Sequence record: PP261279.1 | Origin: Escherichia phage ECP2303 | DNA: 64,000 bases | Strand: one strand, 5' to 3' | Shown: positions 1-64,000 of the stretch, in pieces | Position numbering within the stretch: position 1 is the stretch's first letter | Layout: the number at the start of each line of letters is the position of its first letter | Program-made: the position numbers and the translations under genes | The notes under the pieces: generated by a model | Databases searched by the model: none | Told to the model about the DNA's origin: nothing | Seen by the model: the letters and a program-made list of their open reading frames with translations, nothing else

Positions 1-45
1 CACGTGCTTCTTTACGAGTTTTGAAATGTTCGTAGATGAAAATCA
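1..45 (-). CDS. 5' end of a gene running off the left edge of the window (partial)
   Basis: Minus strand reads AGGAGACCAAG-ATG-ATT-TTC... with the ATG at 45-43 and an SD-like GGAGA upstream; it lies directly downstream of the rIIA-like gene. Only about 15 codons are visible. Confidence 0.3.
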
Positions 46-56
46 TCTTGGTCTCC

Positions 57-2039
57 TTATTTGATGTTATTCTTTGTATCAATCAGTTCACGGTATTCAA
101 TCATAGCAGGAGTGTCCCAATATTTCAAGCCTACATGCTTCAAAAGTGGATATTTCTTTTCCAATCTTGCAATATAGGCCTTCCCGCACTTAACCCGGTT
201 GGCGATTAAGATTTTGGCACGATGATTTAGCTCACCGTACTTCCACGTGGTGCTACCTTCCCACTTGTGAAAATGTGGCCGATAACTTCCAAAATCCTGC
301 ATGGGGATAATTTTACCTAACTGTCTGTACAGGCTGTCATATGAAGTTTCATTTGCTGCGCGAGTTAGTAAGAATTTCCAAGCATCCTCTTTCAACAAAT
401 GTTCCACATTCTTCTCTGTAACATATTGGCAATCAGGATCAGTCCAAAGCAGACGAGATTCCGACACCAGGTACAGATCTTCCCCTTCAGGAATCTGGAG
501 TGCCGCACGCACACGGTCATAATCTTGCTGGTAGATGTTGCTCATCTGCCCTAGCCAACAACTTCCGCGTTGGATATCCCCCTCATACGGTATGCAGTGC
601 TTAATCTTCCTGAACTCTGCCTTAGTAATACGCTCACGCCGGAAGTAACCATCCTTCTCAAGTTTTTTAACCCAATAGCCTGGTTCGTAACGGGTTTTGG
701 TTTCACCTTTCTTCGTAGGTCGGCGTGGAAGCTCCGATAACAATTTGACCGTATCTGCAAAAAACGGATGGTGTGCCGCCTCTTTAAACTCTTTCACCAG
801 ATCCGTGTTACGGCAATAGAAAACGTTGCGTCCGGTAATCTCGCTTAAGTAGTTACACTTATTCCGGTTATATTTGCCGTCTCCGTCGTTAAATACTAAA
901 TAAACTCCCCGTAAGAATTCTACCTTTCCGTAGCAGGCGTAACCTATGCGGCCTTTATTTAAGCCGCCAGCGAAGATCTCGCAGTCCCCCAAATTTCCTA
1001 GCCCTGTTTCTTCCCAGCGGTCATACATAAAATTCTTACCGAAGATGTGCCCGAACACTCCACTGTTCTTCATCATCTCGCGTGCTTCTGAGGATGTTTT
1101 TGCTGTCTCCAGTTCTGCAACAACTTCTGCTCCACGAAGGCGAATGCCTTCTTTGACAAAAGCTTCCAAACGCTCTTGGAATCCACCATCGTCGTGACCT
1201 TCTATGGTCCATTCACGCCCTGGGTTAATATTGCAATCTCCGATAGGGATCTCTACACAAATTGCAGGATAATCTATTAGTGTCTCCAGGAACTTAGAAC
1301 GGTAAGGTTGGTGACCCATTACCACACGACTCTCGTCAGAGCTGGTATAACCCTTCAGGATGGTCATTTTCCAACCATCCTTCTCGTAGTGATACTGCGC
1401 CTCAACCTTGTCACCTTCCAGCATCTTACTGGTCATAGGGTCGGTAACGGTAAACGGAAACTTTGCATAGCGTAGGCATGACGCAATAGCAGTGCGATAT
1501 TTCAGGACATGCTCTTTCTTAACATGGAACTGAACTTTTACCCCGTTGTGCTCTTCAGTCTTCCGCTCGCGGATCTTGGTAACGTTTGGGATACCCTGAT
1601 CCAAGAACAATAGATATGTGCTTTCAACACCATTGTGCACACTGATAACATCGAAAGTGTCCACCATGCTGAACGGAGCCTTTGAACCAACACCTTTATT
1701 ACCTACCAGAGCGTTGCTGTTGCGCTTGGTTGACTCCCCGAGGTTCATGAAAGTGTTGCGGACCATCTCTTCTGACATGCCCAATCCAACGTCCTGCACA
1801 AAGAAGTATGGTTCAAGGTCTGTAGGGGAGTGAATGATGATCGGTACATCACCCCGTCCAGACTCAACATGAGAGTCCACAGCATTGAAGATTGGTTCAC
1901 GGCAGCTTGCCAGCACCTTATCTTCGTAAATCCCTTTAATGATTAGCCCAAAAGTCTCTTTGTTCAGAGAAATTGAGCCCCTGGTGACCTCCATATTTCC
2001 GGTTAGTACTGCTTTAGTTTCATTACTGTTTACAATCAT
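57..2039 (-). CDS. GHKL-type ATPase domain protein, rIIA-like
   Basis: 660-aa ORF. N-terminal Bergerat-fold motifs are visible: E-x3-N-x2-D (EPIFNAVD), DxGxG (QDVGLGMS) and a Gly-rich G2 box (GNKGVGSK). Its stop region overlaps the start of the next gene (ATGA). T4 rIIA is known to carry an N-terminal GHKL domain. Confidence 0.6.
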   Translation of the reverse strand: MIVNSNETKAVLTGNMEVTRGSISLNKETFGLIIKGIYEDKVLASCREPIFNAVDSHVESGRGDVPIIIHSPTDLEPYFFVQDVGLGMSEEMVRNTFMNLGESTKRNSNALVGNKGVGSKAPFSMVDTFDVISVHNGVESTYLLFLDQGIPNVTKIRERKTEEHNGVKVQFHVKKEHVLKYRTAIASCLRYAKFPFTVTDPMTSKMLEGDKVEAQYHYEKDGWKMTILKGYTSSDESRVVMGHQPYRSKFLETLIDYPAICVEIPIGDCNINPGREWTIEGHDDGGFQERLEAFVKEGIRLRGAEVVAELETAKTSSEAREMMKNSGVFGHIFGKNFMYDRWEETGLGNLGDCEIFAGGLNKGRIGYACYGKVEFLRGVYLVFNDGDGKYNRNKCNYLSEITGRNVFYCRNTDLVKEFKEAAHHPFFADTVKLLSELPRRPTKKGETKTRYEPGYWVKKLEKDGYFRRERITKAEFRKIKHCIPYEGDIQRGSCWLGQMSNIYQQDYDRVRAALQIPEGEDLYLVSESRLLWTDPDCQYVTEKNVEHLLKEDAWKFLLTRAANETSYDSLYRQLGKIIPMQDFGSYRPHFHKWEGSTTWKYGELNHRAKILIANRVKCGKAYIARLEKKYPLLKHVGLKYWDTPAMIEYRELIDTKNNIK

Positions 2040-2536
2040 TTATTGCGCTCCTTGTAGTAGATATGACTCCCGAACTGAGCTGTCCTCTGCATCTTTTTTG
2101 CCCATTTCGGTCGTACTTTGGTTGTATGGTAGTGTGTTGCTCCACCTGTTATGTCCATAGCCATGTATGCAACATGGTTGTTATTATAGACCTTTAGAAG
2201 CATCTTTGCAAGACTTTTAGCGTGATCCCATGAATCTTTTTCTGTCACCTTAAAAGTTTTGCCGTGGTTTGTCCACGAAAACTGGTTAGGTTGGTAGACA
2301 ATCTTTCTTATGGTGTCTGGGTATTTGGGGTGAGATTTCCTGTTTAGGGTGGCAAACCCAGATGCCAGCATACCCATCGTGCCATCCCCTCTAGCTTCCC
2401 TGTAGATATTGCATGCTAGAATGTTTTCCTTAGTATCTGATGGCTTGCAAGTATGGTATACTTTTTGTTTTGGTGCTGCAACAACAGGCAGCGATAAAAA
2501 TGCGCTCAAAATAATAGCAAAGATCTTAATTTTCAC
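2036..2536 (-). CDS. Secreted cell-wall hydrolase, SleB/Hydrolase_2-like, with N-terminal signal peptide
   Basis: 166 aa. N-terminus MKIKIFAIILSAFLSLPVVAAP is a typical signal peptide. The motifs NIYREARGDG...ATLNRKSHPKYPDTIRKIVYQPNQFSW match the SleB-type cell-wall hydrolase signature. Confidence 0.6.
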   Translation of the reverse strand: MKIKIFAIILSAFLSLPVVAAPKQKVYHTCKPSDTKENILACNIYREARGDGTMGMLASGFATLNRKSHPKYPDTIRKIVYQPNQFSWTNHGKTFKVTEKDSWDHAKSLAKMLLKVYNNNHVAYMAMDITGGATHYHTTKVRPKWAKKMQRTAQFGSHIYYKERNK

Positions 2537-2585
2537 AATAACTCCAAATAGAAAATCCCCGCCGAAGCGGGGGAGGTCTTAGAAA

Positions 2586-2966
2586 TTAATCGTAGTGTGC
2601 CAAAATCTCTCCATCGTTGCAAGTTCCCTCTACAAAGTTATGAAGATTCATGCACTCATCTTGATAGAAGAATTTACCGCTTTTCAGCCGTAAGCCAAAC
2701 AACTCCGCATCTCCACGATGGCAAGCCTCTACAAGTTCATAGATTTCATACGGCAACTCTCCGTCGTCATGGAAGAACCCAGCCTTATCGTTGACATAGA
2801 TGAAGAAATAATCACTGCTGTCGCAAGCGTCCAATATTTTAAACCAGATTTCATCTACATCTTTTTCTCGGATATCGATCACGCAAGTGGAGCTGCATTC
2901 GTACTCCTTCTCCGGCTCCTCGGTCAATACCACCAGGTAGTTTCCCCGCTTACCTACTTTAGCCAT
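2586..2966 (-). CDS. Hypothetical protein (126 aa)
   Basis: ORF co-oriented with its neighbours and followed on the minus strand by a UUCG-tetraloop terminator at 2557-2574. Confidence 0.55.
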   Translation of the reverse strand: MAKVGKRGNYLVVLTEEPEKEYECSSTCVIDIREKDVDEIWFKILDACDSSDYFFIYVNDKAGFFHDDGELPYEIYELVEACHRGDAELFGLRLKSGKFFYQDECMNLHNFVEGTCNDGEILAHYD

Positions 2967-2975
2967 ACAACCTCC

Positions 2976-4160
2976 TTAAGCTTTAGCCAAAATGGCGCTA
3001 AACTCTTCACCAAACTCTTTTACAATCTTCATCAGGTTTGGGTATGCTTTGATCAGCTGAGCAACGATCTTGTCACGACCTTTACCGATAAGCAAGGCAT
3101 TTCCTAAGGCATTAGGTTTCATCATCGCCATAAAGACTGAAAATACAAAATCTCGGTTCTCGTCCTTGAAGTTTTCCCAAAGGAAATCGAGAAAGTTTGC
3201 CACACAGCTAACAAGATCTTCGTCGGAGATACTTGCATTTTCCATCATATTACGAATAGCGATGCAACCTTCAGATCCAAGAATCCACAAGATGTCTGGC
3301 TGTTTAGGACCTACGTATTCTTTGCAACCTCCTGCCATAATCCGACCGATTTCCGGTAAGTTGCGTTTCTTGGTGTGGTAAGTCCAGATCTCTACCGCTG
3401 CAGTGTGACCAATAGCACCTTGCAGAAGAACACGGGCCATAGCGTCAGAAATAATACCGCTGTCAAAATCGTGCAAGATATCAGATGCAGCAACCCAAGA
3501 TCGCGGTGTGGCAAAAGATGGACAATTAATCTCAGCCATGGCCTCATAATTATCGATAGCTGATGGAACTCTTTTCAGATATCCAATTACAGAGGAGTGC
3601 ACCCCATTAAGGAATGCGTAGTCCTCAATAAACACCTCTGCATTGCTTGTAACCTCTACAATGATAAAACGGTTAGCCAGAGGGGCTTCGAGCGCCGAAA
3701 GAACCGCACCATCTGTAGAACGGTTACCAGCAGCCACAAAAACAGACCCCTTAGGGAATGCATAAGTACCGCACTTGTGGTCAAGCATAATTTGCATTGC
3801 AACCTTTTGTAGGTAGTTATCTGCATGAGTGAGCTCATCCAGAAAGATAATTCCGCTCCAGTCAGGATCCGCAGGCCAAAATTCTGGAATTGCAAACACT
3901 GTACGTGTAGTTCCATCCGCTTCTACAGGGATAGGTAGCCCAGATAAGTCGGCAGGATCTTTATCTGACAGCCGCACGTCAACAAGGTTGTCATCTCGCT
4001 CACCGAACATATTATCAGCGATCTGCTTCATCACCTGGCTTTTACCTACACCCATTGGTCCCAAAATTAGGACAGATCGGCTATGACGTTGGGCAAACTG
4101 AATAATAGCTGGCAACTCACGGACAGTGATTTGACCACTTTCGAATACGTTTCTTGACAT
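2976..4160 (-). CDS. MoxR-like AAA+ ATPase
   Basis: 394 aa. Walker A LILGPMGVGKSQ and Walker B IIFLDELTHA in a single AAA domain followed by a C-terminal extension, which is the MoxR/AAA_5 architecture. Confidence 0.8.
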   Translation of the reverse strand: MSRNVFESGQITVRELPAIIQFAQRHSRSVLILGPMGVGKSQVMKQIADNMFGERDDNLVDVRLSDKDPADLSGLPIPVEADGTTRTVFAIPEFWPADPDWSGIIFLDELTHADNYLQKVAMQIMLDHKCGTYAFPKGSVFVAAGNRSTDGAVLSALEAPLANRFIIVEVTSNAEVFIEDYAFLNGVHSSVIGYLKRVPSAIDNYEAMAEINCPSFATPRSWVAASDILHDFDSGIISDAMARVLLQGAIGHTAAVEIWTYHTKKRNLPEIGRIMAGGCKEYVGPKQPDILWILGSEGCIAIRNMMENASISDEDLVSCVANFLDFLWENFKDENRDFVFSVFMAMMKPNALGNALLIGKGRDKIVAQLIKAYPNLMKIVKEFGEEFSAILAKA

Positions 4161-4429
4161 TAGTAAAAGTCCTCTACTTGTGTGTAAGTGTTTTCAAAGT
4201 TTTCCAAAACAGATATCACATCGGATCTGTCAATATCATACGTGACTCTCCAGTTGTACGCAACCCTTTCTGCTGTTGCCTCTTCTGGCGCTAGTCGTCT
4301 GCTGGCATAAAAGAGTGTTGGAGTACACTTTCTTGCTTGCCCTCTAACTTTCCCATAATAATATCTGTGAATATCTTTGTCAAAATTTAACTCTTTTTCT
4401 GCACGAAGTTCATATTGCTGGTATAACAT
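4160..4429 (-). CDS. Hypothetical protein (89 aa)
   Basis: Tightly packed, co-oriented ORF whose stop overlaps the next start. Confidence 0.45.
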   Translation of the reverse strand: MLYQQYELRAEKELNFDKDIHRYYYGKVRGQARKCTPTLFYASRRLAPEEATAERVAYNWRVTYDIDRSDVISVLENFENTYTQVEDFY

Positions 4430-4473
4430 CTCTACTACTCCTTAAGCAGCATCCTTGCCGCCATTCCTGCCCA

Positions 4474-4854
4474 CTAAAATGCAGTCCGAATCCAGACAAG
4501 GTTCTTATCTGCCCAATCATAGAGGCAAGTCATTGCACTATTGAATTGCTCACACGGAGGATAATCTTCTTCCATCTGACGCATAGCAGAGCCTTGTGGG
4601 TAAAGCTCCCGTGCTGCAAACCACGCGTCGTAGTCATCAACGGTGTCGAAGTAGTATACAACATCCTCCAACTCAGGATCGAACTTTGAACTATCAGGAT
4701 CCAGTTGTTCAGGGAACTTGGAGCGTAACTTGCCAGCCACAATACTTGCCAACTCGCTAACATGCTTATTGTCCCACTCCATTAGCTTCCCGTCTTCAGT
4801 GATGCGTCCTAACCACTGATCATGAAGGTCAACTGTTGTCTTCCACCGGGCCAT
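4474..4854 (-). CDS. Hypothetical acidic protein (126 aa)
   Basis: Co-oriented ORF in the early operon; no motif recognised. Confidence 0.5.
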   Translation of the reverse strand: MARWKTTVDLHDQWLGRITEDGKLMEWDNKHVSELASIVAGKLRSKFPEQLDPDSSKFDPELEDVVYYFDTVDDYDAWFAARELYPQGSAMRQMEEDYPPCEQFNSAMTCLYDWADKNLVWIRTAF

Positions 4855-4856
4855 TA

Positions 4857-5114
4857 TCAGTCCACCTCTTCTTCTCGTTGTAGTTCAAGATACCCGTAGG
4901 TCTGGACATCTTCAAGGGTGTGGAACTCCCCATCTGCCGCTAATGCACGAACAACTTGGCACAAAACCTTATGAGGAACTTCATCCAGACCAAGATTCAG
5001 TGCAGGGAACACCTTATCTAAGTCAACAAAATAAATGAACTGTAGCTCACCAGCTTCAAAAGGTGTATCTTCAATAAACATCTTCTCGGCATTAGTCAAG
5101 ATCTGCACTTTCAT
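4857..5114 (-). CDS. Hypothetical protein (85 aa)
   Basis: Co-oriented ORF separated from its neighbours by 0-3 nt. Confidence 0.45.
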   Translation of the reverse strand: MKVQILTNAEKMFIEDTPFEAGELQFIYFVDLDKVFPALNLGLDEVPHKVLCQVVRALAADGEFHTLEDVQTYGYLELQREEEVD

Positions 5115-5491
5115 TATTCTACCTCCTCTTCTTTTTCTTCGGCATTAGTTTCATGGCTACCCCACTCTGGAGTTTCCACCTCGATAGTAAACTCACGCAC
5201 TACACGGTAATTGCCCATGAAGCGCTCCACTTCGTCAAGGCTTATGGAGAGGCCATTGGCAACCAGGTCTGCAGCACCCTCTTCTACCAGGTAGTCCAGA
5301 TTGGCTTCCAGAGCTTCAGGTTCAAACCCTGTCAATGCAATCAGATAACCTTTCCCTTCATCAGGGAGGACAATACATCCCAACTGATTTTCTTTAAAAA
5401 GGCAGTGACCATCATTATTGATTGGGTGTTCATTGCAGTAAATAGCTGCACGATAAGTAACTTTAGACATCGGCAAGGTCTCCTTAGGCAA
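5114..5491 (-). CDS. Hypothetical protein (125 aa) with acidic C-terminus
   Basis: Co-oriented ORF; stop/start overlap with its neighbour. Confidence 0.5.
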   Translation of the reverse strand: MPKETLPMSKVTYRAAIYCNEHPINNDGHCLFKENQLGCIVLPDEGKGYLIALTGFEPEALEANLDYLVEEGAADLVANGLSISLDEVERFMGNYRVVREFTIEVETPEWGSHETNAEEKEEEVE

Positions 5492-5762
5492 TTGTCATTT
5501 TACATTCTTGAAATTTTAACACAAGACGGTGATTGTGTCTAGTGTCTAAAAAGATTTTTTCAACCATCAGGCACACGGTATAACCGTCCATCTTGTTGAC
5601 AACAAAATCTCCAGGGTAAGGGAGAGTGTCCCCTGGGCTGGGAAAGCATAACCCGCTCAGAAAGGCATCATCGGTGGTGGACTTAATGGATTTCCACACA
5701 CTATCTGCCTGAACATTCTCACCAACATAATATACACTACCACATGACTTCATCATAGTCAA
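5484..5762 (-). CDS. Hypothetical protein (92 aa)
   Basis: Co-oriented ORF overlapping both neighbours by a few codons; the true start is uncertain. Confidence 0.4.
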   Translation of the reverse strand: MTMMKSCGSVYYVGENVQADSVWKSIKSTTDDAFLSGLCFPSPGDTLPYPGDFVVNKMDGYTVCLMVEKIFLDTRHNHRLVLKFQECKMTIA

Positions 5763-6657
5763 TCTCCGCGTAAATTAAACTGGAATCAGTATACTTCTTT
5801 AATGGGTAAATATCCTGTCCATAGATGCAATCATTAAACACCTCATCTACCCAAAGGCTACGCTTATATCCCATCATTTCTAAAACACTCATCTCTTCTT
5901 CGGTAAACTTATCACCACTCTTGCAAGATGTCAATACCTCATTTTGAACTCTTGCTACCTCGAATCGGTTATTGGCAATATCGCTATTGGCGATCAAATA
6001 CTCACCTAGAGGGTGTGCGGCATTAAAGATGCACAGTGGACGGCTGACGTAATAGTCTCCGGGTGTATAAAAATTGTTGAGGTCTTTCACTAGAACATTC
6101 TTATCAGTCACTTCATTTATAACATCATGCATATCGCACATCTTTATATGTTTGAGGATTCCATCTCCCATCACAAAATAAAAACTTGCTGAGACACTTT
6201 CGGCATAGATCTTACTAGATCCGTTGTAGTTGTATTTTACTCGGATGCTAACGGGGGTTTTTCCTGTCGCGTTAGCCATCATCCAAAGAAATGGCAGCTC
6301 ATACTTCTCCTCTGAGGAAACAAAAGGTGAGGTAGCCAGAGATCGAAAACCTCCAGAGAAGTTGAAAGTTACAGAACCGCTCCGGCGGTATGATACCGCG
6401 TATTCTACTTTTATATCGACGTACCCATTGGAATAGGTGTGTCCTTCATTATCTAAATATGTCCACTTATCAGACCCAGATACCAATCTACGCTCAATAA
6501 CCTTCATCACTACAGGAATTAGTGGGTTGGTACAAACCGCTTTTGAAGTAGCTTTATCATCTAAAGCCTCGTAAATTGCAGAAAGGATGTCCCCAGCTGA
6601 AAGATTGGTTGTTATGTCCTGTTTCCACCGCGTACTAAAACTGTTAAGATTTGCCAT
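5737..6657 (-). CDS. Hypothetical protein (306 aa); first gene of the leftward early operon
   Basis: ATG at 6657 is preceded by AGGAG on the minus strand and lies just downstream of the TTGACT-N17-TATAGT promoter. Confidence 0.65.
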   Translation of the reverse strand: MANLNSFSTRWKQDITTNLSAGDILSAIYEALDDKATSKAVCTNPLIPVVMKVIERRLVSGSDKWTYLDNEGHTYSNGYVDIKVEYAVSYRRSGSVTFNFSGGFRSLATSPFVSSEEKYELPFLWMMANATGKTPVSIRVKYNYNGSSKIYAESVSASFYFVMGDGILKHIKMCDMHDVINEVTDKNVLVKDLNNFYTPGDYYVSRPLCIFNAAHPLGEYLIANSDIANNRFEVARVQNEVLTSCKSGDKFTEEEMSVLEMMGYKRSLWVDEVFNDCIYGQDIYPLKKYTDSSLIYAEIDYDEVMW

Positions 6658-6697
6658 AAGTAAGTGCTCCTATGTTAGTTTTCTTTCGAATGGGTGC

Positions 6698-6726
6698 ACT
6701 ATATTGTGGAGTTAGAGTAAAGTCAA
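6698..6726 (-). promoter_or_regulatory. Sigma70-like promoter for the leftward early operon
   Basis: Minus strand reads TTGACT (6726-6721), a 17-nt spacer, then TATAGT (6703-6698). An AGGAG-ATG follows about 40 nt downstream. Confidence 0.6.
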
Positions 6727-6733
6727 CACGTTT

Positions 6734-7777
6734 TTGATGTTGACATCTGTTGAGACAATTGATACGATTTCTTCACTTACAGAGCACGAGAGACGACGCA
6801 TGAATCTTGAAAAATATTATACACCAGAAGAGTTAGAGCGCTTGCTCAAAAAATATAGACGCAAACAGAATAACGCACGGAAACGAGATATAGAGTTCGA
6901 CCTGTCATGGGAAGAATACCTCCTATTTGGTAAAAAACTTTTAGGAGATGGAGTATGCGACTATACCCTTATACCTTTTGACATGCACACAGATGAAAAC
7001 GGGCTGGGGAATCCTTTCTACCCATCTTTGGAGCGTATAGATGATGAAGGTCCTTACGCAATTGACAATTGTTGTGTGGTAGGGTTGAGGTGCAATGCTC
7101 TGAAAGACTGTCTGGTAGATAAAAAGACTGCAATCCTGATTAAAGACAAAACTGATCGAAAAATTGTCCAGCAGATGATGCTCCACCTGAGTGAAGAGCG
7201 TATGGAGAAGTTGAAAGGTGATTATACTTTTGAAGATTTCATCTTGCAATACGGGACAGAAGAAGATAAACTAGCACTATTTGACGAAGAGGAAGAAGAT
7301 ATGTCACCGATGCAGGATTTTAAAAATTTCATGGCTGATCGTGCAGCCAACAAACACATTTCAGACATCGTAAACGAGACTGTGACAGAAGAAATTGAAG
7401 AACAGACATCTGAAGAGGAAAAAGAGCCTCAGGTGGTTGAAGAGGAGATTGCAGAAGAGGTTCCTGCACTGCCTGATGATGTTGAGATTGCTAAGGCTTA
7501 CACTTTCTATTGTCAAACGTTCTACGATGCAGGTATGAAAGTTGACCTGTCGTTCAGCCAATTTAAGAGTTCGTATATTCGCAAATGCTGTGCTTTAACT
7601 GGTGAACGTCTCGGAGCTGGACTTAAACCACTGTTGGTGACCGACTGGAATAAAGGTTTCACTAAAGGAAACTTTATGGTAGTATCTCCAATTATGGAGA
7701 AAGCTATGACAGATCTTATGAAGACCACCCGCATGACAATGACCGAGTTGGCAGGTATTTTCAAACACGTTAAATAA
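6734..7777 (+). CDS. Hypothetical protein with acidic Glu-rich region; probable true start at 6800
   Basis: The ORF-track start at 6734 sits inside the promoter -35 box. The first ATG downstream of the predicted transcription start is at 6800 (MNLEKYYTPEEL...). A Glu-rich low-complexity stretch is present. Confidence 0.65.
   Translation: MMLTSVETIDTISSLTEHERRRMNLEKYYTPEELERLLKKYRRKQNNARKRDIEFDLSWEEYLLFGKKLLGDGVCDYTLIPFDMHTDENGLGNPFYPSLERIDDEGPYAIDNCCVVGLRCNALKDCLVDKKTAILIKDKTDRKIVQQMMLHLSEERMEKLKGDYTFEDFILQYGTEEDKLALFDEEEEDMSPMQDFKNFMADRAANKHISDIVNETVTEEIEEQTSEEEKEPQVVEEEIAEEVPALPDDVEIAKAYTFYCQTFYDAGMKVDLSFSQFKSSYIRKCCALTGERLGAGLKPLLVTDWNKGFTKGNFMVVSPIMEKAMTDLMKTTRMTMTELAGIFKHVK
6739..6767 (+). 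promoter_or_regulatory. Sigma70-like promoter for the rightward early operon
   Basis: TTGACA (6739-6744), a 17-nt spacer, then TACGAT (6762-6767). Its -35 box and that of the divergent promoter lie in the two arms of a 7-bp inverted repeat GTCAACA(6722-6728)/TGTTGAC(6738-6744). Confidence 0.55.
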
Positions 7778-7783
7778 TGACAG

Positions 7784-7798
7784 GGGCCATTGGCCCCT
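7784..7798 (+). terminator. Weak hairpin or attenuator between the acidic-protein gene and the VWA gene
   Basis: GGGGCCATTGGCCCC hairpin followed by a short interrupted T-tract. The probable VWA start (ATG 7811, GGAG 7 nt upstream) follows immediately. Confidence 0.3.
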
Positions 7799-9271
7799 TC
7801 TGGAGTTTTAATGGATAGCAGAAGTTCAGAAATCATTGCCTCACAGAAAGATGATGCCCTGAGAATGTTGCAGGCTGCACGTATGTATCTCCTTGAAAAG
7901 CTGCCGTTTTATGGCACACTGCTGTCAGGATTGCAGTTCGTAGAAAACCACACATGGTGCTCCACCATGGCAACCGACCATAAACGCATCTATTACAGCC
8001 CTGAGTTCATTATGGGATTGGCTGATGAACGCAAGGTTATTCTTAAGGCTTCTCTAACTGACGAACAGTTTGAGATGGCTGAGGTTTTCTATTCCCTCAA
8101 ATCTGTGAAAGAGGTGGCTTTTCTTCTGTCACACGAGGTGGGGCATATTATCTGTGATCACCTGGTCCGTGGTAAAAGCTTCGAGCCGGAACTGTTTAAT
8201 ATTGCTTGTGATCATGTTATCAACACAGGTCTTGTGGTTGACTTTAGCAAGCCTCCCTGTGTTTTCTTCCCGAAGGGGAAAAGCACTACGTTCGTGAAAG
8301 GTAAGCCTTTTGGTTTCTTAGCCAGCTGCTACTGCGACATGAGGTTTCATGGATGGATTGCTGAGAACGTCTATGCGGTTCTTGATAAGCAAAGAGATCA
8401 GAATAACGGTAAAAGTAAGAGCGGTAAAGGTGAGAACTCTCAAGGGGATAAGCGACAAACCGATGATCACATGAGTGGGAACGGTGGCACCAGCGATGAT
8501 CTTGGAAAGGCTATGGGGTATGATCAGCCACAACCTGTAATCAGCCAATCTGATAAAGATCAGGCCATGCAAGACTCTGGTGACATGCTGGAAGCAGCAA
8601 TGCAAGCTTCCGGAGGTCGTTGCCCCGAGGCGGTGCGTGAGTTTGTCAAGAACAGAGGTAAGCCTGTAATCAACTATATAGACATCATTAAGCAACGCAT
8701 GTTGTCTAAACGAAAGGCCGAACTGACCTACAGAAAACCTGGTCGCCGATCTGGGTCTTTGACCAGCACAATGCGAAAAGTTGGGGCTATAAACAAGAAC
8801 CAGCACGTTATTGTTCCTGGTCGTAATCCGGAAAACACCATAGATATTGTGGTAGCTTTAGACGTTTCTGGCTCGATATCTCAAAGAACTTTAAAGAAAA
8901 TGTTCAATGAAATCACCGGATTGTGCAATCTGTATAAAGAGTTTAAGGTTACAATGTTCTGTTGGTCAACTGAAGTCGGAGAGGTTAAAGTATATACTCG
9001 CGGCAACATAGACGAAATGATCAACTATGAGGTCCACTCAACATGGGGCACAACAGCTGCTTGCGTGTTCGAGTATCTGGATGCCAACATACCAAATGCA
9101 AAAGATGTCATCGTCCTGACCGACCTATACTTTGAGCATAACTTTGAACAAAAGGCTGTTGACAACAAGTGGAAAAAGTACGATACTTTATGGGTTCTCA
9201 CCGAAGGGTATAATAAAAATTATATCCCTAGCTTTGGTAAAACTGTGGAATTAATCGAGTACGCTAAGTAA
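7790..9271 (+). CDS. Metallopeptidase-motif + von Willebrand factor A domain protein (DUF2201-like architecture); probable true start at 7811
   Basis: N-terminal half contains HExxH (SHEVGHIICDH). C-terminal half contains the VWA MIDAS motif DxSxS (VALDVSGSIS). Proteins of this architecture are typically partners of MoxR ATPases. Confidence 0.8.
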   Translation: MAPSGVLMDSRSSEIIASQKDDALRMLQAARMYLLEKLPFYGTLLSGLQFVENHTWCSTMATDHKRIYYSPEFIMGLADERKVILKASLTDEQFEMAEVFYSLKSVKEVAFLLSHEVGHIICDHLVRGKSFEPELFNIACDHVINTGLVVDFSKPPCVFFPKGKSTTFVKGKPFGFLASCYCDMRFHGWIAENVYAVLDKQRDQNNGKSKSGKGENSQGDKRQTDDHMSGNGGTSDDLGKAMGYDQPQPVISQSDKDQAMQDSGDMLEAAMQASGGRCPEAVREFVKNRGKPVINYIDIIKQRMLSKRKAELTYRKPGRRSGSLTSTMRKVGAINKNQHVIVPGRNPENTIDIVVALDVSGSISQRTLKKMFNEITGLCNLYKEFKVTMFCWSTEVGEVKVYTRGNIDEMINYEVHSTWGTTAACVFEYLDANIPNAKDVIVLTDLYFEHNFEQKAVDNKWKKYDTLWVLTEGYNKNYIPSFGKTVELIEYAK

Positions 9272-9277
9272 GAGAGG

Positions 9278-9544
9278 ATGTTATTTATGGCAACAGAGGT
9301 AGTAATTAAAGCTGAACGCCCAGTTAAAAAAGCTATCAACACGTTCCCTGTGGGGACCATTGTGAGCATGATCACAGAGTCAGGTCGTGTATCTACGCTG
9401 CTGATTGTGAAATCTGCATGTTCTTCTTGTGTGTGGGCTTACGATCTGGACGAGAAAGAACTAAAAGATTTTGTTGGGGAGCTGAAAGCAACCGAGCTCG
9501 ATGCTCGTATCGAAGTATTTGGTGAAACTATGGAGGAAGAGTAA
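9278..9544 (+). CDS. Hypothetical protein (88 aa)
   Basis: GAGAGG lies directly upstream of the ATG; co-oriented early ORF. Confidence 0.5.
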   Translation: MLFMATEVVIKAERPVKKAINTFPVGTIVSMITESGRVSTLLIVKSACSSCVWAYDLDEKELKDFVGELKATELDARIEVFGETMEEE

Positions 9545-9807
9545 TGACCACGAAAATCACTATTGCAGAACCGAAAGCTAACACGCAACCTATCGAAAAG
9601 TTTAAATGCGGCGAGGTGGTAACATTCACACCAGATAATGAAGATGCTAAGATTTTCGCAATGGTCACAGCTGAGTGGATGTGTGACAACACCACACAGG
9701 TTCTGCGTTTTGACACCTATCTTACCGATGAAATCAGGAACGACAAGATTGTGACTGGTGTGGATACTGAGATTGTTTTCTACAAGAGCTTTTTAGAGGG
9801 TTTCTGA
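9544..9807 (+). CDS. Hypothetical protein (87 aa)
   Basis: Start overlaps the upstream stop; co-oriented. Confidence 0.5.
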   Translation: MTTKITIAEPKANTQPIEKFKCGEVVTFTPDNEDAKIFAMVTAEWMCDNTTQVLRFDTYLTDEIRNDKIVTGVDTEIVFYKSFLEGF

Positions 9808-9808
9808 T

Positions 9809-10042
9809 ATGGCAAAAATTCGAAAATTATCTAGCAATCAGGTTGTGAAAGACTTCGAATCTGGAGAGATTCTTTATGTTCGTGATGCAGATGACGAAGG
9901 TGAAGATCTCGTTATGTTGGTGGGGCACGCTGAGGACGGATGCATCCAAGCTGTTTTTCTTGAAACAGCTATGGTGCACTGGATAGAGCTGGACTTGAAA
10001 GCACGAAAACCTAAAGCAGAAATCCTGATTTACGAAGATTAA
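9809..10042 (+). CDS. Hypothetical protein (77 aa)
   Basis: Tightly packed, co-oriented. Confidence 0.45.
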   Translation: MAKIRKLSSNQVVKDFESGEILYVRDADDEGEDLVMLVGHAEDGCIQAVFLETAMVHWIELDLKARKPKAEILIYED

Positions 10043-10058
10043 CAAAAAGGAGATAGCC

Positions 10059-10508
10059 GTGTTGAGCAAGCGTGAATGCGACAGCATTAGCCTGAATTCT
10101 TATAAGAAACAATGGTTTGGGGTAGAAGTTTGCCGACTGCGGCTAGGCTCCTACCTGAACTTCGTTTATTATGAGAGCGATAGTCGTATCGTTTCTTATG
10201 AAGTGTTCTACACTAAGAACACCTTCGAACTGCGCCGTAAAGTGGATGGCGGGAGAACTACCGCTCAGAATAATTGGGAAACTATCCTACCTACAGATGT
10301 TATAGGAAGTCCCCTGAATGTATCTGAAGATGAAAATCTTATGGTTCATGCTATGATGGGACTTGACAGCTTAGAGCTGGCAATCTATGATATGTCCATC
10401 GAAGCAGTTAAGCTGGACTACATCGAAAACACTTTAGAGGAAGGTATCAAGAAGTTTCTCAGTGAGAAATTAAAAGACCACTTTCATAAGGAGCTATACC
10501 TGTTATGA
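10059..10508 (+). CDS. Hypothetical protein (149 aa)
   Basis: AGGAG lies upstream; co-oriented. Confidence 0.55.
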   Translation: MLSKRECDSISLNSYKKQWFGVEVCRLRLGSYLNFVYYESDSRIVSYEVFYTKNTFELRRKVDGGRTTAQNNWETILPTDVIGSPLNVSEDENLMVHAMMGLDSLELAIYDMSIEAVKLDYIENTLEEGIKKFLSEKLKDHFHKELYLL

Positions 10509-10750
10509 AGACCCGTAAAGAACGTAACAAAATTTTACCTGGAGCTCTCGAACACCTGATGAAGTGCAGATCTATTTGGCACTCTGCCAAGGAAGGGCAG
10601 AAGGTGGTTGTGGTTAGTGACAATACCAACCCGTTTGGAGATTATACCACTATGATGGCCCCGTATGTCCGTGATGGTGTTGTGGAAGTGGTCCCTTACA
10701 ACGGTCTGCATGAACGGCACTTTGAAAGCACTTTGCTAGTGGAGCTATAG
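10505..10750 (+). CDS. Hypothetical protein (81 aa)
   Basis: ATGA overlap with the upstream gene. Confidence 0.5.
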   Translation: MKTRKERNKILPGALEHLMKCRSIWHSAKEGQKVVVVSDNTNPFGDYTTMMAPYVRDGVVEVVPYNGLHERHFESTLLVEL

Positions 10751-10752
10751 TC

Positions 10753-11319
10753 ATGGCGGTCAATGTGGCTTACAACACAGGAAAGCTTGACAGAGACATT
10801 GGGTGTCTTGTCCTTTCAGATACAGAAGAGTATTGGGGTTATGGGTTGCTGTCAGACCCACACCCGAGCAACCTTGTATCAACAGTGCTATACCGCTACG
10901 ACCCTGTGCCAACGGTACACGACAAAGACATTCACGACCTTCGGATCAAGTGTCTGGAAGATCTGCTGAACAATGGTTGCAATGATCTGAGGGTAGCCAA
11001 AGAGAAGCTTACAAACATTCACAAAGAGGAAGTGATGAGCACCCTCAGTAAGAGATCAGTGCACAAAAAGATGATGCTGAACTTTGCAATGGGTATCTAC
11101 ATGGACGGGTATAAGGGAGGTGATCCGATTCTCAAGCTTCGCTGCCCAACACTGTGGGAAAGGGTGGTTGACAGTAAGGACGGCACTGCCCTGCTTGAGC
11201 TTCACACTGCAGGTTGGATATGGCGGTATGTTGATGGATACCCTCTATGGGCATGTGGGCCTGGGGAATTTGTTGACAGGCCTAGTGCGGTGGTGGACCT
11301 GCTATTGCAGTTTGAATAA
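10753..11319 (+). CDS. Hypothetical protein (188 aa)
   Basis: Co-oriented, tightly packed ORF. Confidence 0.55.
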   Translation: MAVNVAYNTGKLDRDIGCLVLSDTEEYWGYGLLSDPHPSNLVSTVLYRYDPVPTVHDKDIHDLRIKCLEDLLNNGCNDLRVAKEKLTNIHKEEVMSTLSKRSVHKKMMLNFAMGIYMDGYKGGDPILKLRCPTLWERVVDSKDGTALLELHTAGWIWRYVDGYPLWACGPGEFVDRPSAVVDLLLQFE

Positions 11320-11374
11320 AAGTGAGATATAAGGTGTTCATGCACCTACTAACAATACAACAAGAGAGACTGAG

Positions 11375-11650
11375 ATGACGAAAGAAGAAGCTGACGTATT
11401 AGACTTTGCACTGGAGGCTACGCAAGAGGCTCTGGTGTTAGCTTGGAAAATGAACCAGCGTGCTGCAGAATGCAACCGCCGAATCAATGAGATCCTGGGC
11501 ATGTCTATGTATGATTTCACCATGCATGCTGGAGAGATTCCTGAATTAACTGCTGAGATGAATGATCTTGACGATAAAATTAATATCATTCTGAAGACAG
11601 CAGAAACAACTCACCAAACCGCCCGTAAATTTATCAACGAGAAGGTGTGA
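11375..11650 (+). CDS. Hypothetical protein (91 aa)
   Basis: GAGAG lies upstream; co-oriented. Confidence 0.5.
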   Translation: MTKEEADVLDFALEATQEALVLAWKMNQRAAECNRRINEILGMSMYDFTMHAGEIPELTAEMNDLDDKINIILKTAETTHQTARKFINEKV

Positions 11651-12117
11651 ATATGGACTACAGCTACTGCGGGGAAGAGGTCCCTTTTAACTACAGCAAT
11701 CTTACCACAAGCAATCCATATGAGACACGCCACGGCACACACATCATTGCCATTGACTTTGATGGAACATTTAATGCGAGTCCTTTCATCTTCTCCCGCC
11801 TGATCAGGGACCTGAAGAAGGAGAGGTGGACAGTATACCTTGTGACTTTCCGATTCATTACTCAAGACAATGTGGACATTGAGTATTGGCGCAAGGAGCT
11901 TGATGTTGGTGTGTTTTATACTGGAGGTATTCAGAAGGCAGCCTATCTGGCGCAGTTTGATATCTACCCAGATATTTGGATTGATGATTCTCCGGCATGT
12001 ATTCCGGCTAAAAATCAGTTAGAGTTTGCAATGAAGGAGATCGAGTATAAGTCTGAGGCTAAGCGGAACGGATGGCCTTTTATTATTGAAGATTACCCAG
12101 ATCCTGAACCGGAGTAA
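11647..12117 (+). CDS. HAD-superfamily hydrolase-like protein (possible nucleotidase/phosphatase)
   Basis: HAD motif I DxDGT is present (HIIAIDFDGTF). Small size (156 aa) and an acidic tail. Confidence 0.55.
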   Translation: MNMDYSYCGEEVPFNYSNLTTSNPYETRHGTHIIAIDFDGTFNASPFIFSRLIRDLKKERWTVYLVTFRFITQDNVDIEYWRKELDVGVFYTGGIQKAAYLAQFDIYPDIWIDDSPACIPAKNQLEFAMKEIEYKSEAKRNGWPFIIEDYPDPEPE

Positions 12118-12323
12118 GAGCCATGAGGCGAAGATATCATTACCTGATGTGGAAGTTATATCATGGTGCTGCTAAAGCTTACCGCACCGTGTTTAGTAAT
12201 GACAATCACTGCATTATGTTACGCCTTGCCGCCATTGGACATCACAATGAGTGGATTCGTGCAATCGTAATAGGTGACAAAGATTTTAAGTAAAGTATTG
12301 CTTTCTAGATGGAGACTGATTAA

Positions 12324-12704
12324 ATGTGCAAGTGTAAATCCTATAATTGGAAAGTGAAAGGTGCCAAGCATCAAAATGTTATCGTTGATGTGCCTAAAAA
12401 GCTCCGTGACGGCAAAAAACGTGTGTGCCTTGATAAGTGCATGGCTAAGCCTATCATGAGTCTATGGGCGGCAGGATTGAAAACTCTAAACTGCTGCTGT
12501 GGTCATAACAAAGATGTTCCAAGTATCATTATCCCAGAAGATGCAGACCCTAAAGCTTATGCAAAAATACTGACCCGCTACCCCAGCACCTTCCTGATCG
12601 GAAAATGGTGTCACGATGAACTTCAATGGTGGGTAGCATACGGTAGTATAGGTACTGCTTTTGGCTTTCCAGCCCTGTCAGAGCGCTACGTAAAAGTGTC
12701 ATAA
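12324..12704 (+). CDS. Cys-rich hypothetical protein (126 aa)
   Basis: Multiple Cys clusters (CKCK, CLDKC, NCCCGH, WCHDE) suggest metal binding. Confidence 0.5.
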   Translation: MCKCKSYNWKVKGAKHQNVIVDVPKKLRDGKKRVCLDKCMAKPIMSLWAAGLKTLNCCCGHNKDVPSIIIPEDADPKAYAKILTRYPSTFLIGKWCHDELQWWVAYGSIGTAFGFPALSERYVKVS

Positions 12705-12758
12705 TCGATTTTAAGGCCTCAAACGAGGCCTGTGCCTTCATAAATTGTCCTACCCTAT

Positions 12759-13277
12759 GTGATTACCCACCCTGAACAAAATACCTCTCCAAAATCGTTT
12801 AAAATTAAGCTTGACCCCAACATCAGATCTATGTATGATTACCTCACCAACCAAACAGAGGAGATCGTCATGAACAATCTTGCAGATGTAAATGTCGAAA
12901 TTGTTAAACTAAAGTTCTTGGGCTTTCGAGACCCTTATTCTTTAACAGCTATACTAATGGACACTCACTTCACACCAGGTAAAGAGTACACAGCCTTCCG
13001 TTATATTTGTGGAGATCACGAATCAGCTTATAGTGTGAATACAAACCTCGGCGAGGGATATTTCATCAGAGATATCACAGATCACTTATGGGGAATGTGG
13101 GAGTTGGTGGAAGAAGAGAATAAATCCCTTCCTAAAGAGATTTGGGTGCACACCTTCCACACAGGTAAGTTTGGAGGTACGGAACATAAGTCTATCCACT
13201 ATGATGAAGAAAGTGCCATCAAACAACAAGCTGTGCTTGGTGGATCTGTAGAAAAATTTTTTAAATGCGAGGACTGA
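12759..13277 (+). CDS. Hypothetical protein (172 aa; start uncertain)
   Basis: Co-oriented ORF with several candidate internal Met starts. Confidence 0.5.
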   Translation: MITHPEQNTSPKSFKIKLDPNIRSMYDYLTNQTEEIVMNNLADVNVEIVKLKFLGFRDPYSLTAILMDTHFTPGKEYTAFRYICGDHESAYSVNTNLGEGYFIRDITDHLWGMWELVEEENKSLPKEIWVHTFHTGKFGGTEHKSIHYDEESAIKQQAVLGGSVEKFFKCED

Positions 13278-13280
13278 GAA

Positions 13281-13481
13281 ATGGCTGATTTTTGTAAAGA
13301 TTGCTCTGAAGAGTTGTTTGGCTTTGACTGCAAAGATTTGGAAGGTCTGATCACTGAGGATCAGTGGAAGGAAGGCTATGCAGCACCTGTTATTTGTGAA
13401 GGTTGTGGCTATACCTATGTTGACCATAAAGGTAAGCGCGTCAAGCCGTCTGAAGATGGGGCATGTTGGGAGTATTACTAA
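13281..13481 (+). CDS. Small zinc-ribbon-like protein (66 aa)
   Basis: CxxC...CxxC pattern (CKDC...CEGC). Last gene before the bidirectional terminator. Confidence 0.45.
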   Translation: MADFCKDCSEELFGFDCKDLEGLITEDQWKEGYAAPVICEGCGYTYVDHKGKRVKPSEDGACWEYY

Positions 13482-13485
13482 CTAT

Positions 13486-13520
13486 AAAAAGAAAGGGGCC
13501 GTTTGGCCCCTTTTTATTTA
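13486..13520. terminator. Bidirectional intrinsic terminator between the convergent early (+) and late (-) operons
   Basis: GGGGCCGTTTGGCCCC hairpin (13495-13510) flanked by an A-tract upstream and a T-tract downstream, so it is functional in both orientations. Confidence 0.7.
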
Positions 13521-13527
13521 CCCCTTG

Positions 13528-16500
13528 TTAACGAGAAAAGGTTGCGTAGGCTTCTAGACGATACTGCTGGTCACCAGGGAACATAACACCTATAGAGGCT
13601 GTCCCTAGAATCCTGCCTTCCCTTCCAGACTCCATTCTGAACCCTACCCATCCTGAACTCCTTGCAGCCTCGATGTTGTCGCTATACCCGAAAGTGGCAA
13701 GATCGTCAACACCAGCCCCAAACAGCAACTGAAGCTGACTTCTCGGAAGCCCTATAATTTCAGGAATATACGCACCAAAGTACACCATCTGCCCTACCTT
13801 AGGACCGCTGCCGTACTCCATCGGTTTGCTTGTAGAGAAAGTCTTCATACCAGAAGTACCTGCCGGATTAGGGTATGCCCCGTTTGTTGCTGTACCTATC
13901 CACATTCTCCACTGTGGTGCCATCTGTTTAACAGTAAAAGATGTTGAGGACGTTTTGCGGCCTGCATCATCTGTAACTACAAACTTTATGGTGACATTCC
14001 CAGTAGCTTTAAATGTTACCAGTCCTGTGGTAGCATCCACTGTTGCAATGTTGGTATTGCTACTTTCCCAAGTCTTTCTAATCCCAGATACGTTGGAAGG
14101 GGTAATAGAAGGTTCCTGCATCTGCAGTTTACCGCCCACAATCCCTATGCCGTTGCCAGGATTATACAGTGCACCAACCTCGTCTATAATGTTCCCTGCT
14201 TTGAGACTATACTTCCTTGAGAAATTGTAGGTTCCGTTATAAGTGTGTGTCCCTGAGAAGGTGACATCTGCCTTCCCGTAAGAGATGCAAACCAACGCAT
14301 ACTTCCTGTCAGGCAACGTTTCTCCAGTCTCTGGGTGAGTTTTACCTACCTGGAACACACTCGGGTCAGTAGAGTCGTGACTATCACTAACGGAGCTTGG
14401 ACCGCCCATCAACTGTGACAAACAATTCCTTACCCATGTCCAGTTATTATCGCTGGAGAAGTCCACAGTCAAATCAAACACAACCCACTCATTTGGCTTC
14501 CACACAGGTGTTGTAATGGACTTGCCTACACCACCTCCTTGGAGTGTTGCCGACTGTTCAGTGATCAGGGCCGCATAGGCCAGAGTTCCTAAACTCAGAG
14601 TCTGGCTTGCTGTCCTCACTACCTTAGAATCAGCATCTGTGAAGTTGTTGATGATTTGGAATGTGCCATAAGTGTTTTTACAGGTAATTCTGGCGTTCAG
14701 TGTGTCAATCTTCCTCACATCTGCCATAGCAGTGTTAGACACAGAGAAGTCAGAAGCTTTAGCTGAGTTTGCCGCAACAGCAGGATCAACGTTAAGAGTT
14801 GCGTTGAACTGACAAGCAGGAGTAACCAGTAGCTTGTTATCACCTATTTGCTTCCATGAAACACTTTGAACAGGGAGATTCCATTTAATACCTGAGAAAA
14901 CCTTAGCAACCCTTGGCCCCAAAGCTCCAGTCCTGTTGTCTTTACAGCACATAGACATGGTGATCGTTGACGGAGTGGCCTGACCAAATAATTGCTGTGC
15001 TTTTGCAGAGGACATAGTGTAGAAATTGTCCTTAACAAACTCATCAGCAGCTAAAGATCCATCAGCTCTCCACCACTGAACCTGATACCCTGTTTTGTCC
15101 CAACCACCGACCTGCTTCAAGTCCTCCCAGGAGATTTCCAGATCCCCGGTGGTAGGATTGATTGCAGCAGTTCCTGGTGTTCCAGATGACCATATTGGAA
15201 TATCGAACCACGCTGGTTTAACCGACTGCACTGCGCTGGGACCTATTGCGGCAGCAAGTTGCTGGCCCATCAATACGCGAGCATCTTTCACCAGACCCCA
15301 CTCAATCATAGACCCAGAGTAACCTTCTTTCTTGTAGGCTGAGGATCCGTTCAAATGGATGAGTCGGCTTGTGCCAAAGTTATGTGCTCCACCACCGTTG
15401 TCGTCTGCAAAATTGGTTATGATTCTGTCCCTGATATTTTTCCATGCCCTGCCTCCAATCTCGTAGTCATGGTCATAACATCTTTGCAGTGTTGTCCAGC
15501 AAATGATCGCCATCCTTCTACCATTGCTGAAGCCAAAGGCCTGATCGTTAAGCTCTCTCCACAAGTAGCAGTTGGTGGTCCACATGGCCCTATGAATGTT
15601 AAACCAGTTTATAGATTTGGCTGAGTTGTTCCACTGAGTCCCAGGTAATTCAGGCCATACTGCATTAACCAGCATGTCTTCTGTTCCTGCATCAACCAAG
15701 AACCCTCTCACCTTCTTACCCATGCCTACCCTATCTTTTGCAATCCAACTGCCAAACAATCTCAGTTTTGGACCGTAGACAACATCTTCCGGATGCTCAA
15801 AAGAAATATATTTTAGGTATATTGTAGGGTCACCATAGGTGCCATCACAAACAGCTTTGTGCATGTTCTCACCAAGGTCTAGACGAAGTCCTGTTACAAC
15901 TCTAGACGTGTCGGTGAATTTGTCTGTTAAATCAAACTCATACCACCACCAACCTGCACCCAACAATACTTTCTTACAACGCTGTGCATCTGTATCAGAT
16001 ATTCTCTTATCGCCTGCAAAAGGTGAGTCAGCAAACTGATAGTGCAGAGCAACCTCAAAAGGATGTGTGGATGTCCCGTTTTCTGCAAGAACTTGTTTAC
16101 CTATCAGGTCGCACTTAATGATCATCACAACACGTTTGTATCCGTTTGTTACCGGAATTTGCATGGACATGGATGTCCCATCCATGTTTGATCTCAGTGC
16201 AGTCATGATGATATAAGGGTCAACGGCATTGCCCAAAGTCTCAGGACCGGGGATTATCTTATACTTCTTGACCTGCCCCATGATGTAGTCACTTGCGTAA
16301 GTTGCCTCATTCAAGCAAGATCCTCCACCAGGTAACTCACCAGGTCCCCAGAAAAATGCGCCGTAACAGTTGTAGAACCACTTGTTAGGATCGTATTTAT
16401 TCTTGAAGGTCTGAACCTCGTTGGCCTGTTTTGTCAAGAAAACCTGCGTGTCTGTGAAGATTGCAGGGTTTACTCTCGCCTGTCTTGGAGGGTAACCTGT

Positions 16501-19164
16501 AGTTTGGTTAAACCACAAATTACAAGAGTAATCCCTCATATAGTCATAATCAGAGTATTTGTTTACATCTTCGTTCCAACACATGTTTAGGTTGGTACCG
16601 CCCATGCATACAATATATTCTGCGACATACTTATCACTTCTGGTAGGAATACCTATGAACCATCTGTTAACAGGCTCATCCCAAGCTGTGCGCTCATCTT
16701 TAACGCAGATAGCAATCCAGTCATGTGTTCCTGTTTTCTTGCACACATCTCGCTTCATACCATAGTAGAACTCTTTAGTATTCGGCTCAGGTGCATTTAT
16801 CAGGTAACTCCATGCCTGATTTGCATAAGTTCCATTGGTGCGTGGATCATGATCAAAGGCATACATGATGATCCTTTCCCCACCAAGATGTTCGCCAAGA
16901 GTAACTTTGACATTCACATCGCCGTAACCATTGCGAACAACATCCATATTGTCAATAGAGATGCCTCTGGGAGTGTAGGCAATCTTCAGCGAGTTATCCT
17001 CACTAGTGCCACCAAGTGTAATCCCTATGTTGTTTGTTGTCCCGTCGGCATATCTTACTGTGGCTTCCCAGCGTATTCCGAAATATCCTGCATCATGGCT
17101 AACAATTTTCAGTGTACGAGCACCAGAGTTAGGTTTTCCAGGATCAGGCCAAGGATTTGGATGTTCATGGACAGTCAACGATGTCCCGTTTTGCTCGTTG
17201 ACCTGCAACATTTTACCGCCTCTGCCGTTAGGGTTGAACTCCCACAAGGCTTGTGTTTTCACAATATTGTCATACGTGGTACGTCTCTGATCGTAGATCT
17301 CCTGAGTCACATCGTAGGTTACAGACCCGGCATCCATTCTATGGAGTCGTACTATATACGATGTATCGCCTTCTACAGCAGGTTGAGCTGCGTTAAGCCC
17401 GAAGTATACAGTATCGTTGACATGGAACTGTTTGTTTCTACCGACAGTATGCCACTTGCCGTTGGACGGGTACGCTGGGACGATAGTGTTCCAGTTCAAA
17501 GTCCTTGTTGTGTGGGTTCTGCCTGTGCCATGTTTGTCATGATAGGTTATTTTTACAGAGTACAGTCCACGTCTGTTAACATTTCTGTTATATTGGGTAA
17601 CAACAACTTCGTTGGCCCCGCCGTGGTTCCAGTTGGTGGAGAATTGGTAATTTGCATCTGTAACAACCGTGCCTGCAGCATTTACCAGTTCAATCTTGTC
17701 AATAATGAACGTAGCCCCCTCTGGCTGAGGCTTCAATTTCATCTTGACCGTGTCACCAATGTAAATATTGCTAACGCTGCTAACACCGTTAACTTCGAAA
17801 ATATCATCAACACCCCAACTGTCTACTGGGACATTTTTATACCAATTCTCAGGAACCTCTGTGAACCCCTGGCTATTAAGTCTGCCGCCAAACAGGTTGT
17901 TAGATCCTGCAAAACTTCCCCTTGGGATGCCTGACCACCAAAGTTTACCATTAACAACAGTAAAGGTTCCTAAGAAACCTTCTCTGTGGATGCCTTGGAA
18001 ATAAACACTCTCTGTCCAGCTAACTGGCAGGCGTTGCTCAACATATTTAGCTGTAGCAAGAGCTTGATAGTGGATAAAATTAGCCCTAGGGCTATTGTTT
18101 GCAGATTGTGCACCAATATCATTACACAAGTTGCGAGAGAATCCACGATACTGTTTAGTGCCATTATTGAAGAAAATGCCACTTGTGCCATATCCACGAG
18201 CCATTATCACCTCATGGGTGTAGGTGATATTTAAGGAACGCCATGTGTCATCTCCCCAGACGTCTTGCCCGTAGAATACGTTAACAAGCTGCTGGTCATT
18301 GGGTTTGTGCATCCTCTGTGTGGCAATTATTGCCCCGTTAGGGCCACACATAAACCCTTTCCACTCCTCATCTGCAGGAATGCCCCTCAAATCGTTACGA
18401 GTAATCTGCACAGGGGGCCAAACAAGGTCGTTTCTACTGTTATTTCTCAGAAAGTCGTATCCAGCAATCCAGAAACCCCTAGGACCACCGAAAATAACAG
18501 AATTGTCATGCACCTCGCAGTTGATGCTTGGGTTTTTCCAAGGTCCTGTTTCAGGATTTTCCGATGTCTCACCAATCTTCACAGGGGTTGCATGCTGATT
18601 TTTATCTACATGTAAAGATCCGTAGGTGTTGTTACCAGATCCATACAGGTTAAGTATGCCAGTACCTTCTGCCTCTGCAATAACCCAGACAGTGTTGTTA
18701 ATACCGCCCATCACCTCAATAAGGCGTTCTGGGTGGGTGTCAAGGTGCAATCCTTTAACAATCTGCTCTGGGAGTGGTGTCCACTCGTTTACGCAAACAT
18801 CATTACCGCCTGCAGCAGTGGATCCGATAAGACCTGCAGTGCAGCCGATGTAGAAAAACTGGTTATCAAAAGTCCGGATCACAAACGCGCGGTCTGCTCT
18901 CCACACATGATCAACATTCCAGGCTGTTTCGCTCGGATAGTTTATAGGGCTACGATCCCCAGTGCGGCACTCTCCGAACTTGTTATAGCCGGTAATATTA
19001 AGCTGACCATCATCAAAAAGTATAGCTAAGCTATTTACATAGGATACTGTGTTGCTTGTACCATCACTGTTGTCTATTGGGTATGACAGAACAGCAAGTT
19101 CCTTAATTCCACCCCTCTTATCGAGGAAATGACGACCAAGTTTTAGCAAAGGGATTGGAAGCAT
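13528..19164 (-). CDS. Giant virion-associated protein (1878 aa), fibre/adhesin-like, with a C-terminal Ig-like domain
   Basis: Single uninterrupted ORF at the end of the late fibre block. Gly/Asn/Thr-rich beta-type composition and a Big_2-like Ig motif near the C-terminus (NIATVDATTGLVTFKATGNVTIKFVVTDDAG). Confidence 0.75.
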   Translation of the reverse strand: MLPIPLLKLGRHFLDKRGGIKELAVLSYPIDNSDGTSNTVSYVNSLAILFDDGQLNITGYNKFGECRTGDRSPINYPSETAWNVDHVWRADRAFVIRTFDNQFFYIGCTAGLIGSTAAGGNDVCVNEWTPLPEQIVKGLHLDTHPERLIEVMGGINNTVWVIAEAEGTGILNLYGSGNNTYGSLHVDKNQHATPVKIGETSENPETGPWKNPSINCEVHDNSVIFGGPRGFWIAGYDFLRNNSRNDLVWPPVQITRNDLRGIPADEEWKGFMCGPNGAIIATQRMHKPNDQQLVNVFYGQDVWGDDTWRSLNITYTHEVIMARGYGTSGIFFNNGTKQYRGFSRNLCNDIGAQSANNSPRANFIHYQALATAKYVEQRLPVSWTESVYFQGIHREGFLGTFTVVNGKLWWSGIPRGSFAGSNNLFGGRLNSQGFTEVPENWYKNVPVDSWGVDDIFEVNGVSSVSNIYIGDTVKMKLKPQPEGATFIIDKIELVNAAGTVVTDANYQFSTNWNHGGANEVVVTQYNRNVNRRGLYSVKITYHDKHGTGRTHTTRTLNWNTIVPAYPSNGKWHTVGRNKQFHVNDTVYFGLNAAQPAVEGDTSYIVRLHRMDAGSVTYDVTQEIYDQRRTTYDNIVKTQALWEFNPNGRGGKMLQVNEQNGTSLTVHEHPNPWPDPGKPNSGARTLKIVSHDAGYFGIRWEATVRYADGTTNNIGITLGGTSEDNSLKIAYTPRGISIDNMDVVRNGYGDVNVKVTLGEHLGGERIIMYAFDHDPRTNGTYANQAWSYLINAPEPNTKEFYYGMKRDVCKKTGTHDWIAICVKDERTAWDEPVNRWFIGIPTRSDKYVAEYIVCMGGTNLNMCWNEDVNKYSDYDYMRDYSCNLWFNQTTGYPPRQARVNPAIFTDTQVFLTKQANEVQTFKNKYDPNKWFYNCYGAFFWGPGELPGGGSCLNEATYASDYIMGQVKKYKIIPGPETLGNAVDPYIIMTALRSNMDGTSMSMQIPVTNGYKRVVMIIKCDLIGKQVLAENGTSTHPFEVALHYQFADSPFAGDKRISDTDAQRCKKVLLGAGWWWYEFDLTDKFTDTSRVVTGLRLDLGENMHKAVCDGTYGDPTIYLKYISFEHPEDVVYGPKLRLFGSWIAKDRVGMGKKVRGFLVDAGTEDMLVNAVWPELPGTQWNNSAKSINWFNIHRAMWTTNCYLWRELNDQAFGFSNGRRMAIICWTTLQRCYDHDYEIGGRAWKNIRDRIITNFADDNGGGAHNFGTSRLIHLNGSSAYKKEGYSGSMIEWGLVKDARVLMGQQLAAAIGPSAVQSVKPAWFDIPIWSSGTPGTAAINPTTGDLEISWEDLKQVGGWDKTGYQVQWWRADGSLAADEFVKDNFYTMSSAKAQQLFGQATPSTITMSMCCKDNRTGALGPRVAKVFSGIKWNLPVQSVSWKQIGDNKLLVTPACQFNATLNVDPAVAANSAKASDFSVSNTAMADVRKIDTLNARITCKNTYGTFQIINNFTDADSKVVRTASQTLSLGTLAYAALITEQSATLQGGGVGKSITTPVWKPNEWVVFDLTVDFSSDNNWTWVRNCLSQLMGGPSSVSDSHDSTDPSVFQVGKTHPETGETLPDRKYALVCISYGKADVTFSGTHTYNGTYNFSRKYSLKAGNIIDEVGALYNPGNGIGIVGGKLQMQEPSITPSNVSGIRKTWESSNTNIATVDATTGLVTFKATGNVTIKFVVTDDAGRKTSSTSFTVKQMAPQWRMWIGTATNGAYPNPAGTSGMKTFSTSKPMEYGSGPKVGQMVYFGAYIPEIIGLPRSQLQLLFGAGVDDLATFGYSDNIEAARSSGWVGFRMESGREGRILGTASIGVMFPGDQQYRLEAYATFSR

Positions 19165-19212
19165 TGTGTTCTCCAGATAAGAAAACCGCCCCGTCAGGAG
19201 CGGTTAGATATA

Positions 19213-20958
19213 TTAACGTTGTGCAATTACTACGTCTACGATATCACCAACACCACAATACGTTAATTGCAGCAAGGTAACACTGTTAGCCTTGTTGTTA
19301 ATAACAGGTGTTGCCGACAGGATAGCATACTTATCGTGCAAAGTCACGTTGTGACCTACAGCATCCTGAATTACATAGATAACCGCAGTGAATGGATAAG
19401 GTTTATCTTCCGCTGATGTCCCAGGCCACTGTCCTATTGTAAAATCCCCTTTCGCGTGAACAACATACATACTGGCCTGCCCGTTAGGTGTCCATGTCCC
19501 ACTGGACGCGTCAACCTCCTCTAAATCAAAATCTACCTTTCCTGCGTGGAAAGTAGGGGCAGTAATGGTTTTACCCGCCTCAATTTCTTGAGAGGTGGTT
19601 ATCTTGCCACTGGAGTTAATGCCATTACAGACAAAGTTGACATTAGAGAAGTCAGGCAACCACCCAGTCACCGTGCCGGATATTTCAAGGTTGTGAACAG
19701 AGGTGGTGCCAGTCCCTGCTGCGTTTAAACTGACATCTCCATTTACCTGCAAGTTGCGGGTAACGTTGCAGTTTTCAGAGTTTGCAGTTGTTGCAGTTAA
19801 AGTGGTTGTTGTCAGCTCGGTAATTACACCTTTGTTGGCTGTAAGCCCTTCTCCTTCAAAAGTTGCACGCTCATTGACTCTTAAGGTATTCAGAGCTATG
19901 TTTTGGATAGAGGCCGTACCTCGAATAACTACAGACCCGCCAATCTCCAAATCGCCATTTATCAATGCATCACCAGTGCTTTCAATATAGCTAGGATAGA
20001 TCATGGTGCCATCGACAGAGTATGTTATCCCTGTAACGGTACCTGTCACCTCAAGGTTCTTAACCCTGGTGGTCCCATCGACCTGCAATGTCGGTTCGGT
20101 TGCTGCCTTCATGGCATTACCACGAATGTACACGTAGTCAAAAAAGTTATTACCCAGACCATCAAAATGCACATCGTTATTATTAGCCACTGGTTTCCCA
20201 GAAGTTATAGTGTCAGCTATAACCCTGTGGGTGGACACTTCATGAGGTTGCAGCTCTGTACTTCTCCAGTCTGCATGCTTAGGATCGCTCCACGCAAAAG
20301 TAAGTGTAGAAGTATTTGCCGTGAGGATTAGATTCCTAAAGCGTGCAGTAGAATCTGCCCCATTAACAGGTCCATGTAAGGTAAGGGTGCCACCAACTAT
20401 AGTGTTAGCGAGTTCTGTAAGACCTTTTACCACCAAAGATCCTACAGTAACTTTCATCCCCTCCATGGCTTTAAATATGCTATCAACATAGTCAACAACA
20501 AACTCTGTGTTTGCTATGGACTCTGACTTATCGTCCATTGGAGGTGTAGGTACTCGCGGGTCACCTTCGAACCTTGGGCTGTTAAGTTTTGCGTAGTATT
20601 TTGCCATTACTGCAGAGTCGGTGTATAATCTCCAGTTTGGAGATTGTGAAGGATCTGCTGGCATTCTAACCGGGTTAGATTTTGATGCTGCTGGGGCGTA
20701 CCACCACTGAGTGCCTGTATCCCCTTTAAACTCATACAACTGGTTAAAAACTGTTGTGGATGCACCATACGCCCAAGGGATTGGTGGCGTTTTAAAATAA
20801 AGGGTGTCAAGCATGGCTTTTCGTACCGTAGGGATAGTGGTCCCATCCTCTACGACAACTTCATCCACAGCGTTACCGTTGACAATCAAGTGCAAACGTT
20901 CAGAATCAACAATTACTTGATCTACCGCCTGCTCGAAGCTTGTCATGTCTTGCGCCAT
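19213..20958 (-). CDS. Tail fibre / tailspike-like protein (581 aa)
   Basis: Thr/Asn/Gly-rich repetitive beta-strand composition typical of fibres; located inside the fibre cluster. Confidence 0.6.
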   Translation of the reverse strand: MAQDMTSFEQAVDQVIVDSERLHLIVNGNAVDEVVVEDGTTIPTVRKAMLDTLYFKTPPIPWAYGASTTVFNQLYEFKGDTGTQWWYAPAASKSNPVRMPADPSQSPNWRLYTDSAVMAKYYAKLNSPRFEGDPRVPTPPMDDKSESIANTEFVVDYVDSIFKAMEGMKVTVGSLVVKGLTELANTIVGGTLTLHGPVNGADSTARFRNLILTANTSTLTFAWSDPKHADWRSTELQPHEVSTHRVIADTITSGKPVANNNDVHFDGLGNNFFDYVYIRGNAMKAATEPTLQVDGTTRVKNLEVTGTVTGITYSVDGTMIYPSYIESTGDALINGDLEIGGSVVIRGTASIQNIALNTLRVNERATFEGEGLTANKGVITELTTTTLTATTANSENCNVTRNLQVNGDVSLNAAGTGTTSVHNLEISGTVTGWLPDFSNVNFVCNGINSSGKITTSQEIEAGKTITAPTFHAGKVDFDLEEVDASSGTWTPNGQASMYVVHAKGDFTIGQWPGTSAEDKPYPFTAVIYVIQDAVGHNVTLHDKYAILSATPVINNKANSVTLLQLTYCGVGDIVDVVIAQR

Positions 20959-20967
20959 GATTTCTCC

Positions 20968-21234
20968 TTAAGCTTTTTGCTCTTCGTTTTTAACGTGGTC
21001 AGGGTGCTGGCAACCCCACCGGAGCGAGATGAATTTGCTAATAAGCTGGGGGCAGGCTACTGAAGGTGCATATATCCACGCATACCATTCAGGAAGCGTA
21101 TCATTATACCCCATATGAATAAACACCCCAGTCATCACCGCCATGCCTATGTTCGACCATAGCTTAGATTGGGATACTTTCGTAGGGTCATCAGATGCCG
21201 CAACCAGTCCCCATAAAAACTGAGTTAGTTTCAT
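20968..21234 (-). CDS. Small membrane protein, holin-like (88 aa)
   Basis: One or two predicted transmembrane segments (WSNIGMAVMTGVFIHMGY, WYAWIYAPSVA...) and a charged C-terminus (HVKNEEQKA). Confidence 0.4.
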   Translation of the reverse strand: MKLTQFLWGLVAASDDPTKVSQSKLWSNIGMAVMTGVFIHMGYNDTLPEWYAWIYAPSVACPQLISKFISLRWGCQHPDHVKNEEQKA

Positions 21235-21245
21235 TTACCCTCTTT

Positions 21246-22292
21246 TTAAGCATAAGATATAGTGATCCATTGACCGTTTACAAGTTTTTGGATAGCACCT
21301 GTCCAGTAATCACCTTGATAAGGGTGTTTATAAGCGTAGTTACCAGAGCACATCACATGTCCAGGGTAGACTCTTGACTCTCTGTAGGTGGTTTTGAAAC
21401 GGTTTGCTATCCTTACATCGTCAACCCCTCTACTGGGCATAGGGACAGTAAGGTTACCACTACCGTCTGCGCTGTTACCGTTTACCCTGCGGACCACGTT
21501 TCTTCCACCAACGGTTGCATATTGGCCTCTAACGGTTTCATCGTTACAATCAACTCTTCCACCTATTTGAGCGCTTCCGCAGGATTGTTGTCCGTTAACA
21601 GTGGCTCTTGGTATCGTGACCGCATTGGCATTTGCAGAGGAACTTTTTGCATCGTTGCATTCAAGATTTCCTTGGATAGCCAGTCTTGCACGGTTGGCAG
21701 TTATAGCATTGAGCTTCATAGCCGAAAACACAGGCTGCCCACCAGAAGGTTGAAATCTCCAACGGAACCCGTCTATTTGGTGAGAAGGATCATCAAGGTC
21801 TGTGCCGTCAGCACCACCGATGTTGTCCATAATCCAGAAATCCATCGTCGTCTTGTCTGGCGTTATGGTGGTATATATTGCCGCACTGTCTGTTGACGCA
21901 GATGCAAACTCGATTCTTTGGAGACCTAAAGTTTGAGTCTGAGTCATTATGTCTCCAGACTTGTCAACATATAGATCGTCCATTTCTTCAGGTGAGTATA
22001 CATTGAGAACTTGACGTGCAGCAGCTTTGTCTGGAACGTCTGCTAGATTATTAGTGACCCTTAAGAATCTATTATCCCATCCTGGGACAACATCTTCTGT
22101 TAAATGCTTCAACCACGCAGAAAGCATGTGAAGTTCAAAGTTAACAACTTCACATGCCATTCTTTGTGTCATATCCCAACCTTTCAATCTCTCTTCTTTT
22201 TTTGGTTGAGACTTATTCAACTCTCCCGTATTTTCAAGCACAACATCCTGATTGGCCCAAATATCAAGAGGGATAACTGGTTTAGTCATCAC
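21246..22292 (-). CDS. Tail fibre protein with P2 gpH-like C-terminal tip (paralogue B)
   Basis: C-terminus ...AIQKLVNGQWITISYA resembles the P2 gpH C-terminus (...IQKYINGTWYNVAQV, quoted from memory). N-terminus is shared with the 23304-24344 paralogue. Confidence 0.7.
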   Translation of the reverse strand: MMTKPVIPLDIWANQDVVLENTGELNKSQPKKEERLKGWDMTQRMACEVVNFELHMLSAWLKHLTEDVVPGWDNRFLRVTNNLADVPDKAAARQVLNVYSPEEMDDLYVDKSGDIMTQTQTLGLQRIEFASASTDSAAIYTTITPDKTTMDFWIMDNIGGADGTDLDDPSHQIDGFRWRFQPSGGQPVFSAMKLNAITANRARLAIQGNLECNDAKSSSANANAVTIPRATVNGQQSCGSAQIGGRVDCNDETVRGQYATVGGRNVVRRVNGNSADGSGNLTVPMPSRGVDDVRIANRFKTTYRESRVYPGHVMCSGNYAYKHPYQGDYWTGAIQKLVNGQWITISYA

Positions 22293-22378
22293 GTTCTCCT
22301 GAGAAAATTCCTTAGGACTATTTTAACACTTTAGAGAACAAAATGCAAGAACGGAGTCCTTTCCGTTCTGACCTTTGT

Positions 22379-22693
22379 TTACCTTTTACTATGCTCTACG
22401 AGCATGTGCAAAATCTTTTGTACATCAGCTCGGATGCCGGAGACATCTGTCCTGACATCCTGCTTAAGGTCGTTAATATCGGCCTCTAGCTTGCTTAACC
22501 GGGTCTCGATAACGGAATCAAGTCTATCTTTTGTAACCATACTGTTTTTCACTAAGATGAGGTCTTTCTCCAGTTCATCCAACCTCTGGGAAATGCCTTT
22601 CCATTTGGTGTGCCACTGGTTGAAAGCCCATACACAGATCGGGACAACGGTACCCATACAGATACCGTACAATGCCGCCAAATCCAACTCCAC
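22379..22693 (-). CDS. Membrane-anchored coiled-coil protein (104 aa)
   Basis: N-terminal transmembrane segment (LAALYGICMGTVVPICVWAF) followed by a heptad-like charged helix; lies between Tfa and fibre B. Confidence 0.45.
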   Translation of the reverse strand: MELDLAALYGICMGTVVPICVWAFNQWHTKWKGISQRLDELEKDLILVKNSMVTKDRLDSVIETRLSKLEADINDLKQDVRTDVSGIRADVQKILHMLVEHSKR

Positions 22694-22704
22694 AACACCT
22701 CCTC

Positions 22705-23289
22705 TTAGAGGGTAGGTCGCTCCGGGAAGAAAATGTCAGGGGCTTTAGATGTATCTATTTCAAGAAGTTTTACCCTGTACATTTTCAAATCTCTGATGTT
22801 ACGTTTCTGGTCATCAGTAAGATCATATTCAAGGTCAATCATGTCTTGATAGGCACCAATTCTAGCAGTAGCCCAAGCAAGTTCTGTCTCTATGACACCC
22901 TCTGCCTGTTGAACAAAGAATTCATTGTCTGTGACAAATTCATCACCAACTAAACGCAAAGCGTCGTGGTGAAGCATAATGTTTTCTGGTACCTCTTCTT
23001 TTTTGGCGATAACCACACGAAGACCTGGAGCAGGCCATAAGGCATCAGGTTCTTCTGTAGATGTCTTAAGAATTCCCTTCTCGTCAACAAGTAGGAAGAT
23101 ACAACCTGGATTTTCTTGTCGCAATGTTCGTGACTGCACATACCAATCGCCATCATCATTACGTAAAAAATACCCAGTGTATGCGGTGTAATCCTCAACC
23201 TCTTGAGGGGTCAGCTCCTTGGTTTCCTTGTTGGCGTGGTATTCGCCAGATCCCGGTTGGTAAAGTTTAAACTCTTGAAGTATTTTCAT
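22705..23289 (-). CDS. Tail fibre assembly chaperone (Tfa-like)
   Basis: C-terminus KMYRVKLLEIDTSKAPDIFFPERP closely matches the lambda Tfa C-terminus (...[21 protein letters not shown]..., quoted from memory). Sits immediately downstream of fibre A. Confidence 0.7.
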   Translation of the reverse strand: MKILQEFKLYQPGSGEYHANKETKELTPQEVEDYTAYTGYFLRNDDGDWYVQSRTLRQENPGCIFLLVDEKGILKTSTEEPDALWPAPGLRVVIAKKEEVPENIMLHHDALRLVGDEFVTDNEFFVQQAEGVIETELAWATARIGAYQDMIDLEYDLTDDQKRNIRDLKMYRVKLLEIDTSKAPDIFFPERPTL

Positions 23290-23303
23290 GCTAGTCCTCC
23301 GAT

Positions 23304-24344
23304 CTATGCATAATTAACAGTGATCCATTGACCGTTTACAAGTTTTTGTAAAGGTCCTGCCCAGTAAGTTGAACCACGCATCTCTTTTTTGTCACCGAAA
23401 TGCCAGCCTGTGACAACGTAGCCGTTGCGGATTGGAGATTCAGAAACGCCGTCCACAAGTCTTGCACCGATTCTGATGTCTTGCACACCTGTCTGCGGGA
23501 TAGTGATCGTTACATCACCGTTACCGTTAGCCGTCACTCCGTTCACAGAGCGAACCACATTTCTGTTACCGACAACACAGTGCTGGCTTCTTACAACCAT
23601 ACTGTCACAACTTGCACCACCATTAACATATACTGACCCAGCCGTCAATTGACTAGCCACATTGCAGTTGGTGAATGTTGCTGTATTACTGATAGTAAGG
23701 TTATTACACCTCATGTTATCGACAACTTCAACATTGCCTACCACTTTCAACAGCGCACGGTTAGCCGTGATCGCGTTAAGGTACATCAAAGTGAACTCTG
23801 GATTAATATCCGGCTGAGTTGGCTGGAATCTCCAACGAAACGCATCTACTGTAGATGTACCGCCATCATCAAACGACCCGGTATTATCACTTAACCCAAA
23901 GTCGAGAGTTGTCTTATCTGGGCCAATAGTCGTCTCTATCCAAGCCTTATCTGTCTCGGCAGCTTTAAAGTTGATACGTTGCAAACCCAAGGGGCCTGTC
24001 ATTGTATCACCTGTAACTTTTACATACCTGGCGTCTGCCTCTTCCTTGGTAATAATCCCAAGGTTTCTACGGGCAACAGGGATGTTCAAAAGATCACTCA
24101 AGTTATTATCACGTACCAGATAACGGCCTTCTTGAGCGGGGATCTGCTCGTCAGCAATATATTTTGCCCAAGTTCCGAGCATATTGAAAATATAGTTAAG
24201 TTCTTCACATGAGGGCTTTTGACCAAGATCCCAACCTTTTCTCCACAAATCATCAATCGGGCGTAGCCTGTTCTGTCTGTGGGTGTTAGGCAGAACCTGA
24301 TCCTCCTCTGCCCAAATCTCTAATGGAAAACTAGGTTTTGACAT
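23304..24344 (-). CDS. Tail fibre protein with P2 gpH-like C-terminal tip (paralogue A)
   Basis: C-terminus ...PLQKLVNGQWITVNYA. Conserved N-terminus (P.EIWA..D.VLPNT...KGWD) and a divergent central region relative to paralogue B. Confidence 0.7.
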   Translation of the reverse strand: MSKPSFPLEIWAEEDQVLPNTHRQNRLRPIDDLWRKGWDLGQKPSCEELNYIFNMLGTWAKYIADEQIPAQEGRYLVRDNNLSDLLNIPVARRNLGIITKEEADARYVKVTGDTMTGPLGLQRINFKAAETDKAWIETTIGPDKTTLDFGLSDNTGSFDDGGTSTVDAFRWRFQPTQPDINPEFTLMYLNAITANRALLKVVGNVEVVDNMRCNNLTISNTATFTNCNVASQLTAGSVYVNGGASCDSMVVRSQHCVVGNRNVVRSVNGVTANGNGDVTITIPQTGVQDIRIGARLVDGVSESPIRNGYVVTGWHFGDKKEMRGSTYWAGPLQKLVNGQWITVNYA

Positions 24345-24356
24345 TTTATCTCCTGA

Positions 24357-26429
24357 TTATGAGAAGTCTGGCGGGACAACATCTTCTACATACCCTTTCA
24401 GAGCAACCTGCCCCATATGAAGCACGGTAGAATCTCTAGCGGTAACAGTGATGCTGTCAGACATTACTTGCGGGTATGCCCACACATACTGTTTTACCTC
24501 AGGGTATCTATACTCTATAGTTGCCATGTTTCCGCAAATACATCTCCATAAAAATTCTTGGTAATTCCTAGTTGGGTCATAGCCATATACCGGAGCAAGC
24601 TCTTTACTAGGAACGAACCCTGCAAGGTATTGTATTTCAGACGGTTGCCAACCTAACCTAACGATAGGTATGTTTACAGACTCTTTTGCCTTTTCAATAC
24701 CTCCCTGCATCACCCAATCGTAGCACTCGGTGCAGAAGAAATCAAGAGCACCTGCTTCCTTTTTATATTGGTCAGCAAGGTTCAGCTTTTGTGTAAGCTC
24801 GGTTTCCATAATGGTTGGGAAAAACAGCAAAGCTGTCATCTGAGCTGATGCAGCGTGTGCCTTTACTGCCTTTGAAATAGCCGCAATACGAGCGCCAAGC
24901 TTACCACGACAAAATGCCACATACTTGTCGTAAACACCGCCAGTTTTAGGATCGTCAATAGTCCCAATATCTAATGCATACTCACCTGTCTCATCATAAA
25001 ACGCCTGCTTTGTAGGGTAATCATAAATACAAGGCCTACGAGTATCGGTATTGTACCACCACCACGGTTCACCAACCTGCATAATCACTGGCAGGTTGTT
25101 TCTCATAGCGGCTGATGCAAAATTCTTAAATACTGCAGTAAGGAAATTCATACCCTCTTCAATGGTTGGAGATAGGAGGTAGCTACAAGGTGTATACCCT
25201 GTTTTAGCGTAGTTATCGTTCCAGTCTCTTTGGGTCCATTCCAACGGGCAGGCATCGCTGAAAAGCTCAAAACTTACAGATTGCATAACGTCGAAGTTAT
25301 GTCGTTTGGCATTGTACATAAAATCATCATGCCATTTATAAGCTGCAGCGTTTAGCGCTCCTGTTCTGTTTATAGACCATTGGGTTCCGGACCATGTGTA
25401 GTCATAATAATGACTCATACCAACATAATGGTTTATGGTTCCGGTATATCCCAGACGCTTGATATTGTTCAACACCCTTAAAGGAGAGACGTTCCACATA
25501 TCGTCATATGCGGTGCAGATCCCAACGTCGTGCTCTCTCACCTGAATATTATTAAGTTGCATCATTTTCCAGCCTGTGTCTGGCTGAAGCAAATCTAGGC
25601 GCAACTCACACTCTACATTTTCCGTTCTCGGGTCTGTGCTATTACTTACCCAGTCTTTAGGCATGAGTGGTATTAAAATCCTTCTCACCTGCCGAGGATC
25701 AACACCCATCATGTTGTTGTTCTGGTCCATCCCGACGCAGTCCTCGAAATCAATATGAATTTCTGCAACATTCTTATCCTCTGAGATGCTGACAGCATAT
25801 TGAGCTAAAGGAACATAGATGATTGTGCCATCAACAAGGTCTACAGTCATAATCATCTTTTCAGGAGTGGAGAAGTTGCTGGCGTTGGTTATTGACATTC
25901 TGAACCAAAGTTTGGTGTTTCTCATCTCATAGTGATCATCAAACCCAATACCGAAATGGTCATACTTGTCAACTGTTTCCCAAATGCATCCAGCCATACC
26001 CCCATATGTTCTTGACACTAAACGGTTAATACAACAGTTGTTATCTGCAACAATACAGGTACTTTCAGTCTGCTGAGTAGTTGTAACCCAATATCTTGGG
26101 TGGAACATTCTCTCCTCGACAGTATCCCAAGATATCCTGTCAAGATTCTCATCTGAAACTATTGTACATTTCGCCCTTTGTGTCCCGATCATCACCCCTT
26201 GAGATTTTGATGAAAACTCCATAAAGAAGCTTCTTGGCAACCTGTTGGGTAATTTGTCAACAATTTCCACCGGAATCTCAATACTGGTTGCCCCGACTGG
26301 GATAGTTACATCGCCCTCAACATGATCATAATCCCTACCAGGAACGGCAGTATCCTGAACTGTGCGGTAATGAAACTGCGCAGCCATTGTAGAGTAATCA
26401 CGGTAAGGTTTAAAAACAGCTGTTGCCAT
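24357..26429 (-). CDS. Structural protein with N-terminal Calx-beta-like motif; possible fibre proximal part or carbohydrate-active domain
   Basis: Calx-beta-like motif near the N-terminus (VPGRDYDHVEGDVTIPVGATSIEIPVEIVD). Trp/Tyr-rich C-terminal domain. Position is equivalent to the proximal part of an H-like fibre. Confidence 0.55.
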   Translation of the reverse strand: MATAVFKPYRDYSTMAAQFHYRTVQDTAVPGRDYDHVEGDVTIPVGATSIEIPVEIVDKLPNRLPRSFFMEFSSKSQGVMIGTQRAKCTIVSDENLDRISWDTVEERMFHPRYWVTTTQQTESTCIVADNNCCINRLVSRTYGGMAGCIWETVDKYDHFGIGFDDHYEMRNTKLWFRMSITNASNFSTPEKMIMTVDLVDGTIIYVPLAQYAVSISEDKNVAEIHIDFEDCVGMDQNNNMMGVDPRQVRRILIPLMPKDWVSNSTDPRTENVECELRLDLLQPDTGWKMMQLNNIQVREHDVGICTAYDDMWNVSPLRVLNNIKRLGYTGTINHYVGMSHYYDYTWSGTQWSINRTGALNAAAYKWHDDFMYNAKRHNFDVMQSVSFELFSDACPLEWTQRDWNDNYAKTGYTPCSYLLSPTIEEGMNFLTAVFKNFASAAMRNNLPVIMQVGEPWWWYNTDTRRPCIYDYPTKQAFYDETGEYALDIGTIDDPKTGGVYDKYVAFCRGKLGARIAAISKAVKAHAASAQMTALLFFPTIMETELTQKLNLADQYKKEAGALDFFCTECYDWVMQGGIEKAKESVNIPIVRLGWQPSEIQYLAGFVPSKELAPVYGYDPTRNYQEFLWRCICGNMATIEYRYPEVKQYVWAYPQVMSDSITVTARDSTVLHMGQVALKGYVEDVVPPDFS

Positions 26430-27115
26430 TAACCCTCCTGTCTAGTTGCGTTTACTGTAATACTTTCACAATAAATGGTTGTGGTGTCCCAATCAGGTCT
26501 TACGTCAGGAACATACAGCAAAGTAGCCAGCCCACCAACTCCGAATTGGTTTTCTTCCCACACTGATCCGAAGCCAAGAGCTGTATGGTCCCCTTCAAAA
26601 CCAAAAGCTTGCCCTTGCGATTCTGTAAGACGCAAATGACAAGGCAATGGTAGCATGTCTAAGATCTGATCGATAGACTGCAATATGTCAAAGCAAGTTT
26701 TTCTAATATTTATGTCAAATCTGAAGTTGTCTCCTTTCCACGTATCGAAATTGTCCCTTCCGAACAATTGTCGCAAGGTGGAGATGACATCTTCGCGAGT
26801 CCCACCCCTTGATGCTGCGGCCTGCTGAATAATCAGCGTGGCACGAAAATCAGCATCTGAAAGTCCATTCCTAAGAATACCAAGTTGATTACCAACTTCG
26901 TCAAGGTATCTTCCGCTAGCATTGTTAAGCAATCTTCCTTCAGCCAAACCTACCAGCATCTTATCAACATCCTCCAACCTTTTAAGGTACACGGTTAAGA
27001 ATGTGACCAAATTAACCTTCTCAGCCAGAAAATCTCCAGGCAGGTAGTCAAGACCTCCCTGAACAAAATCTGGCAGAGTGTGGATGTGGTTAACATCCGA
27101 CTTAATCTCTGCCAT
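26429..27115 (-). CDS. Baseplate-associated protein (P2 gpI-position equivalent)
   Basis: Immediately downstream of the baseplate J-like gene with a stop/start overlap; function assigned from gene order only. Confidence 0.45.
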   Translation of the reverse strand: MAEIKSDVNHIHTLPDFVQGGLDYLPGDFLAEKVNLVTFLTVYLKRLEDVDKMLVGLAEGRLLNNASGRYLDEVGNQLGILRNGLSDADFRATLIIQQAAASRGGTREDVISTLRQLFGRDNFDTWKGDNFRFDINIRKTCFDILQSIDQILDMLPLPCHLRLTESQGQAFGFEGDHTALGFGSVWEENQFGVGGLATLLYVPDVRPDWDTTTIYCESITVNATRQEG

Positions 27116-27126
27116 ATCTCGCCGCC

Positions 27127-28617
27127 TTAAATAGTTTGTTGGAAAGTTATATTACTTTCGTCGAGGTCAAACACCTCGGTCATGTTCGCAACAATATCGT
27201 TTGTAGTGTAAGCTTCATCAGAAGCTCCTACTGGTTTAACTTGAATTACCAGTCTATTAAATCTGCCTATTGACACAGCAGCAGATGCAGCACCGACCAA
27301 TTGGATATTATACAACGTATCTGCAACATCCAGTCCGTTAACAACCTGTAAAAGAGCCTCTACAATGGCATCTTTTTCGGTTGTGGAAAGCGCAGCACCA
27401 GAGTAGGTAATTCTTACATCCAGGCGGTAGGTATTTGCCTTGGAGTAATAAATTCTTTCAGTTTGACCGTCAGATGTAGTGACATCGTAGAAAATATTAC
27501 CATAAGTCCTGTTCGTACAGGCTATAGTTTGGTAAAGTGCTTGGCAAATGTCCTCCGTTGCACCACCAAACACAACCACTTGGAACTTGTAAGGAGGTAT
27601 ACCTTTAGCATCAGTTTTATCGGTGTTGTTGGAGAACACTCTCACTTTCTCAACACCTTTCACCTCGCTTACAGCGCTAAGGATTGCAGGACGGGTAGCC
27701 TTAGATGTTAACTGTTTTGTGCTGGAAGCTCTTAAGCGATACTCTGAGTCTTTCTCAACATCTCTGCCCTCATTGAATCTTTCTCGGTTGGTAAGTTTGA
27801 TAAATCCACTAGGGGTAGGTGACATTGTTGTCACGGTTTCTGCCTCTCTTGACAGCTCACCAGCCTCGTTAGCGATAACATCCAGGGTGATAGTTCTTTC
27901 TCCTACAATCGGGGATACTCTGAAATCTACCCTGCTATTAAGTCCAACTTGATCAAGATTCGAATTGTACCCTATCCACAACGTTCCTGTCAACATATCG
28001 ATCTGAATCAAATCGTCGTTCAACAGGGTTGTATTATCGACAATGAACTGCTTAATCTCTCCGTAAAAGCTTGGCAGATCAGAGGAGTCCAGAGCCTTAT
28101 CTGTTAAAACCAGACTTTTTGTTTTGATACTTCCGTCTGTCTGGTTGGTAATTTGAAAGTTGTATTTCCCAATTCTTAGGTCTGGAGCGTTTATTCTGTG
28201 AGCAATAAGATTTCCAGCCACCTGCACATCGTTGCTAAGAACAAAGTTGCCACTGTCCAGCGTATAAGTTTTGGAATCATAAATCATATTGTACGGCACA
28301 GTTGTGTTGATTGTCAACTGGCAGGTACCTGATGATTTAGAACGGCCTCTTCGGTAAATACCCTGCCTTCCAAGAAGCTCATCCAGGTAAATACCTTCTG
28401 CCCCATACAGCGTCTGTGATGCGTATACAGATGCTGCCATAAGAATAAGTTGATATTCTCGCTCGTTGAAAATAGTGGTCAGCTTATCTGCAACTGAGTT
28501 ACTCTGTACGTTGAAGTTTTCGCCAAAAGCACGGATCAGGCTTTGCTTAGTTTCAACGATTAGGTCATTTAGGGTTGGTATAACGAAACCAGCCTCTGTC
28601 AATCCATACTTAGCCAC
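27127..28617 (-). CDS. Baseplate J-like wedge protein
   Basis: 496 aa. N-terminal pattern (LTEAGFVIPTLNDLIVE...AFGENF) and size fit the baseplate J/gp6 family. Sits in a V-(W)-J-I-H-G-like order. Confidence 0.55.
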   Translation of the reverse strand: MAKYGLTEAGFVIPTLNDLIVETKQSLIRAFGENFNVQSNSVADKLTTIFNEREYQLILMAASVYASQTLYGAEGIYLDELLGRQGIYRRGRSKSSGTCQLTINTTVPYNMIYDSKTYTLDSGNFVLSNDVQVAGNLIAHRINAPDLRIGKYNFQITNQTDGSIKTKSLVLTDKALDSSDLPSFYGEIKQFIVDNTTLLNDDLIQIDMLTGTLWIGYNSNLDQVGLNSRVDFRVSPIVGERTITLDVIANEAGELSREAETVTTMSPTPSGFIKLTNRERFNEGRDVEKDSEYRLRASSTKQLTSKATRPAILSAVSEVKGVEKVRVFSNNTDKTDAKGIPPYKFQVVVFGGATEDICQALYQTIACTNRTYGNIFYDVTTSDGQTERIYYSKANTYRLDVRITYSGAALSTTEKDAIVEALLQVVNGLDVADTLYNIQLVGAASAAVSIGRFNRLVIQVKPVGASDEAYTTNDIVANMTEVFDLDESNITFQQTI

Positions 28618-28697
28618 GTCACTCCTCCGGTATGAAAATCTCTACAAGGTATTTTACCAAATTTTGTAACAATAGTCAATCTGAGCATAAAAATAAA

Positions 28698-28713
28698 CCC
28701 CGCCGAAGCGGGG
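28698..28713 (-). terminator. Intrinsic terminator (UUCG tetraloop hairpin + U-tract) downstream of the J-like gene
   Basis: Minus strand reads AGCCCCGC-UUCG-GCGGGGUU followed by UAUUUUUAU. Confidence 0.7.
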
Positions 28714-28722
28714 CTTTAAAGG

Positions 28723-31700
28723 TTAGTCGTGAGACTCGTTCCAAGGTCCTTGGAAACTAGAGTTAGAACGGCTTACCACAACAGTAGGACAGGATATTGC
28801 GACCCCTGTTACAGAAGACGTTGACCATGGTGTGTAGATTTCAACAACAATATCTATGGTTTGTTCACCAAGACCCGTTATCCCTACTGCACACATACCG
28901 TTGTTGTCGTTTCCGTACTTCTTACCTGCAAGGATTTGATGTCCGGCTATCCAAACGTTAAGCTGGGAGCCAGACAAGGTTCCGTTTAGTTTAAAGAAGA
29001 ATGTTACGTTCTTACCTTGTCCTGAAACGTTGTCCACATATCTCCACCTCCAACGGCAAACCCTCTGCTGTGAGTTATATACTGGAGGACAGTCACCGTA
29101 GGTTCTGTGTGCAACTATTGCACCTTCGAACTGGTTAGCACGGATAACAGAAGCTTCTACACGCCCACGAAAGGTACCTCCGGTTGCATCTATGGTGCCC
29201 CTAAAGCTACCATTATTGGCATAAACATCCCCACGGAAGGTACCACTAGTGGCGTTAACTGCCCCTGTGAAGTTACCAGAACTGGCGTTGATGTTGCCTT
29301 TCACCCACACATCCATAAATTGGGCGTGCCCGTTCTTGTTAATATACCAACCGTATTTATGGTACCCGTTGCCATCGTAGTTGTTTGACGAAATTTCTTG
29401 TGCGATCTTGGCAGATGAAATCGTCCCGTTCTCTATAAAAGCATCTTTCAAGAACGCTTGGTTGTTCTTGATTGCGAAAGCAAGGGTTGCTGTTCCATTT
29501 CCAGGGTTGTATACCGCAAAATTGTTTGCACTAACCATGAAGTAGGATTGAACTTGGCCTCCAGACCCTTCCATCCCCAACTGGATACCTGCAACATATT
29601 TATTCCCTGCGGAGTCTACCTGTATTTTTGTGCCCCATTGAGCATTTACTTTACCCTCTAAGTCGGTTACAGCCTTAGATGTTGTAGCTACTGCAGCCCT
29701 GATCTCGGACACATCCCCAACATCATCAATGATCTCCTGCTTAGCAACAGCAAGTTCTTGACGAATAGCTGACGCTGTGCCGTTGATAAGGTCCACAGTA
29801 GCTTTGTTGGTATCGGAAATTGTAGCATCCAGCGCTGTTTTTGTGGAAGTCAGTTTTCCATCCAAAGCATCAATCGCCTGCTTGTTGGTAGAAATCTCCC
29901 CACGTGCAGAAGTTATCTGCTCTGACAGTGCAGATGTTTTCTGATTCAACAAGTCAGTGGTGGCCTTGTTGGTATTGGCAATCAAGGTGTTGAGGTCAGT
30001 TTTTGCGGTGGTTATCTTGCCATCCAGGGTGGTATAGTTTTTAGATACCGTCGCGTTTGTCTGACTGATCTTTTGATCCAGAGTTTCAGATGTCCTGTTC
30101 AAAAGATCCACAGTTGCCTGGTTAGTGCTCAAGATGCTTGCGTCAAGTTCTGTTCTCTGAGTATTGATCTTACCATCCAGAGTTTTATCTCCGGCTAAAT
30201 ACCCGCTCTCAACTCCCTCTATCTGCTCTACCAGCTCACCTTTGGCGGCAACCAATTTCTCATCTAAAGCCTCTGTCTTTTTGTTCAGAAGATCAGTAGT
30301 TGCTTTATTGGTTGTCTCGATCAGAGATGCCAGTCTGCCACTTTCAGTGTTCAGATCGTTGGTGAATTTGTTCTGTGCAGCAACAAGTTTCCTATCCAGC
30401 GCTGTAATGTTACCATTGACATCTTCAAACTTCTGAGTTGTTTCTGTAACTACCGCACCTATTCTGTCCCCAAGTTGTTGGAACGCTTCATCTACCCTAC
30501 CATCCATGTACCTGTTAAGTTCTGTGACACGATTTTCAACCTCTTCAATAGAGGAATCCAAAGTGCTCATCAACTCTTTATAAGTTTCTGTCTTTTTGAA
30601 TTCAGCATCTATCTGAGGCATCAAATCCTCAATAGAGGTATAGCAGCGTGCAGCGCATTCTACAAACTGAGAGCTACCAAAAGCGTTTGTGGTTCGAATA
30701 TACCAATAATAAACCTTATCGTTCTGCAGACCTTCAGATGTCCAAGTCGAACCAACACCCATACGGGTGGCTTCTGAAGTAACGGTTGCATCACTAGTGT
30801 CTGGCAACCTTGTCATACCAGATGTCCAAAAGTCATACTGGGTGCTTACACTTGCTAAATCCCTGCTGTGTGGAATCAAGGTGATAGCAAAGTATCCTTG
30901 CTTAACCTCTACAGAAACAGGAGCTTCAGGTGCCTGAATGTTAAACTCGCAGTACGCTTCTGGAGATACACCACCTTTATAAGATGTTGCAACCACGGTT
31001 GCTGTGTATGACCCTTTGGTCAAGCCTTCTACTCTGACAAACTGCTCAACTGTCTGTGCTGTCCAAACAATCTCTCCGTTCTTTCTTACCTGCACAATAT
31101 TTTGAGCGTAAGTTCCAACGTTGTCCCAAGCCAAAACACCGTGAGTTACTTCCCCAGCTTGGAGAACGGAGTATCTGAAGTTTTGCGGTTGAGCTACACC
31201 GGATGGGGATATCGGAATATCTACATCGCCGGAATCCGGAAGTTGCCCTGTGGCATCATTCCACTCTTTAGCATCTTGACGAAGTTTTACCTTGACACCG
31301 CCCTTTTTGGTGAACTCCCATTCAAGAACCCTCATTTCTTGGCCCACTATACCAATACTTGGGAGATTCATTGTAACGTAACGGCCAGGTTTAAATTTAA
31401 AACCTCGCATATTGCAGGTGACTTCAATAATCCTGCCAGCTCTAGCACGTCTTAAAAATATTGCAGAAACACGCTGAGCTTGATAAGGGCTGGTAACAAA
31501 GCGGTAGTCTATATCGATTATCTTTCTTTCTCCATCCTTCTCTATCCACTCTGGGACAAACACTGATGGAAAATCTGTTTCAGAATACCCTTTGGTCGGA
31601 CTGGTGAATCTGCCAGTTATTGTGTTGGATCTTTTGTCAAACGAGGCTTCCGGATAGATCTTAACCTCACCACAGACACAGTCCTCACTCAGTGTCATTG

Positions 31701-32562
31701 TTGCCGGACCATAATATGCACCTACCAGCAGTCCATACTTACCAGCTACATAGCTGAGATCTGCACCACAAGCTTTCAGCATTTCTGCCATAATACTTGC
31801 TGGGGCCTCATCCATATCGAACTCGCCATTAATGGTGTAACGGCGCTCACTAGTTCCGTCCGCGTTTCTTACCGCCTCATCGCATATGTTAGCAGCCTCC
31901 TTGAAGGACTCCCAGTTGATGGTTTCGTCAGGACATTTAAGGTACGTTCTTAAATAGTCTAGAATCACCAAGGCCGCGTTATTGGTATACACCTCTTTAC
32001 TGATACGAGGATCATAGCATTTTTTACCAACCTTGACGAGTGTAACGTTTGGCAACCCAAAAGGGAACTTGTTAGGGTCAAACCTGAAGCTGGCACGTAG
32101 CCAACTGATCCCTCTACCTATCATGTCTGGTGACCACGACGGGCAGTGTGTACCCATGAAAGGATCAGATGTTTTTCTGTCGTTATGTAGCTCCCACGAT
32201 ATCAAATCTCCATACGAGGAAATAGGATTACCGTCGATGAGTATATCTTCTATACCTTCCAGGGGATGATTGGCAAGAACAATAGCACAATGGAGGGTCC
32301 TGTCCCTGTCCTGCTCCAAAAACGCAAGTAATCCAGATGTGCGTGTCTTCCCATACACTACAGAGCAAGGTGCAGCAGAAGATCTGAGAAGCTTTTGTCT
32401 ATCTTGCTGACTTCTGTAAGATTTGTTGCCCTCAAAAATCTTATCCAGAGTTCTGGTGGTAACAGTGTTCAGGCTGTCAGCCAGAGCTGCCTTGGATGCG
32501 TTCCAGTCATAACTTGAAGATCTTGCAGAAGCAACGATGTTATCAATCATTGCAATTGGCAT
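28723..32562 (-). CDS. Lambda gpJ-like host-specificity / central tail fibre protein with internal coiled-coil repeats
   Basis: 1279 aa. Segments align with lambda J as recalled from memory: EFNIQAPEAPVSVEVKQGYFAITLIPHS, YYWYIRTTNAFGSSQFVECAARC, and a C-terminal NASSGNFTGAVNATSGTFRGDV region. An insert of four approximately 50-aa repeats (TNKATTDLLN...) lies between them. Confidence 0.75.
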   Translation of the reverse strand: MPIAMIDNIVASARSSSYDWNASKAALADSLNTVTTRTLDKIFEGNKSYRSQQDRQKLLRSSAAPCSVVYGKTRTSGLLAFLEQDRDRTLHCAIVLANHPLEGIEDILIDGNPISSYGDLISWELHNDRKTSDPFMGTHCPSWSPDMIGRGISWLRASFRFDPNKFPFGLPNVTLVKVGKKCYDPRISKEVYTNNAALVILDYLRTYLKCPDETINWESFKEAANICDEAVRNADGTSERRYTINGEFDMDEAPASIMAEMLKACGADLSYVAGKYGLLVGAYYGPATMTLSEDCVCGEVKIYPEASFDKRSNTITGRFTSPTKGYSETDFPSVFVPEWIEKDGERKIIDIDYRFVTSPYQAQRVSAIFLRRARAGRIIEVTCNMRGFKFKPGRYVTMNLPSIGIVGQEMRVLEWEFTKKGGVKVKLRQDAKEWNDATGQLPDSGDVDIPISPSGVAQPQNFRYSVLQAGEVTHGVLAWDNVGTYAQNIVQVRKNGEIVWTAQTVEQFVRVEGLTKGSYTATVVATSYKGGVSPEAYCEFNIQAPEAPVSVEVKQGYFAITLIPHSRDLASVSTQYDFWTSGMTRLPDTSDATVTSEATRMGVGSTWTSEGLQNDKVYYWYIRTTNAFGSSQFVECAARCYTSIEDLMPQIDAEFKKTETYKELMSTLDSSIEEVENRVTELNRYMDGRVDEAFQQLGDRIGAVVTETTQKFEDVNGNITALDRKLVAAQNKFTNDLNTESGRLASLIETTNKATTDLLNKKTEALDEKLVAAKGELVEQIEGVESGYLAGDKTLDGKINTQRTELDASILSTNQATVDLLNRTSETLDQKISQTNATVSKNYTTLDGKITTAKTDLNTLIANTNKATTDLLNQKTSALSEQITSARGEISTNKQAIDALDGKLTSTKTALDATISDTNKATVDLINGTASAIRQELAVAKQEIIDDVGDVSEIRAAVATTSKAVTDLEGKVNAQWGTKIQVDSAGNKYVAGIQLGMEGSGGQVQSYFMVSANNFAVYNPGNGTATLAFAIKNNQAFLKDAFIENGTISSAKIAQEISSNNYDGNGYHKYGWYINKNGHAQFMDVWVKGNINASSGNFTGAVNATSGTFRGDVYANNGSFRGTIDATGGTFRGRVEASVIRANQFEGAIVAHRTYGDCPPVYNSQQRVCRWRWRYVDNVSGQGKNVTFFFKLNGTLSGSQLNVWIAGHQILAGKKYGNDNNGMCAVGITGLGEQTIDIVVEIYTPWSTSSVTGVAISCPTVVVSRSNSSFQGPWNESHD

Positions 32563-32999
32563 TAATACCTCCAGACATCAACAACAATAGAATCTTTCAT
32601 GTCGAACATAAAGACCCCTTTATCACCTTTCGCCCAAATCTGGTTGTTCCAGAACACACCCGCGGTGAGTCCGTTCAGTCCTTCGAAAATAACAATATCC
32701 CCACGCTGAACCTGTTTAGGAGTGTCCAGTCGAGTCATAAAGAAATCAAAAATAGTAGGCAGGTGTGTGGTTTTGAAATGAAGCATGCACCATCTCTTGC
32801 TTTCCAACTCTGTTTTATACGTTCCTTCGAAGTTAGAAAGAAAATCTGTTCCGTATTGGGCATCAACACACTTAGCCGCAAAGGTGCAACAATCGTGGAA
32901 TCCCCATTCAAAAGGTATGGTGGCCTCTTCGTCAAACACTTTCCACAACCTTTCTTGCCAGTCCACTAGACGAGGATGTGTGCTCATTAAACCTCCCAA
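32562..32999 (-). CDS. Hypothetical tail protein (145 aa) with HDCC motif
   Basis: Directly upstream of the J-like gene with a stop/start overlap. HDCCTF motif may indicate a Cys-peptidase-like fold (speculative). Confidence 0.45.
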   Translation of the reverse strand: MGGLMSTHPRLVDWQERLWKVFDEEATIPFEWGFHDCCTFAAKCVDAQYGTDFLSNFEGTYKTELESKRWCMLHFKTTHLPTIFDFFMTRLDTPKQVQRGDIVIFEGLNGLTAGVFWNNQIWAKGDKGVFMFDMKDSIVVDVWRY

Positions 33000-33553
33000 A
33001 TGATCGGGCGGCTCGCCACCTGATCCACATATTTAAAAAATCTGTCGTTATCGTTTCTTGAGCTGTGGCTTTCCTCCGTGTACCGATAAGGAAAACCTCT
33101 TAACCAGCTGTTGAAGATGGAAGAGATGGATATGGACAAAGCACTATTCTCTCCTGTCTGGATAGCCATATCTGTTATAAGGCCGTCAAACAAGCCATTA
33201 GTTGTGACAGGCAGACCATTCTCCATAGCGGTAATGTACAACGTGGCACGACAACCAGAATACTCCGTCTTCAGCAGATCACCCACATACTTAGGATCAA
33301 ACCCGTTCAATGTTGCTACCACAGATCCGAAGTTGGTGGCATCTTTCTCAGACACAGCGGTCAATGTTGCTGATCCGCCTATCCCTATAAAATGTTGACC
33401 CTCAATTACTACAACACCAGTGCCTGAGCACACCCTGACAGTGCCTGTCGGTAGCTCCAGCTTTGCAGCAATTAAGATCTCAACACCATCAAGCTCTAGC
33501 TTTTCAAGAAATAAATTATCTAATGGCGCTCTGATCATCTTAGAAATCCTCAA
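32987..33553 (-). CDS. Hypothetical tail protein (188 aa)
   Basis: Co-oriented, overlapping-start ORF in the tail-tip module. Confidence 0.45.
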   Translation of the reverse strand: MRISKMIRAPLDNLFLEKLELDGVEILIAAKLELPTGTVRVCSGTGVVVIEGQHFIGIGGSATLTAVSEKDATNFGSVVATLNGFDPKYVGDLLKTEYSGCRATLYITAMENGLPVTTNGLFDGLITDMAIQTGENSALSISISSIFNSWLRGFPYRYTEESHSSRNDNDRFFKYVDQVASRPIIWEV

Positions 33554-34130
33554 AGAAGTTGATAACTATATTATCACCTTTTTGCATAGCATCGACTTTT
33601 TGCTTAATTTTATAAATATCTCTGATATGGAACCTACCCTTCGGGGATTGAGTTATTATCTTCATAGTGTCCCCTGCGGCAATAGGTTTTCTAAGTCTTG
33701 GAGATATGCTTATAACAGCAGACCCAACACCATCACTACGCACTGGAGCTGTTACCACTTTCAATTCATCATTGACAGATATTTTATCCCCAGCTCTGGC
33801 TATGTCTCTGTTTGGCTCCCATCCGACCGTATTCAAAAAATCGTCGTTGCCAGTAGGCCCAAGGGCGATTGGCTCATTAGCTGTTACTGAGTGACCGTAA
33901 GTTTTAATGAGAAAGATGTTCCCATCTTTATACACCTGATCAACAAAGCTTTTAAGCTCTAGCAACTGTGACTCGCTGATATTGGAGACCGTCAAAGTGC
34001 CTTTCCAGTTAGGTGTGGCATAGGTTACTTTTTGCGTCTTACCTGTAAACGGACTTTTAAACGTAACAATATCTGCCAGCAGCTCCAATCTAATATCTGG
34101 AAGGTATCTAGGCCTTTCCCATAAAAACAT
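33540..34130 (-). CDS. Hypothetical tail protein (196 aa)
   Basis: Co-oriented ORF in the tail-tip module. Confidence 0.45.
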   Translation of the reverse strand: MFLWERPRYLPDIRLELLADIVTFKSPFTGKTQKVTYATPNWKGTLTVSNISESQLLELKSFVDQVYKDGNIFLIKTYGHSVTANEPIALGPTGNDDFLNTVGWEPNRDIARAGDKISVNDELKVVTAPVRSDGVGSAVISISPRLRKPIAAGDTMKIITQSPKGRFHIRDIYKIKQKVDAMQKGDNIVINFFEDF

Positions 34131-34202
34131 TGTGCCTCCAGGTTAAACAATCATGATAGTTATTTTACCAGATTTTGAGTTAATACGCAATACAAACAAA
34201 AA

Positions 34203-34222
34203 GCCCCCGCCGAAGCGAGGGC
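34203..34222 (-). terminator. Intrinsic terminator (UUCG tetraloop) downstream of the 1266-aa fibre gene
   Basis: Minus strand reads GCCCUCGC-UUCG-GCGGGGGC followed by UUUUUGUUUG. Confidence 0.65.
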
Positions 34223-34229
34223 AAAACAG

Positions 34230-37200
34230 TTACTTCAATTTCTCTTGCAATCCAGTAACAACCTCTGTCAATTTTTTAACCTGCTCCTCAAGGGCGGTTA
34301 TTTTATCGTCCTGTTCCCTGCAAACCTGGACAAGCAAGCCTGTTACAGCTGCGTAGTCAACGTTATAGAACCTTTCCTCAGTCATTAAAGGAATGCCGTC
34401 TTGAGTAGGACCTTCTATTTCCTTCCTTTTCACGAAAGATCCTACTGCCTCTGGCAATGCTTCCATAACCTCTTGAGCAATCACGCCTGCATAAGGCATA
34501 CCATTCTCTTTCAAGGTGTAGGTATAGCCTTTCATCTTTCTAATTGCTTCCAGAGCGTTAGGTATGACCTCTATGTTATCCTTCAGGTCCCTATCGGAAC
34601 TTTGACTAACAGTAGTACATTCTACCGTGCCGTTGACAGCAAAATATCTTGATTTAGCCTCATCTGCCTTAGCACCACAGTGGAATACCCAGCTGGCGAC
34701 TGTTGAGTTATCACTTATCTGAAACTCCAGCACATTCTTCCTATCTGCGCCATTACCCCAATAGTACAACCTACCTGTATTAGAAGGCATGTTGGAAGTG
34801 TTGGTAACATCCGCACCACCACCTGTGTGTATTGTGAACTCCGGTTCAAGATTGGATCCTTGAGTTTTTAAAGTGATACCTTTACCACCAAGCTGCTGCC
34901 AATGGCCCCATGTGAAAACACCACCTATCGTTGTTCCATAACGCAGGAATTTTTCTCCAAGATATGTCGTATATTCCTGTACGCAACTCTCTGGAACGTT
35001 GGCATAGTTTCTGTAGACAACGAGAGTACCTGCCTGGGAGCATGGGTAGTTTTTATCAAGTGCGGCCTGAGCATTAGCCTCCTGATGATAAAAACCCTCT
35101 CTATCCCCTTTGTAGTCGTTAAGGTCATTAGTCCCCAGCCCTTGACCACGGTGCTGAATAACTTTGTTCCATGCCCTATGGTTACCACCCTCGATAGATC
35201 TGGTGTATAGCTGATCAAGGCGACCAGCCATTTGGAAGGCATAGTTTCCAGAAAACGCCACAGACAGCCCACCAACAACCATCGAACCTTCAGGTCCGTT
35301 GACATTGCCTGCCATTATTTTAGAAGGGTTGTTAGGACCAAACTGGTTGTTCCAGTCTGCACCAGTATGGCATACAAAACCACCTGGAGCTGAGAAAGTA
35401 CCATCCTTGTTGAAGTTGTAGAATCTATGAGCTGTGCCTACAACATCGCGAACAATAACTTGACCAGCTTCCGGAGTAGATCTGAACTCTGCCTGGCCTT
35501 TGAGACCAGCACCATTACCGCATTTAGAGGTAAACGTACCGTTAGTCAGATCCTCTGTCCCATCAGATGCACACTGGAATCCTGCATTAGAGAATAACGC
35601 CTTTCTAGGACTGCCGTAGCACAAATAGTCAAGACCGTCTGCCCATAGCTCGACTTTTGGCATATTCATTTTGCTCATCACAGCATAGCGTTCAGCAGTG
35701 CCTATATAGTGCCACTGTGTGCCGCCGCCAGTGTAGAACCCTGAAGTACCTTTAAAATCAACAATAGGTCTGGTATTGGTGTTGTTATCTCCAAGAATGG
35801 CAAGATTCAAATCTGCTGACTGAAGAGGTGCAACGAACTTAACCCCATCCTGATTGTCTGTTACAGAGCCAACCTGGTAATCTTGCTCTCTGGTAAACAC
35901 TTCGACAACATTTCTACTTGCGTATATGCTGACAGGGAAAGCACGAGCCTCTACATAGAAAGCAACATACTCTTGTTTACCCCTTGTTGGAGCAACCATC
36001 CCAAGAAGTGCTTTTTCATTCTGGTAGAAATTTACTACCCCGTAGAAAGCGTCCCCTCTGTCTGTCCAACCACCAGTTCTATAGTGACACTGTAAGGTAG
36101 CACAGTTCATAGGGTCACCGCCGGATGACGATCTGGTAACTATGGTAATATCAGTGCCAGTTGCTGGAGCATAGTACGGATCTGTTCTAACGATAATTGG
36201 GTAGTATTTCCCATCTTCCATCCCTGCGGTTCTTGGCAGTGTTAAGAAGTCTTTTACACCTGCTGCTATAGGAACTTTGAACAGATTCTGAGCATCTGCT
36301 AAAGTTGTGGCTCCAGTACCACCTGCGGCGTGAGGTAAAGGTTCCCACTTGGCCTTCCGGTTGTTATAAACACCCCATTCCAAACTGCCGTTACCGGATT
36401 CGTCCATCCCGCCATCCCAGATAACCATCTTGGCGGCTTTCTTGGACCCCCAAAAGCCTCTTTCTGCTCCTGAACTACGGATCCACTCCCCAAGTCCCCA
36501 GTTTGTCAGCTGACCAGTAAGATCCCCAACCTGCATATATTTAGGACAGTCTAATACACCGTCCTCGCGGAAACCTAAATATCTATGAGTTTCAGATCCT
36601 TTTGCACCTTTGTGGAGGTGGATTGTCAACCAAGCCTTATTGTCGTTTCTTACCTCAGAATAGATCCTATAACCATGCTCAAGAATACCATCAGTATTAT
36701 ATTTATCTCCATGGAGAATACCTGAGGCCGATTTAACATCTCCAGAGTATTGAGCTAAGTAAAGGTGCCCGAAGGCTGGCGAGTTGTTTTTACCAAGGCC
36801 GATATGAGATCTGAAAGTATCATCGTTACGAGGTCTGACCATCGGCTGCCATGCAGTCCACTGGTTTGTGTTGGCCTGATAGGTTCTCAAATACCAAACA
36901 TCTACGTTAGAAAATGGATAGTATTCCTGACGACAACCTGTACCGCCGTTAGCATTGTTCTGCCAAACAATCAAGTGACCAGCACCAGAACCTGCAGGGT
37001 AACCATTTGCCTCAGTTGCATAAGCAGTCATCGGCTGGTAGTATACGCCATCCTGATTACCAGTCAAGTTATTGATATTGAAATTTGGCTCAAGGGCTGC
37101 ACGTTGCTTATAGAAAGCACCGATATTGATACGGACTCCAGCGGCATCTCTAGCCCCTGTGCCGCCTTGCTCTATAGCAAGAGGTTGCCACGAAGCTGTT

Positions 37201-38030
37201 TGTTGGTTCCACATACCCCAACGGCCTGTTGCATCAAGCTGCAAGTACCCTGCCGTATTTAAATCATCTCCAGCACGGATAACTGTTCTTGTTGGGTTGT
37301 TTGCCTCTAGGCGTTTAAATTCATCACGAAGTGCTATTCTTTTCGTTGTTGCTACACCGTTGGTTACTGCAATGGTGTACATGGCTCCGGTGGTAGCGCC
37401 ACGGAAAATACCATCAACAGTTGTAGTATCACGACGAGATACCACACCGTTCAGAAATTTTTCACCAGCTGCTACAGAAGGGTAGTTGGTAGTTCTTCCC
37501 TCTTCAATAACTGCAGGGCCAACAAAGTTATCGAGGTGAATAACATCGCCTACAGTGTGCACTGTACCAAAATCTACACGCTGTGCAAGTGCTTTGGCAT
37601 CGTTAGCTGTCTGAACAGTAACATCCATTACATCCTGGACAGACTGCCCTTCGGCTGTCATGATCATAGATGCGCCAATGGTAGATTCCAGCTCCTCCCT
37701 TAATGACGGATCTGTATATACCATCCATGCAGCGTCAGTAATCCCACCATCGGAGTACGGTGAAGACAGTGCAGGAACAGTGTGTGGAAATTCGCCTTTC
37801 CAACGTAGGTAGAGGTCTTCCTCTTCGAAGTAGGCAAAATCCATTGGGCCGTTTAACTTACCACCTTCCTTAAAGGAGATTACATGAGAAACAGTCCCAT
37901 CAACATGGACAACATCGCCAATTTTTACACGACGGGTCAGGTCTGGTTGTTGAACAACCAGGTAATCATCCTCTGTCACTGCGGTAGTGGCAGGAAGAGA
38001 TTCAATTCTGACAACTTTAATATCAGCCAT
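34230..38030 (-). CDS. Tail fibre / tailspike with C-terminal intramolecular chaperone (peptidase S74) domain
   Basis: 1266 aa. C-terminus (SDRDLKDNIEVIPNALEAIRKMKGYTYTLKE...GVIAQEVMEALPEAV...YNVDYAAVTGLLVQ...ALEEQVKKL) matches the self-cleaving chaperone domain of endosialidase-type fibres. N-terminal domain is shared with the 222-aa ORF at 40665. Confidence 0.8.
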   Translation of the reverse strand: MADIKVVRIESLPATTAVTEDDYLVVQQPDLTRRVKIGDVVHVDGTVSHVISFKEGGKLNGPMDFAYFEEEDLYLRWKGEFPHTVPALSSPYSDGGITDAAWMVYTDPSLREELESTIGASMIMTAEGQSVQDVMDVTVQTANDAKALAQRVDFGTVHTVGDVIHLDNFVGPAVIEEGRTTNYPSVAAGEKFLNGVVSRRDTTTVDGIFRGATTGAMYTIAVTNGVATTKRIALRDEFKRLEANNPTRTVIRAGDDLNTAGYLQLDATGRWGMWNQQTASWQPLAIEQGGTGARDAAGVRINIGAFYKQRAALEPNFNINNLTGNQDGVYYQPMTAYATEANGYPAGSGAGHLIVWQNNANGGTGCRQEYYPFSNVDVWYLRTYQANTNQWTAWQPMVRPRNDDTFRSHIGLGKNNSPAFGHLYLAQYSGDVKSASGILHGDKYNTDGILEHGYRIYSEVRNDNKAWLTIHLHKGAKGSETHRYLGFREDGVLDCPKYMQVGDLTGQLTNWGLGEWIRSSGAERGFWGSKKAAKMVIWDGGMDESGNGSLEWGVYNNRKAKWEPLPHAAGGTGATTLADAQNLFKVPIAAGVKDFLTLPRTAGMEDGKYYPIIVRTDPYYAPATGTDITIVTRSSSGGDPMNCATLQCHYRTGGWTDRGDAFYGVVNFYQNEKALLGMVAPTRGKQEYVAFYVEARAFPVSIYASRNVVEVFTREQDYQVGSVTDNQDGVKFVAPLQSADLNLAILGDNNTNTRPIVDFKGTSGFYTGGGTQWHYIGTAERYAVMSKMNMPKVELWADGLDYLCYGSPRKALFSNAGFQCASDGTEDLTNGTFTSKCGNGAGLKGQAEFRSTPEAGQVIVRDVVGTAHRFYNFNKDGTFSAPGGFVCHTGADWNNQFGPNNPSKIMAGNVNGPEGSMVVGGLSVAFSGNYAFQMAGRLDQLYTRSIEGGNHRAWNKVIQHRGQGLGTNDLNDYKGDREGFYHQEANAQAALDKNYPCSQAGTLVVYRNYANVPESCVQEYTTYLGEKFLRYGTTIGGVFTWGHWQQLGGKGITLKTQGSNLEPEFTIHTGGGADVTNTSNMPSNTGRLYYWGNGADRKNVLEFQISDNSTVASWVFHCGAKADEAKSRYFAVNGTVECTTVSQSSDRDLKDNIEVIPNALEAIRKMKGYTYTLKENGMPYAGVIAQEVMEALPEAVGSFVKRKEIEGPTQDGIPLMTEERFYNVDYAAVTGLLVQVCREQDDKITALEEQVKKLTEVVTGLQEKLK

Positions 38031-38065
38031 TCTTTCTCCTGAAAGGGGGCAAACAGCCCCCTATG

Positions 38066-40663
38066 TTAAAGGTACAATCCACGGTATTGAGCATAGAGGC
38101 CCAGACCGCGAAGGATTTCGCCAGAGTGATAGCCTACCGGATCAGAAACTGCCCAGCAGCCGTTTAAAACATTATCCCCATTAATGAAGTGGTGCTTTTG
38201 CAGTAGCTTCACACAGGCTTCTACAACAATGTCTATTTGAGGTATTGTCTCTGAATACCCACACAGACCTAGCCAGCAGCAACCTGCAAGCCATTCACCT
38301 ACCACCCACATCCTGTCTCCTCTGTCTTGATAAGAATATCCCCCAGAGGTGTTAAAGTCTGTAGGCAGATTTCCTGAATGAGATGACTGGAATCTGTTGA
38401 GGAACCATGCCCATTTCTGGCAGAACAGGAATAGTCTTTCATCAACAGGTTCTTTATGTTTCTTGAGCTCATATATTGTGCGGCACGCAGCAACAAAAGA
38501 TCTTGACTGGAGCTTAGAGTTATCTACCATCTCCCACCAACCAGTCAACCCTTCATTACCTCTTTGCCATACATAACGTGAGGCAACTGGACCCTCTGTC
38601 TTAAATGTATTATTATACCAGACTTGAGCGTCATACAGAAAGCCTATTGTATTTGACAATCTATGGCGATCTATGTTTTCTGCACCCATACAGTAGACTG
38701 CTGGGTATTGCATGCCAGGGTAGGGCCAATTTGGCCTTTCCTCTAAGAGATAGTTTTCCTTATCTATCACCTTTCCGGCAGGGAACACCCCTGGCGTGTG
38801 CCTGTATGCACCTTGCTTGTAGTTTCTGACATAGCAATCGCCAACCTTAGCGGTTGATTCTGTCTTGCTTGCCATCCATACGCTAAACCAGATTAGATAA
38901 GCATCCCTGTCTGCAATATAGAATTGCGGCAGCGTGTTGACGCAGTACAGATCAAACAAGCCATTACCTATCTGCCTGTCGCTTAGGCTGAAATCTACAG
39001 AGGTGAGCCCCTTAGGATTAGCAAAGAAAGGTTTAATCTCTTCTTCGGTGTGATGAGGTTGTGTCGGATCTAGTTTGAAATCTCCTAGAGTAAGAGTTTC
39101 TGTTATCCATTGTCCATTAGTGGCATATAGATCAGCATACCATAACCACCTGTCTTTGTCAAGAAATTTGACCCTTACCATCTCATCATCTGATCGATAA
39201 GTTACTGAGTTTAAAGAAATCTCTCTTCCAAAATTGAAAGTTACTTTACCTCTTGCTATATTACAACGGGTGAAGTTGTCAGAGTGGTTGTAAATGTCGG
39301 TATCATACTGCATACCAACACCAGCACCACCGCTTACGGCAATGTTTTCCTCTTTAGGTAAGAGATACGGATTACCGTCTTTACCAACCACCTCTACGAA
39401 ATCAGTAACCTTGGCAACTATTTCTGTTACCTCTGCACCTCCAAAAGGGACACCTATCCTGTACTGTTTTTTGTTATTGTTACCATCATTAAGGATGAAA
39501 TGCGGCTGGAACAGAACACCTTCTCCTCCGAAATTCATAACAATTTCAGCATCTCTACCTATTTTGTATGTAGTCCCTTTTTGAATTATTTCGCAAGGCT
39601 GGCGTGCGTTCATTCTAAAATTGATATACCCGTCACTGTCCCTGCTCATGACAGGAACTGTTCCTGCAACAAGACAAGCACCATCTGTGAACGGTGCCTT
39701 AATCAACGTGGTCTTTCTAAACAGCTTGTCGTAGGCGTTTATATCACTGAAATTAAGCAACTTGTTGTAAGACTGTTTAAACGCGGTGTAATACTTTTCC
39801 TCACCTGTCAAGGTGTAGAGTTGATAACAAGCGTCACACCACATTTCTTCCCCGTCCAACTCCGGGGCCTGATTATCTGCAACCACGTTTATAGGATTTA
39901 CAATTACAGGGGATCCTGCAGGTATCACCGATCCACCCTGCTCTTGAGGTAATCTTACACAATAGGTCACCTTGTGGCTGCCTGTAACACCCTTATCTTG
40001 TAATTGGATTGTGCCGAACTCTACAGATGTATGACCACTGTCGGCTATGCTACCGTTAGCCCAATAGCGGTTACCATCCCATGCTATATACCACTCAACC
40101 CACCAACTTAATCCGGATGTTGTCCAATCCGGGTTAGCATCTGTGCCGCCGTAAACATCAGAGTCTACAGTGTTTCTTCCTAACACACCGTTATACGCTT
40201 GGAATGCCTTGTCCAGGTATTCCCCCCATGTCGGAGATCCAGCTGGGATTTTTCCTCTACCATTGGTAAAAGACACCACCACATCTTTAAACCCACCATG
40301 TGATGGAACCCCGTCTGTGGATAGAGGGTAGTGGGACAATCTTTGCATTTTACTTTCTACAGCATATGCACCCAGAAGATGACTATTGTAAGCTTCCCAA
40401 GCATCTTTTGCCCTATCCAGATAGAAATCGCTTTTCGATGCCCTATATGCTTCAATGTATCCCAGAATCAACACAGCTTGGGACTCATGCATTGCCCAAT
40501 CATTATTTATCTTATTACCTGCCCACCCTGCAGCTATAAGACCATCAGGGTTTACTAGCTTATTTTGTGTAGGGGTGTTGGTAATACCTGTGTTGTTATC
40601 GAGGCACTTCCTGTGCCCCTCAATCATCTGAAATACGTTATCAATGTTGTGTTGAATACGCAT
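38066..40663 (-). CDS. Tailspike enzymatic module (putative glycosidase/depolymerase-like, 865 aa)
   Basis: Trp/Tyr/Asp-rich composition. Starts 1 nt after the stop of the 222-aa anchor ORF (TAAGATG) with AGGAG upstream. No fibre N-terminal domain of its own. Confidence 0.55.
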   Translation of the reverse strand: MRIQHNIDNVFQMIEGHRKCLDNNTGITNTPTQNKLVNPDGLIAAGWAGNKINNDWAMHESQAVLILGYIEAYRASKSDFYLDRAKDAWEAYNSHLLGAYAVESKMQRLSHYPLSTDGVPSHGGFKDVVVSFTNGRGKIPAGSPTWGEYLDKAFQAYNGVLGRNTVDSDVYGGTDANPDWTTSGLSWWVEWYIAWDGNRYWANGSIADSGHTSVEFGTIQLQDKGVTGSHKVTYCVRLPQEQGGSVIPAGSPVIVNPINVVADNQAPELDGEEMWCDACYQLYTLTGEEKYYTAFKQSYNKLLNFSDINAYDKLFRKTTLIKAPFTDGACLVAGTVPVMSRDSDGYINFRMNARQPCEIIQKGTTYKIGRDAEIVMNFGGEGVLFQPHFILNDGNNNKKQYRIGVPFGGAEVTEIVAKVTDFVEVVGKDGNPYLLPKEENIAVSGGAGVGMQYDTDIYNHSDNFTRCNIARGKVTFNFGREISLNSVTYRSDDEMVRVKFLDKDRWLWYADLYATNGQWITETLTLGDFKLDPTQPHHTEEEIKPFFANPKGLTSVDFSLSDRQIGNGLFDLYCVNTLPQFYIADRDAYLIWFSVWMASKTESTAKVGDCYVRNYKQGAYRHTPGVFPAGKVIDKENYLLEERPNWPYPGMQYPAVYCMGAENIDRHRLSNTIGFLYDAQVWYNNTFKTEGPVASRYVWQRGNEGLTGWWEMVDNSKLQSRSFVAACRTIYELKKHKEPVDERLFLFCQKWAWFLNRFQSSHSGNLPTDFNTSGGYSYQDRGDRMWVVGEWLAGCCWLGLCGYSETIPQIDIVVEACVKLLQKHHFINGDNVLNGCWAVSDPVGYHSGEILRGLGLYAQYRGLYL

Positions 40664-40664
40664 C

Positions 40665-41333
40665 TTAGATAGCTCCTGCGATAATCAGTGCCCCGTACCA
40701 AGTTAACCCGTTGTCGTAGGTTTCCAACTTGAAAATATCTGTTGCACCAGCTGTAAATGTTAGGATAGGATCTCTTCCGTAGGACCATTTAACATTGTCA
40801 GGCCAATAGACTTTGTTGCCGCCAGAGGTCTGAGTAATGCATACGGTTATAGTTCTCGCCACCCCTTCAAGACCTTCTGTTTGATTTTCAAAAGAGATTG
40901 TGGTATTTGAAGTTAGTCGAACTTTAAAGGTATCCGCAACTTCAAGATCCATATCAAGCTGACCACCGATAGATCCGTAATCAACTATTCTGCCATAAGA
41001 AGTTGCAGCAAGCTCACCAAAAACAGACCATGCATTTGCAGACACACCCCCAGCACCCTCTACAGTGGAGTCTGGGAGGATTATTTTAGGATAATCCCCG
41101 TTCCACGTGTAGTAGCGCTTAGTCTCTGGGTCATAAGCAAAGTCCTTCTTGCTCTTAAGATAGCCACCCTCTGTGAAATAGACTATCTTAGTAATGCTAA
41201 GATCGTTGACAACATCGTCAATCTTAGCCTTTCTTGTCCCATCAGTCTGGTTGACAACCAAGAAGTCATCACTCAGGACTGTTTCTGCATCTTCAAGATC
41301 TGGAATTGGTATTGTAGGATAAGCTACAGCCAT
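40665..41333 (-). CDS. Tail fibre N-terminal anchor/adaptor domain protein (222 aa)
   Basis: N-terminus is homologous to the N-terminus of the 1266-aa fibre (DD.LVV.Q.D.TR.KI.DVV...F.EGG.L...DFAY). Confidence 0.6.
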   Translation of the reverse strand: MAVAYPTIPIPDLEDAETVLSDDFLVVNQTDGTRKAKIDDVVNDLSITKIVYFTEGGYLKSKKDFAYDPETKRYYTWNGDYPKIILPDSTVEGAGGVSANAWSVFGELAATSYGRIVDYGSIGGQLDMDLEVADTFKVRLTSNTTISFENQTEGLEGVARTITVCITQTSGGNKVYWPDNVKWSYGRDPILTFTAGATDIFKLETYDNGLTWYGALIIAGAI

Positions 41334-41342
41334 GATTTCTCC

Positions 41343-42059
41343 TTAGTTAACATCAATAGCACGACCAGACTGGTTGGCAATGGCCTCATCATTGGAGGTA
41401 GCAATAACACCAGAGTATTCGCGCTCATCTGGAGCAAGCGTCCAGGTATTGCGGTTAATGGTTTGTTCTGCCTCAGTCATCAGCAGATCTTTATCCTGAG
41501 TCAACAGAGAGCCTACAGGGATCGGGTTTTCCATCTCAGGACCAGCATACTGGTTCCACCATGTGGCATCTCCGGTTCTAGGCAATCTGAAGTTGATCAG
41601 ATAGTACAGTTTATTAGCCCACTTAATCCAACCCTCATCATCACAGAGAGAGGTTGTCCCAGAATCAGGCTGTGGGTAGGTGAACTGATCAAGACCTACG
41701 AAAGCCAGCCTTACAATCTCGTTCTCTTTGGTAACAACCTCAAAGAACGCTTGGTATGTTCTCGATCTTCGATCCATGGTAGACTGGAAGTTTATGATGT
41801 TTAGCACATCCGGCTCTTGTCTTGCCACTTCCATAATCTTGTTATCAAGAACAGTCTTCATGACCTTCTTACTGAGAAAGTCCATATAAGGGAAGCCAAA
41901 CAACTCGTCAAAGTACCAGCTCCCCTTCCACGTATTAAACCTCATCCACAAGCGCTGGCGCAGACTTACTTGGTTTGAATCTATCAACTCAAGACCTTTG
42001 TCTATCGCCAAATCGCCTGTCTGTGGGTCCATCAATATATCACTATAAAGCGTAGCCAT
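41343..42059 (-). CDS. Baseplate protein (238 aa)
   Basis: Lies between the spike gene and the fibre genes; function from position only. Confidence 0.45.
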   Translation of the reverse strand: MATLYSDILMDPQTGDLAIDKGLELIDSNQVSLRQRLWMRFNTWKGSWYFDELFGFPYMDFLSKKVMKTVLDNKIMEVARQEPDVLNIINFQSTMDRRSRTYQAFFEVVTKENEIVRLAFVGLDQFTYPQPDSGTTSLCDDEGWIKWANKLYYLINFRLPRTGDATWWNQYAGPEMENPIPVGSLLTQDKDLLMTEAEQTINRNTWTLAPDEREYSGVIATSNDEAIANQSGRAIDVN

Positions 42060-42071
42060 GAAAGCCCTCTA

Positions 42072-42749
42072 TTAGTGCGGTCCACTTGTCTCGCCATCAG
42101 GGCAAGAGTGGGTATGACCTTTATATTCTGCATAGAATGAATCCAAATCCACACCAGCAGCAGTTATAATTCTACCAGATGGGTCTATTGTGGCACCATT
42201 CATTCTGATATTTCCATCCACAGCAGCTCGCAAATTGGCAGCCCCGTTAGTGAAAGAAAACTCCCCGCTACTGTCGCACCGTAATGTCCCACCAGGTGTT
42301 TGAAGCTCAAAATCGCCAGAAGGTGTCAGTTTAAAATAAACCATATCATTCCATAACTCTACGTTATCAGGATCGATCTGTAAAGCGTTTGAGTCTGAAT
42401 GAACAGAGGTGATTGCCCACCCTGGAAACAGGCCGTGAGTTTGTTGATCGTCGTTATTGTTTTCATTTCTCTCTGAAAACTGCAATCCTACAACATCCCC
42501 AGCCTTAATAGGAAGTGTTAACCTTGCCTTTCCGCTGTTTGCAGACATCACCTGAATTGGAACGTCATAGATAAGAGGGTATCTCTCCACATCCCCGTCA
42601 TCAAACGTGGTTTCAGCTATTGGCTGCACGGCTGCAGAAGGTATACTGTAGTCAACACTGACAACTCTGGCCCTGATACTGGTGTGATAGTCCCTCATTA
42701 TTTTTTCTATAAAGGATCTTACAGCAGCATCTTTCCTATTTATTGCCAT
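42072..42749 (-). CDS. Baseplate central spike (P2 gpV-like)
   Basis: 225 aa. C-terminal apex motif GHTHSCPDGETSGPH (His-x-His) as in gpV-type spikes; located in the hub region downstream of the tape measure. Confidence 0.6.
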   Translation of the reverse strand: MAINRKDAAVRSFIEKIMRDYHTSIRARVVSVDYSIPSAAVQPIAETTFDDGDVERYPLIYDVPIQVMSANSGKARLTLPIKAGDVVGLQFSERNENNNDDQQTHGLFPGWAITSVHSDSNALQIDPDNVELWNDMVYFKLTPSGDFELQTPGGTLRCDSSGEFSFTNGAANLRAAVDGNIRMNGATIDPSGRIITAAGVDLDSFYAEYKGHTHSCPDGETSGPH

Positions 42750-43747
42750 TATACCTCCTCAGTTTTGTCAACAACTCCACCCACTGTTTCCCCAAGGCCA
42801 AGCTCTGTAGTGTAATCACCGCCTTCTATGGTGCCCTTATGATGCACCGTGATCACCTTATAGAAGCCTGTATATTGCCTGCTTTTAAGATAAATAGTGG
42901 ACTCTGGGAGGATAGCTCCGTTAAGGCATGTGGTTACAGTAAGGCCAACATCCTCTCTCGGGTTTTTCTTTTTCTTACGTGTGCCACCTTTCGCAGCAGC
43001 TTTAGCTTTTCGCTTTTTAGCAGGTTCTGGGTTTTTAGGGGTAGGTGATCCGTGCATCCCAGACTCTGCACTTATTTCAAACACAGAGTCTTTAAACCTT
43101 TTTCCAACCTTAGTCCAATACAAAGCCCCATCCTGAACGCTAAATGTGGAGTTGGTCAGCCTTGCAAACCTGCGGAGGTTCTCTGCAGTGTTTCCAGAGA
43201 AAGCCATAGAGTATTGCAAAGTCTGGTTTCCAAAACCAACAACCCTACCTTTTGGCAAGTTCATATCCTTCAGCAGGTCATTAAGCACAGAGTTCAGAGG
43301 TGTACCTTTCTGATAAGATCTTGTGCTTTGGCACTTAATGATGTTCTCAGTGCCATCCCCAAAGATGAACTTAGTTTTTCTGGTCGGGCCTTCCCATCTG
43401 TCCTCAACAAACTCTACAGTTCCAGAGAATATCAACTGGTTCTCATTGTCATAGCCAGCCTCAAACATAACTGCAAGAGCATCAGCTTGATGCATATCCA
43501 GATAGTTAACTGTATCGTCAGACAGGTTGTAAACTGTCACATAGCCTTTGTTTGGCTCTTTGGTATTGTCCTTTTGTATGTCAAACTCTATATTGGCAGC
43601 ACCAGTGTCCGAGCTAATCTCATAAACTCCGGAATCACTCTCTCCTTTCTTTTCAACAGATTTTGGGATATTGGTTTTTGATTTACCGCCATGCTCTACA
43701 GGACGACCAAATAATAATCGCCATGTTCTACGTCTGTACTCTGCCAT
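42749..43747 (-). CDS. Baseplate hub-associated protein (332 aa) with Lys-rich segment
   Basis: Co-oriented in the baseplate module; contains KKRKAKAAAKGGTRKKKK. Confidence 0.45.
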   Translation of the reverse strand: MAEYRRRTWRLLFGRPVEHGGKSKTNIPKSVEKKGESDSGVYEISSDTGAANIEFDIQKDNTKEPNKGYVTVYNLSDDTVNYLDMHQADALAVMFEAGYDNENQLIFSGTVEFVEDRWEGPTRKTKFIFGDGTENIIKCQSTRSYQKGTPLNSVLNDLLKDMNLPKGRVVGFGNQTLQYSMAFSGNTAENLRRFARLTNSTFSVQDGALYWTKVGKRFKDSVFEISAESGMHGSPTPKNPEPAKKRKAKAAAKGGTRKKKKNPREDVGLTVTTCLNGAILPESTIYLKSRQYTGFYKVITVHHKGTIEGGDYTTELGLGETVGGVVDKTEEV

Positions 43748-44127
43748 TATTCTAACCCTTGCTGTTCCTTGTAAAGATCAACTGGGGTGCCGTATACAAG
43801 CTGTAGCTCGGATCTTGCTCCAAGGTTGTATCTTCCAACCCTGCCCCAATATTGATCATCTTTAAACGACAGCGCCATCAATCTACCTTTCGGTAAATCG
43901 TCTCTGTAATGCAGTCCGTCTAAGATATCTTGACAAGCTGTTACTTTTCTGGTTACTAAAGGGCTGTCACCTACCGGACCAAGGGATAACCACCAAGACT
44001 CATCCCTCTCATTCCATTGCATACGCATTTCATATGTTTCATTGTCTAAAACAACACGCATGGTTTGATCAGGAAAGCCGTCAATGTCCCACACAAAGGT
44101 GATTATGCACCAATCTTTAAGCTCCAT
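43747..44127 (-). CDS. Baseplate/tail protein (126 aa)
   Basis: Co-oriented with stop/start overlap. Confidence 0.45.
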   Translation of the reverse strand: MELKDWCIITFVWDIDGFPDQTMRVVLDNETYEMRMQWNERDESWWLSLGPVGDSPLVTRKVTACQDILDGLHYRDDLPKGRLMALSFKDDQYWGRVGRYNLGARSELQLVYGTPVDLYKEQQGLE

Positions 44128-44139
44128 TACACGCTCCCC

Positions 44140-45051
44140 TTATTTTCCGTTAACTTTGTTGTAGTTTCCCTGCTCAGATGGGACTATGGTAGAAGGTCTT
44201 CCATATTCCTGGTAATACCAATCCGCAGCAGATTGGGTAACACCGTTTTCATCTGTCCACATCATAGATTTGTATGGCTGCCACTCTTCTGCAGCATTTG
44301 TGGATGCAGTGTCTGCAAATGCCCCTGTGTCCCTCTTGTTACCTACGTTACTGCCATTCTTACAATCGTTGACAGCACCTTTTTGCTGGGTCTTGCCTAC
44401 TTTCTTAGGGTTGCTGTATACAGTTGCATTAACAACCTTGTTCAAGTAGAATGTGCGGAACTCTGTAAGTTCTACATCAAACACCATCGCAGCACCTTCA
44501 CCAACAGACTTGTTGGCAGAAAGACTGGTTATGATGTAGTTCTCAAGGAGCCTCTCCTCGGTAACCAAAGAAACCAACTGGCGCTTATTAATGATCTCAG
44601 TCAAAGCCTCCAGTGCAGCGCCTGGTCGCATAGATGCTGCAGGGTTTTTAGAGTCAGTATTCCTGTCAATGTAGTTTTGCTCATAGATTATGTGTGGTGA
44701 TGTATTTACCCTACCAGTAAAAGAAAATACACCATCTTTAATTACAGCGTGGTCTGACAGGGTAGATTTATCTTCCACCGCAAAATCAGTCTTATCAACA
44801 GAATGTTTGAAAGAGTAATTCTCAATCTGATCGAAGATGATGGCAAGATCGTTAGTAAAGTTTTTGCCCTTCATCTCCGTATTGCGACCACCATAGTTAA
44901 GACCGCTGACAAACATAGTGTACTTTACATCGCTTTCAGTTTGTTGCTCTGCCTTTTCAGCCTTTGGAGATTTAACCTCTTGAGGCTTGTACAGGTCTTT
45001 TTCATCAACTATATTGCTTGGCATAACCTCTCCAGGACACTCCGATACCAT
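44140..45051 (-). CDS. Tail protein downstream of tape measure (303 aa)
   Basis: First gene after the tape-measure terminator; function from position only. Confidence 0.5.
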   Translation of the reverse strand: MVSECPGEVMPSNIVDEKDLYKPQEVKSPKAEKAEQQTESDVKYTMFVSGLNYGGRNTEMKGKNFTNDLAIIFDQIENYSFKHSVDKTDFAVEDKSTLSDHAVIKDGVFSFTGRVNTSPHIIYEQNYIDRNTDSKNPAASMRPGAALEALTEIINKRQLVSLVTEERLLENYIITSLSANKSVGEGAAMVFDVELTEFRTFYLNKVVNATVYSNPKKVGKTQQKGAVNDCKNGSNVGNKRDTGAFADTASTNAAEEWQPYKSMMWTDENGVTQSAADWYYQEYGRPSTIVPSEQGNYNKVNGK

Positions 45052-45090
45052 CTAAATATTGTATCATAAAATAGCCGTTTTTACAACACC

Positions 45091-45117
45091 GATAAAATAA
45101 AGGGGGCCGGAGCCCCC
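45091..45117 (-). terminator. Intrinsic terminator downstream of the tape-measure gene
   Basis: Minus strand reads GGGGGCUCCGGCCCCC hairpin followed by UUUAUUUUAU. Confidence 0.6.
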
Positions 45118-45130
45118 TGTGTGCTGTTTA

Positions 45131-47470
45131 TTACCAAAGATCTGTTGACATAAAGTTAATATCCTTGTTGTTCTCCCACTCAAGTTTTGCATCAAGTATT
45201 TTGCTAAACTCCCCCTCATCTATTGAAATCGTGATTTTACCATCACTAATCTCTAAAGGGAGCATTTCCATAGTTCTTAATTGAGAAGCAAAACCAGGGC
45301 CACCGGGCAACGGAAGAGTCCCTCCCGGTAAGGTGTCCAAAGGATCAACAAACCCGTTACCTCCAGATATGATATCTTTGCGAATCATATCGCTGATAGT
45401 ATCCAGTTGCTGATTTCTCTCACTCAGTGGGTTGAAACGGTCATTAAATAACTCCCCGGCGCTTAATATTGTACCGATAATACCAAGCTTACCAAGCAGG
45501 CCAACTTTACCACCAGGTGTCTTGAGGCCACCTCCCCCTTTTCCTGCCGCACCACCACCAGATCCTTCTGTGGTAGCTGCACCTGCACCTGCTGCTCCAG
45601 CTGCACCTCTTATAGAACTAAGGAATTTGAAGGTTTTTACAAGCATAGATGCCATGACAAAACCTTTTGTCAGGGCGTTCACTACCAGCATAATGGCAGC
45701 AGCAAACCCTGCCCATTTAGCATAGCTAAAGGTGTCATTAAGCTCTTCAGAATATTCCTTCGTCTTAGCTGTTATGAGTCCCCATTTAATCCCCCATTCA
45801 AGGAAAAACATGCGGATCTTGACTATGGTATTGTTTAGTTCACCAACTACCCAGTTGAGACCTCTCACAAAACCACTAACAAAATCACCAGAGGCATCCC
45901 ACACAAATTGCAAAGTCTCACCAGTGCGAATCAGTGTATAATAGAACTCTGTTAGTTCATCAGCCCAACGGGTGAATAGTTTCTGACGAGACAGTTCAAT
46001 GAAGGTTTTCAGTCTGTTTTCTGCCAGTACGTTAGACTTCTGCATTCTTTCATAACCAGCTGCAGATGCCTCGTTCATGTACTTAGCCACATACTTCATG
46101 ATCTTGGCTGTCTTAACCTCACCTTTCTTCATCATGTCCATGAACTGATCCATGGATAGTTCAGAAAGACCAAAAGCCTCTTTGGTGGCTTTGATAAAAG
46201 GTTCGTATGCACCAGGCAATGCTTCAGCAAGTTGTTGCTTCAGTTCTTCGGACATTACCTGTCCTTTACCGAGCATTTGCTGGATTGCCATGATGCCACG
46301 CTGGTATTTTACCTCATCTGCACCGTAAGCAGCAGCATACTGTGAGTATGCAGAGAATAGCTCATGCACCTCTTGATTTGTCATCTGGTTTTTGGCGTTT
46401 ACCGCCATCTGGGCGTAACCTTGAAGACCAGATTTGAGATCAAAACCAAGACGCATAGCCTCTTGCTGGACAAACGCAACCTCACTGTTGGCTTTGTTTG
46501 GATCTCCAGTAACAGCAGTAAGAGCAGCACTTGCCCCCTCCATCATGTGACCAGATCTGTTCACAGCAGTAAATCCAGAGAAAGCCGTATACGCAGCTGT
46601 TGCATTAATAACAGACCTACGTAAGTCTCTCATGGCATCACCAAGTGTAAGCGTTTGGCTGGTGGCGCTTTTAAATCCAGACTGCAGAGCTGACAGGTGG
46701 GCGTTAAAGGTTGACTTTTTCATCTCTCCGCGAGCAAACCTGGACTCTAACTCTGAGTATCCTGGCAAGCTTCCACGGAATCCGGCCCCATACTTGGCAG
46801 AAAGTCTTATCGCAGAGTTGTAGAGGTGGGTTCTCCTTGCCTCACGATCCGACATAAGCTTATTATCCATACCAGCTTTACTGTCTCTTCTTAGCTGCCT
46901 ATGATAACGATTCATAGCGGCTGTCTGAGCTTTCACAAGGTTAGGGTCGGAAGCCACACCACCCATATTAGGGTTACCTGGGATATACTTGAAAGATTTG
47001 GCATTAGCCAAAACTCTTGCCTTAGGTGCCTTATAACCGCCGTAAGACACTGGTGCAGATTTGGTAGCCTTTTTGGCCTCTTTAGCTTGCTGCTGGTAGA
47101 ACTTACGCATCCTAGCCATTTCTGGATTTTTAGCGGTAAGATTACCCACAGCTTGTTTACGTCTCGCGTTCTCCCTACGTTCTATTGCAGCCCTTACTGC
47201 AGCCTCTTTCTTGGCCTGTGCTACGCTCTCCCTGTGCAGTTTAGCATTTGCCTGATATTGCTGTCTGGCAACCCGCTGCATTGTTTGCTGGGTTTTAACA
47301 GCCACTGCCTGCCATCTACTCATTGGGTTGGCTGAGTTAAAATCCTCGCCCAGTTTCCTGAACTCCCTCCCAATACTGCGAATTTTCTCTACAGCTTTTT
47401 TGTAGGAGGAGTTCTCTATCTCAAAGCCAATCTTGTTGACTGTTGTGGCAACTATTTTGTTTGTAGCCAT
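45131..47470 (-). CDS. Tail tape measure protein
   Basis: 779 aa. Ala/Gln/Lys-rich helical N-terminal part, internal hydrophobic segment, Gly-rich segment (GAAGAAGAGAATTEGSGGGAAGKGGGG). Downstream of the chaperone pair. Confidence 0.8.
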   Translation of the reverse strand: MATNKIVATTVNKIGFEIENSSYKKAVEKIRSIGREFRKLGEDFNSANPMSRWQAVAVKTQQTMQRVARQQYQANAKLHRESVAQAKKEAAVRAAIERRENARRKQAVGNLTAKNPEMARMRKFYQQQAKEAKKATKSAPVSYGGYKAPKARVLANAKSFKYIPGNPNMGGVASDPNLVKAQTAAMNRYHRQLRRDSKAGMDNKLMSDREARRTHLYNSAIRLSAKYGAGFRGSLPGYSELESRFARGEMKKSTFNAHLSALQSGFKSATSQTLTLGDAMRDLRRSVINATAAYTAFSGFTAVNRSGHMMEGASAALTAVTGDPNKANSEVAFVQQEAMRLGFDLKSGLQGYAQMAVNAKNQMTNQEVHELFSAYSQYAAAYGADEVKYQRGIMAIQQMLGKGQVMSEELKQQLAEALPGAYEPFIKATKEAFGLSELSMDQFMDMMKKGEVKTAKIMKYVAKYMNEASAAGYERMQKSNVLAENRLKTFIELSRQKLFTRWADELTEFYYTLIRTGETLQFVWDASGDFVSGFVRGLNWVVGELNNTIVKIRMFFLEWGIKWGLITAKTKEYSEELNDTFSYAKWAGFAAAIMLVVNALTKGFVMASMLVKTFKFLSSIRGAAGAAGAGAATTEGSGGGAAGKGGGGLKTPGGKVGLLGKLGIIGTILSAGELFNDRFNPLSERNQQLDTISDMIRKDIISGGNGFVDPLDTLPGGTLPLPGGPGFASQLRTMEMLPLEISDGKITISIDEGEFSKILDAKLEWENNKDINFMSTDLW

Positions 47471-47488
47471 GCTTTCCTCATAATAAAA

Positions 47489-47520
47489 AGGGCCAGATCC
47501 CAGAAAAGGAATCCGGCCCT
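47489..47520 (-). terminator. Hairpin + U-tract (possible attenuator) between the chaperone ORFs and the tape-measure gene
   Basis: Imperfect 9-bp stem (GGGCCGGAU / AUCUGGCCC) followed by UUUUUAUUAUG on the minus strand. Confidence 0.4.
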
Positions 47521-47524
47521 TAGA

Positions 47525-47773
47525 TTATCCTCTCCTGCGCTTAGCTTTCGCAGCAGCTGCGGCAGCCTTCTGCTCCCGCTCCATTTCCCTGTTTTGGACG
47601 GTATCTAGGAATTCTTCGATATCAAGATACTCACAGAGCTTCAGGAAATACGCCATATCTGCAAGATTTAGCGATTCAAAATTTTCCCCTTTGAAATTCT
47701 TGAGCACCCTGCACCAAAGAAAGTCGAACCAGTTAAGTGAACTGTTCTTAGCTGCCCACTCACTGGCCCTCAC
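47525..47773 (-). CDS. Second tail-chaperone ORF (possible -1 frameshift extension of upstream chaperone)
   Basis: 82-aa ORF in the -1 frame relative to 47785-48258, starting (GTG) 12 nt after its stop. Its frame stays open well upstream of the chaperone stop. Confidence 0.4.
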   Translation of the reverse strand: MRASEWAAKNSSLNWFDFLWCRVLKNFKGENFESLNLADMAYFLKLCEYLDIEEFLDTVQNREMEREQKAAAAAAKAKRRRG

Positions 47774-47784
47774 AACAACCTTGC

Positions 47785-48258
47785 TTATTCCTGCTCTTCC
47801 GGAGTCTGATCCAGATTGTTCACCTGCTGGATCATACCCATCTGCTGTAACATCTCCAGAAGGCTTCCTAAACCGTCTTGTGTGAAAAAACAGCCGTAGT
47901 TAACCTCCAGAACCTTACCTGCCAGCTTAATCATCTCCAGCAGATGCCCTGCAAACACAACATCAGGGTTAAGCTTATCCACACCATCCACGGTAATATC
48001 TTCGAACAAGATTTTAAATAACTCTTCAATAGAGTTATCATCAAGTTCTTGGAACAGGTAAGCTAGGGCTGTAGGAAGGACCTCTGCCATATTCTGACCG
48101 CCTGAGAGAATAGATCCACCGATAGCACCTAGCGGGACAGCCACAATCTTACCGATTTTAGGCATGTTTTTCATTGCTTTCATCGGTCCCCAGTGGGTGA
48201 TCACAAAGTTGTGCCCTGCTAAATCAATCTCTGTTGTAGGTCTAAAGTTTATAGCCAT
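47785..48258 (-). CDS. Tail assembly chaperone (gpG-like position)
   Basis: 157-aa acidic protein between the tube and tape-measure genes. Confidence 0.5.
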   Translation of the reverse strand: MAINFRPTTEIDLAGHNFVITHWGPMKAMKNMPKIGKIVAVPLGAIGGSILSGGQNMAEVLPTALAYLFQELDDNSIEELFKILFEDITVDGVDKLNPDVVFAGHLLEMIKLAGKVLEVNYGCFFTQDGLGSLLEMLQQMGMIQQVNNLDQTPEEQE

Positions 48259-48382
48259 TTTATAGCATCCTTATTAGTCATGTTGTGCACCATATTTGTG
48301 TATTTTACCATGATTACGGTGCATTGTCAATTTAACCTTTCAAGCAACTCAAGAACGTGTGTCAAAACCATAAAAGCAAAAA

Positions 48383-48403
48383 GCCCCACCCGAAGGTGAG
48401 GCC
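48383..48403 (-). terminator. Intrinsic terminator (UUCG tetraloop) downstream of the tube gene
   Basis: Minus strand reads GGCCUCACC-UUCG-GGUGGGGCU followed by UUUUGCUUUUAU. Confidence 0.6.
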
Positions 48404-48420
48404 TATGCTAAAGTGTGCCC

Positions 48421-48894
48421 TTAGATAATACCTGCAAGACCTGCGAGGCCAGTGAGAGCACCAGTGATGTTGTCACGGTTGAGCCATGCATCCAGAATAC
48501 CGATATCCCAGTCCAGCTGACCTACTTCGGTTCCGTAAGTTAGGTCAGGCTGTTTCTGGATCCAACCGATTGTAGCAATGCCAGGGCCCTGGCTACCTTC
48601 CAGCAGAACCGGGAAGAATACCAGACCAGTAATAGATGCCTGTTTCTGCCAGTCAGAAAGGTAAGCGTTCCATACAGAAGTGTTCTGCAAGGATACAGTC
48701 ATAACACCAGATTGGTTACGAGACAGAGCTGCAGACATTTCACCATCCACACCAACGTGAGGGTAGATGTTGTCTTCGTTTCTTGAAACAACGATCTTGG
48801 TGTCAGCAGCGAAGCCAGTGACACGCTGCTGCATCAGATACAGTTTGACCTTTTTAGGGTCATACGCATAAGGAGTTAAAATTTGAGTTTCCAT
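48421..48894 (-). CDS. Tail tube protein (putative)
   Basis: 157 aa, directly downstream of the sheath-sized gene and followed by a terminator. Confidence 0.55.
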   Translation of the reverse strand: METQILTPYAYDPKKVKLYLMQQRVTGFAADTKIVVSRNEDNIYPHVGVDGEMSAALSRNQSGVMTVSLQNTSVWNAYLSDWQKQASITGLVFFPVLLEGSQGPGIATIGWIQKQPDLTYGTEVGQLDWDIGILDAWLNRDNITGALTGLAGLAGII

Positions 48895-48904
48895 CTAGTC
48901 TTCC

Positions 48905-50281
48905 TTATTCAGTCATTGCAACAGCATTGGTGGATTTAGAACCAACTTTGTCCAGAAGGACGTTGATCCGGATACGAACGAAGTGCAGGGCGTTGTTATA
49001 CACCAGTTCTACTTTCACACCTTCCAGAACACGAGCAGCCAACTGATTGGTTGGGATTTCTGCACGTTTAGGAACTGTGATGATCGGGTCGTAGAATACA
49101 TTATTGTCTTCGTCAAAACCTGTCAGGATCGCACCATTTTTAATGCCAGTATTGATCGGGTTGTTCATCAGAACAGACTTGATAACCGGAAGATCATCAT
49201 CAGACATCTTCATGCTTAAGCCCATATTGGAGCGGCGATGCATGTACCCAAACATGGACTCTTCAGATCTGAACTTGATCCAGTGTGCAAAACGGATAGC
49301 GTCTGCATACTGACCTGAAGCACACTTACCTTCCCAGAAAGCGCCAACACCGTTAATCATTCTATAGAAGTTAACGTGGTTTTCCCAAATCGCCATACGC
49401 TGAGTTAAAGTCAGGGATGGTGCAATAACGCCCGGCATCTGTTTTAAATGCAAGCTGTCGCCGTAAGACGGATCGTTGGATGCCATAGCGCCTACGATAC
49501 CACCCTCTGGAAAATCTTTATCCGCACGAGGATCGTACATGCCGACACTATCATATTGTGCAGCCATCAGTTTGGTGGCGATGTTATTTTCTTTGCCAGT
49601 CACATCTTCTGCAGTAGAATAGACATGGAGCTTGTAGTTAGCCTGAGCCCACTTAGCACATGCTTCAATGTCGGTGTGGTCTTCATGGCACAGGAAGTAC
49701 CAATTATCACGCTCAGCATTGATCTTATCAACTACTGTAGAAGGTTTTTCAGAATTGGCGATATTTTTGATTGTATAGTTACCAGTATGATAACCAACAG
49801 TGCAGTCACCAGTGATGGTAATAACACCTTCAGAAGCCTCTACAGTGATATCGTTCAAGTTATCATCTGCTTCGATTTTAGTCTTCATTGATTCTGCAAT
49901 CTGAGTTGCACCTGTTCCACCAGAGATAGGTACTATCAGAGAAGTATTGTAGCCACCTTTTGCAATGGTCATTACGACATCGGTATCAGCTGCGGCAGCA
50001 ATACCTTTAAAATCTACAGTGGTTTTTTCTTTAGCCTGTCTGCCGATCATAACGTATTGTGGAGGGAATACACCGCCGAAAGCTTTTGCTGCAAACTCAT
50101 ACGCTGCAGAGCCTTGTGCGAAACCGTCTTCCACCATCTGGTCCAGCTCCGCATACACGCGAGCTCGCTCAGTAAAGTTGTTGTGGATAGCGATGAACAG
50201 CGGGGTTTCGAAACCTACAGTGTCAATAGGCTGGGTTCCGAGGTTAACTGTAACATCTACCACTTTATCTAAATATGGCAT
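48905..50281 (-). CDS. Tail sheath protein (putative)
   Basis: 458 aa, immediately upstream of the tube-sized gene, in the canonical sheath-tube-chaperone-tape-measure order. Confidence 0.55.
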   Translation of the reverse strand: MPYLDKVVDVTVNLGTQPIDTVGFETPLFIAIHNNFTERARVYAELDQMVEDGFAQGSAAYEFAAKAFGGVFPPQYVMIGRQAKEKTTVDFKGIAAAADTDVVMTIAKGGYNTSLIVPISGGTGATQIAESMKTKIEADDNLNDITVEASEGVITITGDCTVGYHTGNYTIKNIANSEKPSTVVDKINAERDNWYFLCHEDHTDIEACAKWAQANYKLHVYSTAEDVTGKENNIATKLMAAQYDSVGMYDPRADKDFPEGGIVGAMASNDPSYGDSLHLKQMPGVIAPSLTLTQRMAIWENHVNFYRMINGVGAFWEGKCASGQYADAIRFAHWIKFRSEESMFGYMHRRSNMGLSMKMSDDDLPVIKSVLMNNPINTGIKNGAILTGFDEDNNVFYDPIITVPKRAEIPTNQLAARVLEGVKVELVYNNALHFVRIRINVLLDKVGSKSTNAVAMTE

Positions 50282-50353
50282 TTGTTTCCTCTTAATATCT
50301 GTGCACGGATATCAAACACGCAGTGTAATCATTACACTACACAATTATAACGA

Positions 50354-50905
50354 TTACTGACCACTGTCTGTAACCGATTTATCAGAATTGGGTGAAGGGA
50401 AGTGCGTGGTTATTTCAGCCTTAATTCCCTGAAGATCCTCAAAAGCCCCAATGTCTGTCTCAACAAACCTTACGTTAAATGTCAGCATTACCGTGGCTCT
50501 ATTTTCATACGTCTGCTTATTCAACGGCACCCTTTGAGGGGAGATTGTTGAATTGTTAGAGTAAGCAAAGCACGACCCCAGAGGGAAATACTTGTCATAA
50601 AACATTGGAAGATTTATTGCTTGCAATACTCTGCTAAGTGCAGCATGTGCCCTGCCACGATAAGCTGTTAACAGATAGGTAACAGTGTAACTGTGTGTTA
50701 CGTAAGCATTACCCTCCGCATCTTGAAACTCATTATCTTCCCAAGTGGTTGGATTGATCGCCAAGGTTTGTAAAAGTACAAACTCACCTTCCGGCTTCGG
50801 TATGGTAGAGCTTTCTGCCAGAACTACAGTTCTTCCTGTGGCAACCTTGACAAGCTTAGCAATGGTTGTTTCAAGATCAGAAAAAACTTTTTCGAAAGCT
50901 TCCAT
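50354..50905 (-). CDS. Neck/tail completion protein (hypothetical)
   Basis: Position between the head and tail modules. Confidence 0.45.
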   Translation of the reverse strand: MEAFEKVFSDLETTIAKLVKVATGRTVVLAESSTIPKPEGEFVLLQTLAINPTTWEDNEFQDAEGNAYVTHSYTVTYLLTAYRGRAHAALSRVLQAINLPMFYDKYFPLGSCFAYSNNSTISPQRVPLNKQTYENRATVMLTFNVRFVETDIGAFEDLQGIKAEITTHFPSPNSDKSVTDSGQ

Positions 50906-51330
50906 CAGTCTTCTCCTTCAGGCTCTTCTACCACAAAAAATCTATATCTTCCACCACCAGACGTGACATATGCATCGCATTTTAAAACGGTAAACCATTT
51001 CAAGTCACCACGGATGTCAGGCAGCTGAATTTGATCAGCCATTGCATATGTTCCTTCATCTGGACTATACAACTTGGTTGAGGAGTAAACTGTAAAAGCC
51101 TCGTACTGTCTGTCACCTTCGGGATTTATTTGAGAGGAGTAATCTTTAGCTGCCCTTCCTGTCAACGGCTGCACAACACACTCTAAGACATCAAACTCTT
51201 CATACTCAAGTTCTAACCCCTCGTTAGCAAAAGGACCACCAACTGTTTTGTTATACACTCTGTGGCGACCTTTGAATGTTTTGCGGGGTATTAGCCTGTT
51301 CTTTCCTATCAGCTTATAACCTGCTGCCAC
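50905..51330 (-). CDS. Neck/head-tail joining protein (hypothetical)
   Basis: Position; ATGA overlap with its neighbour. Confidence 0.45.
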   Translation of the reverse strand: MAAGYKLIGKNRLIPRKTFKGRHRVYNKTVGGPFANEGLELEYEEFDVLECVVQPLTGRAAKDYSSQINPEGDRQYEAFTVYSSTKLYSPDEGTYAMADQIQLPDIRGDLKWFTVLKCDAYVTSGGGRYRFFVVEEPEGED

Positions 51331-51339
51331 TCAACCCCC

Positions 51340-51816
51340 TTATTTTTGCTGTCCAATTTTAAAGGTTGCAGATTCCAGCAGCACATCGTAATGCCGCATA
51401 GCCTCGTTGAAGCCCTTCTCTTGTGCCCACTGCTCACTAACAGTAGGGTTACTAAACTGCCCAGCCTCAATAACAAACTGGATAGCTTTGGCTCCTGTGT
51501 CCCCCATCTGCTTAAGAACAGCCTCTGCACTTGATCCTCTAGCCATAGCTCTCAACAATTTTTCTGTCAAGGTCTGCAGTTGCGTGCTGTGAAATGCAAA
51601 GGCCGTCTCCATGAAATTGCGAACAGGCAGCCCGTTCCAACCGAAGTTGTGAATAGCTGCCAATGTTGCCATATTTAAGCCTGACGGGTGAGGTTCATCA
51701 TAAAAGCCGTAGGTTATTGTTTTGCTTTCAAGTTTCACAAGGTCTTTATAAAAGCGATCTAAACGCTTTAAGTTGAACCTTGTTTGACATTTAACCTTTA
51801 GCATTATATTCCTCAC
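51340..51816 (-). CDS. Head-tail connector / virion morphogenesis protein (hypothetical)
   Basis: Position between the head and tail modules. Confidence 0.45.
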   Translation of the reverse strand: MRNIMLKVKCQTRFNLKRLDRFYKDLVKLESKTITYGFYDEPHPSGLNMATLAAIHNFGWNGLPVRNFMETAFAFHSTQLQTLTEKLLRAMARGSSAEAVLKQMGDTGAKAIQFVIEAGQFSNPTVSEQWAQEKGFNEAMRHYDVLLESATFKIGQQK

Positions 51817-51857
51817 TAATGTATTTTACCACAAAGATACATCAAAAGCAACAATTT

Positions 51858-52535
51858 TTAAAAACTGCGTTTGCGTCTTGGGTGGCGAGGAGGTTGATTA
51901 TTTAGACCACTGATAGGTGTAATCCCTTGGACATCGAAAGGGCCGTTACTGTTTTCATTAAATTTAACCCGAATTCCTTCGTCTACACGAACACCCCCAA
52001 TGATAATCATTCTGCTATAAGCATCTAACTCAGAGTCTACATAGTCAGGGTGTGCCAGCAGCCAATCAAGGAAATCTTTCCACTGGGCGTAGGAAGATCC
52101 ACCACGGATCTCTATGGTCTCATCACCTATCTTTTCCAGACGAGAAGTTATACTTGCATTACCGCTGGACACTTCCTGCATCATCAGCCACCGCACAAGC
52201 TGCACAAGCACATTGTACTTAAGCAGTGGTAGCTTATCAGGGTCTGCCGGATAATTTAGTTTCAGCTTCTCCATGTCAAGGAATGTTTTAATTACTCCGT
52301 CAGGGAGTGTTTCCTCATCAATATTGCCAAGCAATAACCTCATAATATCAATAAGAGGTTGGTCTGGATCAGGTTCCGGAGGTACAGGATCTTCTTTTGG
52401 TGGTTCTTCTGGGGTATCGACTACACCATCATGGTTAGGCGGGGACGGGATAATCTCTTCATCTTCATACCATGCCATTTGAAAATACCTCGTAAAAATA
52501 AAGCCCCATTCCTGATTTGGAAGGGGCCTTAACAA
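51858..52535 (-). CDS. Head-tail adaptor (hypothetical; start uncertain)
   Basis: Position; Pro/Glu/Asp-rich N-terminal segment. Confidence 0.45.
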   Translation of the reverse strand: MLRPLPNQEWGFIFTRYFQMAWYEDEEIIPSPPNHDGVVDTPEEPPKEDPVPPEPDPDQPLIDIMRLLLGNIDEETLPDGVIKTFLDMEKLKLNYPADPDKLPLLKYNVLVQLVRWLMMQEVSSGNASITSRLEKIGDETIEIRGGSSYAQWKDFLDWLLAHPDYVDSELDAYSRMIIIGGVRVDEGIRVKFNENSNGPFDVQGITPISGLNNQPPRHPRRKRSF

Positions 52536-52537
52536 AA

Positions 52538-53392
52538 TTATGCCAGTGCAGCCTCAAAATCTTTCATCATATTTTGGAAAGTTTTTGCCTTACTTAAGGT
52601 AACACCGTACTCTTTAGCAAAGGTTTGGAGTGCATCTTTTGAACCACTTTTGTCATCTTCGTTGTTAAGAGCTGCGGCTTGCTGCAGTATGGCATCAGTA
52701 TCACTGTGAGAAGATCTTGATTCTTGTGCCTGTTCAGGATCCTGCTCAGTACCTTCCGTACCTTCCGGTGCAGTCGGGCCTGGTGATTCCTCGCCGCCAC
52801 CACCAGGTTCAGTAGGGCCTACAGGTGGCTCCGGCTCAGGTTCAGGCTCTGGAGCCACTGTAGAAGTTAGCCCAAGATTTACAACCTGAGAACGTTTCTT
52901 AGGCCACTCAATAGTGAAAGTTTGGGTATCTTCTTCATAAACAATGCTGCATTGCTCATCGTTTATGGTCACTTTTTTAGGCATCCCTACAGGGTCCCAC
53001 AGATGTCCCTCTGCCACGGAAACTTTGAAAGCGGCATCTACCTCTTTAAACACTGACGGAGTGAGTGTGATATTGACATCTCCGCTTTGCAGTGTTAAAG
53101 TGCTTTCATCAAGGTTCTCTGTGAAGAACAGAAGAATAACACCCATACGGATAGTTGAAATACCGGTATCAATTGGCAGGCCTGTATGTTTTGCAATCTT
53201 CTCGAAGAAGTCTACAATAGTTCTGCATGGATAGTGAACACTGCCAATAACGAATTCTGTTGGTGGCAGCAAGGCTGATAAACCAACATTGATTTCTGGG
53301 TTATATTGTGCTAAAAATTGATAGAAACTTAACTGATTGTTGAAAACTCTTAATAGAGGATCATACTCAACTGGATATACGGCTCTCTTCAC
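52538..53392 (-). CDS. Head-associated structural protein with PEPEPEPEP linker (284 aa)
   Basis: First gene after the major-capsid terminator; contains a (PE)n repeat and a Gly/Glu/Thr-rich linker. Confidence 0.5.
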   Translation of the reverse strand: MKRAVYPVEYDPLLRVFNNQLSFYQFLAQYNPEINVGLSALLPPTEFVIGSVHYPCRTIVDFFEKIAKHTGLPIDTGISTIRMGVILLFFTENLDESTLTLQSGDVNITLTPSVFKEVDAAFKVSVAEGHLWDPVGMPKKVTINDEQCSIVYEEDTQTFTIEWPKKRSQVVNLGLTSTVAPEPEPEPEPPVGPTEPGGGGEESPGPTAPEGTEGTEQDPEQAQESRSSHSDTDAILQQAAALNNEDDKSGSKDALQTFAKEYGVTLSKAKTFQNMMKDFEAALA

Positions 53393-53413
53393 GGGACACT
53401 CCTGTTAAACCCT

Positions 53414-53448
53414 AATAAATAAAAAGGGGAGGGGAGAACCCCCTCCCC
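53414..53448 (-). terminator. Strong intrinsic terminator downstream of the major capsid gene
   Basis: Minus strand reads GGGGAGGGGGUUCUCCCCUCCCC hairpin followed by UUUUUAUUUAUU. Confidence 0.7.
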
Positions 53449-53472
53449 ATATGGGATGAATCACCTTAGTGA

Positions 53473-54483
53473 TTAGCCACCGTTTTTCAGAGTTACTTTA
53501 ACAACCAACTCTGGACGGGTGTTAACTGCCAGCATGGAAGTTTCAGATTCAATCTTCTCTTCACGCAGGTATGCAGAGTGTTTGTACCACATATACAGTT
53601 CCTGTGCTGGAGTGTTTGCTTCGTTAACATCATCTGCCGGAGCAAAGTGCAGCTGGAACATCTGATCAATACCCATCGGCAGAATGCGAGCTTCTTTCTT
53701 AGGAATATTGCCAGAGATATCTTCGATAAAGGTGATACCTTTATGTTCAAACACACGGTATACGCTGTCTTGACCGCCAGCACCAAGACGGCGACGCAGA
53801 GGTTCCTGAGCAGAGCCGTAATAGGTGTATGCCAGTTCTACCAGCGGGTGATGGGTAATAGCACTGAAGAACTCTGGTGAGCACAGAGCTACAATACGAT
53901 AGCCAGCTGCGTTATCACCAGCTTGCAGTGCGATGTGCAGACGAGCTTCTTCCAGAACCTCCATAGGATCCTGATCTGCTTTTGCAGGGTCAATCTCAAC
54001 AGATTTCTGTTCAACACCCCACAGAGTGTAGTAGTCATACTGACAGGTGGTGTCACCAGGTGCATAGGATTTACCCAGAATAGCCTGGAACAGCGCTTTC
54101 TCACGCAGTGCTTCATGAGAAACACGGATACGGCGAACAACGCGGGTTACTACGTCCTGAACAGTTTTCGGAGCATCAGGGGTGAAGTAACGACGGAAGT
54201 TCTGAACATCTGCGGCAGTGATGCCTTTGTCCAGAGGGAAGAACGGGATGTTCAGGTTTTTAACCTGGGCACGTTCACTACCAACGTAGTTACGCTCACC
54301 ACCACGACGGCGTGCCGGAATGTCGGTTACAACTTCATCAACACGCTCGATCTGAGCAATCGTTGAGGTGCCGAGACGGGTTTCGAACAGATCCATACCA
54401 GTAATCAGTCGGAATTGGCGCGGAACAAGTTCCAGAGTAGCACCTAAATCAACAATGCCAAATTCATCTTTACGAGTAATCAT
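53473..54483 (-). CDS. Major capsid protein
   Basis: 336 aa, downstream of the scaffold and a small head protein, followed by a strong terminator as is typical of highly expressed capsid genes. Assigned from size and synteny. Confidence 0.7.
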   Translation of the reverse strand: MITRKDEFGIVDLGATLELVPRQFRLITGMDLFETRLGTSTIAQIERVDEVVTDIPARRRGGERNYVGSERAQVKNLNIPFFPLDKGITAADVQNFRRYFTPDAPKTVQDVVTRVVRRIRVSHEALREKALFQAILGKSYAPGDTTCQYDYYTLWGVEQKSVEIDPAKADQDPMEVLEEARLHIALQAGDNAAGYRIVALCSPEFFSAITHHPLVELAYTYYGSAQEPLRRRLGAGGQDSVYRVFEHKGITFIEDISGNIPKKEARILPMGIDQMFQLHFAPADDVNEANTPAQELYMWYKHSAYLREEKIESETSMLAVNTRPELVVKVTLKNGG

Positions 54484-54530
54484 TTATTTCTCCAAAGTAA
54501 AACTTAAATATTTCCCGAACAATTTAGGGC

Positions 54531-54920
54531 TTACTCATCACCAAGGGTCTGGACTTGAACCTTGTTACCAAGGGCCTCAAGCTTGTCTAACACAGCCTGT
54601 GCTGCTTTAGCGCCACCAGTTGCCAGCAATTTATCCTTGGCAAAAGTAACACCACGTACAGCAACAACCAGTTTATATTTCTTTGTGCCAAGAGGTTCAG
54701 CGATATGCACTTTACCAGCAGAGTCTGGAATTAAAGCACGATCCACCAGAACGCCGTAAGCGTCTGAACCGTCCTGATTGGCAATGCTACCATCTTTGGT
54801 CACAACCGTGCCAGCGTGGTGATGCTCTGTCAGTGTAATTTCCATCTCTTTAAAATTGTAGCCAGCATCGCTAGAATCAACTTTGCCGAGCACGATATCA
54901 GAATATTGAGCGGTAATCAT
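54531..54920 (-). CDS. Small head protein (possible decoration/cement protein)
   Basis: 129 aa between the scaffold and major capsid genes. Confidence 0.4.
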   Translation of the reverse strand: MITAQYSDIVLGKVDSSDAGYNFKEMEITLTEHHHAGTVVTKDGSIANQDGSDAYGVLVDRALIPDSAGKVHIAEPLGTKKYKLVVAVRGVTFAKDKLLATGGAKAAQAVLDKLEALGNKVQVQTLGDE

Positions 54921-54940
54921 TTATTTCCCCCGTTAATGTC

Positions 54941-55918
54941 TTATTTGGTAGATTCTGCACGTGCACGAGCAAGTGCTTTTGCAACGTTTTCAGCAAGAAT
55001 TTCTTCTGCGGATTTTGCAATATCATCCACAACAGGTTCGCCATCATTACCATGTTCAGTGGTGGCAAACTCTTCTTTGGTTTTATGCACCTCTGCTTCC
55101 AGCTCTTTAATTTTGGCTTGAGCTTTCTCCAGCATAGCTACGATAGGTTCGTTAGCTTTTTCCAGCATGAAGTCAACCAGGGTTGCATGATCTTCTTCAC
55201 CAACAAAGCTTAAAGCTTGAGCTTTAGCCAGCATTTTAGCTTTTTCAACTTCAACCTGGGCCTTGATGATTTCTTCAGCTTTACTCTGGGTTGCTTTCAG
55301 CTCTTCTACTTGCTTCAGCAGATCCAGATACTCTTTAGTTTTGGTTACGTCCACCGGATTCTCCTCGGTATTTGCGGATTTTGCAACATCATCCACCTCG
55401 GTAGTTTTATCCACCTCAGTAGGTTCCTGTACCGCCTTGATCAGGTTCCCTTCTTTATCGAAGAGATCAGCGGTTACTTGTTCAAAAATCTGTTGTGTTT
55501 TTAACAGGCTGTACTGATCTACCACACTAAGCTGCTTGCCTTCTTTTGCAGCTTTATGAATGGTCACGTTATCACAACGCTCTTCCAGCCATGCAATGCA
55601 AGACTCTGCGTCAGCTTGCGCCCATTCCCAATCAGGATGCTCTTTAGCCCAAGCTTCCTCTTCAATCTCAAAACCAAGCATGTGTGCGAGTGCTTTGGCA
55701 TCGTCATACCACATATCGAAGAAACGACGCAGGTATTCTTCAAAACTCAGCTCCACAGTAACTTGGCGAAGTGCCTTAACAATATCGTCTGTTAACTGCT
55801 CAGGCTGAAGATCACTCTTCATCAAAAGAGATACAGGTCTGTTGTTAGCGCTATAGCCTTGAGCCTTATGGCACAGGGCAATCCCCTTCTCTTTAATAGT
55901 GATTGTTTTTTCAGACAT
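54941..55918 (-). CDS. Scaffold protein (putative)
   Basis: 325 aa, acidic, Ala/Glu/Lys-rich coiled-coil (KAQAKIKELEAEVHKTKEE), located between the protease-like and capsid genes. Confidence 0.6.
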   Translation of the reverse strand: MSEKTITIKEKGIALCHKAQGYSANNRPVSLLMKSDLQPEQLTDDIVKALRQVTVELSFEEYLRRFFDMWYDDAKALAHMLGFEIEEEAWAKEHPDWEWAQADAESCIAWLEERCDNVTIHKAAKEGKQLSVVDQYSLLKTQQIFEQVTADLFDKEGNLIKAVQEPTEVDKTTEVDDVAKSANTEENPVDVTKTKEYLDLLKQVEELKATQSKAEEIIKAQVEVEKAKMLAKAQALSFVGEEDHATLVDFMLEKANEPIVAMLEKAQAKIKELEAEVHKTKEEFATTEHGNDGEPVVDDIAKSAEEILAENVAKALARARAESTK

Positions 55919-56493
55919 TATTCATTGCCCTCTTCTACAACACTGATCCCGAAATTTACGTTGGTAATTTCGCCCGTCTCTTCATCAACATTGCCTGTTG
56001 CCTGAATGCTTAGGCCACCAACAATGCCAGCCTTCTTAGCTTCCCATAATTCAGGATTATTGTATTTAACTTTAGCAACCCAAGAGCCAGCCTTGATGAC
56101 CTGCTCAGTACCAATTACTACAACATCAAACTCTTCTTGAATCCACGTCTTTTCAATAGTGAAAGCATCTGTAGAGGTCAAGTGGAAAAGGTTTTCAGAA
56201 ACTAGGCCTGCGGCGTATGCTGCGTCCCAATTATCTTTAGCCTTTTTGATGGTGTCTTTACTCATCCACTCACCGTGAGCGTCTTTAGTGTCCGGTTCGT
56301 AGATGATTTCGTAGGAAATCATTTCTTCCTGTGGCATCTTATTCCCCATGTGGATTATTTTATCACGCCAAAGGAGGTTTTGCAACCCCCTGTGTTGATA
56401 ATTTTTAATTTTCCATGTTGGATATGGAATTATCTCTGGTTGATGACATCTTAGAAGTGCCGTTGCCAGTGGATCCTGCAGCCATACCATCAC
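55918..56493 (-). CDS. Prohead protease-like / head morphogenesis protein (true start probably internal, near 56337)
   Basis: Sits between portal and scaffold. The ORF-track N-terminus overlaps the portal by about 88 nt; the first Met after the portal stop with an SD-like GGGGA is at 56337. Confidence 0.45.
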   Translation of the reverse strand: MMVWLQDPLATALLRCHQPEIIPYPTWKIKNYQHRGLQNLLWRDKIIHMGNKMPQEEMISYEIIYEPDTKDAHGEWMSKDTIKKAKDNWDAAYAAGLVSENLFHLTSTDAFTIEKTWIQEEFDVVVIGTEQVIKAGSWVAKVKYNNPELWEAKKAGIVGGLSIQATGNVDEETGEITNVNFGISVVEEGNE

Positions 56494-57961
56494 CAGCCCT
56501 GCTGATATCCTGGCCCAAAAGCTTCATCAGCTCTTCTTGATCCATGTCTTCGTCAAATCTTTCATCAAACCCGCCTACTTCAAGAATCTTATTAATTACT
56601 GTAGGAGTTTTTGGCAAGTAACCTACAGCACCGATCCTCTGGACAAACTTGGAGAAGCTCTCCATGTCCACTTCTTCAATCAGACCAGGTTTCAGTTTAG
56701 GCATATCATCATCTTCAAGGATGATACCATTCAATGCCAGAAGCTGTGGAATAAGATCTTTATTGAAGGCCTCAGTGATAATATCTATATCACGCTGAAC
56801 AAAATGCCCATGGATGGATTGTTTTGACTCAGACAGAGAGAAGGACCCAACGTTATCGTTACCAAGGTTAATAAAGCCAGCACCGAAACGGTCAAGAATC
56901 GCCTTCTTACGGGCATCAATCAAATCTTTAGTGGAATACTGCTTACCCATACCATCAACCCCCTTCAGGGTCATGGAGTAAAGCTCTTTACCAGACTTAT
57001 CTCTATCAGACGGAAGTATAAAGAAACTTTGCTCCCCACTATGGGCGTTTGCTGCGTCCAACATAAGATCTGCAACCATTCTCCCTTCCATCGAATTCGG
57101 GTCAATGCTGGCCTTGTTCAAAATATTGGAAGGAATTTTCAGCTCAAGCACACCACCAAGGTCTTTGGAGCAGCCAACAACCTCAAGGTTTTCAATCAAA
57201 ACTTTCTCACGGAAAGATCTGTAGCAACCTATCATCGGTGACACACCTGCAGGATTAGATTCTGTTCCTGACAGAGTCATGAGCATAAGCTTTTTAGCAG
57301 GGATGAAAATTTCAGGCTCATTAAAGCCTTTTGAAGGCATTGCAGCAAGAGGACCAGCCCAGCGTGCATTCTGCGTGTTTAGAAATGCATTAGGTGATTG
57401 ATAAATACCTGTCAGTGTTCTACTATTCTTGTCAAAGACAAACGGCTCTGATCTGGACAAACTGGCCTGTGGTCGGAACGCAATCTTATCAATAAGAAGC
57501 ATCCCGGCGTATTTACCTTCTTTCTCTCTGCGGTATACTTTCTCAAACAGTGAAAAACCATACTCGTTAAAGGTAGCTGCGCTTCTTGCAATATCTCGAA
57601 GAGTTTGTTGGTTTGCCAAATTACGCAAAGAATACTCTACAAGCTCGGCAGCTTTCTTAGAGTCTTCACTTTTAACATTATAAAGTATCTTAAAATCATT
57701 AAATGCTTTCGTGATGAAAACATATTTTGTATCTAAGGCAGTAGCAACTGTGGAATCACATTTCATAGTTTCCACTGTAGCAATCAGCTGAGGCCAACGC
57801 AATTCCTCAACCATCATAGATTGTGATTCTGCCATAATTTGGGAAAGTGCGCCAGAACCGATCTCACTCATACGAACATTATGAGTTGGTGCGCCTGCGT
57901 TCCCAGATTTATTCACAGTTTTGGCTGTGGCGTTGTGTTTCCTGCGGTTCTTTTTGGACAC
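56405..57961 (-). CDS. Portal protein
   Basis: 518 aa, immediately downstream of the large terminase; acidic C-terminal tail; size and synteny. Confidence 0.7.
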   Translation of the reverse strand: MSKKNRRKHNATAKTVNKSGNAGAPTHNVRMSEIGSGALSQIMAESQSMMVEELRWPQLIATVETMKCDSTVATALDTKYVFITKAFNDFKILYNVKSEDSKKAAELVEYSLRNLANQQTLRDIARSAATFNEYGFSLFEKVYRREKEGKYAGMLLIDKIAFRPQASLSRSEPFVFDKNSRTLTGIYQSPNAFLNTQNARWAGPLAAMPSKGFNEPEIFIPAKKLMLMTLSGTESNPAGVSPMIGCYRSFREKVLIENLEVVGCSKDLGGVLELKIPSNILNKASIDPNSMEGRMVADLMLDAANAHSGEQSFFILPSDRDKSGKELYSMTLKGVDGMGKQYSTKDLIDARKKAILDRFGAGFINLGNDNVGSFSLSESKQSIHGHFVQRDIDIITEAFNKDLIPQLLALNGIILEDDDMPKLKPGLIEEVDMESFSKFVQRIGAVGYLPKTPTVINKILEVGGFDERFDEDMDQEELMKLLGQDISRAGDGMAAGSTGNGTSKMSSTRDNSISNMEN

Positions 57962-57993
57962 AAGCTTTACCCCTCAAAACAGTATAACAAAAT

Positions 57994-58013
57994 AGCCCTC
58001 GTGTCAGAGGGCT
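57994..58013 (-). terminator. Hairpin with weak U-tract between the terminase and portal genes (possible attenuator)
   Basis: Minus strand reads AGCCCUCUGACACGAGGGCU followed by AUUUUGUUAUACUGUUUU. Confidence 0.4.
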
Positions 58014-58063
58014 AGTATCTCCGATTACTCTATTCTACCACATCTAATTAAGATTGGCAACAC

Positions 58064-59611
58064 TTAGATAAAACGCTTGAACATAGAAGGTGATGAGATT
58101 GATGGAATCACACAAGGCAGCGCTACCTCCTCTTTCTCTAGGAAATTAATCGCAGAAGCTACACAGTCGGCCCAGTCGTCTTTTCTGTTAAATGTTGATC
58201 TTTCCCCGTTGAACTTTTCAAGTTCAGTCAGAAATGCTTCCAGAGTGTCAGGATGGAAACTGGATTTTACAATCCTCACCATTCCTTGTTGGGCAAGATT
58301 GGCAAAAGGTGAGAACCTTGTCAGTTTAGATTTGTTGGAAGGCATTGGATCTTCTTCAACCCTGAACCCTTCGGCGAGCAAGGATCTGGATGAGGTTAAG
58401 AACTCACTCTTACCTGCCTGGCCGGGGTCCACAGAAAATACGATTATGCAATCATCTCCATCAAACTGTGCCTGTTTCCTGATGATCACATCTCGTTCCC
58501 CAGCCTTTTTACAGAACTTGCCTTCCAGACCTGTGGAATACCTACCGTCATCCACGTTCTCAGGACAATAATCTCCGGACAGGTAATAAAAGCCGTCGCT
58601 ATCTTTACTTACCTTAACACTGGCGGTAAAGTCAGGAAATTTATTACCGGAAGTTCTCTCGGTCCCTGCCTTATCCCATGCCCTGCAAGATACTGATCCA
58701 AGAGGTACTCTATCGGCATCCCGAAGGAAAGATCTTTGGAAATAGTTTGCACCCTCAGGTTTGGCAAACCAGTTGCCATGAAGAAGCTGGGCTTTTTCAA
58801 GCTCTGGCAGACCTTCAAGGAAAGCAAGGTATTCTGGGTTGTCTCTCAAGCAGACAGGATTATCGAAAATTGTTGCGCCTATAAACGAGAATGACAACGG
58901 TCTTGGCTTGATCTCCACACCCAGTCCGTTAACCGTGGTGTATTTCTCTATTAACTCTTCTTTAGAGTCTCCCCAAATAAATTCACCGTCGCGTCGGATA
59001 AAATATCTTTTCTTACCACATTTCTCCGGATCTGGATACCCTTCATCGTCCAACCACCACCTAACCAGTTTGGCAAGCATGTGTTCTGAGTCGGGGTTAC
59101 AGCTGATAACCATTCTTGATGGATACTTTGACTGAGATCGCAGACGAGACATCAAATAGTCTATCTGCTCCCATTCGAATTGCGTGCCTTCATCGAAGCA
59201 AACCATGGTGTACTCAAGGCCTTGATGGTTAAGCTTATCTTGGACATACTCCATGTGGCAGTATTTTACAACGGCCCCCTTTTTGCTCCTATCCCACTTG
59301 CCAGTGCTCGGATCAAACCGTGGAAAAATAAACTTATGATCCTTCTCTCTGAACTTTGGTTTAATGTTTTCAGGCAGATCACTGTAAATAGCTACTGCTT
59401 TAGGCCATAGCCCACCCTCACCTTCCAACTGGGGAGTTGTTCTTCGGAACATAACCACAGAGCTGTGCGGGTCATCAATAATTTTAAGCGGCATTAGCTG
59501 CAAGAGGAACGACTTGCCAGACCCAGCTGCACCTCCGATCACCAAAATATCTGCATCGTTCTCTAGGATCATCTTCTGCTTTTCAGAACACGGTCCGTAA
59601 ATCTTAGACAT
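58064..59611 (-). CDS. Terminase large subunit
   Basis: 515 aa. Walker A GGAAGSGKS, Walker B MVCFDE, and a C-terminal nuclease-type acidic region (VFSVDPGQAGKSEF). Start overlaps the o-spanin stop. Confidence 0.9.
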   Translation of the reverse strand: MSKIYGPCSEKQKMILENDADILVIGGAAGSGKSFLLQLMPLKIIDDPHSSVVMFRRTTPQLEGEGGLWPKAVAIYSDLPENIKPKFREKDHKFIFPRFDPSTGKWDRSKKGAVVKYCHMEYVQDKLNHQGLEYTMVCFDEGTQFEWEQIDYLMSRLRSQSKYPSRMVISCNPDSEHMLAKLVRWWLDDEGYPDPEKCGKKRYFIRRDGEFIWGDSKEELIEKYTTVNGLGVEIKPRPLSFSFIGATIFDNPVCLRDNPEYLAFLEGLPELEKAQLLHGNWFAKPEGANYFQRSFLRDADRVPLGSVSCRAWDKAGTERTSGNKFPDFTASVKVSKDSDGFYYLSGDYCPENVDDGRYSTGLEGKFCKKAGERDVIIRKQAQFDGDDCIIVFSVDPGQAGKSEFLTSSRSLLAEGFRVEEDPMPSNKSKLTRFSPFANLAQQGMVRIVKSSFHPDTLEAFLTELEKFNGERSTFNRKDDWADCVASAINFLEKEEVALPCVIPSISSPSMFKRFI

Positions 59612-59898
59612 TAACCTCTCTCCTTTGGAAACAGTGTTCTTATATAGTCTTGCAAAATGATCAATTTAGCTCTATCATTACTACAAGACAGGTTATTATC
59701 CCTCATAATGCCAGAATTCACCGCATCTGGCGCACCTTTCTTCAAAGGGATAGCTTTAGCAGGTGGTTTCATAGCACCCTCGGGAGGTTTAACAATCAAC
59801 CTTCCTACATTCGGAGGGTCAATCTTGTATTCTCTCTCAACGCTGGTTGCACACCCACACAATAACAAGCACAAAACAACCAGTGCAGTAACTCTCAT
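59611..59898 (-). CDS. o-spanin (outer-membrane lipoprotein, Rz1-like)
   Basis: Signal peptide with lipobox (LLLCGC); Pro-rich mature part (PPNVGRLIVKPPEGAMKPPAKAIP); 95 aa; immediately downstream of the i-spanin. Confidence 0.65.
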   Translation of the reverse strand: MRVTALVVLCLLLCGCATSVEREYKIDPPNVGRLIVKPPEGAMKPPAKAIPLKKGAPDAVNSGIMRDNNLSCSNDRAKLIILQDYIRTLFPKERG

Positions 59899-60293
59899 CG
59901 AACCTCCTGATTGATACTCTCATTATAAATATCTATTAGCTGATCAGGAAGTGTTGACTTCTTACCTTCAGGAGATTGGAGGTAGATAATCTGCTTTTCT
60001 TTACCTGCCTTCTCAGCCATATTTAATTTATCCTGTAGATCAGAAAGAGATTTTTCAAGGTTTTTAACCTCCTCTGCGTGGCCCATTTTAATTTTGTCGG
60101 CCTGCTTTTGTTGTTGGTCAAGGATCCGTTCCCACTTTAACTCTGTTGCTGACACACCTTCTTGATAAGCATCATTGAGCTTAGAGTTAAACCAATACAC
60201 GGCCCCAAGATAAGCCATGCCTATAGCCGCTGCAAAAACTAAACCTTTTATGATCCCTCTGTGTTTACTCATCAATGTTAAAACTGAAATCAT
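59895..60293 (-). CDS. i-spanin (Rz-like)
   Basis: N-terminal transmembrane segment (GLVFAAAIGMAYLGAVYWF) followed by a long charged coiled-coil; ATGA overlap with the o-spanin gene. Confidence 0.6.
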   Translation of the reverse strand: MISVLTLMSKHRGIIKGLVFAAAIGMAYLGAVYWFNSKLNDAYQEGVSATELKWERILDQQQKQADKIKMGHAEEVKNLEKSLSDLQDKLNMAEKAGKEKQIIYLQSPEGKKSTLPDQLIDIYNESINQEVR

Positions 60294-60312
60294 TTTTAAG
60301 GCTCCAGAAACG

Positions 60313-60347
60313 AAAAAACCCCGCAGCTATACAGCTAACGGGGCGGG
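60313..60347 (-). terminator. Intrinsic terminator upstream of the spanin genes
   Basis: Minus strand reads CCCCG...CGGGG hairpin (with a nested AGCUGUAUAGCU palindrome) followed by UUUUUUCG. Confidence 0.5.
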
Positions 60348-60399
60348 TTAAAATTGAGTAACCTAAATAGATCGAAACTAACTAAAAGGAGACTAATAC

Positions 60400-60669
60400 T
60401 TATCGAGGCACTCGGTGGATGATTCTGACAGTAACCGCATTCTCATTCATCAAGTAAGCATCCACATCTCTGTAAATATAAAACTTCTGCTCGCTATCAA
60501 CAACACAAGCTACTGCCCCTTCAGAGTTGTCTTCAAAGAAGACCACAACTGCATCGCAGCTTAGTTCATGATACGACTCTCGAAGATTTACAGCAAGAGG
60601 GTTGAAATCGTCACGAAGATCTAAAGTATGGGTTGGATTTACACGTTCTACAATTTTAAGTGTATACAT
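60400..60669 (-). CDS. Hypothetical protein (89 aa)
   Basis: ORF between the tRNA cluster and the spanin genes; co-oriented. Confidence 0.5.
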   Translation of the reverse strand: MYTLKIVERVNPTHTLDLRDDFNPLAVNLRESYHELSCDAVVVFFEDNSEGAVACVVDSEQKFYIYRDVDAYLMNENAVTVRIIHRVPR

Positions 60670-60715
60670 TTTAAAGGTTCCTTTTGTGTGTATATATTTA
60701 AAGTATAACTAAAGG

Positions 60716-60792
60716 TGGTCTCCACGGAGTGATTCGAACACTCGACCTCCTGATCCCAAATCAGGCGCTCTACCAAGCTGAGCTACGCGGAG
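60716..60792 (-). tRNA. tRNA-Pro (anticodon UGG)
   Basis: 77-nt cloverleaf folded by hand: 7-bp acceptor stem (one G-U), D-arm GCTC/GAGC, anticodon loop UUUGGGA, T-loop TTCGAAT, encoded CCA. Confidence 0.8.
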
Positions 60793-60803
60793 TATTTATT
60801 ATT

Positions 60804-60878
60804 TGGTGGCCCTGGGTGGAATTGAACCACCGTCTGGCGATTATGAGTCGCTTGCTTGAACCTTCCAGCTACAGGGCC
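60804..60878 (-). tRNA. tRNA-Met or Ile2 (anticodon CAU)
   Basis: 75 nt. Perfect acceptor stem GGCCCTG/CAGGGCC, T-arm GGTGG-TTCAATT-CCACC, anticodon loop CUCAUAA, CCA encoded. D-arm and the 27-43 pair are imperfect. Confidence 0.6.
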
Positions 60879-60879
60879 A

Positions 60880-60955
60880 TGGTGCTGATGGCAGGACTTG
60901 AACCTGCAACCTATTGATTACAAATCAATTGCACTGACAATTGTGCTACATCAGC
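60880..60955 (-). tRNA. tRNA-Thr (anticodon UGU)
   Basis: 76 nt. Acceptor GCTGATG/CATCAGC, D-arm GCAC/GTGC, anticodon loop UUUGUAA, T-arm GCAGG-TTCAAGT-CCTGC, CCA encoded. Confidence 0.8.
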
Positions 60956-60959
60956 AAAA

Positions 60960-61058
60960 GGTGCTAGGTGATGGAATCGAACCACCTATGTATTCAACGA
61001 CTACCTCGTCTATTTTCAGGATTAAAAATCCTCGCCCTTGCCAAAGGGCTTACCTAGC
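60960..61058 (-). tRNA. Atypical tRNA-like element (possible tRNA-Lys UUU with oversized variable region, or pseudo-tRNA)
   Basis: About 99 nt. Perfect 7-bp acceptor stem GCTAGGT/ACCTAGC, D-arm GCCC/GGGC and T-arm GGTGG-TTCGATT-CCATC. The central 46 nt holds a perfect hairpin AGGATT-TTT-AATCCT (readable as a loop UUUUUAA) plus a further 28 nt. Confidence 0.4.
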
Positions 61059-61156
61059 GCAATATGTTGACCATGTGGCTAGTCGGCGATGACGACTGTA
61101 ACATTTGATAATCCGGTTCTGCTTCCGGCTTTCGCTTAATTACAAGGTCAACAATG

Positions 61157-61247
61157 TGGCGGAGAGTAATGGAATCGAACCATCATCGAGTTATCCTCAA
61201 CGGGACGGTTTTCAAGACCGCTTGAGCACCATTGCTCCCTACCCTCC
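61157..61247 (-). tRNA. tRNA-Ser (anticodon UGA), class II
   Basis: About 91 nt. Acceptor GGAGGGT/ACTCTCC (one G-U), anticodon loop CUUGAAA, long variable arm, T-loop TTCGATT, CCA encoded. Confidence 0.65.
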
Positions 61248-61361
61248 TTTATAAATTACACTGATAATGACACTGATTTTCGAGCAGTTAGTGACTAGTA
61301 TAAACGACGATAAATATCAATGTCATTATCTGTATGATTTATGCATTTAAAAATATAAATT

Positions 61362-61448
61362 TGGTGGGGAGTGGTGGAGTCGAACCACCCGAGTCGCAAT
61401 GACAATAGATTTACAGTCTACACCGCTACCTCTACGGGATAACTCCCC
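61362..61448 (-). tRNA. tRNA-Tyr (anticodon GUA), class II
   Basis: About 87 nt. Acceptor GGGGAGT/ACTCCCC, anticodon loop CUGUAAA, long variable arm, T-arm GGTGG-TTCGACT-CCACC, CCA encoded. Confidence 0.65.
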
Positions 61449-61452
61449 AATT

Positions 61453-61527
61453 TGGCACCCCGTACTGGACTCGAACCAGTGTCAACGGCTTAGAAGGCCG
61501 CTGCTTTATCCACTAAGCTAACAGGGC
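61453..61527 (-). tRNA. tRNA-Arg (anticodon UCU)
   Basis: 75 nt. Acceptor GCCCTGT/ACGGGGT (two G-U), D-arm GCTT/AAGC, anticodon loop CUUCUAA, T-arm ACTGG-TTCGAGT-CCAGT, CCA encoded. Confidence 0.8.
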
Positions 61528-61623
61528 ACTGGGTGGCTTTCTTTTACACCTGAGCCGCCAGAAAAGGTGGGAGACCATGTTTATAATATTACACTGTTAG
61601 GCAAAGTTTGTCAAGAAAATATT

Positions 61624-62082
61624 TTAACTATTGCCAACAGGCTGTATTTCTGTGGTAAATGGCATAAAAGGTGCTGGTTTTTCAGCCTCTTCTACTACCA
61701 CCTCTTCCTCTTCACCAAACATCTCATCATATTCTTCCTGCATTCGGTCTGCCTTATCAAGAACATACTCTGCAATGCTTTGACGAATATTTTGTTTGGT
61801 TTTCGGGTCCAACATCAGCTCTCTTAAAACTTTGTGAGCTTCTGGAACCATCGCTATAAAAGATTCCTTCATATCAAGGATGTTCTTCTCTAGCTGAATG
61901 GCGTTGGACTCCTCTTTCAGAGGTCTGCCTCTACGGCGACGCTTTTTAGTTGTATCCGCCATGTTTCCTCCATTATCACGTGATAGGTGGATTTTATCAC
62001 GGCAAATACTGATTGTCAAGTTCGCCGCAGGGTGGTATTCCCTGCGACTTGCCCAGCGTCCTGGACCAGCAAGACCCAACAA
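61624..62082 (-). CDS. Small basic/acidic protein, possible DNA-binding (candidate small terminase or regulator); probable true start at 61962
   Basis: Internal ATG at 61962 is preceded by GGAGG and by a consensus promoter. The product starts MADTTKKRRRRGRP (basic, AT-hook-like) and ends in an acidic tail. Confidence 0.5.
   Translation of the reverse strand: MLGLAGPGRWASRREYHPAANLTISICRDKIHLSRDNGGNMADTTKKRRRRGRPLKEESNAIQLEKNILDMKESFIAMVPEAHKVLRELMLDPKTKQNIRQSIAEYVLDKADRMQEEYDEMFGEEEEVVVEEAEKPAPFMPFTTEIQPVGNS
61991..62019 (-). promoter_or_regulatory. Strong sigma70-like promoter with adjacent palindromic operator-like site
   Basis: Minus strand reads TTGACA (62019-62014), 17-nt spacer, TAAAAT (61996-61991). 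A perfect 10-bp palindrome ATCACGTGAT (61974-61983) overlaps the predicted transcription start, with GGAGG-ATG downstream. Confidence 0.6.
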
Positions 62083-62307
62083 GTGGGTTACCAGATACCC
62101 ATTACCGCGCTCTGGCTCGACCTTATTACAGGTTGGCTGGGGTCACATCGTCATGTGCTGGCTGCCCCTACCATTTTAAGTGTGGTGCACTATCAAGCCC
62201 TCTAAGGGGAACTCAGACTTCTCCGAACCCTGTTTCAAAGCATCCGGAGATAAAGCCATCAAACTCATCTTTAAATTGGATATTCATCATGATACACGAA
62301 AACAACC

Positions 62308-62550
62308 TCATTGTAAAGCACAAATAAATAAAACATACTTAATTTGTTTGTTATCGGGCTCAGGGTAGAAGTAGAAGATCTTGCTATCACCAATCTGCAC
62401 ACCACCATCCCAACAACATAAACCATAACCCGTATTCATACAAGCTAAGTCGTTTGCAAAATCTATTGCATCATCTAGTGCACGAAATTCACCTTCATCT
62501 TCTAAATAATCCTCATTCATGGAACGGAAAACGAGCTTAACCTTAAACAT
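62308..62550 (-). CDS. Hypothetical protein (80 aa)
   Basis: Co-oriented small ORF. Confidence 0.4.
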   Translation of the reverse strand: MFKVKLVFRSMNEDYLEDEGEFRALDDAIDFANDLACMNTGYGLCCWDGGVQIGDSKIFYFYPEPDNKQIKYVLFICALQ

Positions 62551-62626
62551 AGCATTACCTGTAGACCTCGTAAGTTAAAATTGTATCACATCATATTGCA
62601 GATCTTATCAGGTAACATTATTTTTG

Positions 62627-62815
62627 TCAACAGATTCCGGCCTTATCCCTCCTGTCTGCGTATTCTTTAATCGCAACCTCACCTGCATTGGTAACCAGAT
62701 CTTCAAAGTAATTCTCAAGCTCCTCGTCAATGTCCGGTGACCAGCTCTTTTTCCTGTCAGTGTGAATTGCAGACTTGTTGAACTTATTACAATTCTTTGC
62801 TACCGGATTGTTCAT
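62627..62815 (-). CDS. Hypothetical protein (62 aa)
   Basis: Co-oriented small ORF; stop abuts the next gene's start. Confidence 0.35.
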   Translation of the reverse strand: MNNPVAKNCNKFNKSAIHTDRKKSWSPDIDEELENYFEDLVTNAGEVAIKEYADRRDKAGIC

Positions 62816-62825
62816 TAAGCTCTCC

Positions 62826-63404
62826 TCAACGTTCGTAGTAAATCTTATTCAACATTACCTCATCGTTTGCAGAAAGGATATCAAGATATGCATCACCAAA
62901 TCTGCCTGCAACAACCTCTGCATGATACATCACTTCGTTAACATCGTCAAGAGTGATAACCGGATGACCATATCTTTCTGAATATTGTCTCAGTGTGCGA
63001 TGTAACGAGTCGTCATCATATGCAGACTTTTTAATATCACAAACACGACGAATGGCCTTGATGTCGAAAAAACCTGTGCGATACCACCCAAGAAAAAAGT
63101 TCCGTGTAGTGTCAACATCTACATCAATACCATTAAGAACCTTATCTACAAGATAGCTGTCATCCTTTGGACTAGCGTCCTTAGTGCGAATGTAGTTGCC
63201 ATCTTTTCCAGGTGATAGCTCCTTCTCATCACCAACTTGCATGCCATCATTTGGCGGTGTTAGCCACTTATCAGGATGCTTACGATCACGAGCGTTAGAA
63301 TGATTACGCTGGAAACCTGGCTTCCACTTGAAAGTTTTCTCCATCTGTTCTTCATTCTGATAACGTTTTGCAATCTTTTCACTGGCATCTTTGCGTGAAC
63401 TCAT
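62826..63404 (-). CDS. Hypothetical protein (192 aa)
   Basis: GAGGAG lies 6-8 nt upstream of the ATG at 63404; co-oriented. Confidence 0.55.
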   Translation of the reverse strand: MSSRKDASEKIAKRYQNEEQMEKTFKWKPGFQRNHSNARDRKHPDKWLTPPNDGMQVGDEKELSPGKDGNYIRTKDASPKDDSYLVDKVLNGIDVDVDTTRNFFLGWYRTGFFDIKAIRRVCDIKKSAYDDDSLHRTLRQYSERYGHPVITLDDVNEVMYHAEVVAGRFGDAYLDILSANDEVMLNKIYYER

Positions 63405-63780
63405 AGCAGACTCCTCTTCAAGTTATAGAAAAACTCACTGTATCGCTTTGTAACGAGCTTTTCTATCAAACTGGTGCGATTGCCTTACTTGGTATAGTTT
63501 ATATAGCTGTGGAGCGATTTAGGGGCCTTCTTGTCAGTTTCCACACATAAACTTTATCCGAACTCGCGCGGGAGGCTCTCAACCGACTCCTTCCGGCGCT
63601 GGCAAGCTTTCGTCGGTGGTACACATTAGTGCTCGGCCTTTGGCCTGCGCTATCGCTTCGCTCCCACACATGTTAACAGTCCTGCATGTATGCACTTCTG
63701 TTATTGTGTGCACTATGGAGGCCCGGCATCTCGCCCCTCGTAGGCGAGTGCCAATGAAGGGCCGACACTACCCATAATAA

Positions 63781-63900
63781 GTAATAAATTTAAAACATGG
63801 TACTTAGGATCTAGTATATTCTACATAAGTTAAGTATATGTACTTTAGTACCATAAGTACTAGATCTTTTATTTTTATTATTTAGTTATTTTAGTTATAT
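63781..63900. repeat. AT-rich region with multiple short inverted repeats
   Basis: GGATCTAGTA (63807-63816) pairs with TACTAGATCT (63858-63867); palindrome GTACTTTAGTAC; direct TTATTTTAG-like repeats. No ORF. Confidence 0.6.
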
Positions 63901-63907
63901 TCTTTAT

Positions 63908-63990
63908 GTGTCCGTATCACGGACAGTTAGTGTCCGTATTACGGGCAGATGTGTCCGCGTGACGGACAGTAGTGTCCGTATCACGGACAG
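63908..63990. repeat. Array of four tandem palindromic 19-bp repeats (GTGTCCGTATCACGGACAG) at 21-22 bp spacing
   Basis: Units at 63908-63926, 63931-63948 (degenerate), 63951-63969 and 63972-63990. Each is an inverted repeat TGTCCGT-N3-ACGGACA. The array runs to the window edge and may continue. Confidence 0.8.
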
Positions 63991-64000
63991 TTACTAACCT

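Follow-up and report, generated by a model that had tools for sequence, protein, structure and literature searches.

The baseplate locus of Escherichia phage ECP2303 consists of a simple core of the Mu/P2 type to which extra receptor-binding genes, a tail-tip set of siphophage type among them, have very probably been added at a single operon boundary. The analysis covered a stretch of 64,000 nucleotides of record PP261279.1 (the window), in which the baseplate operon of an rV5-like phage has its wedge end at positions 24357-28617. The window is 100% identical to Escherichia phage ECP2309 across 24357-32562 and rV5-like phages show 97% identity to it, by which the phage is assigned to Vequintavirus (rV5-like) as a contractile-tailed myophage. 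Compared with the tail-fibre locus of rV5 and ECP2309 (rV5 gp27-gp49, Vequintavirus), the DNA is identical or 97% identical with the same gene content and order, and no difference of substance was found, the window belonging to Vequintavirus itself. Every open reading frame named in the original prediction is present where it had been placed, on the minus strand, and its overall observation of core baseplate genes accompanied by extra receptor-binding genes was borne out. The core is encoded by the following genes:

48905-50281, minus strand: tail sheath, 458 aa (phrog_205 'tail sheath', 1e-117)
48421-48894, minus strand: tail tube, 157 aa (phrog_280, 1e-41; tail tube annotation in phage EmilHeitz)
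45131-47470, minus strand: tape measure protein, 779 aa (Pfam TMP_3, 4e-18)
44140-45051, minus strand: tube initiator, 303 aa (Pfam Dit_like, 1e-22; phiTE tube initiator, 8e-43; phi92 gp135, 5e-12)
43747-44127, minus strand: plug or spacer, 126 aa (Pfam Pam3_gp18, 3e-18; phiTE spacer, 4e-24; phi92 gp136)
42749-43747, minus strand: baseplate hub, 332 aa (phiTE hub, 2e-107; phi92 gp137, 5e-50)
42072-42749, minus strand: central spike, P2 V/Mu gp45 equivalent, 225 aa (Pfam PF18352, 1.4e-9; phiTE puncture protein 9cuy_Y, 6e-58; phi92 spike 3pqi, 6e-17)
41343-42059, minus strand: sheath initiator, P2 W/T4 gp25 equivalent, 238 aa (phiTE sheath initiator, 4e-59; phi92 gp139, 1e-13; Bas63 gp022, 2e-7; phrog_120, 1e-20)
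27127-28617, minus strand: wedge 2, T4 gp6/P2 J/Mu gp47 type, 496 aa (Pfam Baseplate_J; phiTE Wedge 2, 5e-157; phi92 gp145, 1e-54)
26429-27115, minus strand: wedge 1, third member of the wedge heterotrimer at the P2 I position, DUF2612 family, 228 aa (phiTE Wedge 1, 1e-64; phi92 gp146, 3e-22)

The spike, which carries an H-T-H motif at its C-terminus, was correctly predicted, as it matches PF18352, the family of the phi92 spike N-terminal domain, and has homologues in the solved phiTE and phi92 baseplates. The equivalent of W/gp25 had been omitted from the predicted inventory; it is the sheath initiator at 41343-42059, which possesses a C-terminal extension of about 60 aa in the alignment with CB7. 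The J-like wedge assignment is upheld by a score of 36.6 bits on Pfam Baseplate_J (cut-off 21.1) together with the homology to phiTE Wedge 2 and phi92 gp145, and the I-position assignment by the homology to phiTE Wedge 1 and phi92 gp146. The 228-aa protein alone gives no Pfam match above threshold, and Pfam DUF2612 matches seven of its seven orthologues (best 3.7e-7). Direct profile comparison of the window proteins with the P2 I, J and W sequences was not significant, and P2 V, W, J and I show no pairwise or shallow-profile similarity to them; the equivalence of the 228-aa protein to P2 I derives from the solved structures of its homologues and from gene position, not from sequence.

A P2-like gene order had been proposed, of which the core roles stood, but the order itself is closer to Mu than to P2. 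The core genes run as sheath, tube, tape measure, hub, spike, sheath initiator, J, I, fibre and Tfa, which is the gene order of Mu, where the same roles follow as tape measure, hub, spike, gp46, gp47, gp48, S and U. Mu S and U are related to the fibre tip and Tfa of the window, and the wedge protein hits Pfam Baseplate_J. In P2, the tape measure and hub genes lie in a separate operon and I belongs to Tail_P2_I, whereas the I-position protein of the window belongs to DUF2612. In contrast to the window, neither Mu nor P2 has an interruption of the baseplate genes.

Structural roles were taken from the solved baseplates (PMC11972413; PMC13450770). All nine core proteins are homologous to those of phiTE (Certrevirus; PDB 9CUY/9MJN), with 40-57% identity between the window and Certrevirus CB7, and phi92 (Justusliebigvirus; multivalent baseplate, PDB 21VQ) shares the same core at 25-35% identity. 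The phiTE wedge heterotrimer consists of wedge 1 and two copies of wedge 2, and the window phage has kept the Cys pair between its sheath initiator and wedge 1, although the phiTE/CB7 sheath initiator is 60 aa shorter. By homology with phiTE and phi92, each of the six wedges is made up of the 496-aa protein in two copies and the 228-aa protein in one, with the 238-aa sheath initiator placed on top. Downstream of the wedge genes follow further fibre genes:

23304-24344, minus strand: short tail fibre 1 with Mu S-like tip, 346 aa (residues 1-108 match phiTE STF 1-111, 1e-17)
22705-23289, minus strand: tail fibre assembly protein (Tfa), 194 aa (Pfam Caudo_TAP, 8e-12; phrog_136, 2e-36)
21246-22292, minus strand: short tail fibre 2, paralogue of fibre 1, 348 aa (phrog_4465)
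19213-20958, minus strand: 581-aa fibre, homologue of the phiTE long tail fibre (phrog_4549; 31.5% identity to CB7_36; 44% to the Seunavirus fibre)

The Caudo_TAP match confirms the predicted Tfa. The gpH-type tips that had been assigned to the fibres hold for the last approximately 60 residues of the 346- and 348-aa fibres only (36% identity to Mu S, which the C-terminal 57 aa of fibre 1 match at E 5e-5; P2 H marginal, E 0.06). In phiTE, Wedge 1 is the direct anchoring point of the short tail fibre (PMC11972413). The 346-aa fibre has an N-terminal wedge-binding domain of its own, homologous to phiTE STF residues 1-111, and by homology with the phiTE and phi92 baseplates both Mu-S-like short fibres dock on the 228-aa protein via their N-termini.

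It had been proposed that about 13 kb of extra fibre and J-like genes separate the spike from the wedge. The extra genes are present, but their limits and size differ. Spike end and wedge start lie 13,455 bp apart, of which the sheath-initiator gene takes 717 bp, and because the sheath initiator (W) adjoins the spike, the true interruption lies between W and J, from 28618 to 41342 (12.7 kb, seven genes). The supposed J-like gene within it (28723-32562) is similar to the siphophage tip attachment protein, lambda J, and not to P2 J. The interruption contains the following genes and boundary elements:

40665-41333, minus strand: adaptor or fibre protein with Tail_spike_N domain, 222 aa (Pfam Tail_spike_N, 2e-10)
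38066-40663, minus strand: tail protein, phi92 gp141 homologue, 865 aa (phrog_2871)
34230-38030, minus strand: chimeric fibre with Tail_spike_N anchor, siphophage-like distal two thirds and S74 chaperone domain, 1266 aa (Pfam Tail_spike_N, Peptidase_S74)
34203-34222, minus strand: intrinsic terminator (rV5 t041), end of the hub-to-fibre operon (terminator sequence; Kropinski 2013 Table S4)
34161-34176, minus strand: late-promoter motif AAAATCTGGTAAAATA (rV5 P040), ahead of the cassette (motif match)
33540-34130, minus strand: cassette gene 1, distal tail protein (Dit/lambda M-like), 196 aa
32987-33553, minus strand: cassette gene 2, tail-tip hub protein (lambda L/DUF2163-like), 188 aa (183 aa from ATG)
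32562-32999, minus strand: cassette gene 3, DUF6950 protein at the lambda K position, 145 aa (141 aa from ATG; Pfam DUF6950, 4.5e-33; 44% identity to SLUR75)
28723-32562, minus strand: cassette gene 4, lambda-J-type central tail fibre (rV5 gp37), 1279 aa (Pfam Phage_Tail_Tip, 1e-38, and Ig_J_second, 2e-30; lambda J 8iyk, 6e-27)
28695-28716, minus strand: intrinsic terminator, end of the cassette (terminator sequence)
28650-28665, minus strand: late-promoter motif AAAATTTGGTAAAATA (rV5 P036), ahead of the wedge genes (motif match; Kropinski 2013 Table S4)

The late-promoter motif has two matches in the whole window against 0.17 expected, and P040 is listed as a putative late promoter of rV5 (Kropinski 2013 Table S4). 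CB7 and KE23 carry an equivalent TGATAAAATA element ahead of the wedge gene. In this phage group an intrinsic terminator followed by a late promoter separates the sheath-initiator gene from the J-type wedge gene. Seunavirus, phi92 (gp140) and ESCO5 have a homologue of the 222-aa adaptor at the corresponding place, the 865-aa protein shows 35% identity to phi92 gp141 and to a Seunavirus 929-aa protein, and residues 409-1264 of the 1266-aa fibre are 35% identical to the side tail fibre of Seuratvirus SLUR75.

Four of the seven inserted genes (28723-34130) constitute a complete siphophage-type tail-tip cassette of Dit, L-like hub, K-like protein and lambda-J-like fibre, with its own promoter and terminators. 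The four genes, their order, sizes and folds are those of the tail tips of lambda (M-L-K-I-J), T5 (pb9, pb3) and Seuratvirus; the proteins show 33, 40, 44 and 54% identity to SLUR75 (the last over 724 aa of the J protein), the models matched the folds of T5 Dit and of lambda gpL-type hubs, and the J domains of lambda are present in the cassette fibre. In Seuratvirus, Vidquintavirus, a Vibrio phage and a Pseudomonas phage, these four genes recur with unchanged order and similar sizes, immediately after the tape measure gene. In contrast to siphophage tail tips, the cassette does not lie beside the tape measure gene and is found in a contractile-tailed phage with its own hub and spike. Furthermore, it contains no equivalent of lambda I, its L-like protein is without the conserved C-terminal GSKKDAPxFxYE motif, and its J-like protein differs in the C-terminal tip and in the greater length of its coiled coil. 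The cassette was found in all 118 Vequintavirus records, and it is absent from CB7, KE23, phi92, ESCO5, the Aeromonas phage, the Klebsiella phage and Barba. It is under strong purifying selection, with dN/dS of 0.009-0.089 against ECP26, like core genes, and no foreign composition signal was found in it (GC 0.447 compared to 0.444 for the window). Incorporation of its products into virions is poorly documented in rV5 proteomics and in the cryo-EM of Bas49 and Bas54.

The cassette product is most likely an extra receptor-binding appendage. One possibility, which appears rather doubtful, is that the cassette is not a virion appendage and that only the J-like fibre is incorporated, the three small proteins serving as assembly factors, or that the whole cassette has another role, e.g., as decoy or in superinfection. 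A precedent is given by lambda gpK and gpI, which act in assembly and are missing from virions or rare in them. In addition, gp37 alone has mass-spectrometry support, which is weak (four peptides, 4.2% coverage in rV5 virions, gp38-40 not being detected), and no density was assigned to cassette proteins in the low-resolution cryo-EM of Bas49 and Bas54, in which only three fibre types were placed and the J-like fibre is not among them. Against this stand dN/dS values below 0.09 for all four genes, the late promoter of the structural class in front of them, and the stoichiometric presence of Dit and L-type proteins in every solved siphophage tail tip matched by the models. Moreover, the distal half of the J-like gene is one of the most variable alleles of the genus (BASEL phage collection paper, legend of figure S5), as expected of a working receptor binder.

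Synteny in relatives supports accretion into a simple ancestral arrangement, as originally predicted. Sheath initiator and J-type wedge genes adjoin in Certrevirus (89 bp apart), Septuagintavirus (consecutive gene numbers), Mu and P2, and, from the gene numbering of solved structures, in Pakpunavirus P7-1, Felixounavirus Bas63 and Pam3, while seven other relatives carry one to seven unrelated fibre genes at the exact W-J junction. The number of intervening genes is 0 in CB7 and W70, 1 in Barba, 2 in the Aeromonas phage, 3 in Seunavirus, 5 in phi92 and ESCO5, 6 in the Klebsiella phage and 7 in the window, the contents being mostly unrelated from genus to genus; the direction of change is read from this handful of genomes, not from a rooted phylogeny. 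phiTE and CB7 are without genes between sheath initiator and wedge 2, without the N4-type protein described below and without the cassette. phi92 carries fibre genes at the same junction, with window counterparts of its adaptor gp140, large tail protein gp141 and N4-type gp142, but it carries an endosialidase and a colanidase and lacks the cassette.

In the proposed history, the terminator/late-promoter boundary would be a tolerated landing site that each genus filled with different receptor-binding genes. As a first layer, the 222-, 865- and 1266-aa fibre and adaptor genes may have been appended to the upstream operon before its terminator; as a second layer after the terminator, a self-contained four-gene cassette, with its own late-promoter copy and terminator, would be a copy of genes of a Queuovirinae-like siphophage. 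Joint transfer of all four genes is probable, since a trimer of J type cannot assemble without its partner proteins.

The reverse course is unlikely; in it, the junction would already have been crowded in the ancestor shared by Vequintavirinae and the phi92 group, and the narrow-host flagellotropic Certrevirus and Septuagintavirus would have lost genes. It is favoured by the homologues of the adaptor C-terminus and of the 865-aa protein that occupy this site in Seunavirus, phi92 and ESCO5, the last two of which are, by their wedge proteins, further from the window phage (32% identity) than Certrevirus is (51%). As this pair is common to Vequintavirus, Seunavirus and the distant phi92 group, some differences between genera may indeed be losses. 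Yet the sheath-initiator and J-type wedge genes are adjacent in the more distant Mu and P2 (and, by numbering, P7-1, Bas63 and Pam3), the junctions of Aeromonas, Klebsiella and Rheinheimera phages hold unrelated genes, and the nearest relatives of the cassette are siphophage tail-tip genes. The similarity of gp141 to its PVP-SE1 homologue is 86%, against about 49% for the wedge protein (phi92 annotation), which points to recent exchange rather than vertical descent.

Between the wedge genes and the short fibre lies one further receptor-binding gene:

24357-26429, minus strand: N4 gp64/gp65-type receptor-binding protein (Calx-beta-like N-terminus, NCTSP_N, TIM barrel), 690 aa (Pfam; N4 gp64 9lc0_M, 3e-24)

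Its dominant Pfam matches (NCTSP_N, 8e-13; TIM-barrel_NCTSP, 1e-80) identify it as a receptor-binding module in its own right, of N4 gp64/gp65 type and bearing a TIM barrel. The original prediction that it forms the proximal, and the 346-aa protein the distal, part of a two-part H-like fibre is highly improbable: it fits the position of the gene between the I-position and fibre genes and a Calx-beta match (residues 17-91) just below threshold (26.2 against 27 bits), but is contradicted by the N4 sheath/receptor-binding family covering most of the protein, by orthologues lying upstream of the wedge genes and away from the short fibre in phi92 and ESCO5, by the short fibre gene directly 3' of wedge 1 in Seunavirus, Certrevirus and phi92, and by the homology of the 346-aa fibre N-terminus to the directly Wedge-1-binding part of the phiTE short fibre. 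phi92 gp142, whose gene precedes the wedge genes whereas that of the window follows them, and ESCO5 gp236 are 42% identical to the 690-aa protein over the full length. In these phages gp142 was assigned as binder of the NGR polysaccharide (N4 glycan receptor; bioRxiv 10.64898/2026.04.02.716166), and the module was tied to the NGR/ECA surface glycan (BASEL phage collection paper; receptor screens in the same preprint), N4 showing the same glycan dependence in published screens. The N4 non-contractile sheath shares the NCTSP_N and TIM-barrel domains and gp64 sequence similarity, but there a gp64-gp65 heterodimer surrounds a short tail, while the window has a single 690-aa protein, predicted to belong to a myophage baseplate and without most of the ten domains of gp65.

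The rV5 locus with its late promoters and fibre genes was already described (Kropinski 2013; BASEL phage collection paper); the locus as a whole is known and the cassette alone is under-described. Accretion is the strongly favoured explanation, in which the cassette would most likely provide these contractile-tailed phages with an additional receptor-binding appendage.

The tail genes of the window, all of which lie on the minus strand, are those of a Vequintavirus, i.e., an rV5-like myophage, as judged from nucleotide identity and from collinearity with rV5-type genomes. The region 24357-32562 is 100% identical at the nucleotide level to Escherichia phage ECP2309, and more than 100 rV5-like Vequintavirus genomes show ~97% identity over these 8.2 kb. 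In the well-annotated relative EmilHeitz (Bas49) the tail genes match those of the window gene for gene and in the same order, so that the phage represents a known type. The tail-fibre locus, rV5 gp27 to gp49, was described earlier and is not new. Because earlier work covers the locus and solved structures exist for homologous baseplates, the baseplate finding itself is ordinary; it describes a textbook "Swiss-army-knife" adsorption apparatus and as first written it contributes little. The sole feature of the locus meriting follow-up is a cassette of four siphophage-type tail-tip genes. Eighteen records labeled as 'Campylobacter phage' (GenBank MG0656xx, host C. jejuni) are 97-98% identical to 24357-34130; their host label looks doubtful and they are possibly E. 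coli phages carried along in isolation.

The features of the locus are, in the direction of transcription:

48905-50281 (-), tail sheath
42072-42749 (-), spike
41343-42059 (-), sheath initiator (W/gp25 equivalent)
34230-38030 (-), 1266-aa fibre
34222-34203 (-), intrinsic terminator
34130 down to 28723 (-), four-gene siphophage-type cassette
28716-28695 (-), intrinsic terminator
27127-28617 (-), J-type wedge protein, 496 aa
26429-27115 (-), I-position wedge protein, 228 aa
24357-26429 (-), 690-aa protein
23304-24344 (-), short fibre
22705-23289 (-), tail fibre assembly protein Tfa
22379-22693, small membrane/coiled-coil protein
21246-22292 (-), second short fibre
20968-21234, 88-aa membrane protein

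The open reading frames named in the original prediction are all present at these coordinates. The spike belongs to the Pfam phi92-spike N-terminal family (PF18352) and matches the phiTE puncture protein (6e-58) and the crystal structure of the phi92 spike (6e-17); the hub matches those of phiTE (2e-107) and phi92 (gp137, 5e-50), and hub and spike of the contractile-tail core are both present. The wedge protein described as J-like matches Pfam Baseplate_J with 36.6 bits (cut-off 21.1), the solved phiTE "Wedge 2" (5e-157) and phi92 gp145 (1e-54). The 228-aa protein, which had been assigned to the I position, gives no above-threshold Pfam match alone; DUF2612 is matched by seven of seven aligned orthologues (best 3.7e-7), and the protein is homologous to phiTE "Wedge 1" (1e-64) and phi92 gp146 (3e-22). 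It was shown for phiTE and phi92 that the baseplate contains six wedges, each built of one small and two large protein copies and with the canonical helical bundle and trifurcation unit (PMC11972413, PMC13450770). Given the homology to these solved wedge heterotrimers, the J-like and I-position assignments stand, and the 228-aa protein is, as far as homologues of known structure allow the analogy, the gp7/I-type third wedge member. The sheath initiator was recognized by its match to phiTE (4e-59), with phi92 gp139, Bas63 gp022, P7-1 gp87 and phrog_120 matching as well, while Pfam GPW_gp25 was not significant (one of seven orthologues, E 0.16). Its Cys139 and Cys141 of wedge 1, each invariant across seven genera, align with the C143-C143 pair of phiTE, for which a disulfide was proposed.

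The order of these genes had been described as P2-like, which does not hold, as the order of Mu fits instead. Sheath, tube, chaperone, tape measure, tube initiator, plug and hub genes lie directly upstream of the spike gene, as in Mu, whereas in P2 the tape measure and hub genes are located in a separate operon; a separate operon running from spike to Tfa, as in P2, is not found in the window. Sequence comparisons gave no closer tie to P2. Pfam Tail_P2_I showed no match at E up to 1 in any of seven orthologues of the 228-aa protein, the 7-sequence profile of this protein compared by hhalign with the single P2 I sequence gave a non-significant E of 0.73, and such profiles against single P2 I, J and W sequences gave non-significant E-values between 0.12 and 0.73. 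A tblastn search of all window proteins against P2 and Mu returned nothing except a fibre-tip match. Direct P2 homology can therefore not be claimed for I or W, and at the sequence level the I-position protein belongs to family DUF2612 and has no kinship to P2 gpI.

The interruption of the canonical order is real but its borders differ from those predicted. As the sheath-initiator gene directly after the spike had been skipped, the break was placed between spike and wedge; it lies between the W- and J-type genes and comprises seven genes over 12.7 kb. In Mu and P2 the sheath-initiator and J-type genes are adjacent, and the same applies to Pakpunavirus P7-1, Felixounavirus Bas63 and Pam3, according to the gene numbering of their solved chains. 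This junction was compared in relatives ranked by wedge-protein identity.

Genes between the sheath-initiator and J-type wedge genes
CB7 (Certrevirus, close phiTE relative): 0 genes, 89 bp
W70 (Septuagintavirus): 0 genes, by consecutive gene numbers
Rheinheimera phage Barba: 1 gene, pectate-lyase-type
Aeromonas phage 4L372XY: 2 genes, endosialidase-domain, 2.3 kb
Salmonella phage KE23 (Seunavirus): 3 genes, 5.7 kb
phi92 and ESCO5: 5 genes, 8.6 kb
Klebsiella phage K54_rec6: 6 genes, different ones, 7.7 kb
ECP2303 (window): 7 genes, 12.7 kb

The range of zero to seven genes across these phages supports the proposed accretion of fibre modules into a simple baseplate. The junction contents are unrelated between genera, except for an adaptor and a ~900-aa gene present in Vequintavirus, Seunavirus and the phi92 group. 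Repeated insertion and exchange at one site fits this distribution better than a single ancestral block, with some gene losses at the junction also being likely.

A strong hairpin terminator, followed by the extended -10 element TGATAAAATA, is present in the intergenic region upstream of the wedge gene in both CB7 and KE23. The window has this arrangement of terminator and promoter twice. Its two intrinsic terminators, 34222-34203 and 28716-28695, are the two best in the 20 kb scanned, and both have AAAATYTGGTAAAATA after them; elsewhere in the 64 kb this motif is not found (two occurrences, 0.17 expected). Kropinski and colleagues listed both AAAATYTGGTAAAATA elements as the putative rV5 late promoters P040 and P036 and the first hairpin as the rV5 terminator t041. 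The arrangement suggests that the junction is an operon boundary, at which genes could have been appended to the upstream operon ahead of the terminator, leaving the core operons undisturbed; alternatively, a separate unit could have been dropped in at the boundary, by which the core operons would likewise be undisturbed. With different receptor-binding genes filling this terminator and late-promoter junction in at least eight related genera, it offers a defined position for engineering additional receptor-binding proteins into these therapeutic phages.

The first three genes in the gap, encoding proteins of 222, 865 and 1266 aa, run on from the sheath initiator without a break. The 222-aa protein carries a Tail_spike_N domain and the 865-aa protein is a homologue of phi92 gp141. 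The 1266-aa fibre consists of a Tail_spike_N anchor, siphophage-like distal two thirds, which show 35% identity to the SLUR75 side tail fibre, and a terminal S74 domain, a self-cleaving chaperone. It is a chimera; the 222-aa adaptor and the Seunavirus tailspike have the same N-terminal anchor. EmilHeitz and ECP26 encode at this position a longer allele (~1478 aa) plus an extra 110-aa gene. The sheath initiator has 238 aa in the window versus 177 aa in CB7. In phiTE the C-terminus of the sheath initiator joins the N-terminal bundle of the long fibre, and the extension formed by the C-terminal ~60 codons (41343-41520) may give added fibres extra docking sites.

Downstream of the wedge genes, the 690-aa protein had been regarded as the Calx-beta-containing proximal part of an H-like fibre. 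The Calx-beta match stays just under the threshold (26.2 bits versus 27), and the remainder of the protein matches NCTSP_N (8e-13) and TIM-barrel_NCTSP (1e-80), the Pfam families of the phage N4 non-contractile tail sheath protein, as well as N4 gp64 in the PDB (3e-24). Over its full length it is 42% identical to phi92 gp142 and the ESCO5 orthologue. The N4 sheath is formed by gp64 and gp65, of which gp65 is the receptor-binding protein. In N4 a gp64-gp65 heterodimer sheathes the short podovirus tail, whereas the window encodes a single such gene in a myophage; no second NCTSP-type paralogue was found among the window tail genes examined. N4 homology and a common wecB dependence were noted earlier for proteins of this type in the BASEL paper, and recently they were assigned as binders of the NGR polysaccharide (N4 glycan receptor) in Vequintavirus and the phi92 group (bioRxiv 10.64898/2026.04.02.716166). 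In phi92 and ESCO5 the corresponding gene precedes the wedge genes, and wedge 1 is immediately followed by the short fibre gene in phi92, Seunavirus and Certrevirus. The short fibre has a wedge-docking N-terminus of its own, as residues 1-108 of the 346-aa protein share homology with the Wedge 1-docking segment of the phiTE short fibre. The N4-family domains, the gene order of the relatives and this docking homology contradict a proximal fibre part and identify the 690-aa protein as an independent receptor-binding module.

Tfa was confirmed by a Caudo_TAP match (8e-12). The fibres of 346 and 348 aa, predicted to have gpH-type tips, resemble Mu S only in their last ~60 residues (E 5e-5), while the similarity to P2 H is marginal (E 0.06). 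The two short fibres are paralogues with a common wedge-1-binding N-terminus and different distal parts, and the single Tfa gene is located between their genes. Both would be in competition for one set of six docking sites. The 88-aa membrane protein (phrog_1322) has homologues in phi92 (gp144) and ESCO5 (gp234); its gene lies among the distal fibre genes here and immediately before the wedge gene in phi92 and ESCO5.

The last four genes of the gap form a separate unit, the siphophage-type cassette, which corresponds to rV5 gp37-40. The gene described as J-like within the gap (28723-32562) belongs to this unit and is indeed J-like, but it resembles the lambda tip attachment protein J and not P2 J. 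Similar sets of four genes, of near-equal sizes and in the same order, immediately follow the tape measure gene in four siphophages, SLUR75 (Seuratvirus), Vid5, Vibrio phage 1.066.O and Pseudomonas phage psageK9; cassette proteins 1-4 are 33, 40, 44 and 54% identical to those of SLUR75. PHROGs labels protein 1 as "distal tail protein" and protein 4 as "central tail fiber J". The latter contains the Pfam domains Phage_Tail_Tip, Ig_J_second and Ig_J and matches lambda J (6e-27), and protein 3 is a DUF6950 member at the lambda K position. PDB profile searches using alignments of five sequences for each of the three small proteins gave nothing significant, for which reason AlphaFold2 models were used for fold searches. 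These were built on homologue alignments from alignment-query searches, an alignment query being required to find homologues of the 196-aa protein 1, for which a single-sequence search returned near-identical proteins only. The cassette contains a Dit-fold protein and an L/DUF2163-type hub. In the DUF6950 protein (32562-32999) an invariant D-C-C and an RGD(V/I)V motif are retained; it is annotated as cell wall hydrolase in EmilHeitz, and the sole NlpC/P60 match in a PDB profile search was MepS, with a non-significant E of 0.27.

In siphophages the tail-tip genes directly follow the tape measure gene and their products, a 6:3:3 ring-hub-fibre complex, cap a non-contractile tube; the cassette differs in both gene position and tail type. 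It starts 11 kb downstream of the tape measure gene, past hub, spike and three fibre genes, in a phage that has a tail sheath. The cassette is absent from seven other myophage loci compared, and at the DNA level it was found only in 118 Vequintavirus records. The dN/dS values of its four genes against the divergent genus member ECP26 are 0.027, 0.009, 0.089 and 0.028, the range seen for spike, sheath initiator and wedge genes, and by this measure the cassette is under strong purifying selection. The distal half of the J-like gene was reported to be among the most variable alleles of the genus (BASEL). The GC content of the cassette (0.447, versus 0.444 for the window) was uninformative as a marker of foreign origin.

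Several features distinguish the cassette from its siphophage counterparts. Of the four proteins, Dit has diverged furthest. The L-like protein ends in ...IIWEV (gene 3' end 32987-33001), whereas the aligned siphophage L homologues share a conserved C-terminal GSKKDAPxFxYE motif that is lacking here. The first ~90 residues of the J-like protein show 35% identity to the siphophage version, compared to 55-71% further along; its coiled coil is longer and its last 155 residues are unrelated.

The cassette most likely provides an additional receptor-binding appendage. It would have moved as a unit, because J-type trimers presumably need their partners to assemble. In the rV5 proteome gp37 is represented by four peptides with 4.2% coverage, while gp38-40 are not listed. 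Several of the four peptides are non-tryptic according to the rV5 raw table, and the proteomic support for gp37 as a structural protein is weak. Three fibre types, the short fibre, a phiTE-LTF-like one and the S74-type fibre, were all that was placed in the low-resolution maps of Bas49 and Bas54, and an unexplained density was noted at the tip of one fibre. The cassette as an alternative, non-contractile tail tip of dimorphic virions was dropped for want of supporting evidence.

Beyond an appendage as such, it is conceivable, at somewhat less than even chances, that the contractile-tail baseplate of rV5-like myophages bears a complete siphophage-type tail tip, assembled as an additional organelle. 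This organelle would consist of a Dit ring, an L-type hub and a lambda-J-type central fibre. The four-gene unit would have been captured whole from Queuovirinae-like phages and re-wired to the native late promoter, and its interfaces would have been adapted to a different docking partner, as the diverged Dit, the loss of the L-type C-terminal tail and the altered J N-terminus may reflect. Candidate sites are the side of the wedge, another fibre and the surroundings of the spike. Locating the cassette tail tip in the virion would show how contractile and non-contractile tail parts combine. If true, the organelle would constitute a hybrid adsorption device of a type not so far seen in phage structures.

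Follow-up and report, generated by a model that had tools for sequence, protein, structure and literature searches.

Proteins that join a baseplate hub to a fibre are known from several described systems. Lambda gpJ (PDB 8IYK, 8K35, 8XCG) is found with separate partners, gpI, gpK and gpL, while T5 and DT57C carry pb3 (PDB 7ZHJ, 7ZQP, 8HQZ), the fibre part of T5 being a separate protein, pb4. The F-type pyocin central fibre (F2, PDB 25vf; F7, PMC12874032) is axial on a non-contractile tube, and its switch ejects the tape measure protein. The rV5-like phages, which have found use in cocktails for biocontrol and therapy, rank among the E. coli myophages isolated most often; the assignment of their genes to fibres has openly been called unclear (PMC8594841).

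The window, a stretch of 64,000 nucleotides from Escherichia phage ECP2303 (PP261279.1), belongs to a Vequintavirus, an rV5-like myophage with a contractile tail, and was 100% identical to phage ECP2309. The gene under study is the orthologue of rV5 gp37; it was 100% identical to that of phage ECP2309 and showed 96% DNA and 99% protein identity to those of rV5 and more than 100 relatives. Among the 120 closest proteins listed, 119 were 1279 aa long, and identities were 98-100%. Public records label the protein differently, as 'central tail fiber J' in some and 'lateral tail fiber' elsewhere. The phrog_31 family 'central tail fiber J' matched gp37 with an E value of 1e-163. The gene and its surroundings were arranged as follows.

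27127-28617: Baseplate_J wedge gene (Pfam)
28650..28665, minus strand: late-promoter-like motif AAAATTTGGTAAAATA, rV5 P036, before the wedge gene (motif search)
28695..28716, minus strand: intrinsic terminator immediately beyond the gp37 stop codon, downstream cassette edge
28723..32562, minus strand: J-like hub-plus-fibre gene, rV5 gp37 orthologue (ATG start, 1279 aa)
32562..32987, minus strand: DUF6950 protein, rV5 gp38, 141 aa from the ATG at 32987 (Pfam PF22262, E 4.5e-33)
32987..33538, minus strand: 183-aa tail protein, rV5 gp39, from the ATG at 33538 (phrog_2048, E 9e-68)
33540..34130, minus strand: Dit-like distal tail protein, rV5 gp40, 196 aa (phrog_1302, E 2.9e-50, full length)
34161..34176, minus strand: late-promoter-like motif AAAATCTGGTAAAATA, rV5 P040, before the Dit-like gene (motif search)
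34203..34222, minus strand: rV5 t041, intrinsic terminator of the fibre gene that precedes the cassette, upstream cassette edge (8-bp stem with 7 GC pairs, CTTCGG loop, T-run)
42072-42749: central spike gene (matches the phi92 gp138 and phiTE spikes)
45131-47470: tape measure gene
48905-50281: sheath gene

As judged from homology and gene order, gp37 and the three genes upstream of it are a complete siphophage tail-tip cassette in the baseplate locus of a contractile phage. Genes for a Dit-like protein, the 183-aa protein and the DUF6950 protein preceded the J-like gene, in that order, and the gp38 gene overlapped both of its neighbours by 1 nt (ATGA). All four genes were collinear with the post-tape-measure genes of the siphophages WildeMaa and FritzHoffmann (32/40/44/54% identity); gp40 was 32% identical to the first post-tape-measure gene of Seuratvirus WildeMaa, gp39 40% to its gene 18 and gp38 44% to its gene 19. 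Vibrio phage K478a had an identical gene order, as did a 62-kb Queuovirinae-like metagenomic contig. The tail loci of Mydovirus KB57 and Justusliebigvirus EmilieFrey, from two related myophage genera, held the other tail genes in order and no homologue of the cassette genes, and the identities of cassette relatives jumped from at least 95% directly to below 60%. The siphophage/myophage mix proposed in the original prediction was, thus, borne out and extended, since the three upstream genes are siphophage tip genes as well. The literature searched contained no description of the cassette as a siphophage tip module.

The three small proteins gave no significant match to solved structures when searched as single sequences or 3-sequence profiles, and lambda gpI, gpK and gpL showed no detectable sequence similarity to the cassette genes (for L and K, by both BLASTP and hhalign). 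The gp40 profile did not match T5 pb9. Alignment of gp39 with T5 pb3 residues 57-176 by hhalign was weak and positionally sensible (E 0.028). In pb3 there are ca. 265 further N-terminal residues, which may correspond to the separate gp39; as a candidate, gp39 may supply the hub domain missing from the N-terminus of gp37. Assignment of DUF6950 to NlpC/P60 was rejected; a DCC motif was seen by eye only and was supported by no database match.

Predicted signals mark the cassette as a late operon of its own, with a terminator-promoter pair on each side. The late-promoter-like motif had two matches within the window against 0.17 expected, and t041, P040 and P036 are in the promoter and terminator listing of rV5 (Kropinski 2013, Table S4; PMC3606486). 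The gpV-like spike, the baseplate J-like wedge and the sheath that had been noted as neighbours were all present at the positions given above. The tail module is not sheath-less, and the cassette does not directly follow the tape measure gene: it lies 11 kb away, with the hub, the spike and three fibre genes between. Besides the cassette, the genome carries a full canonical myophage axis, comprising a tube initiator, a gp27-like hub and a gp138/gpV-like spike. We consider it rather probable that this is a captured Queuovirinae-like tip cassette, reused as an extra host-recognition fibre rather than as a DNA conduit. An ancestor of the genus Vequintavirus would have acquired it from a Queuovirinae-like siphophage and inserted it as a separate late operon, flanked by the wedge gene and the side-fibre genes.

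The gp37 protein was divided into the following regions.

32422..32562, minus strand: hydrophilic N-terminal extension, aa 1-47 (Kyte-Doolittle; orthologue comparison)
31153..32421, minus strand: siphophage baseplate-hub domains of pb3 / gpJ type, aa 48-470 (profile, AF2, Foldseek)
30607..31152, minus strand: Ig/FN3-like domains (Ig_J, Ig_J_second), aa 471-652 (Pfam, BLASTP, phmmer)
29638..30606, minus strand: proline-free segment, predicted helical (coiled-coil shaft), aa 653-975 (composition, AF2)
29638..30312, minus strand: four tandem ~55-aa repeats (TN[KQ]AT[TV]DL[LI]N...LDGK...), aa 751-975 (shuffle-tested local alignment)
29188..29637, minus strand: Phage_Tail_Tip domain and beta-helical GxxxG-type turns, aa 976-1125 (Pfam E 1.2e-38; lambda J, F2 pyocin fibre, T1 J)
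28726..29187, minus strand: distal C-terminal domain, putative receptor-binding end, aa 1126-1279 (variability, homology)

When the N-terminal profile of gp37 was compared with the PDB, the best match was T5/DT57C pb3 (E 1.6e-28; gp37 aa 70-491, TM 0.62-0.65). Lambda J also matched (E 2.4e-6, residues 266-482 against gp37 198-407), as did T1 J and the F2 pyocin fibre (hub match E 1.6e-10). The AF2 model of the hub region had a pLDDT of 77.5, and Foldseek placed it close to pb3 (TM 0.64-0.65), followed by lambda J (0.50), with myophage gp27-like hubs at ca. 0.28. The N-terminus, over aa 50-440, showed the HDII-HDIV fold of the gpJ / pb3 family in place of the known N-terminal baseplate-attachment adaptor of myophage lateral fibres (BASEL annotation), unlike the neighbouring fibre at 34230-38030, which carries a TSP1/Gp66 N-terminal domain (Pfam). 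A fused gpI as the N-terminus of the family was rejected, the profile reaching only 4 bits against lambda gpI. On these profile and model comparisons, gp37 is a member of the lambda gpJ / T5 pb3 hub-plus-fibre family.

The extreme N-terminus differed from that of the relatives. In gp37, the highest 19-aa Kyte-Doolittle window scored 0.31, whereas the median for 148 homologue representatives was 1.97; of these, 121 had a hydrophobic N-terminal segment (score ≥1.6). In the Queuovirinae-type siphophage subfamily, the segment is strongly hydrophobic where gp37 has the hydrophilic aa 1-47. These 47 residues were invariant across 119 Vequintavirus orthologues. Given the hydrophilic N-terminus and the presence of genes for a full myophage hub and spike, gp37 is probably not a conduit.

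Following the hub, the Ig/FN3 domains preceded the Phage_Tail_Tip domain (DUF1983), as in the family, both by Pfam (PF24421, PF24489, PF09327) and in alignments with 8iyk. The similarity to gpJ claimed for the fibronectin-type region was significant by BLASTP (gp37 aa 498-684 against lambda J 667-850, 30% identity, E 2e-17), and a second block covered gp37 aa 916-1126 and lambda J 808-990 (29% identity, E 4e-18). Searches with the whole protein and its segments agreed with membership of the gpJ family (phmmer against PDB 8iyk, E 2e-28). A match to gpJ had also been claimed for the C-terminal region; this stood for the tail-tip-fibre domain and failed for the extreme, receptor-binding end, since BLASTP with lambda J gave no match to the last ca. 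150 aa, nor to the first ca. 490 aa. The LamB-binding C-terminus of gpJ is unrelated to gp37, although the FN3 and tail-tip-fibre domains are ca. 30% identical, and the hub region of gpJ is longer. With the NCBIfam equivalog model lambda_TipJ (NF049904), gp37 scored 153 bits, far below the cut-off of 1950.

Between the last FN3 and the tip domain, the linker of gp37 is 318 aa against 38 aa in lambda, which agrees with the claim that lambda J does not have the coiled-coil block. Aa 653-975 contained no proline and 14% Thr, were rich in Thr/Val/Ile/Ala and had a hydrophobic period of 3.6; coiled-coil families matched this segment weakly. AF2 modelled aa 640-1279 with low confidence (pLDDT 52.7), giving a helix over aa 644-945 and beta strands from aa 955. 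If it were one continuous helix, the shaft would be ca. 44 nm long. The four-repeat block proved real at the protein level: the repeats, starting at aa 751, 813, 864 and 918 (units of 62, 51, 54 and ~55 aa), were 40-52% identical in pairs, with local scores 8-21 SD above shuffles, and 0 of 500 shuffles reached the observed scores. At the DNA level, TRF and direct-repeat searches of the gene gave only short chance matches and no tandem or long direct repeat; therefore, the duplication appears to be old. Copy-number variation, which the original prediction had proposed to look for in related phages, was not seen among the 120 closest proteins listed (119 of 1279 aa). The resemblance to fibre-shaft repeats did not hold up, since the repeats do not look beta-structured and one long alpha helix is predicted, albeit with low confidence. 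Nor is the insert a peculiarity of this protein: linkers span 17 to 2474 aa across the wider family, so that the gp37 insert is ordinary for it. The nearest siphophage relatives already carry ca. 100 aa of coil linker.

The coil-to-tip junction bears on another reading, that of a fold-switching tether. As in the F-type pyocin fibre, a long coiled coil is placed immediately before the beta-prism seed and tip domain in the low-confidence AF2 model of gp37, and gp37 aa 871-1078 were homologous to F2 pyocin residues 985-1184 (E 2e-16). He et al. 2026 (PMC12874032) showed a switch in the F7 pyocin, and of 24 siphophage central fibres they predicted 21 to undergo it. The gp37 coil might, likewise, refold into a far shorter beta-prism when a receptor is bound and pull the baseplate through the capsule or O-antigen to the membrane instead of opening the tube, with the four repeats lengthening the stroke. 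The proline-free, Thr/Val/Ile/Ala-rich composition and the predicted helix are consistent with such a tether. However, the alignment with the pyocin is weak and confined to the final ca. 100 residues of the coil; the SxSxxMxxLxS pattern occurred 15 times, compared with 9.9 ± 2.9 in shuffles, which is no significant enrichment; and the repeat unit, which was not found in 149 family representatives, is unique to Vequintavirus. We regard this alternative as doubtful. The pyocin role of ejecting the tape measure protein is not assignable to gp37.

The distal domain was the most variable part of gp37, with about twice the variable sites of the rest of the protein, which makes it the putative host-recognition end. 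It was ca. 30% identical to the J C-termini of Klebsiella T1-like phages and phage 9g. The AF2 confidence for this domain was low.

Substitution patterns indicate that strong purifying selection acts on the cassette. The dN/dS was 0-0.04 over its 5.4 kb, as low as in the core wedge gene: gp40 had a value of 0.04, gp39 showed 12 synonymous and 0 non-synonymous differences, and gp38 14 and 0. The 183-aa gp39 was 100% conserved in nearly all Vequintavirus records listed. In rV5 virions, gp37 peptides were found by MS (5 spectra, one good tryptic peptide; Kropinski 2013, PMC3606486). The same table of 19 proteins does not contain gp38, gp39 or gp40 and is shallow for copy number, the sheath giving just 15 spectra. 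The low dN/dS and the gp37 peptides suggest that the cassette is still functional. The weak detection in virions, and the fact that published receptor screens assign the cassette no phenotype, would fit an evolutionary leftover or an assembly-only factor, expressed with no contribution to mature virion function. Such a leftover is, however, most improbable in view of the selection, the conserved gp39, the constant length of gp37 in 119 of the 120 orthologues listed, and the cassette's own late promoter and terminator.

In the captured-cassette reading, gp37 would form a trimer consisting of the extension, the hub, two Ig/FN3 domains, a helical shaft of ca. 300 aa, the tip domain and the variable distal domain. 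The four products would still assemble into a tip-like complex, which would be mounted on the contractile baseplate as a long-reach host-recognition fibre, while the hub and iron-type spike native to the phage would do the puncturing. Several points count against this reading. The MS evidence from virions is thin, and cryo-EM of two Vequintavirus baseplates located three other fibres and not gp37 (PMC12143355). In E. coli K-12, genetic work has tied adsorption of these phages, by way of different fibres, to the LPS core and the NGR/ECA glycan (PMC8594841), so that no receptor is left unexplained. Finally, the 6- and 3-fold symmetry of a ring plus cone would fit more readily on the axis than at the periphery.

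Such symmetry, that of an axial part, would be explained if the complex were an axial cap or true central fibre. In that case, the cone of gp37 and the ring of Dit would be located axially, surrounding the hub and spike or beneath them, placing a siphophage-type fibre before a contractile puncturing device, and receptor binding by the tip of the fibre would open the cone and license contraction. The axis, however, is already full, since the tube initiator, hub and iron-type spike are homologous to resolved parts of phi92 and phiTE, in whose structures the spike tip is free. The tape measure, whose C-terminus seeds siphophage cones, is encoded 11 kb from the cassette. In addition, the published Vequintavirus baseplate maps (PMC12143355) report no axial cone. 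Strong purifying selection on all four genes, the ring protein included, would fit an axial cap, as would the N-terminal 47 aa: this part lies inside the cone in siphophages and is altered yet invariant in the 119 orthologues, as expected with a new specific partner. Several GenBank/RefSeq records also say 'central tail fiber J', by homology only. Taken together, an axial cap seems unlikely. A receptor-gated, fold-switching cap that is built axially over the spike from gp37, the 183-aa protein and the Dit ring, and that opens the cone and licenses or aids sheath contraction, is quite improbable; if true, this would be the first case of a contractile tail equipped with a functioning siphophage trigger.

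One 'fibre' of the rV5-like phages is, thus, the hub-fibre protein of a complete, conserved non-contractile-phage tip module with its own operon. This raises the structural question of where a 6-fold ring and a 3-fold cone dock on a contractile baseplate, which is directly answerable since cryo-EM data sets of two such phages exist (EMD-51868, EMD-51869). The protein also offers a natural test of the coiled-coil-to-beta-prism switch outside non-contractile tails. The RBPseg class TC5 (PMC12143355) groups one Vequintavirinae and one Tempevirinae fibre, the former possibly, not certainly, a gp37 orthologue; the TC5 fibre is not placed in the cryo-EM maps of that paper, nor are its neighbour genes discussed. 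Among the closest known systems are the J-like proteins of Queuovirinae (WildeMaa bas23_0020, Nonagvirus FritzHoffmann bas20_0019, phage 9g), with 54% and 48% identity to gp37 aa 48-758 and 50% over aa 869-1124. Their loci share with the gp37 locus the three preceding genes, the 1-nt overlaps and the domain order. Unlike the gp37 gene, their J genes come after the tape measure gene, in genomes of 57-60 kb that have no sheath; the coiled coil is ca. 100 aa long without the four repeats, and the last ca. 130 aa are unrelated to gp37 or just ca. 30% alike. The cassette clearly exemplifies the transfer of an entire tail sub-assembly between the two long-tailed morphotypes.

The ORF at 28723-32562 (minus strand) is a real gene encoding a 1279-aa protein and corresponds to gp37 of phage rV5. 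This 3840-bp gene was 100% identical to that of Escherichia phage ECP2309 and showed 96-97% DNA identity to rV5 (V5) and to over 100 further Vequintavirus genomes. A set of 18 GenBank records titled 'Campylobacter phage' with C. jejuni as host (MG065644-MG065682) also carried sequences 96-99% identical to the gene; this host label looks doubtful. The likeness to lambda gpJ on which the original prediction was built proved significant, with gp37 aa 498-684 aligning with lambda 667-850 and aa 916-1126 with lambda 808-990, and the two blocks, which overlap by ca. 40 residues in lambda, lie ca. 230 residues apart in gp37. BLASTP of the N-terminal third of gp37 against lambda J gave no match. Among 1.8 billion representative proteins scanned, 9718 relatives of the N-terminal domain were found; the domain was always N-terminal, in proteins of 430-3300 aa. 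A profile of this domain built from 19 sequences matched pb3 of T5/DT57C (E 1.6e-28; gp37 aa 70-491 to pb3 265-767), and also T1 J (9l9p), the F2 pyocin fibre, and lambda J 266-482 (E 2.4e-6). The best structural matches of an AF2 model of the N-terminal region (pLDDT 77.5, pTM 0.75) were siphophage tip hubs (pb3, TM 0.62-0.65; lambda J, 0.50), those of GTA, T1, Chi, JBD30, and Sf11 likewise matching, while myophage and T6SS hubs of the gp27/VgrG type reached only ca. 0.28. Since gp37 also carries Ig_J, Ig_J_second, and Phage_Tail_Tip domains, these hub matches place it in the gpJ / pb3 family as structurally defined. Assignment as a lambda J equivalog was ruled out (153 bits against a cut-off of 1950).

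The four repeats reported between the fibronectin-type and C-terminal regions held at the protein level, with units starting at aa 751, 813, 864, and 918, pairwise scores 8-21 SD over shuffles, and 40-52% identity. Since a search of the gp37 gene DNA found no corresponding repeat, the duplication is old and preserved at the protein level. The region of aa 651-975 contains no proline, tryptophan, or cysteine, consists of 14% threonine, and shows hydrophobic periodicity of the alpha-helical type. In a monomer AF2 prediction of low confidence (pLDDT ca. 60 in the helix and 52.7 overall), aa 644-945 formed one helix with a single break near 786-792; if continuous, this predicted helix would be a rod of ca. 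44 nm. The helical linker is ca. 210 aa longer than that of the Queuovirinae siphophages, the surplus being essentially the four repeats, and the repeat unit was absent from the 149 family representatives searched. Linker length across the family ranges from 17 to 2474 aa and some other members have repeats of their own; thus, the insert is ordinary for the family. The extent to which the FN3-to-tip linker can expand is seen in a 2934-aa J-like protein (P0121; L009 10001-18805) on a Queuovirinae-like siphophage metagenomic contig, whose linker of ca. 2000 aa holds a CBM_4_9 domain.

gp37 is the last gene of a four-gene cassette (Dit-like gene, 183-aa protein gene, DUF6950 gene, and gp37). The minus-strand gene order around it is that of an rV5-like myophage, and the rV5 genome coordinates are nearly equal to those of the window.

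Tail and baseplate genes around the cassette, in gene order
48905-50281, minus strand: sheath
After the sheath and before the tape measure, minus strand: tube, then chaperone
45131-47470, minus strand: tape measure
Between the tape measure and the hub, minus strand: tube initiator and gp25-like protein
42749-43747, minus strand: hub
42072-42749, minus strand: spike, matching the phiTE baseplate spike (E 1e-61) and phi92 gp138 (E 5e-18)
Between the spike and the cassette, minus strand: baseplate protein and three fibre/spike genes
27127-28617, minus strand: Baseplate_J wedge, after the cassette
After the wedge, minus strand: second baseplate protein, N4 gp65-like protein, short fibres, and more large fibres

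Because the spike matches those of phiTE and phi92 and the gene order is rV5-like, the description of the neighbourhood as a baseplate encoding a spike and a wedge was correct. Three further genes of this locus were noted. The 690-aa protein at 24357-26429 (minus strand), which contains the N-terminal and TIM-barrel domains of the N4 gp65 'non-contractile tail sheath' plus a Calx-beta domain, is the phi92 gp142 homologue, the fibre by which these phages reportedly bind the NGR/ECA glycan. The 1266-aa fibre at 34230-38030 (minus strand) has an N-terminal anchor domain of the CBA120 TSP1/Gp66 type and a C-terminal Peptidase_S74 intramolecular chaperone; since its gene is 3801 nt long against 3813 nt in the EduardKellenberger orthologue, it belongs to the variable fibres. 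The 1878-aa protein at 13528-19164 (minus strand), which is rV5 gp27 and is called a lateral fibre with an intimin domain in other annotations, ends the tail-fibre locus; the genes to its left turn to the plus strand, and the sign of the GC skew reverses at that point.

Outside Vequintavirus, the closest relatives of gp37 were the 'J-like tail tip proteins' of Queuovirinae siphophages (48-57% identity). In WildeMaa and FritzHoffmann, the tape measure gene is directly followed by three small genes and then J, and the three genes upstream of gp37 are homologous to these in the same order (Dit-like protein, 32% identity; 183-aa tail protein, 40%; DUF6950, 44%). Vibrio phage K478a and a Queuovirinae-like metagenomic contig of 62 kb likewise have genes for the tape measure, Dit, the tail protein, the small protein, and J in this order, and a sheath gene was seen in neither. 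The remaining tail and baseplate genes are kept in order in Mydovirus KB57, a member of the same subfamily with a 60% identical wedge protein, and in the phi92-like Justusliebigvirus EmilieFrey, and the tail loci of these two phages lack homologues of all four cassette genes. In Septuagintavirus W70, the wedge gene adjoins a phrog_4233 baseplate gene by gene numbering. Identities to gp37 fell from at least 95% (Vequintavirus) straight to below 60%, and those to the 183-aa protein from at least 99% to at most 40%. These distributions are most simply read as a single old event in which the Vequintavirus lineage acquired an entire tip module from a siphophage; a cassette already present in an ancestor and lost in the other lineages is a possible alternative.

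Two look-alike GC-rich terminators with CTTCGG loops flank the cassette, each followed by AAAAT(C/T)TGGTAAAATA.

Putative transcription signals flanking the cassette
34203-34222 and 34161-34176, minus strand: terminator, then motif, coinciding with predicted t041/P040 of rV5
28695-28716 and 28650-28665, minus strand: terminator, then motif, on the side after gp37, the motif coinciding with predicted P036 of rV5

P040 and P036 are two of only eight late promoters predicted in rV5; the published table of rV5 terminators does not list the one that follows gp37. By these coincidences, the cassette is one late transcription unit, and its genes are tightly joined. The 183-aa/DUF6950 and DUF6950/J junctions are ATGA overlaps of 1 nt, and a 1-nt gap follows the Dit-like gene. 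While the mechanical ORFs 32987-33553 and 32562-32999 begin at TTG, the annotated, conserved ATG starts at 33538 and 32987 give proteins of 183 and 141 aa. Comparison with phage EduardKellenberger gave the following values, and the cassette is in use.

dN/dS and synonymous : non-synonymous changes
Dit-like: 0.04; 7 : 1
183-aa protein: 0; 12 : 0
DUF6950: 0; 14 : 0
gp37: 0.027; 136 : 14
Core wedge gene, for comparison: 0.008; 36 : 1

That gp37 exists, is annotated as J-like, and occurs in virions is already on record in the literature and GenBank. Kropinski et al. (2013; PMC3606486) noted a COG4733 and a gp27-like match for rV5 gp37 and listed it among the virion proteins; the mass-spectrometric support consists of four peptides and 5 spectra, with one good tryptic peptide. 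RBPseg described a Vequintavirinae fibre that combines a large coiled coil with an N-terminus resembling that of central fibres, its location not being assigned (PMC12143355), and in the BASEL study it was stated to be unclear which genes make which fibre. The virion structures of phi92 and phiTE are those of relatives lacking the cassette. A full-text literature search of incomplete coverage turned up no paper that treats these four genes together as a tip module of siphophage type, notes that sister genera lack it, or describes the changed N-terminus of gp37. Overall, what was originally observed was confirmed, and the interpretation as a siphophage/myophage hybrid tail tip was borne out in part. 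The interest lies in the context, a complete and conserved siphophage tail-tip operon within a contractile-tail baseplate locus, rather than in gp37 itself.

The first ca. 50 residues were strongly hydrophobic in 121 of 148 homologue representatives and in both Queuovirinae proteins, and several GenBank records label such N-termini 'TMhelix containing'. In gp37, by contrast, an equally long stretch is hydrophilic, its Kyte-Doolittle maximum being 0.31 compared with a median of 1.97.

32422-32562, minus strand: hydrophilic N-terminal stretch of gp37 (aa 1-47)

This stretch is the part most altered relative to the siphophage homologues, yet it had zero variable sites in 119 orthologues. The distal 154 aa showed a variable-site density ca. 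2-fold that of the remainder, and were only ca. 30% similar to the J C-termini of Klebsiella T1-like phages and phage 9g.

In lambda, T5, and F-type pyocins, the tip complex seals the tube and opens once the fibre binds its receptor. In an rV5-like virion, the sheath, tube, hub, and spike supply puncture and DNA passage. Since these functions are so provided and the N-terminal segment of gp37 is hydrophilic, the captured complex is, on balance, probably an extra long-reach recognition device mounted on the baseplate. The predicted shaft of ca. 44 nm would exceed the O-antigen layer, quoted as up to 30 nm (PMC11990801). Peripheral docking of such a device, which fits both the 'lateral' annotation in BASEL and an axis that is already fully furnished, is one option; axial docking, which fits the symmetry of a ring-plus-cone complex, the retention of all four genes, and the invariant new N-terminus of gp37, appears rather improbable. 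A separate question is whether the gp37 coil changes its fold. In the F7 pyocin, the coiled coil that precedes the tip domain turns into a beta-prism, which drives tape-measure ejection, and a coil-to-prism switch was predicted in 21 of 24 siphophage fibres (He et al. 2026; PMC12874032). Such a change appears unlikely in the rV5-like phage. The coil/tip-domain junction of gp37 has a homologous counterpart in the F2 pyocin fibre (E 2e-16); the published strand pattern was not significantly enriched in gp37.

Follow-up and report, generated by a model that had tools for sequence, protein, structure and literature searches.

The 222-aa and 865-aa ORFs of the Escherichia phage ECP2303 window (the whole stretch of 64,000 nucleotides analyzed, PP261279.1) are probably separately translated subunits of one appendage, in which a small adaptor, gp43, carries an anchor-less and glycosidase-like large protein, gp42. 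We put the probability of this reading at roughly 0.6. As in an adaptor complex, one subunit (gp43) has a virion-binding domain and its partner (gp42) has none. The gene pair recurs with unchanged layout in many unrelated phages, and therefore an ancient host-recognition device of two subunits is the most likely explanation, not a broken gene.

The window belongs to a Vequintavirus, an rV5-like myovirus, and showed 98-100% nucleotide identity with rV5-like genomes. The locus as such is typical of a Vequintavirus. The three ORFs listed in the preliminary description were all found on the minus strand at the positions it gave, and they correspond to rV5 gp43 (222 aa), gp42 (865 aa), and gp41 (1266 aa) (Table 1). 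The gp43 protein matched phrog_7760 at E=5e-119, covering 1-221 of 223 profile positions, and gp42 matched phrog_2871 over the full length (E=0). Both genes are syntenic with those of rV5 and phi92, and the gene order initiator, adaptor, large subunit is common to the window and phi92. In rV5 virions, gp41, gp42, and gp43 were all detected by mass spectrometry (PMC3606486).

Table 1. Features of the gp43/gp42/gp41 locus, in positions of the window
Feature	Position	Strand	Basis or remark
Sheath-initiator/baseplate protein, phi92 gp139 homologue, directly upstream of the gp43 gene	41343-42059	-	phrog_4233, phrog_120
gp43-like adaptor protein, 222 aa	40665-41333	-	ORF; full-length phrog_7760 match
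N-terminal ~45-aa adaptor peptide IPIPDLEDAETVLSDDFLVVNQTDGTRKAKIDDV	41199-41333	-	common to gp41, phi92 gp140, and phi92 gp143
Tail_spike_N (TSP1/Gp66-type, P22-head-binding-like) of adaptor, aa 51-105	41019-41183	-	PF18668, E=2e-10
Small-C partner domain of adaptor, aa ~115-222	40668-40991	-	alignments; Asp-box-like motif TYDNGLTWYG
AGGAG, ribosome-binding site of the 865-aa gene	40673-40677	-	within codons of the adaptor's last residues A-G-A-I
Junction: stop TAA	40665-40667	-	read from sequence
Junction: spacer G	40664	-	read from sequence
Junction: start ATG	40661-40663	-	read from sequence
gp42-like large subunit, 865 aa	38066-40663	-	ORF without anchor; modelled (alpha/alpha)6 barrel and beta domains
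gp42 beta-sandwich region, aa ~330-616, inserted in barrel	38816-39676	-	model secondary structure
gp41-like lateral fibre, 1266 aa	34230-38030	-	anchor, T5-like shaft, and S74
gp41 paralogous anchor, aa 1-105	37716-38030	-	homology to gp43
gp41 C-terminal S74 intramolecular chaperone, aa 1145-1196	34443-34598	-	Peptidase_S74

Homology between the N-terminus of the 222-aa protein and the first ~100 residues of the 1266-aa fibre, which had been proposed from the letters, was confirmed by BLASTP (38% identity over 99 aa, residues 8-105 versus 7-105, E=4e-18). Both proteins also passed the gathering threshold (25 bits) of Pfam Tail_spike_N (PF18668, the N-terminal domain of TSP1/Gp66), with 41 bits at aa 51-105 of gp43 and 40.9 bits at aa 46-103 of gp41, while none of the remaining window ORFs of 60 aa or longer had the anchor. 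PDB sequence matches of gp43 were to tailspike N-termini (9occ, 8x8m, 5w6f, and 4oj5), and a published HHpred result for rV5 gp43 gave a match to the P22 tailspike N-terminus. The N-terminus of gp41 was also similar to phi92 gp140 (E=7e-7) and phi92 gp143 (E=1e-4). By tblastn, the gp41 shaft was related to T5-like long tail fibres (34-37% identity), and gp41 showed allelic variation among Vequintavirus. Its Peptidase_S74 domain (PF13884) scored 55.5 bits, where the threshold is 22. Because gp41 has the paralogous anchor, this S74 fibre would probably dock at an equivalent type of site.

The junction of the two smaller ORFs reads ...GCA GGA GCT ATC TAA G ATG..., and the single nucleotide between stop and start that had been described (TAAGATG) is thus real. 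A Shine-Dalgarno sequence, AGGAG, 9 nt 5' of the gp42 ATG falls within the final codons of the 222-aa ORF, and the same layout with GCAGGAG before the stop was seen in phi92 and in loci L015, L017, L010, and L067. The preliminary description had left a choice between a two-subunit tailspike and a recent split or recoding. A recent gene split, a sequencing frameshift, or programmed recoding of one anchored tailspike would agree with the closeness of stop and start, with the anchor-less large ORF, and with the ~270-aa N-terminal extensions of a few distant homologues. These extensions were found in 3 of 91 cluster representatives, and in them a weak small-C-like motif directly precedes the large domain, with weak statistics for a possible fusion (hhalign E about 0.04-0.06; domain E 0.045). 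This explanation is, however, effectively refuted: the identical two-ORF layout was present in 118 related, independently sequenced genomes, was kept in the 56%-identity relatives L015-L018, and occurred in every distant lineage. The 865-aa ORF starts at an ATG of its own that is preceded by an AGGAG, and the small protein terminates in a conserved domain of its own.

Junctions were compared at 21 loci. All 21 were tight, from an overlap of a few nucleotides to a gap of ~12 nt, and each large ORF had its own start codon, in several cases with a Shine-Dalgarno sequence. The frames varied by lineage, including overlap TAATG, +1 TAAGATG, in-frame TAAATG or TAAGCCATG, and others, and no constant frame relation as expected for a programmed frameshift was found among them. 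Because the relative frame differs across lineages, there is no conserved frameshift geometry and no recoding. The earlier interpretation is partly supported: its two-subunit half is favoured, with pairing at every locus of the survey below, and the split or recoding half was discarded.

Conservation among the small proteins was limited to the C-terminal ~100 aa (small-C), and this domain always formed the very C-terminal end of the product of the gene directly upstream of a gp42 homologue. The small proteins ranged from 156 aa to 563 aa among the loci examined, and their N-termini were attachment modules of known types that differed by lineage: Tail_spike_N, phage_tail_N (lambda Stf-N), Phage_T7_tail, Phage_tail_fib (P2-type collar-N), tail-tube-protein-like, or SPRY. 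Searches of small-C against Pfam and PDB sequences gave no match, and a weak BNR/Asp-box match was seen. The AF2 monomer model of gp43 had a pLDDT of 32. In BASEL, the gp43-type protein is annotated as 'sialidase domain protein', probably because of the Asp-box.

A small gene with the same C-terminal domain was located directly upstream of the gp42 homologue at 75 of 75 loci in three morphotypes. Nine of these were curated distant loci of myo-, sipho-, and podoviruses (pair present in 9/9), and 66 were from IMG/VR, a set limited to loci with enough upstream DNA (domain present in 66/66). When 50,697 phage records were searched with tblastn, small-C was found in 524 records at 532 places and gp42 also in 524 records at 532 places, with near-identical genus breakdowns. 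In the T7-like podovirus Atoyac23, the pair sits in the sole tail-fibre slot, which leaves the large protein with no other obvious way of joining the virion. Co-regulated proteins that attach separately would also be compatible with adjacency and co-occurrence, with gp43 as a complete short fibre or spike ending in an Asp-box receptor-binding knob and gp42 attached otherwise. Small-C indeed lies at the distal tip of fibre-like proteins, the usual position of such a knob, and the BASEL label points the same way. However, invariable adjacency in three morphotypes and equal record counts are hard to explain without functional dependence, no recognisable anchor was found in gp42 homologues, and the pair replaces a single fibre gene in the T7-like genome. 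We consider independent appendages improbable.

The earlier observation that the 865-aa ORF lacks its own attachment domain held: no attachment domain of any recognisable kind was found in the protein, the full-length homologues all aligned from residue 1, and nearly all full-length family members start at residues 1-15. In a model of moderate confidence (pLDDT 65, pTM 0.49, six-sequence alignment), gp42 forms an (alpha/alpha)6 six-hairpin barrel with helices at aa 2-97, 269-306, and 663-861 and beta domains between them, and the modelled fold is of the (alpha/alpha)6 six-hairpin glycosidase superfamily. The suggestion of a glycosidase-like protein agrees with the modelled barrel. In profile searches, gp42 stayed below threshold in every Pfam, NCBIfam, and CAZy-type family, and sub-threshold matches to GH76, GH47, and GH127 occurred in only one or two of 27 family members, giving no assignment to GH8, GH48, or GH76. 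A resemblance to GH8 motifs was not supported. Identity with six-hairpin hydrolases (GH48, GH8, GH9, GH76, GH88/105) and AGE epimerases was 9-13%, no family threshold was reached, and the modelled gp42 barrel differs from theirs in being broken by beta insertions of ~140 aa and ~290 aa. Part of the beta-sandwich region (aa ~480-580) is a mobile module that Erwinia Kolesnikvirus phages also have in a separate tail-fibre gene. It is matched by phrog_23426 (aa 482-580), and loci L072 and L078 have a second ORF matching HMM positions 470-654.

Among family members with ~25% identity, E60, D270, and E849 of gp42 were at least 90% conserved, and in the model they are located at helix N-termini; our guess is that these are candidate catalytic residues. 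In PMC5380687, a glycosidase prediction is listed for gp141, the phi92 homologue, and hydrolase activity was predicted independently, by HHpred-type analysis, for the S144 and phi92 homologues. On the other side, gp42 identity among 119 Vequintavirus records was 95% or higher, as could be expected equally of a structural scaffold and of an enzyme whose substrate is a conserved glycan. The large protein could have a mostly structural or lectin-like role, as a six-hairpin scaffold that is catalytically dead and still carried by gp43, for example the arm of the phi92 L-shaped fibre where other fibres dock. Conservation of the three acidic residues as in an active site and the independent hydrolase predictions argue against this, and we regard it as fairly unlikely.

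A fibre assembly chaperone or transient cap for the upstream-encoded protein, such as P2 gpG, Mu gpU, T4 gp38, or the Alteromonas 'chaperone caps', would also be encoded where gp42 is, directly downstream of a fibre-like gene and tightly coupled to it. There is precedent for a fibre and its cognate cap being common to distant phage families (PMC10579305). T2-type gp37-gp38, P2 H-G, and Mu S-U resemble our pair in having a gene directly 3' of the fibre gene whose product is proposed to sit on the C-terminal tip of the fibre, but they show no sequence or fold kinship with it, and the enzyme-like partner here is larger by a factor of 5-10. Such a role as non-effector is very unlikely, since large proteins of 865-1150 aa with a glycosidase fold are unlike known fibre chaperones, gp42 is retained in rV5 virions, and a partner as short as 156 aa would offer little to fold.

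For the two-subunit appendage, we propose that the N-terminal peptide and the P22/TSP1-type Tail_spike_N of gp43 would attach the adaptor at the periphery of the baseplate or on another fibre, and that its conserved ~100-aa C-terminal domain would hold gp42. Supply of both proteins together would follow from the tight coupling of the genes, in which a single nucleotide separates stop from start and the upstream gene contains the ribosome-binding site. The large subunit would probably bind a conserved envelope glycan and perhaps cleave it. We infer the binding of gp42 to the gp43 C-terminal domain, the virion attachment site, and the catalytic activity.

The direct orthologues are rV5 gp43/gp42/gp41 and phi92 gp140/gp141/gp143, of the 'Swiss-army-knife' apparatus of Vequintavirus and Justusliebigvirus. 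These have the same order of sheath initiator, small gene, large gene, and then S74 fibre or endosialidase, but published entries are separate, as 'tail fibre' or 'tail protein'. Unlike gp43, phi92 gp140 has the N-terminal peptide without the Tail_spike_N sandwich. In the cryo-EM paper of 2026 on phi92, gp141 was not mentioned, and fibre II and the fibre I arm were left unassigned. The genes were known before, and the generality of a gp43/gp42-type cassette appears to be undescribed.

In K1-5, K1E, and SP6, the adaptor gp37 carries anchor-less tailspikes. Our pair is similar in that an enzymatic subunit without anchor would be hung on a small virion-binding N-terminal protein, and its Aeromonas podovirus version uses a T7-fibre N-terminal domain. 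It differs in the proposed docking element, which here is the Asp-box-containing C-terminal domain, in the predicted enzyme, an (alpha/alpha)6 barrel instead of a trimeric beta-helix or endosialidase, and in having one partner per adaptor, not two. CBA120 TSP1-4 and G7C gp66-gp63.1 have Tail_spike_N in common with our system (the Pfam family was defined on TSP1 and Gp66), and PDB sequence matches included CBA120 TSP3 and TSP4 (5w6f, 5w6h) and G7C-type fibres (4qnl). In those phages several receptor-binding proteins attach to one another via modular N-terminal domains, each of the subunits is a tailspike in its own right, and T4 gp10-like XD domains mediate docking, whereas the anchor-bearing subunit here has no enzymatic domain and no XD domain was detected in the gp43/gp42 system.

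More tentatively, and with slightly less than even confidence, we suggest that the ~100-aa docking domain and the anchor-less six-hairpin glycanase form a portable cassette that has been plugged onto at least six unrelated attachment modules in myo-, sipho-, and podoviruses of Proteobacteria. The six counted are the baseplate spike anchor, the lambda side-fibre N-terminus, the T7 fibre N-terminus, the P2-type collar N-terminus, the tail-tube paralogue, and SPRY-containing fibres. The spread of the cassette would mean that a putative (alpha/alpha)6 enzyme serves as a receptor-binding or depolymerase module instead of the usual beta-helix, and that the small conserved domain may serve as a universal dock. 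Labels such as 'hypothetical', 'tail protein', and 'sialidase domain' could be corrected in hundreds of cases, and depolymerase discovery tools, now trained on beta-helices, and modular engineering of receptor-binding proteins could make use of the pair. The rV5- and phi92-like phages are valued for their broad host range. As one unit, gp43/gp42 (phi92 gp140/gp141) is a concrete candidate for the unassigned phi92 densities. If the cassette is real, gp140-gp141 would be the missing part of the phi92-type fibre II or fibre I arm, and the pair would provide a ready-made 'dock and enzyme' for phage retargeting.

Over 38000-41400, the window was 100% identical to Escherichia phage ECP2309 and 90-99% identical to 117 further records, rV5 included, and was therefore assigned to a Vequintavirus, an rV5-like myovirus of ~137 kb. 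Also among the matches were ~18-25 GenBank entries under the name 'Campylobacter phage' (MG0656xx; host C. jejuni), with 98% identity to rV5-like phages of E. coli over the same region; these entries are probably mislabelled or contaminated and not true Campylobacter phages. The gp43/gp42 locus is of a type usual in rV5-like phages, and its genes were already known. In annotated relatives, gp43, gp42 and gp41 (rV5 numbering) were entered as three separate ORFs downstream of the baseplate hub, the central spike and a 'baseplate protein'. EduardKellenberger, a phage of the BASEL collection, has the 222-aa product annotated as 'sialidase domain protein', the 865-aa product as 'lateral tail fiber protein with glycosidase domains', and the ~1270-aa product as 'lateral tail fiber protein'.

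These three ORFs, all on the minus strand, had been placed correctly in the preliminary description, and its proposal that gp43 and gp41 share an N-terminus was borne out by alignment (residues 8-105 versus 7-105, 38% identity, E=4e-18). Both proteins passed the gathering threshold of Pfam Tail_spike_N, gp41 additionally carrying Peptidase_S74, and no other ORF of the window contained a Tail_spike_N-type anchor. The top PDB sequence matches of the anchor were N-terminal regions of tailspikes or fibres, CBA120 TSP3 and TSP4 among them. The ORFs, their junction and the common anchor were thus confirmed far beyond chance. Over aa 1-134, the gp41 anchor also shared 35% identity with the N-terminal part of an Enterobacter phage protein annotated as 'colanic acid degradation protein' (phages of ~150 kb), suggesting that this anchor is exchanged freely, and gp41 residues ~170-1261 showed 34-37% identity to the L-shaped long tail fibres that T5-like siphoviruses carry. 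These matches point to exchange of both anchor and shaft across families. The other fibre genes listed in the preliminary description were present as ORFs, in agreement with published rV5 and BASEL descriptions. The Pfam match of the central spike has no bearing on the cassette described below.

Positions of the features discussed, in the window and in IMG/VR loci
Feature	Sequence	Position	Remarks
1878-aa protein	window	13528-19164	
581-aa protein	window	19213-20958	
Short fibre, ~347 aa	window	21246-22292	paralogous to the next
Short fibre, ~347 aa	window	23304-24344	paralogous to the preceding
690-aa fibre	window	24357-26429	NGR/ECA deacetylase type
1279-aa J-like protein	window	28723-32562	Phage_Tail_Tip and Ig_J domains
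gp41, 1266-aa fibre	window (-)	34230-38030	
gp42, 865 aa	window (-)	38066-40663	
phrog_23426-type module of gp42, aa ~482-580	window	38924-39220	
gp43, 222 aa	window (-)	40665-41333	
Region of the gp43/gp42 junction with GCAGGAG	window	40668-40700	
Central spike ORF, 225 aa	window	42072-42749	Pfam PF18352; from context, phi92 central-spike N-terminal domain
Commonest IMG/VR form of the cassette, example	L033	1313-3004 and 5850-6353	
~500-aa tail-fibre gene	L072	696-2228	Erwinia Kolesnikvirus-type
~500-aa tail-fibre gene	L078	722-2230	Erwinia Kolesnikvirus-type

The gap between gp43 and gp42 was indeed a single nucleotide (GCA GGA GCT ATC TAA G ATG, one G between stop and start), and an AGGAG site was located 9 nt before the gp42 ATG, within the final codons of gp43. 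The preliminary description had offered either a two-subunit tailspike or a recent split or recoding. The same two-ORF layout was found in 118 independently sequenced genomes, and was kept in the IMG/VR relatives L015-L018, whose large protein was only 56% identical. gp43 was a full-length member of phrog_7760 (positions 1-221 of 223), and its C-terminal half had matches at the C-terminus of several further small PHROGs annotated 'tail fiber'. Junctions were tight in all 21 loci compared, with variable relative frame: TAATG overlap, TAAGATG, TAATATG, in-frame TAAATG or TAAGCCATG, and ATGA-type overlaps, and no conserved frameshift geometry was seen across the 21. A recent split, a sequencing error and recoding were rejected because two ORFs are present in the 118 genomes and in distant relatives and the junction frame varies; the two-subunit alternative was the best supported. 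In rV5-like, phi92-like, GAP31-like and Asteriusvirus loci, GCAGGAG encodes the C-terminal A-G of the small protein and is at the same time the Shine-Dalgarno sequence from which the large gene is read; at these cassette junctions a translational signal overlies coding sequence, and the arrangement is conserved.

The 865-aa protein matched 524 phage records in tblastn, including phi92 (gp141), phAPEC8, PVP-SE1/GAP31, Asteriusvirus and Seoulvirus jumbo phages, Rosemountvirus, Erwinia Kolesnikvirus, Vibrio myoviruses, a Klebsiella siphovirus and an Aeromonas T7-like podovirus. Nine of nine curated loci had a small gene, of 156-325 aa, directly upstream of the large one. When the small proteins of these loci were aligned, only the last ~100 residues were common to them; this small-C domain has invariant residues L140, Q168, G171, N173, W183, L191, D199, D207, G209, W212 and G214 (gp43 numbering). 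Scanning IMG/VR with the large-protein alignment gave 71 loci, and in every one of the 66 with usable upstream DNA the small-C domain was at the extreme C-terminus of the ORF directly upstream. Searched alone by tblastn, the small-C domain likewise matched 524 records, at 532 places, and its records tallied closely with those of the large protein by genus: Escherichia 239 versus 242, Salmonella 101 versus 101, Erwinia 33 versus 33, Cronobacter 12 versus 12, Aeromonas 7 versus 7, and Klebsiella 6 versus 6. In their occurrence, the small-C domain and the large protein are effectively inseparable.

The N-termini of the small proteins were lineage-specific, and the recognisable ones were known virion-attachment modules: Tail_spike_N in rV5-like phages and locus L017; lambda-type phage_tail_N in Klebsiella siphovirus KLB24, with the pair between tail-tip gene I and J; Phage_T7_tail in podovirus Atoyac23, with the pair in the sole fibre slot between internal virion protein D and holin; P2-type Phage_tail_fib in L057; and SPRY domains in L069 and L074. 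The commonest IMG/VR form, carried by contigs of 20-40 kb (L019-L066), had a 563-aa partner with a major-tail-protein-like domain (phrog_158, E=2e-21), and there a normal major tail protein of 167 aa follows the large gene. With such a tail-tube-like partner, the enzyme could perhaps be displayed on the tail tube or neck of these siphovirus-like elements. The Rosemountvirus cassette adjoins head-tail connector genes. In phi92, the small protein gp140 retains only an N-terminal peptide of ~40 aa, and the endosialidase gp143 has the same peptide, mirroring the paralogy of gp43 and gp41 in the window. The small-C domain with its anchor-less (alpha/alpha)6 protein is most likely an ancient, portable pair, which would be attached via interchangeable anchors.

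As had been proposed for the 865-aa protein, the large family lacks an attachment domain of its own: nearly all full-length members begin at residues 1-15 with no anchor. Extensions of ~270 aa at the N-terminus were found in three of the 91 cluster representatives (P0029, P0040 and P0037), with a motif weakly resembling small-C immediately ahead of the large domain (hhalign E 0.04-0.06; HMM domain E 0.045). These may be natural small-plus-large fusions, although the matches are suggestive only. In P0068, a metagenomic protein of 293 aa, residues 18-195 matched the large-protein N-terminus, and directly after them came a strongly matching small-C domain (187-287, E=2e-26). The two parts stand in the opposite order to that of the genes; recombination, misassembly or a genuine permuted fusion could each account for it.

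Profile searches with the small-C domain against PDB sequences and Pfam gave no match beyond a marginal one to BNR/Asp-box, which stems from the motif T-x-D-x-G-x-T-W. This motif probably explains the 'sialidase domain protein' label of gp43, and is no evidence of sialidase activity. AlphaFold2 with four close sequences gave no usable fold for the 222-aa protein (pLDDT 32).

For gp42, no sequence match was found in Pfam, NCBIfam or PDB, and the word-indexed homologue search, profile query included, returned only six relatives (four for gp43). The AlphaFold2 model from a six-sequence alignment was of moderate confidence (mean pLDDT 65, pTM 0.49; helices mostly 75-92), with helix pairs at residues 2-97, 269-306 and 663-861 and beta regions (108-247 and 330-616) inserted between them. 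Among PDB sequences, a family profile of 27 sequences gave weak matches to GH76 (E=3e-4), to cellobiose 2-epimerases and to a 'six-hairpin glycosidase', the matches running through the hairpin-helix motif, and a few family members had sub-threshold Pfam matches to GH76, GH47 and GH127. E60, D270 and E849 were at least 90% conserved and lay at helix N-termini, while D502, in a beta region, was invariant. From the model, the hairpin matches and the conserved acidic residues, the fold class is established as (alpha/alpha)6 six-hairpin and a putative active site is plausible. The suggested glycosidase or depolymerase character thus stood for the fold, through the model and weak profiles, but not for a GH family match in Pfam or NCBIfam. 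We also considered a GH8/GH48 (clan GH-M) active site from the motifs TTEGQ and ASDAE.W, and dropped it because the profiles gave GH76/epimerase hairpins, not GH8. This picture agrees with three earlier in silico labels: 'glycosidase' for phi92 gp141 (PMC5380687), 'hydrolase by HHpred, not spike-like' for S144 ORF17, and the 'glycosidase domains' of the BASEL annotation. Foldseek against BFVD found the same fold at 11-15% identity in phage 'tail fiber' proteins (a Klebsiella phage and Alteromonas phage R8W). In L072 and L078, the large protein's beta-sandwich region (HMM positions ~470-654; phrog_23426) has a second copy in a separate tail-fibre gene, which lies two genes upstream of the pair, and therefore the inserted gp42 domain is itself a mobile module.

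The most likely role of gp43 is that of an adaptor, with an anchor that would attach to another fibre or to the periphery of the baseplate and a C-terminal domain that would carry gp42; translational coupling would deliver the two together. gp41 uses a paralogous anchor. gp42 may be catalytic. All three proteins were found in rV5 virions by proteomics (PMC3606486). In Vequintavirus, gp42 was nearly invariant (at least 99% identity in 86 records, 95-99% in 33), whereas gp41, with its shaft related to T5-like long tail fibres, was much more variable (80-99% across ~120 records). From this difference, gp42 seems either to act on a conserved glycan or to be structural, and gp41 to track variable O-antigens.

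No description of the adaptor-plus-six-hairpin cassette as such was found in the literature searched, though an earlier one may exist. The BASEL paper states that the assignment of genes to fibres is unclear. In a 2026 cryo-EM study of phi92 (PMC13450770), fibre I was gp143, at the tip of the L-shaped arm, and fibre III was gp147; fibre II was left without assignment, with gp140 listed as a candidate and gp141 never mentioned. phi92 gp142, equivalent to rV5 gp34, is the NGR/ECA-type deacetylase fibre, and its counterpart in the window is the 690-aa ORF. The gp43/gp42-type pair is a testable candidate for the unassigned densities in phi92-type baseplates.
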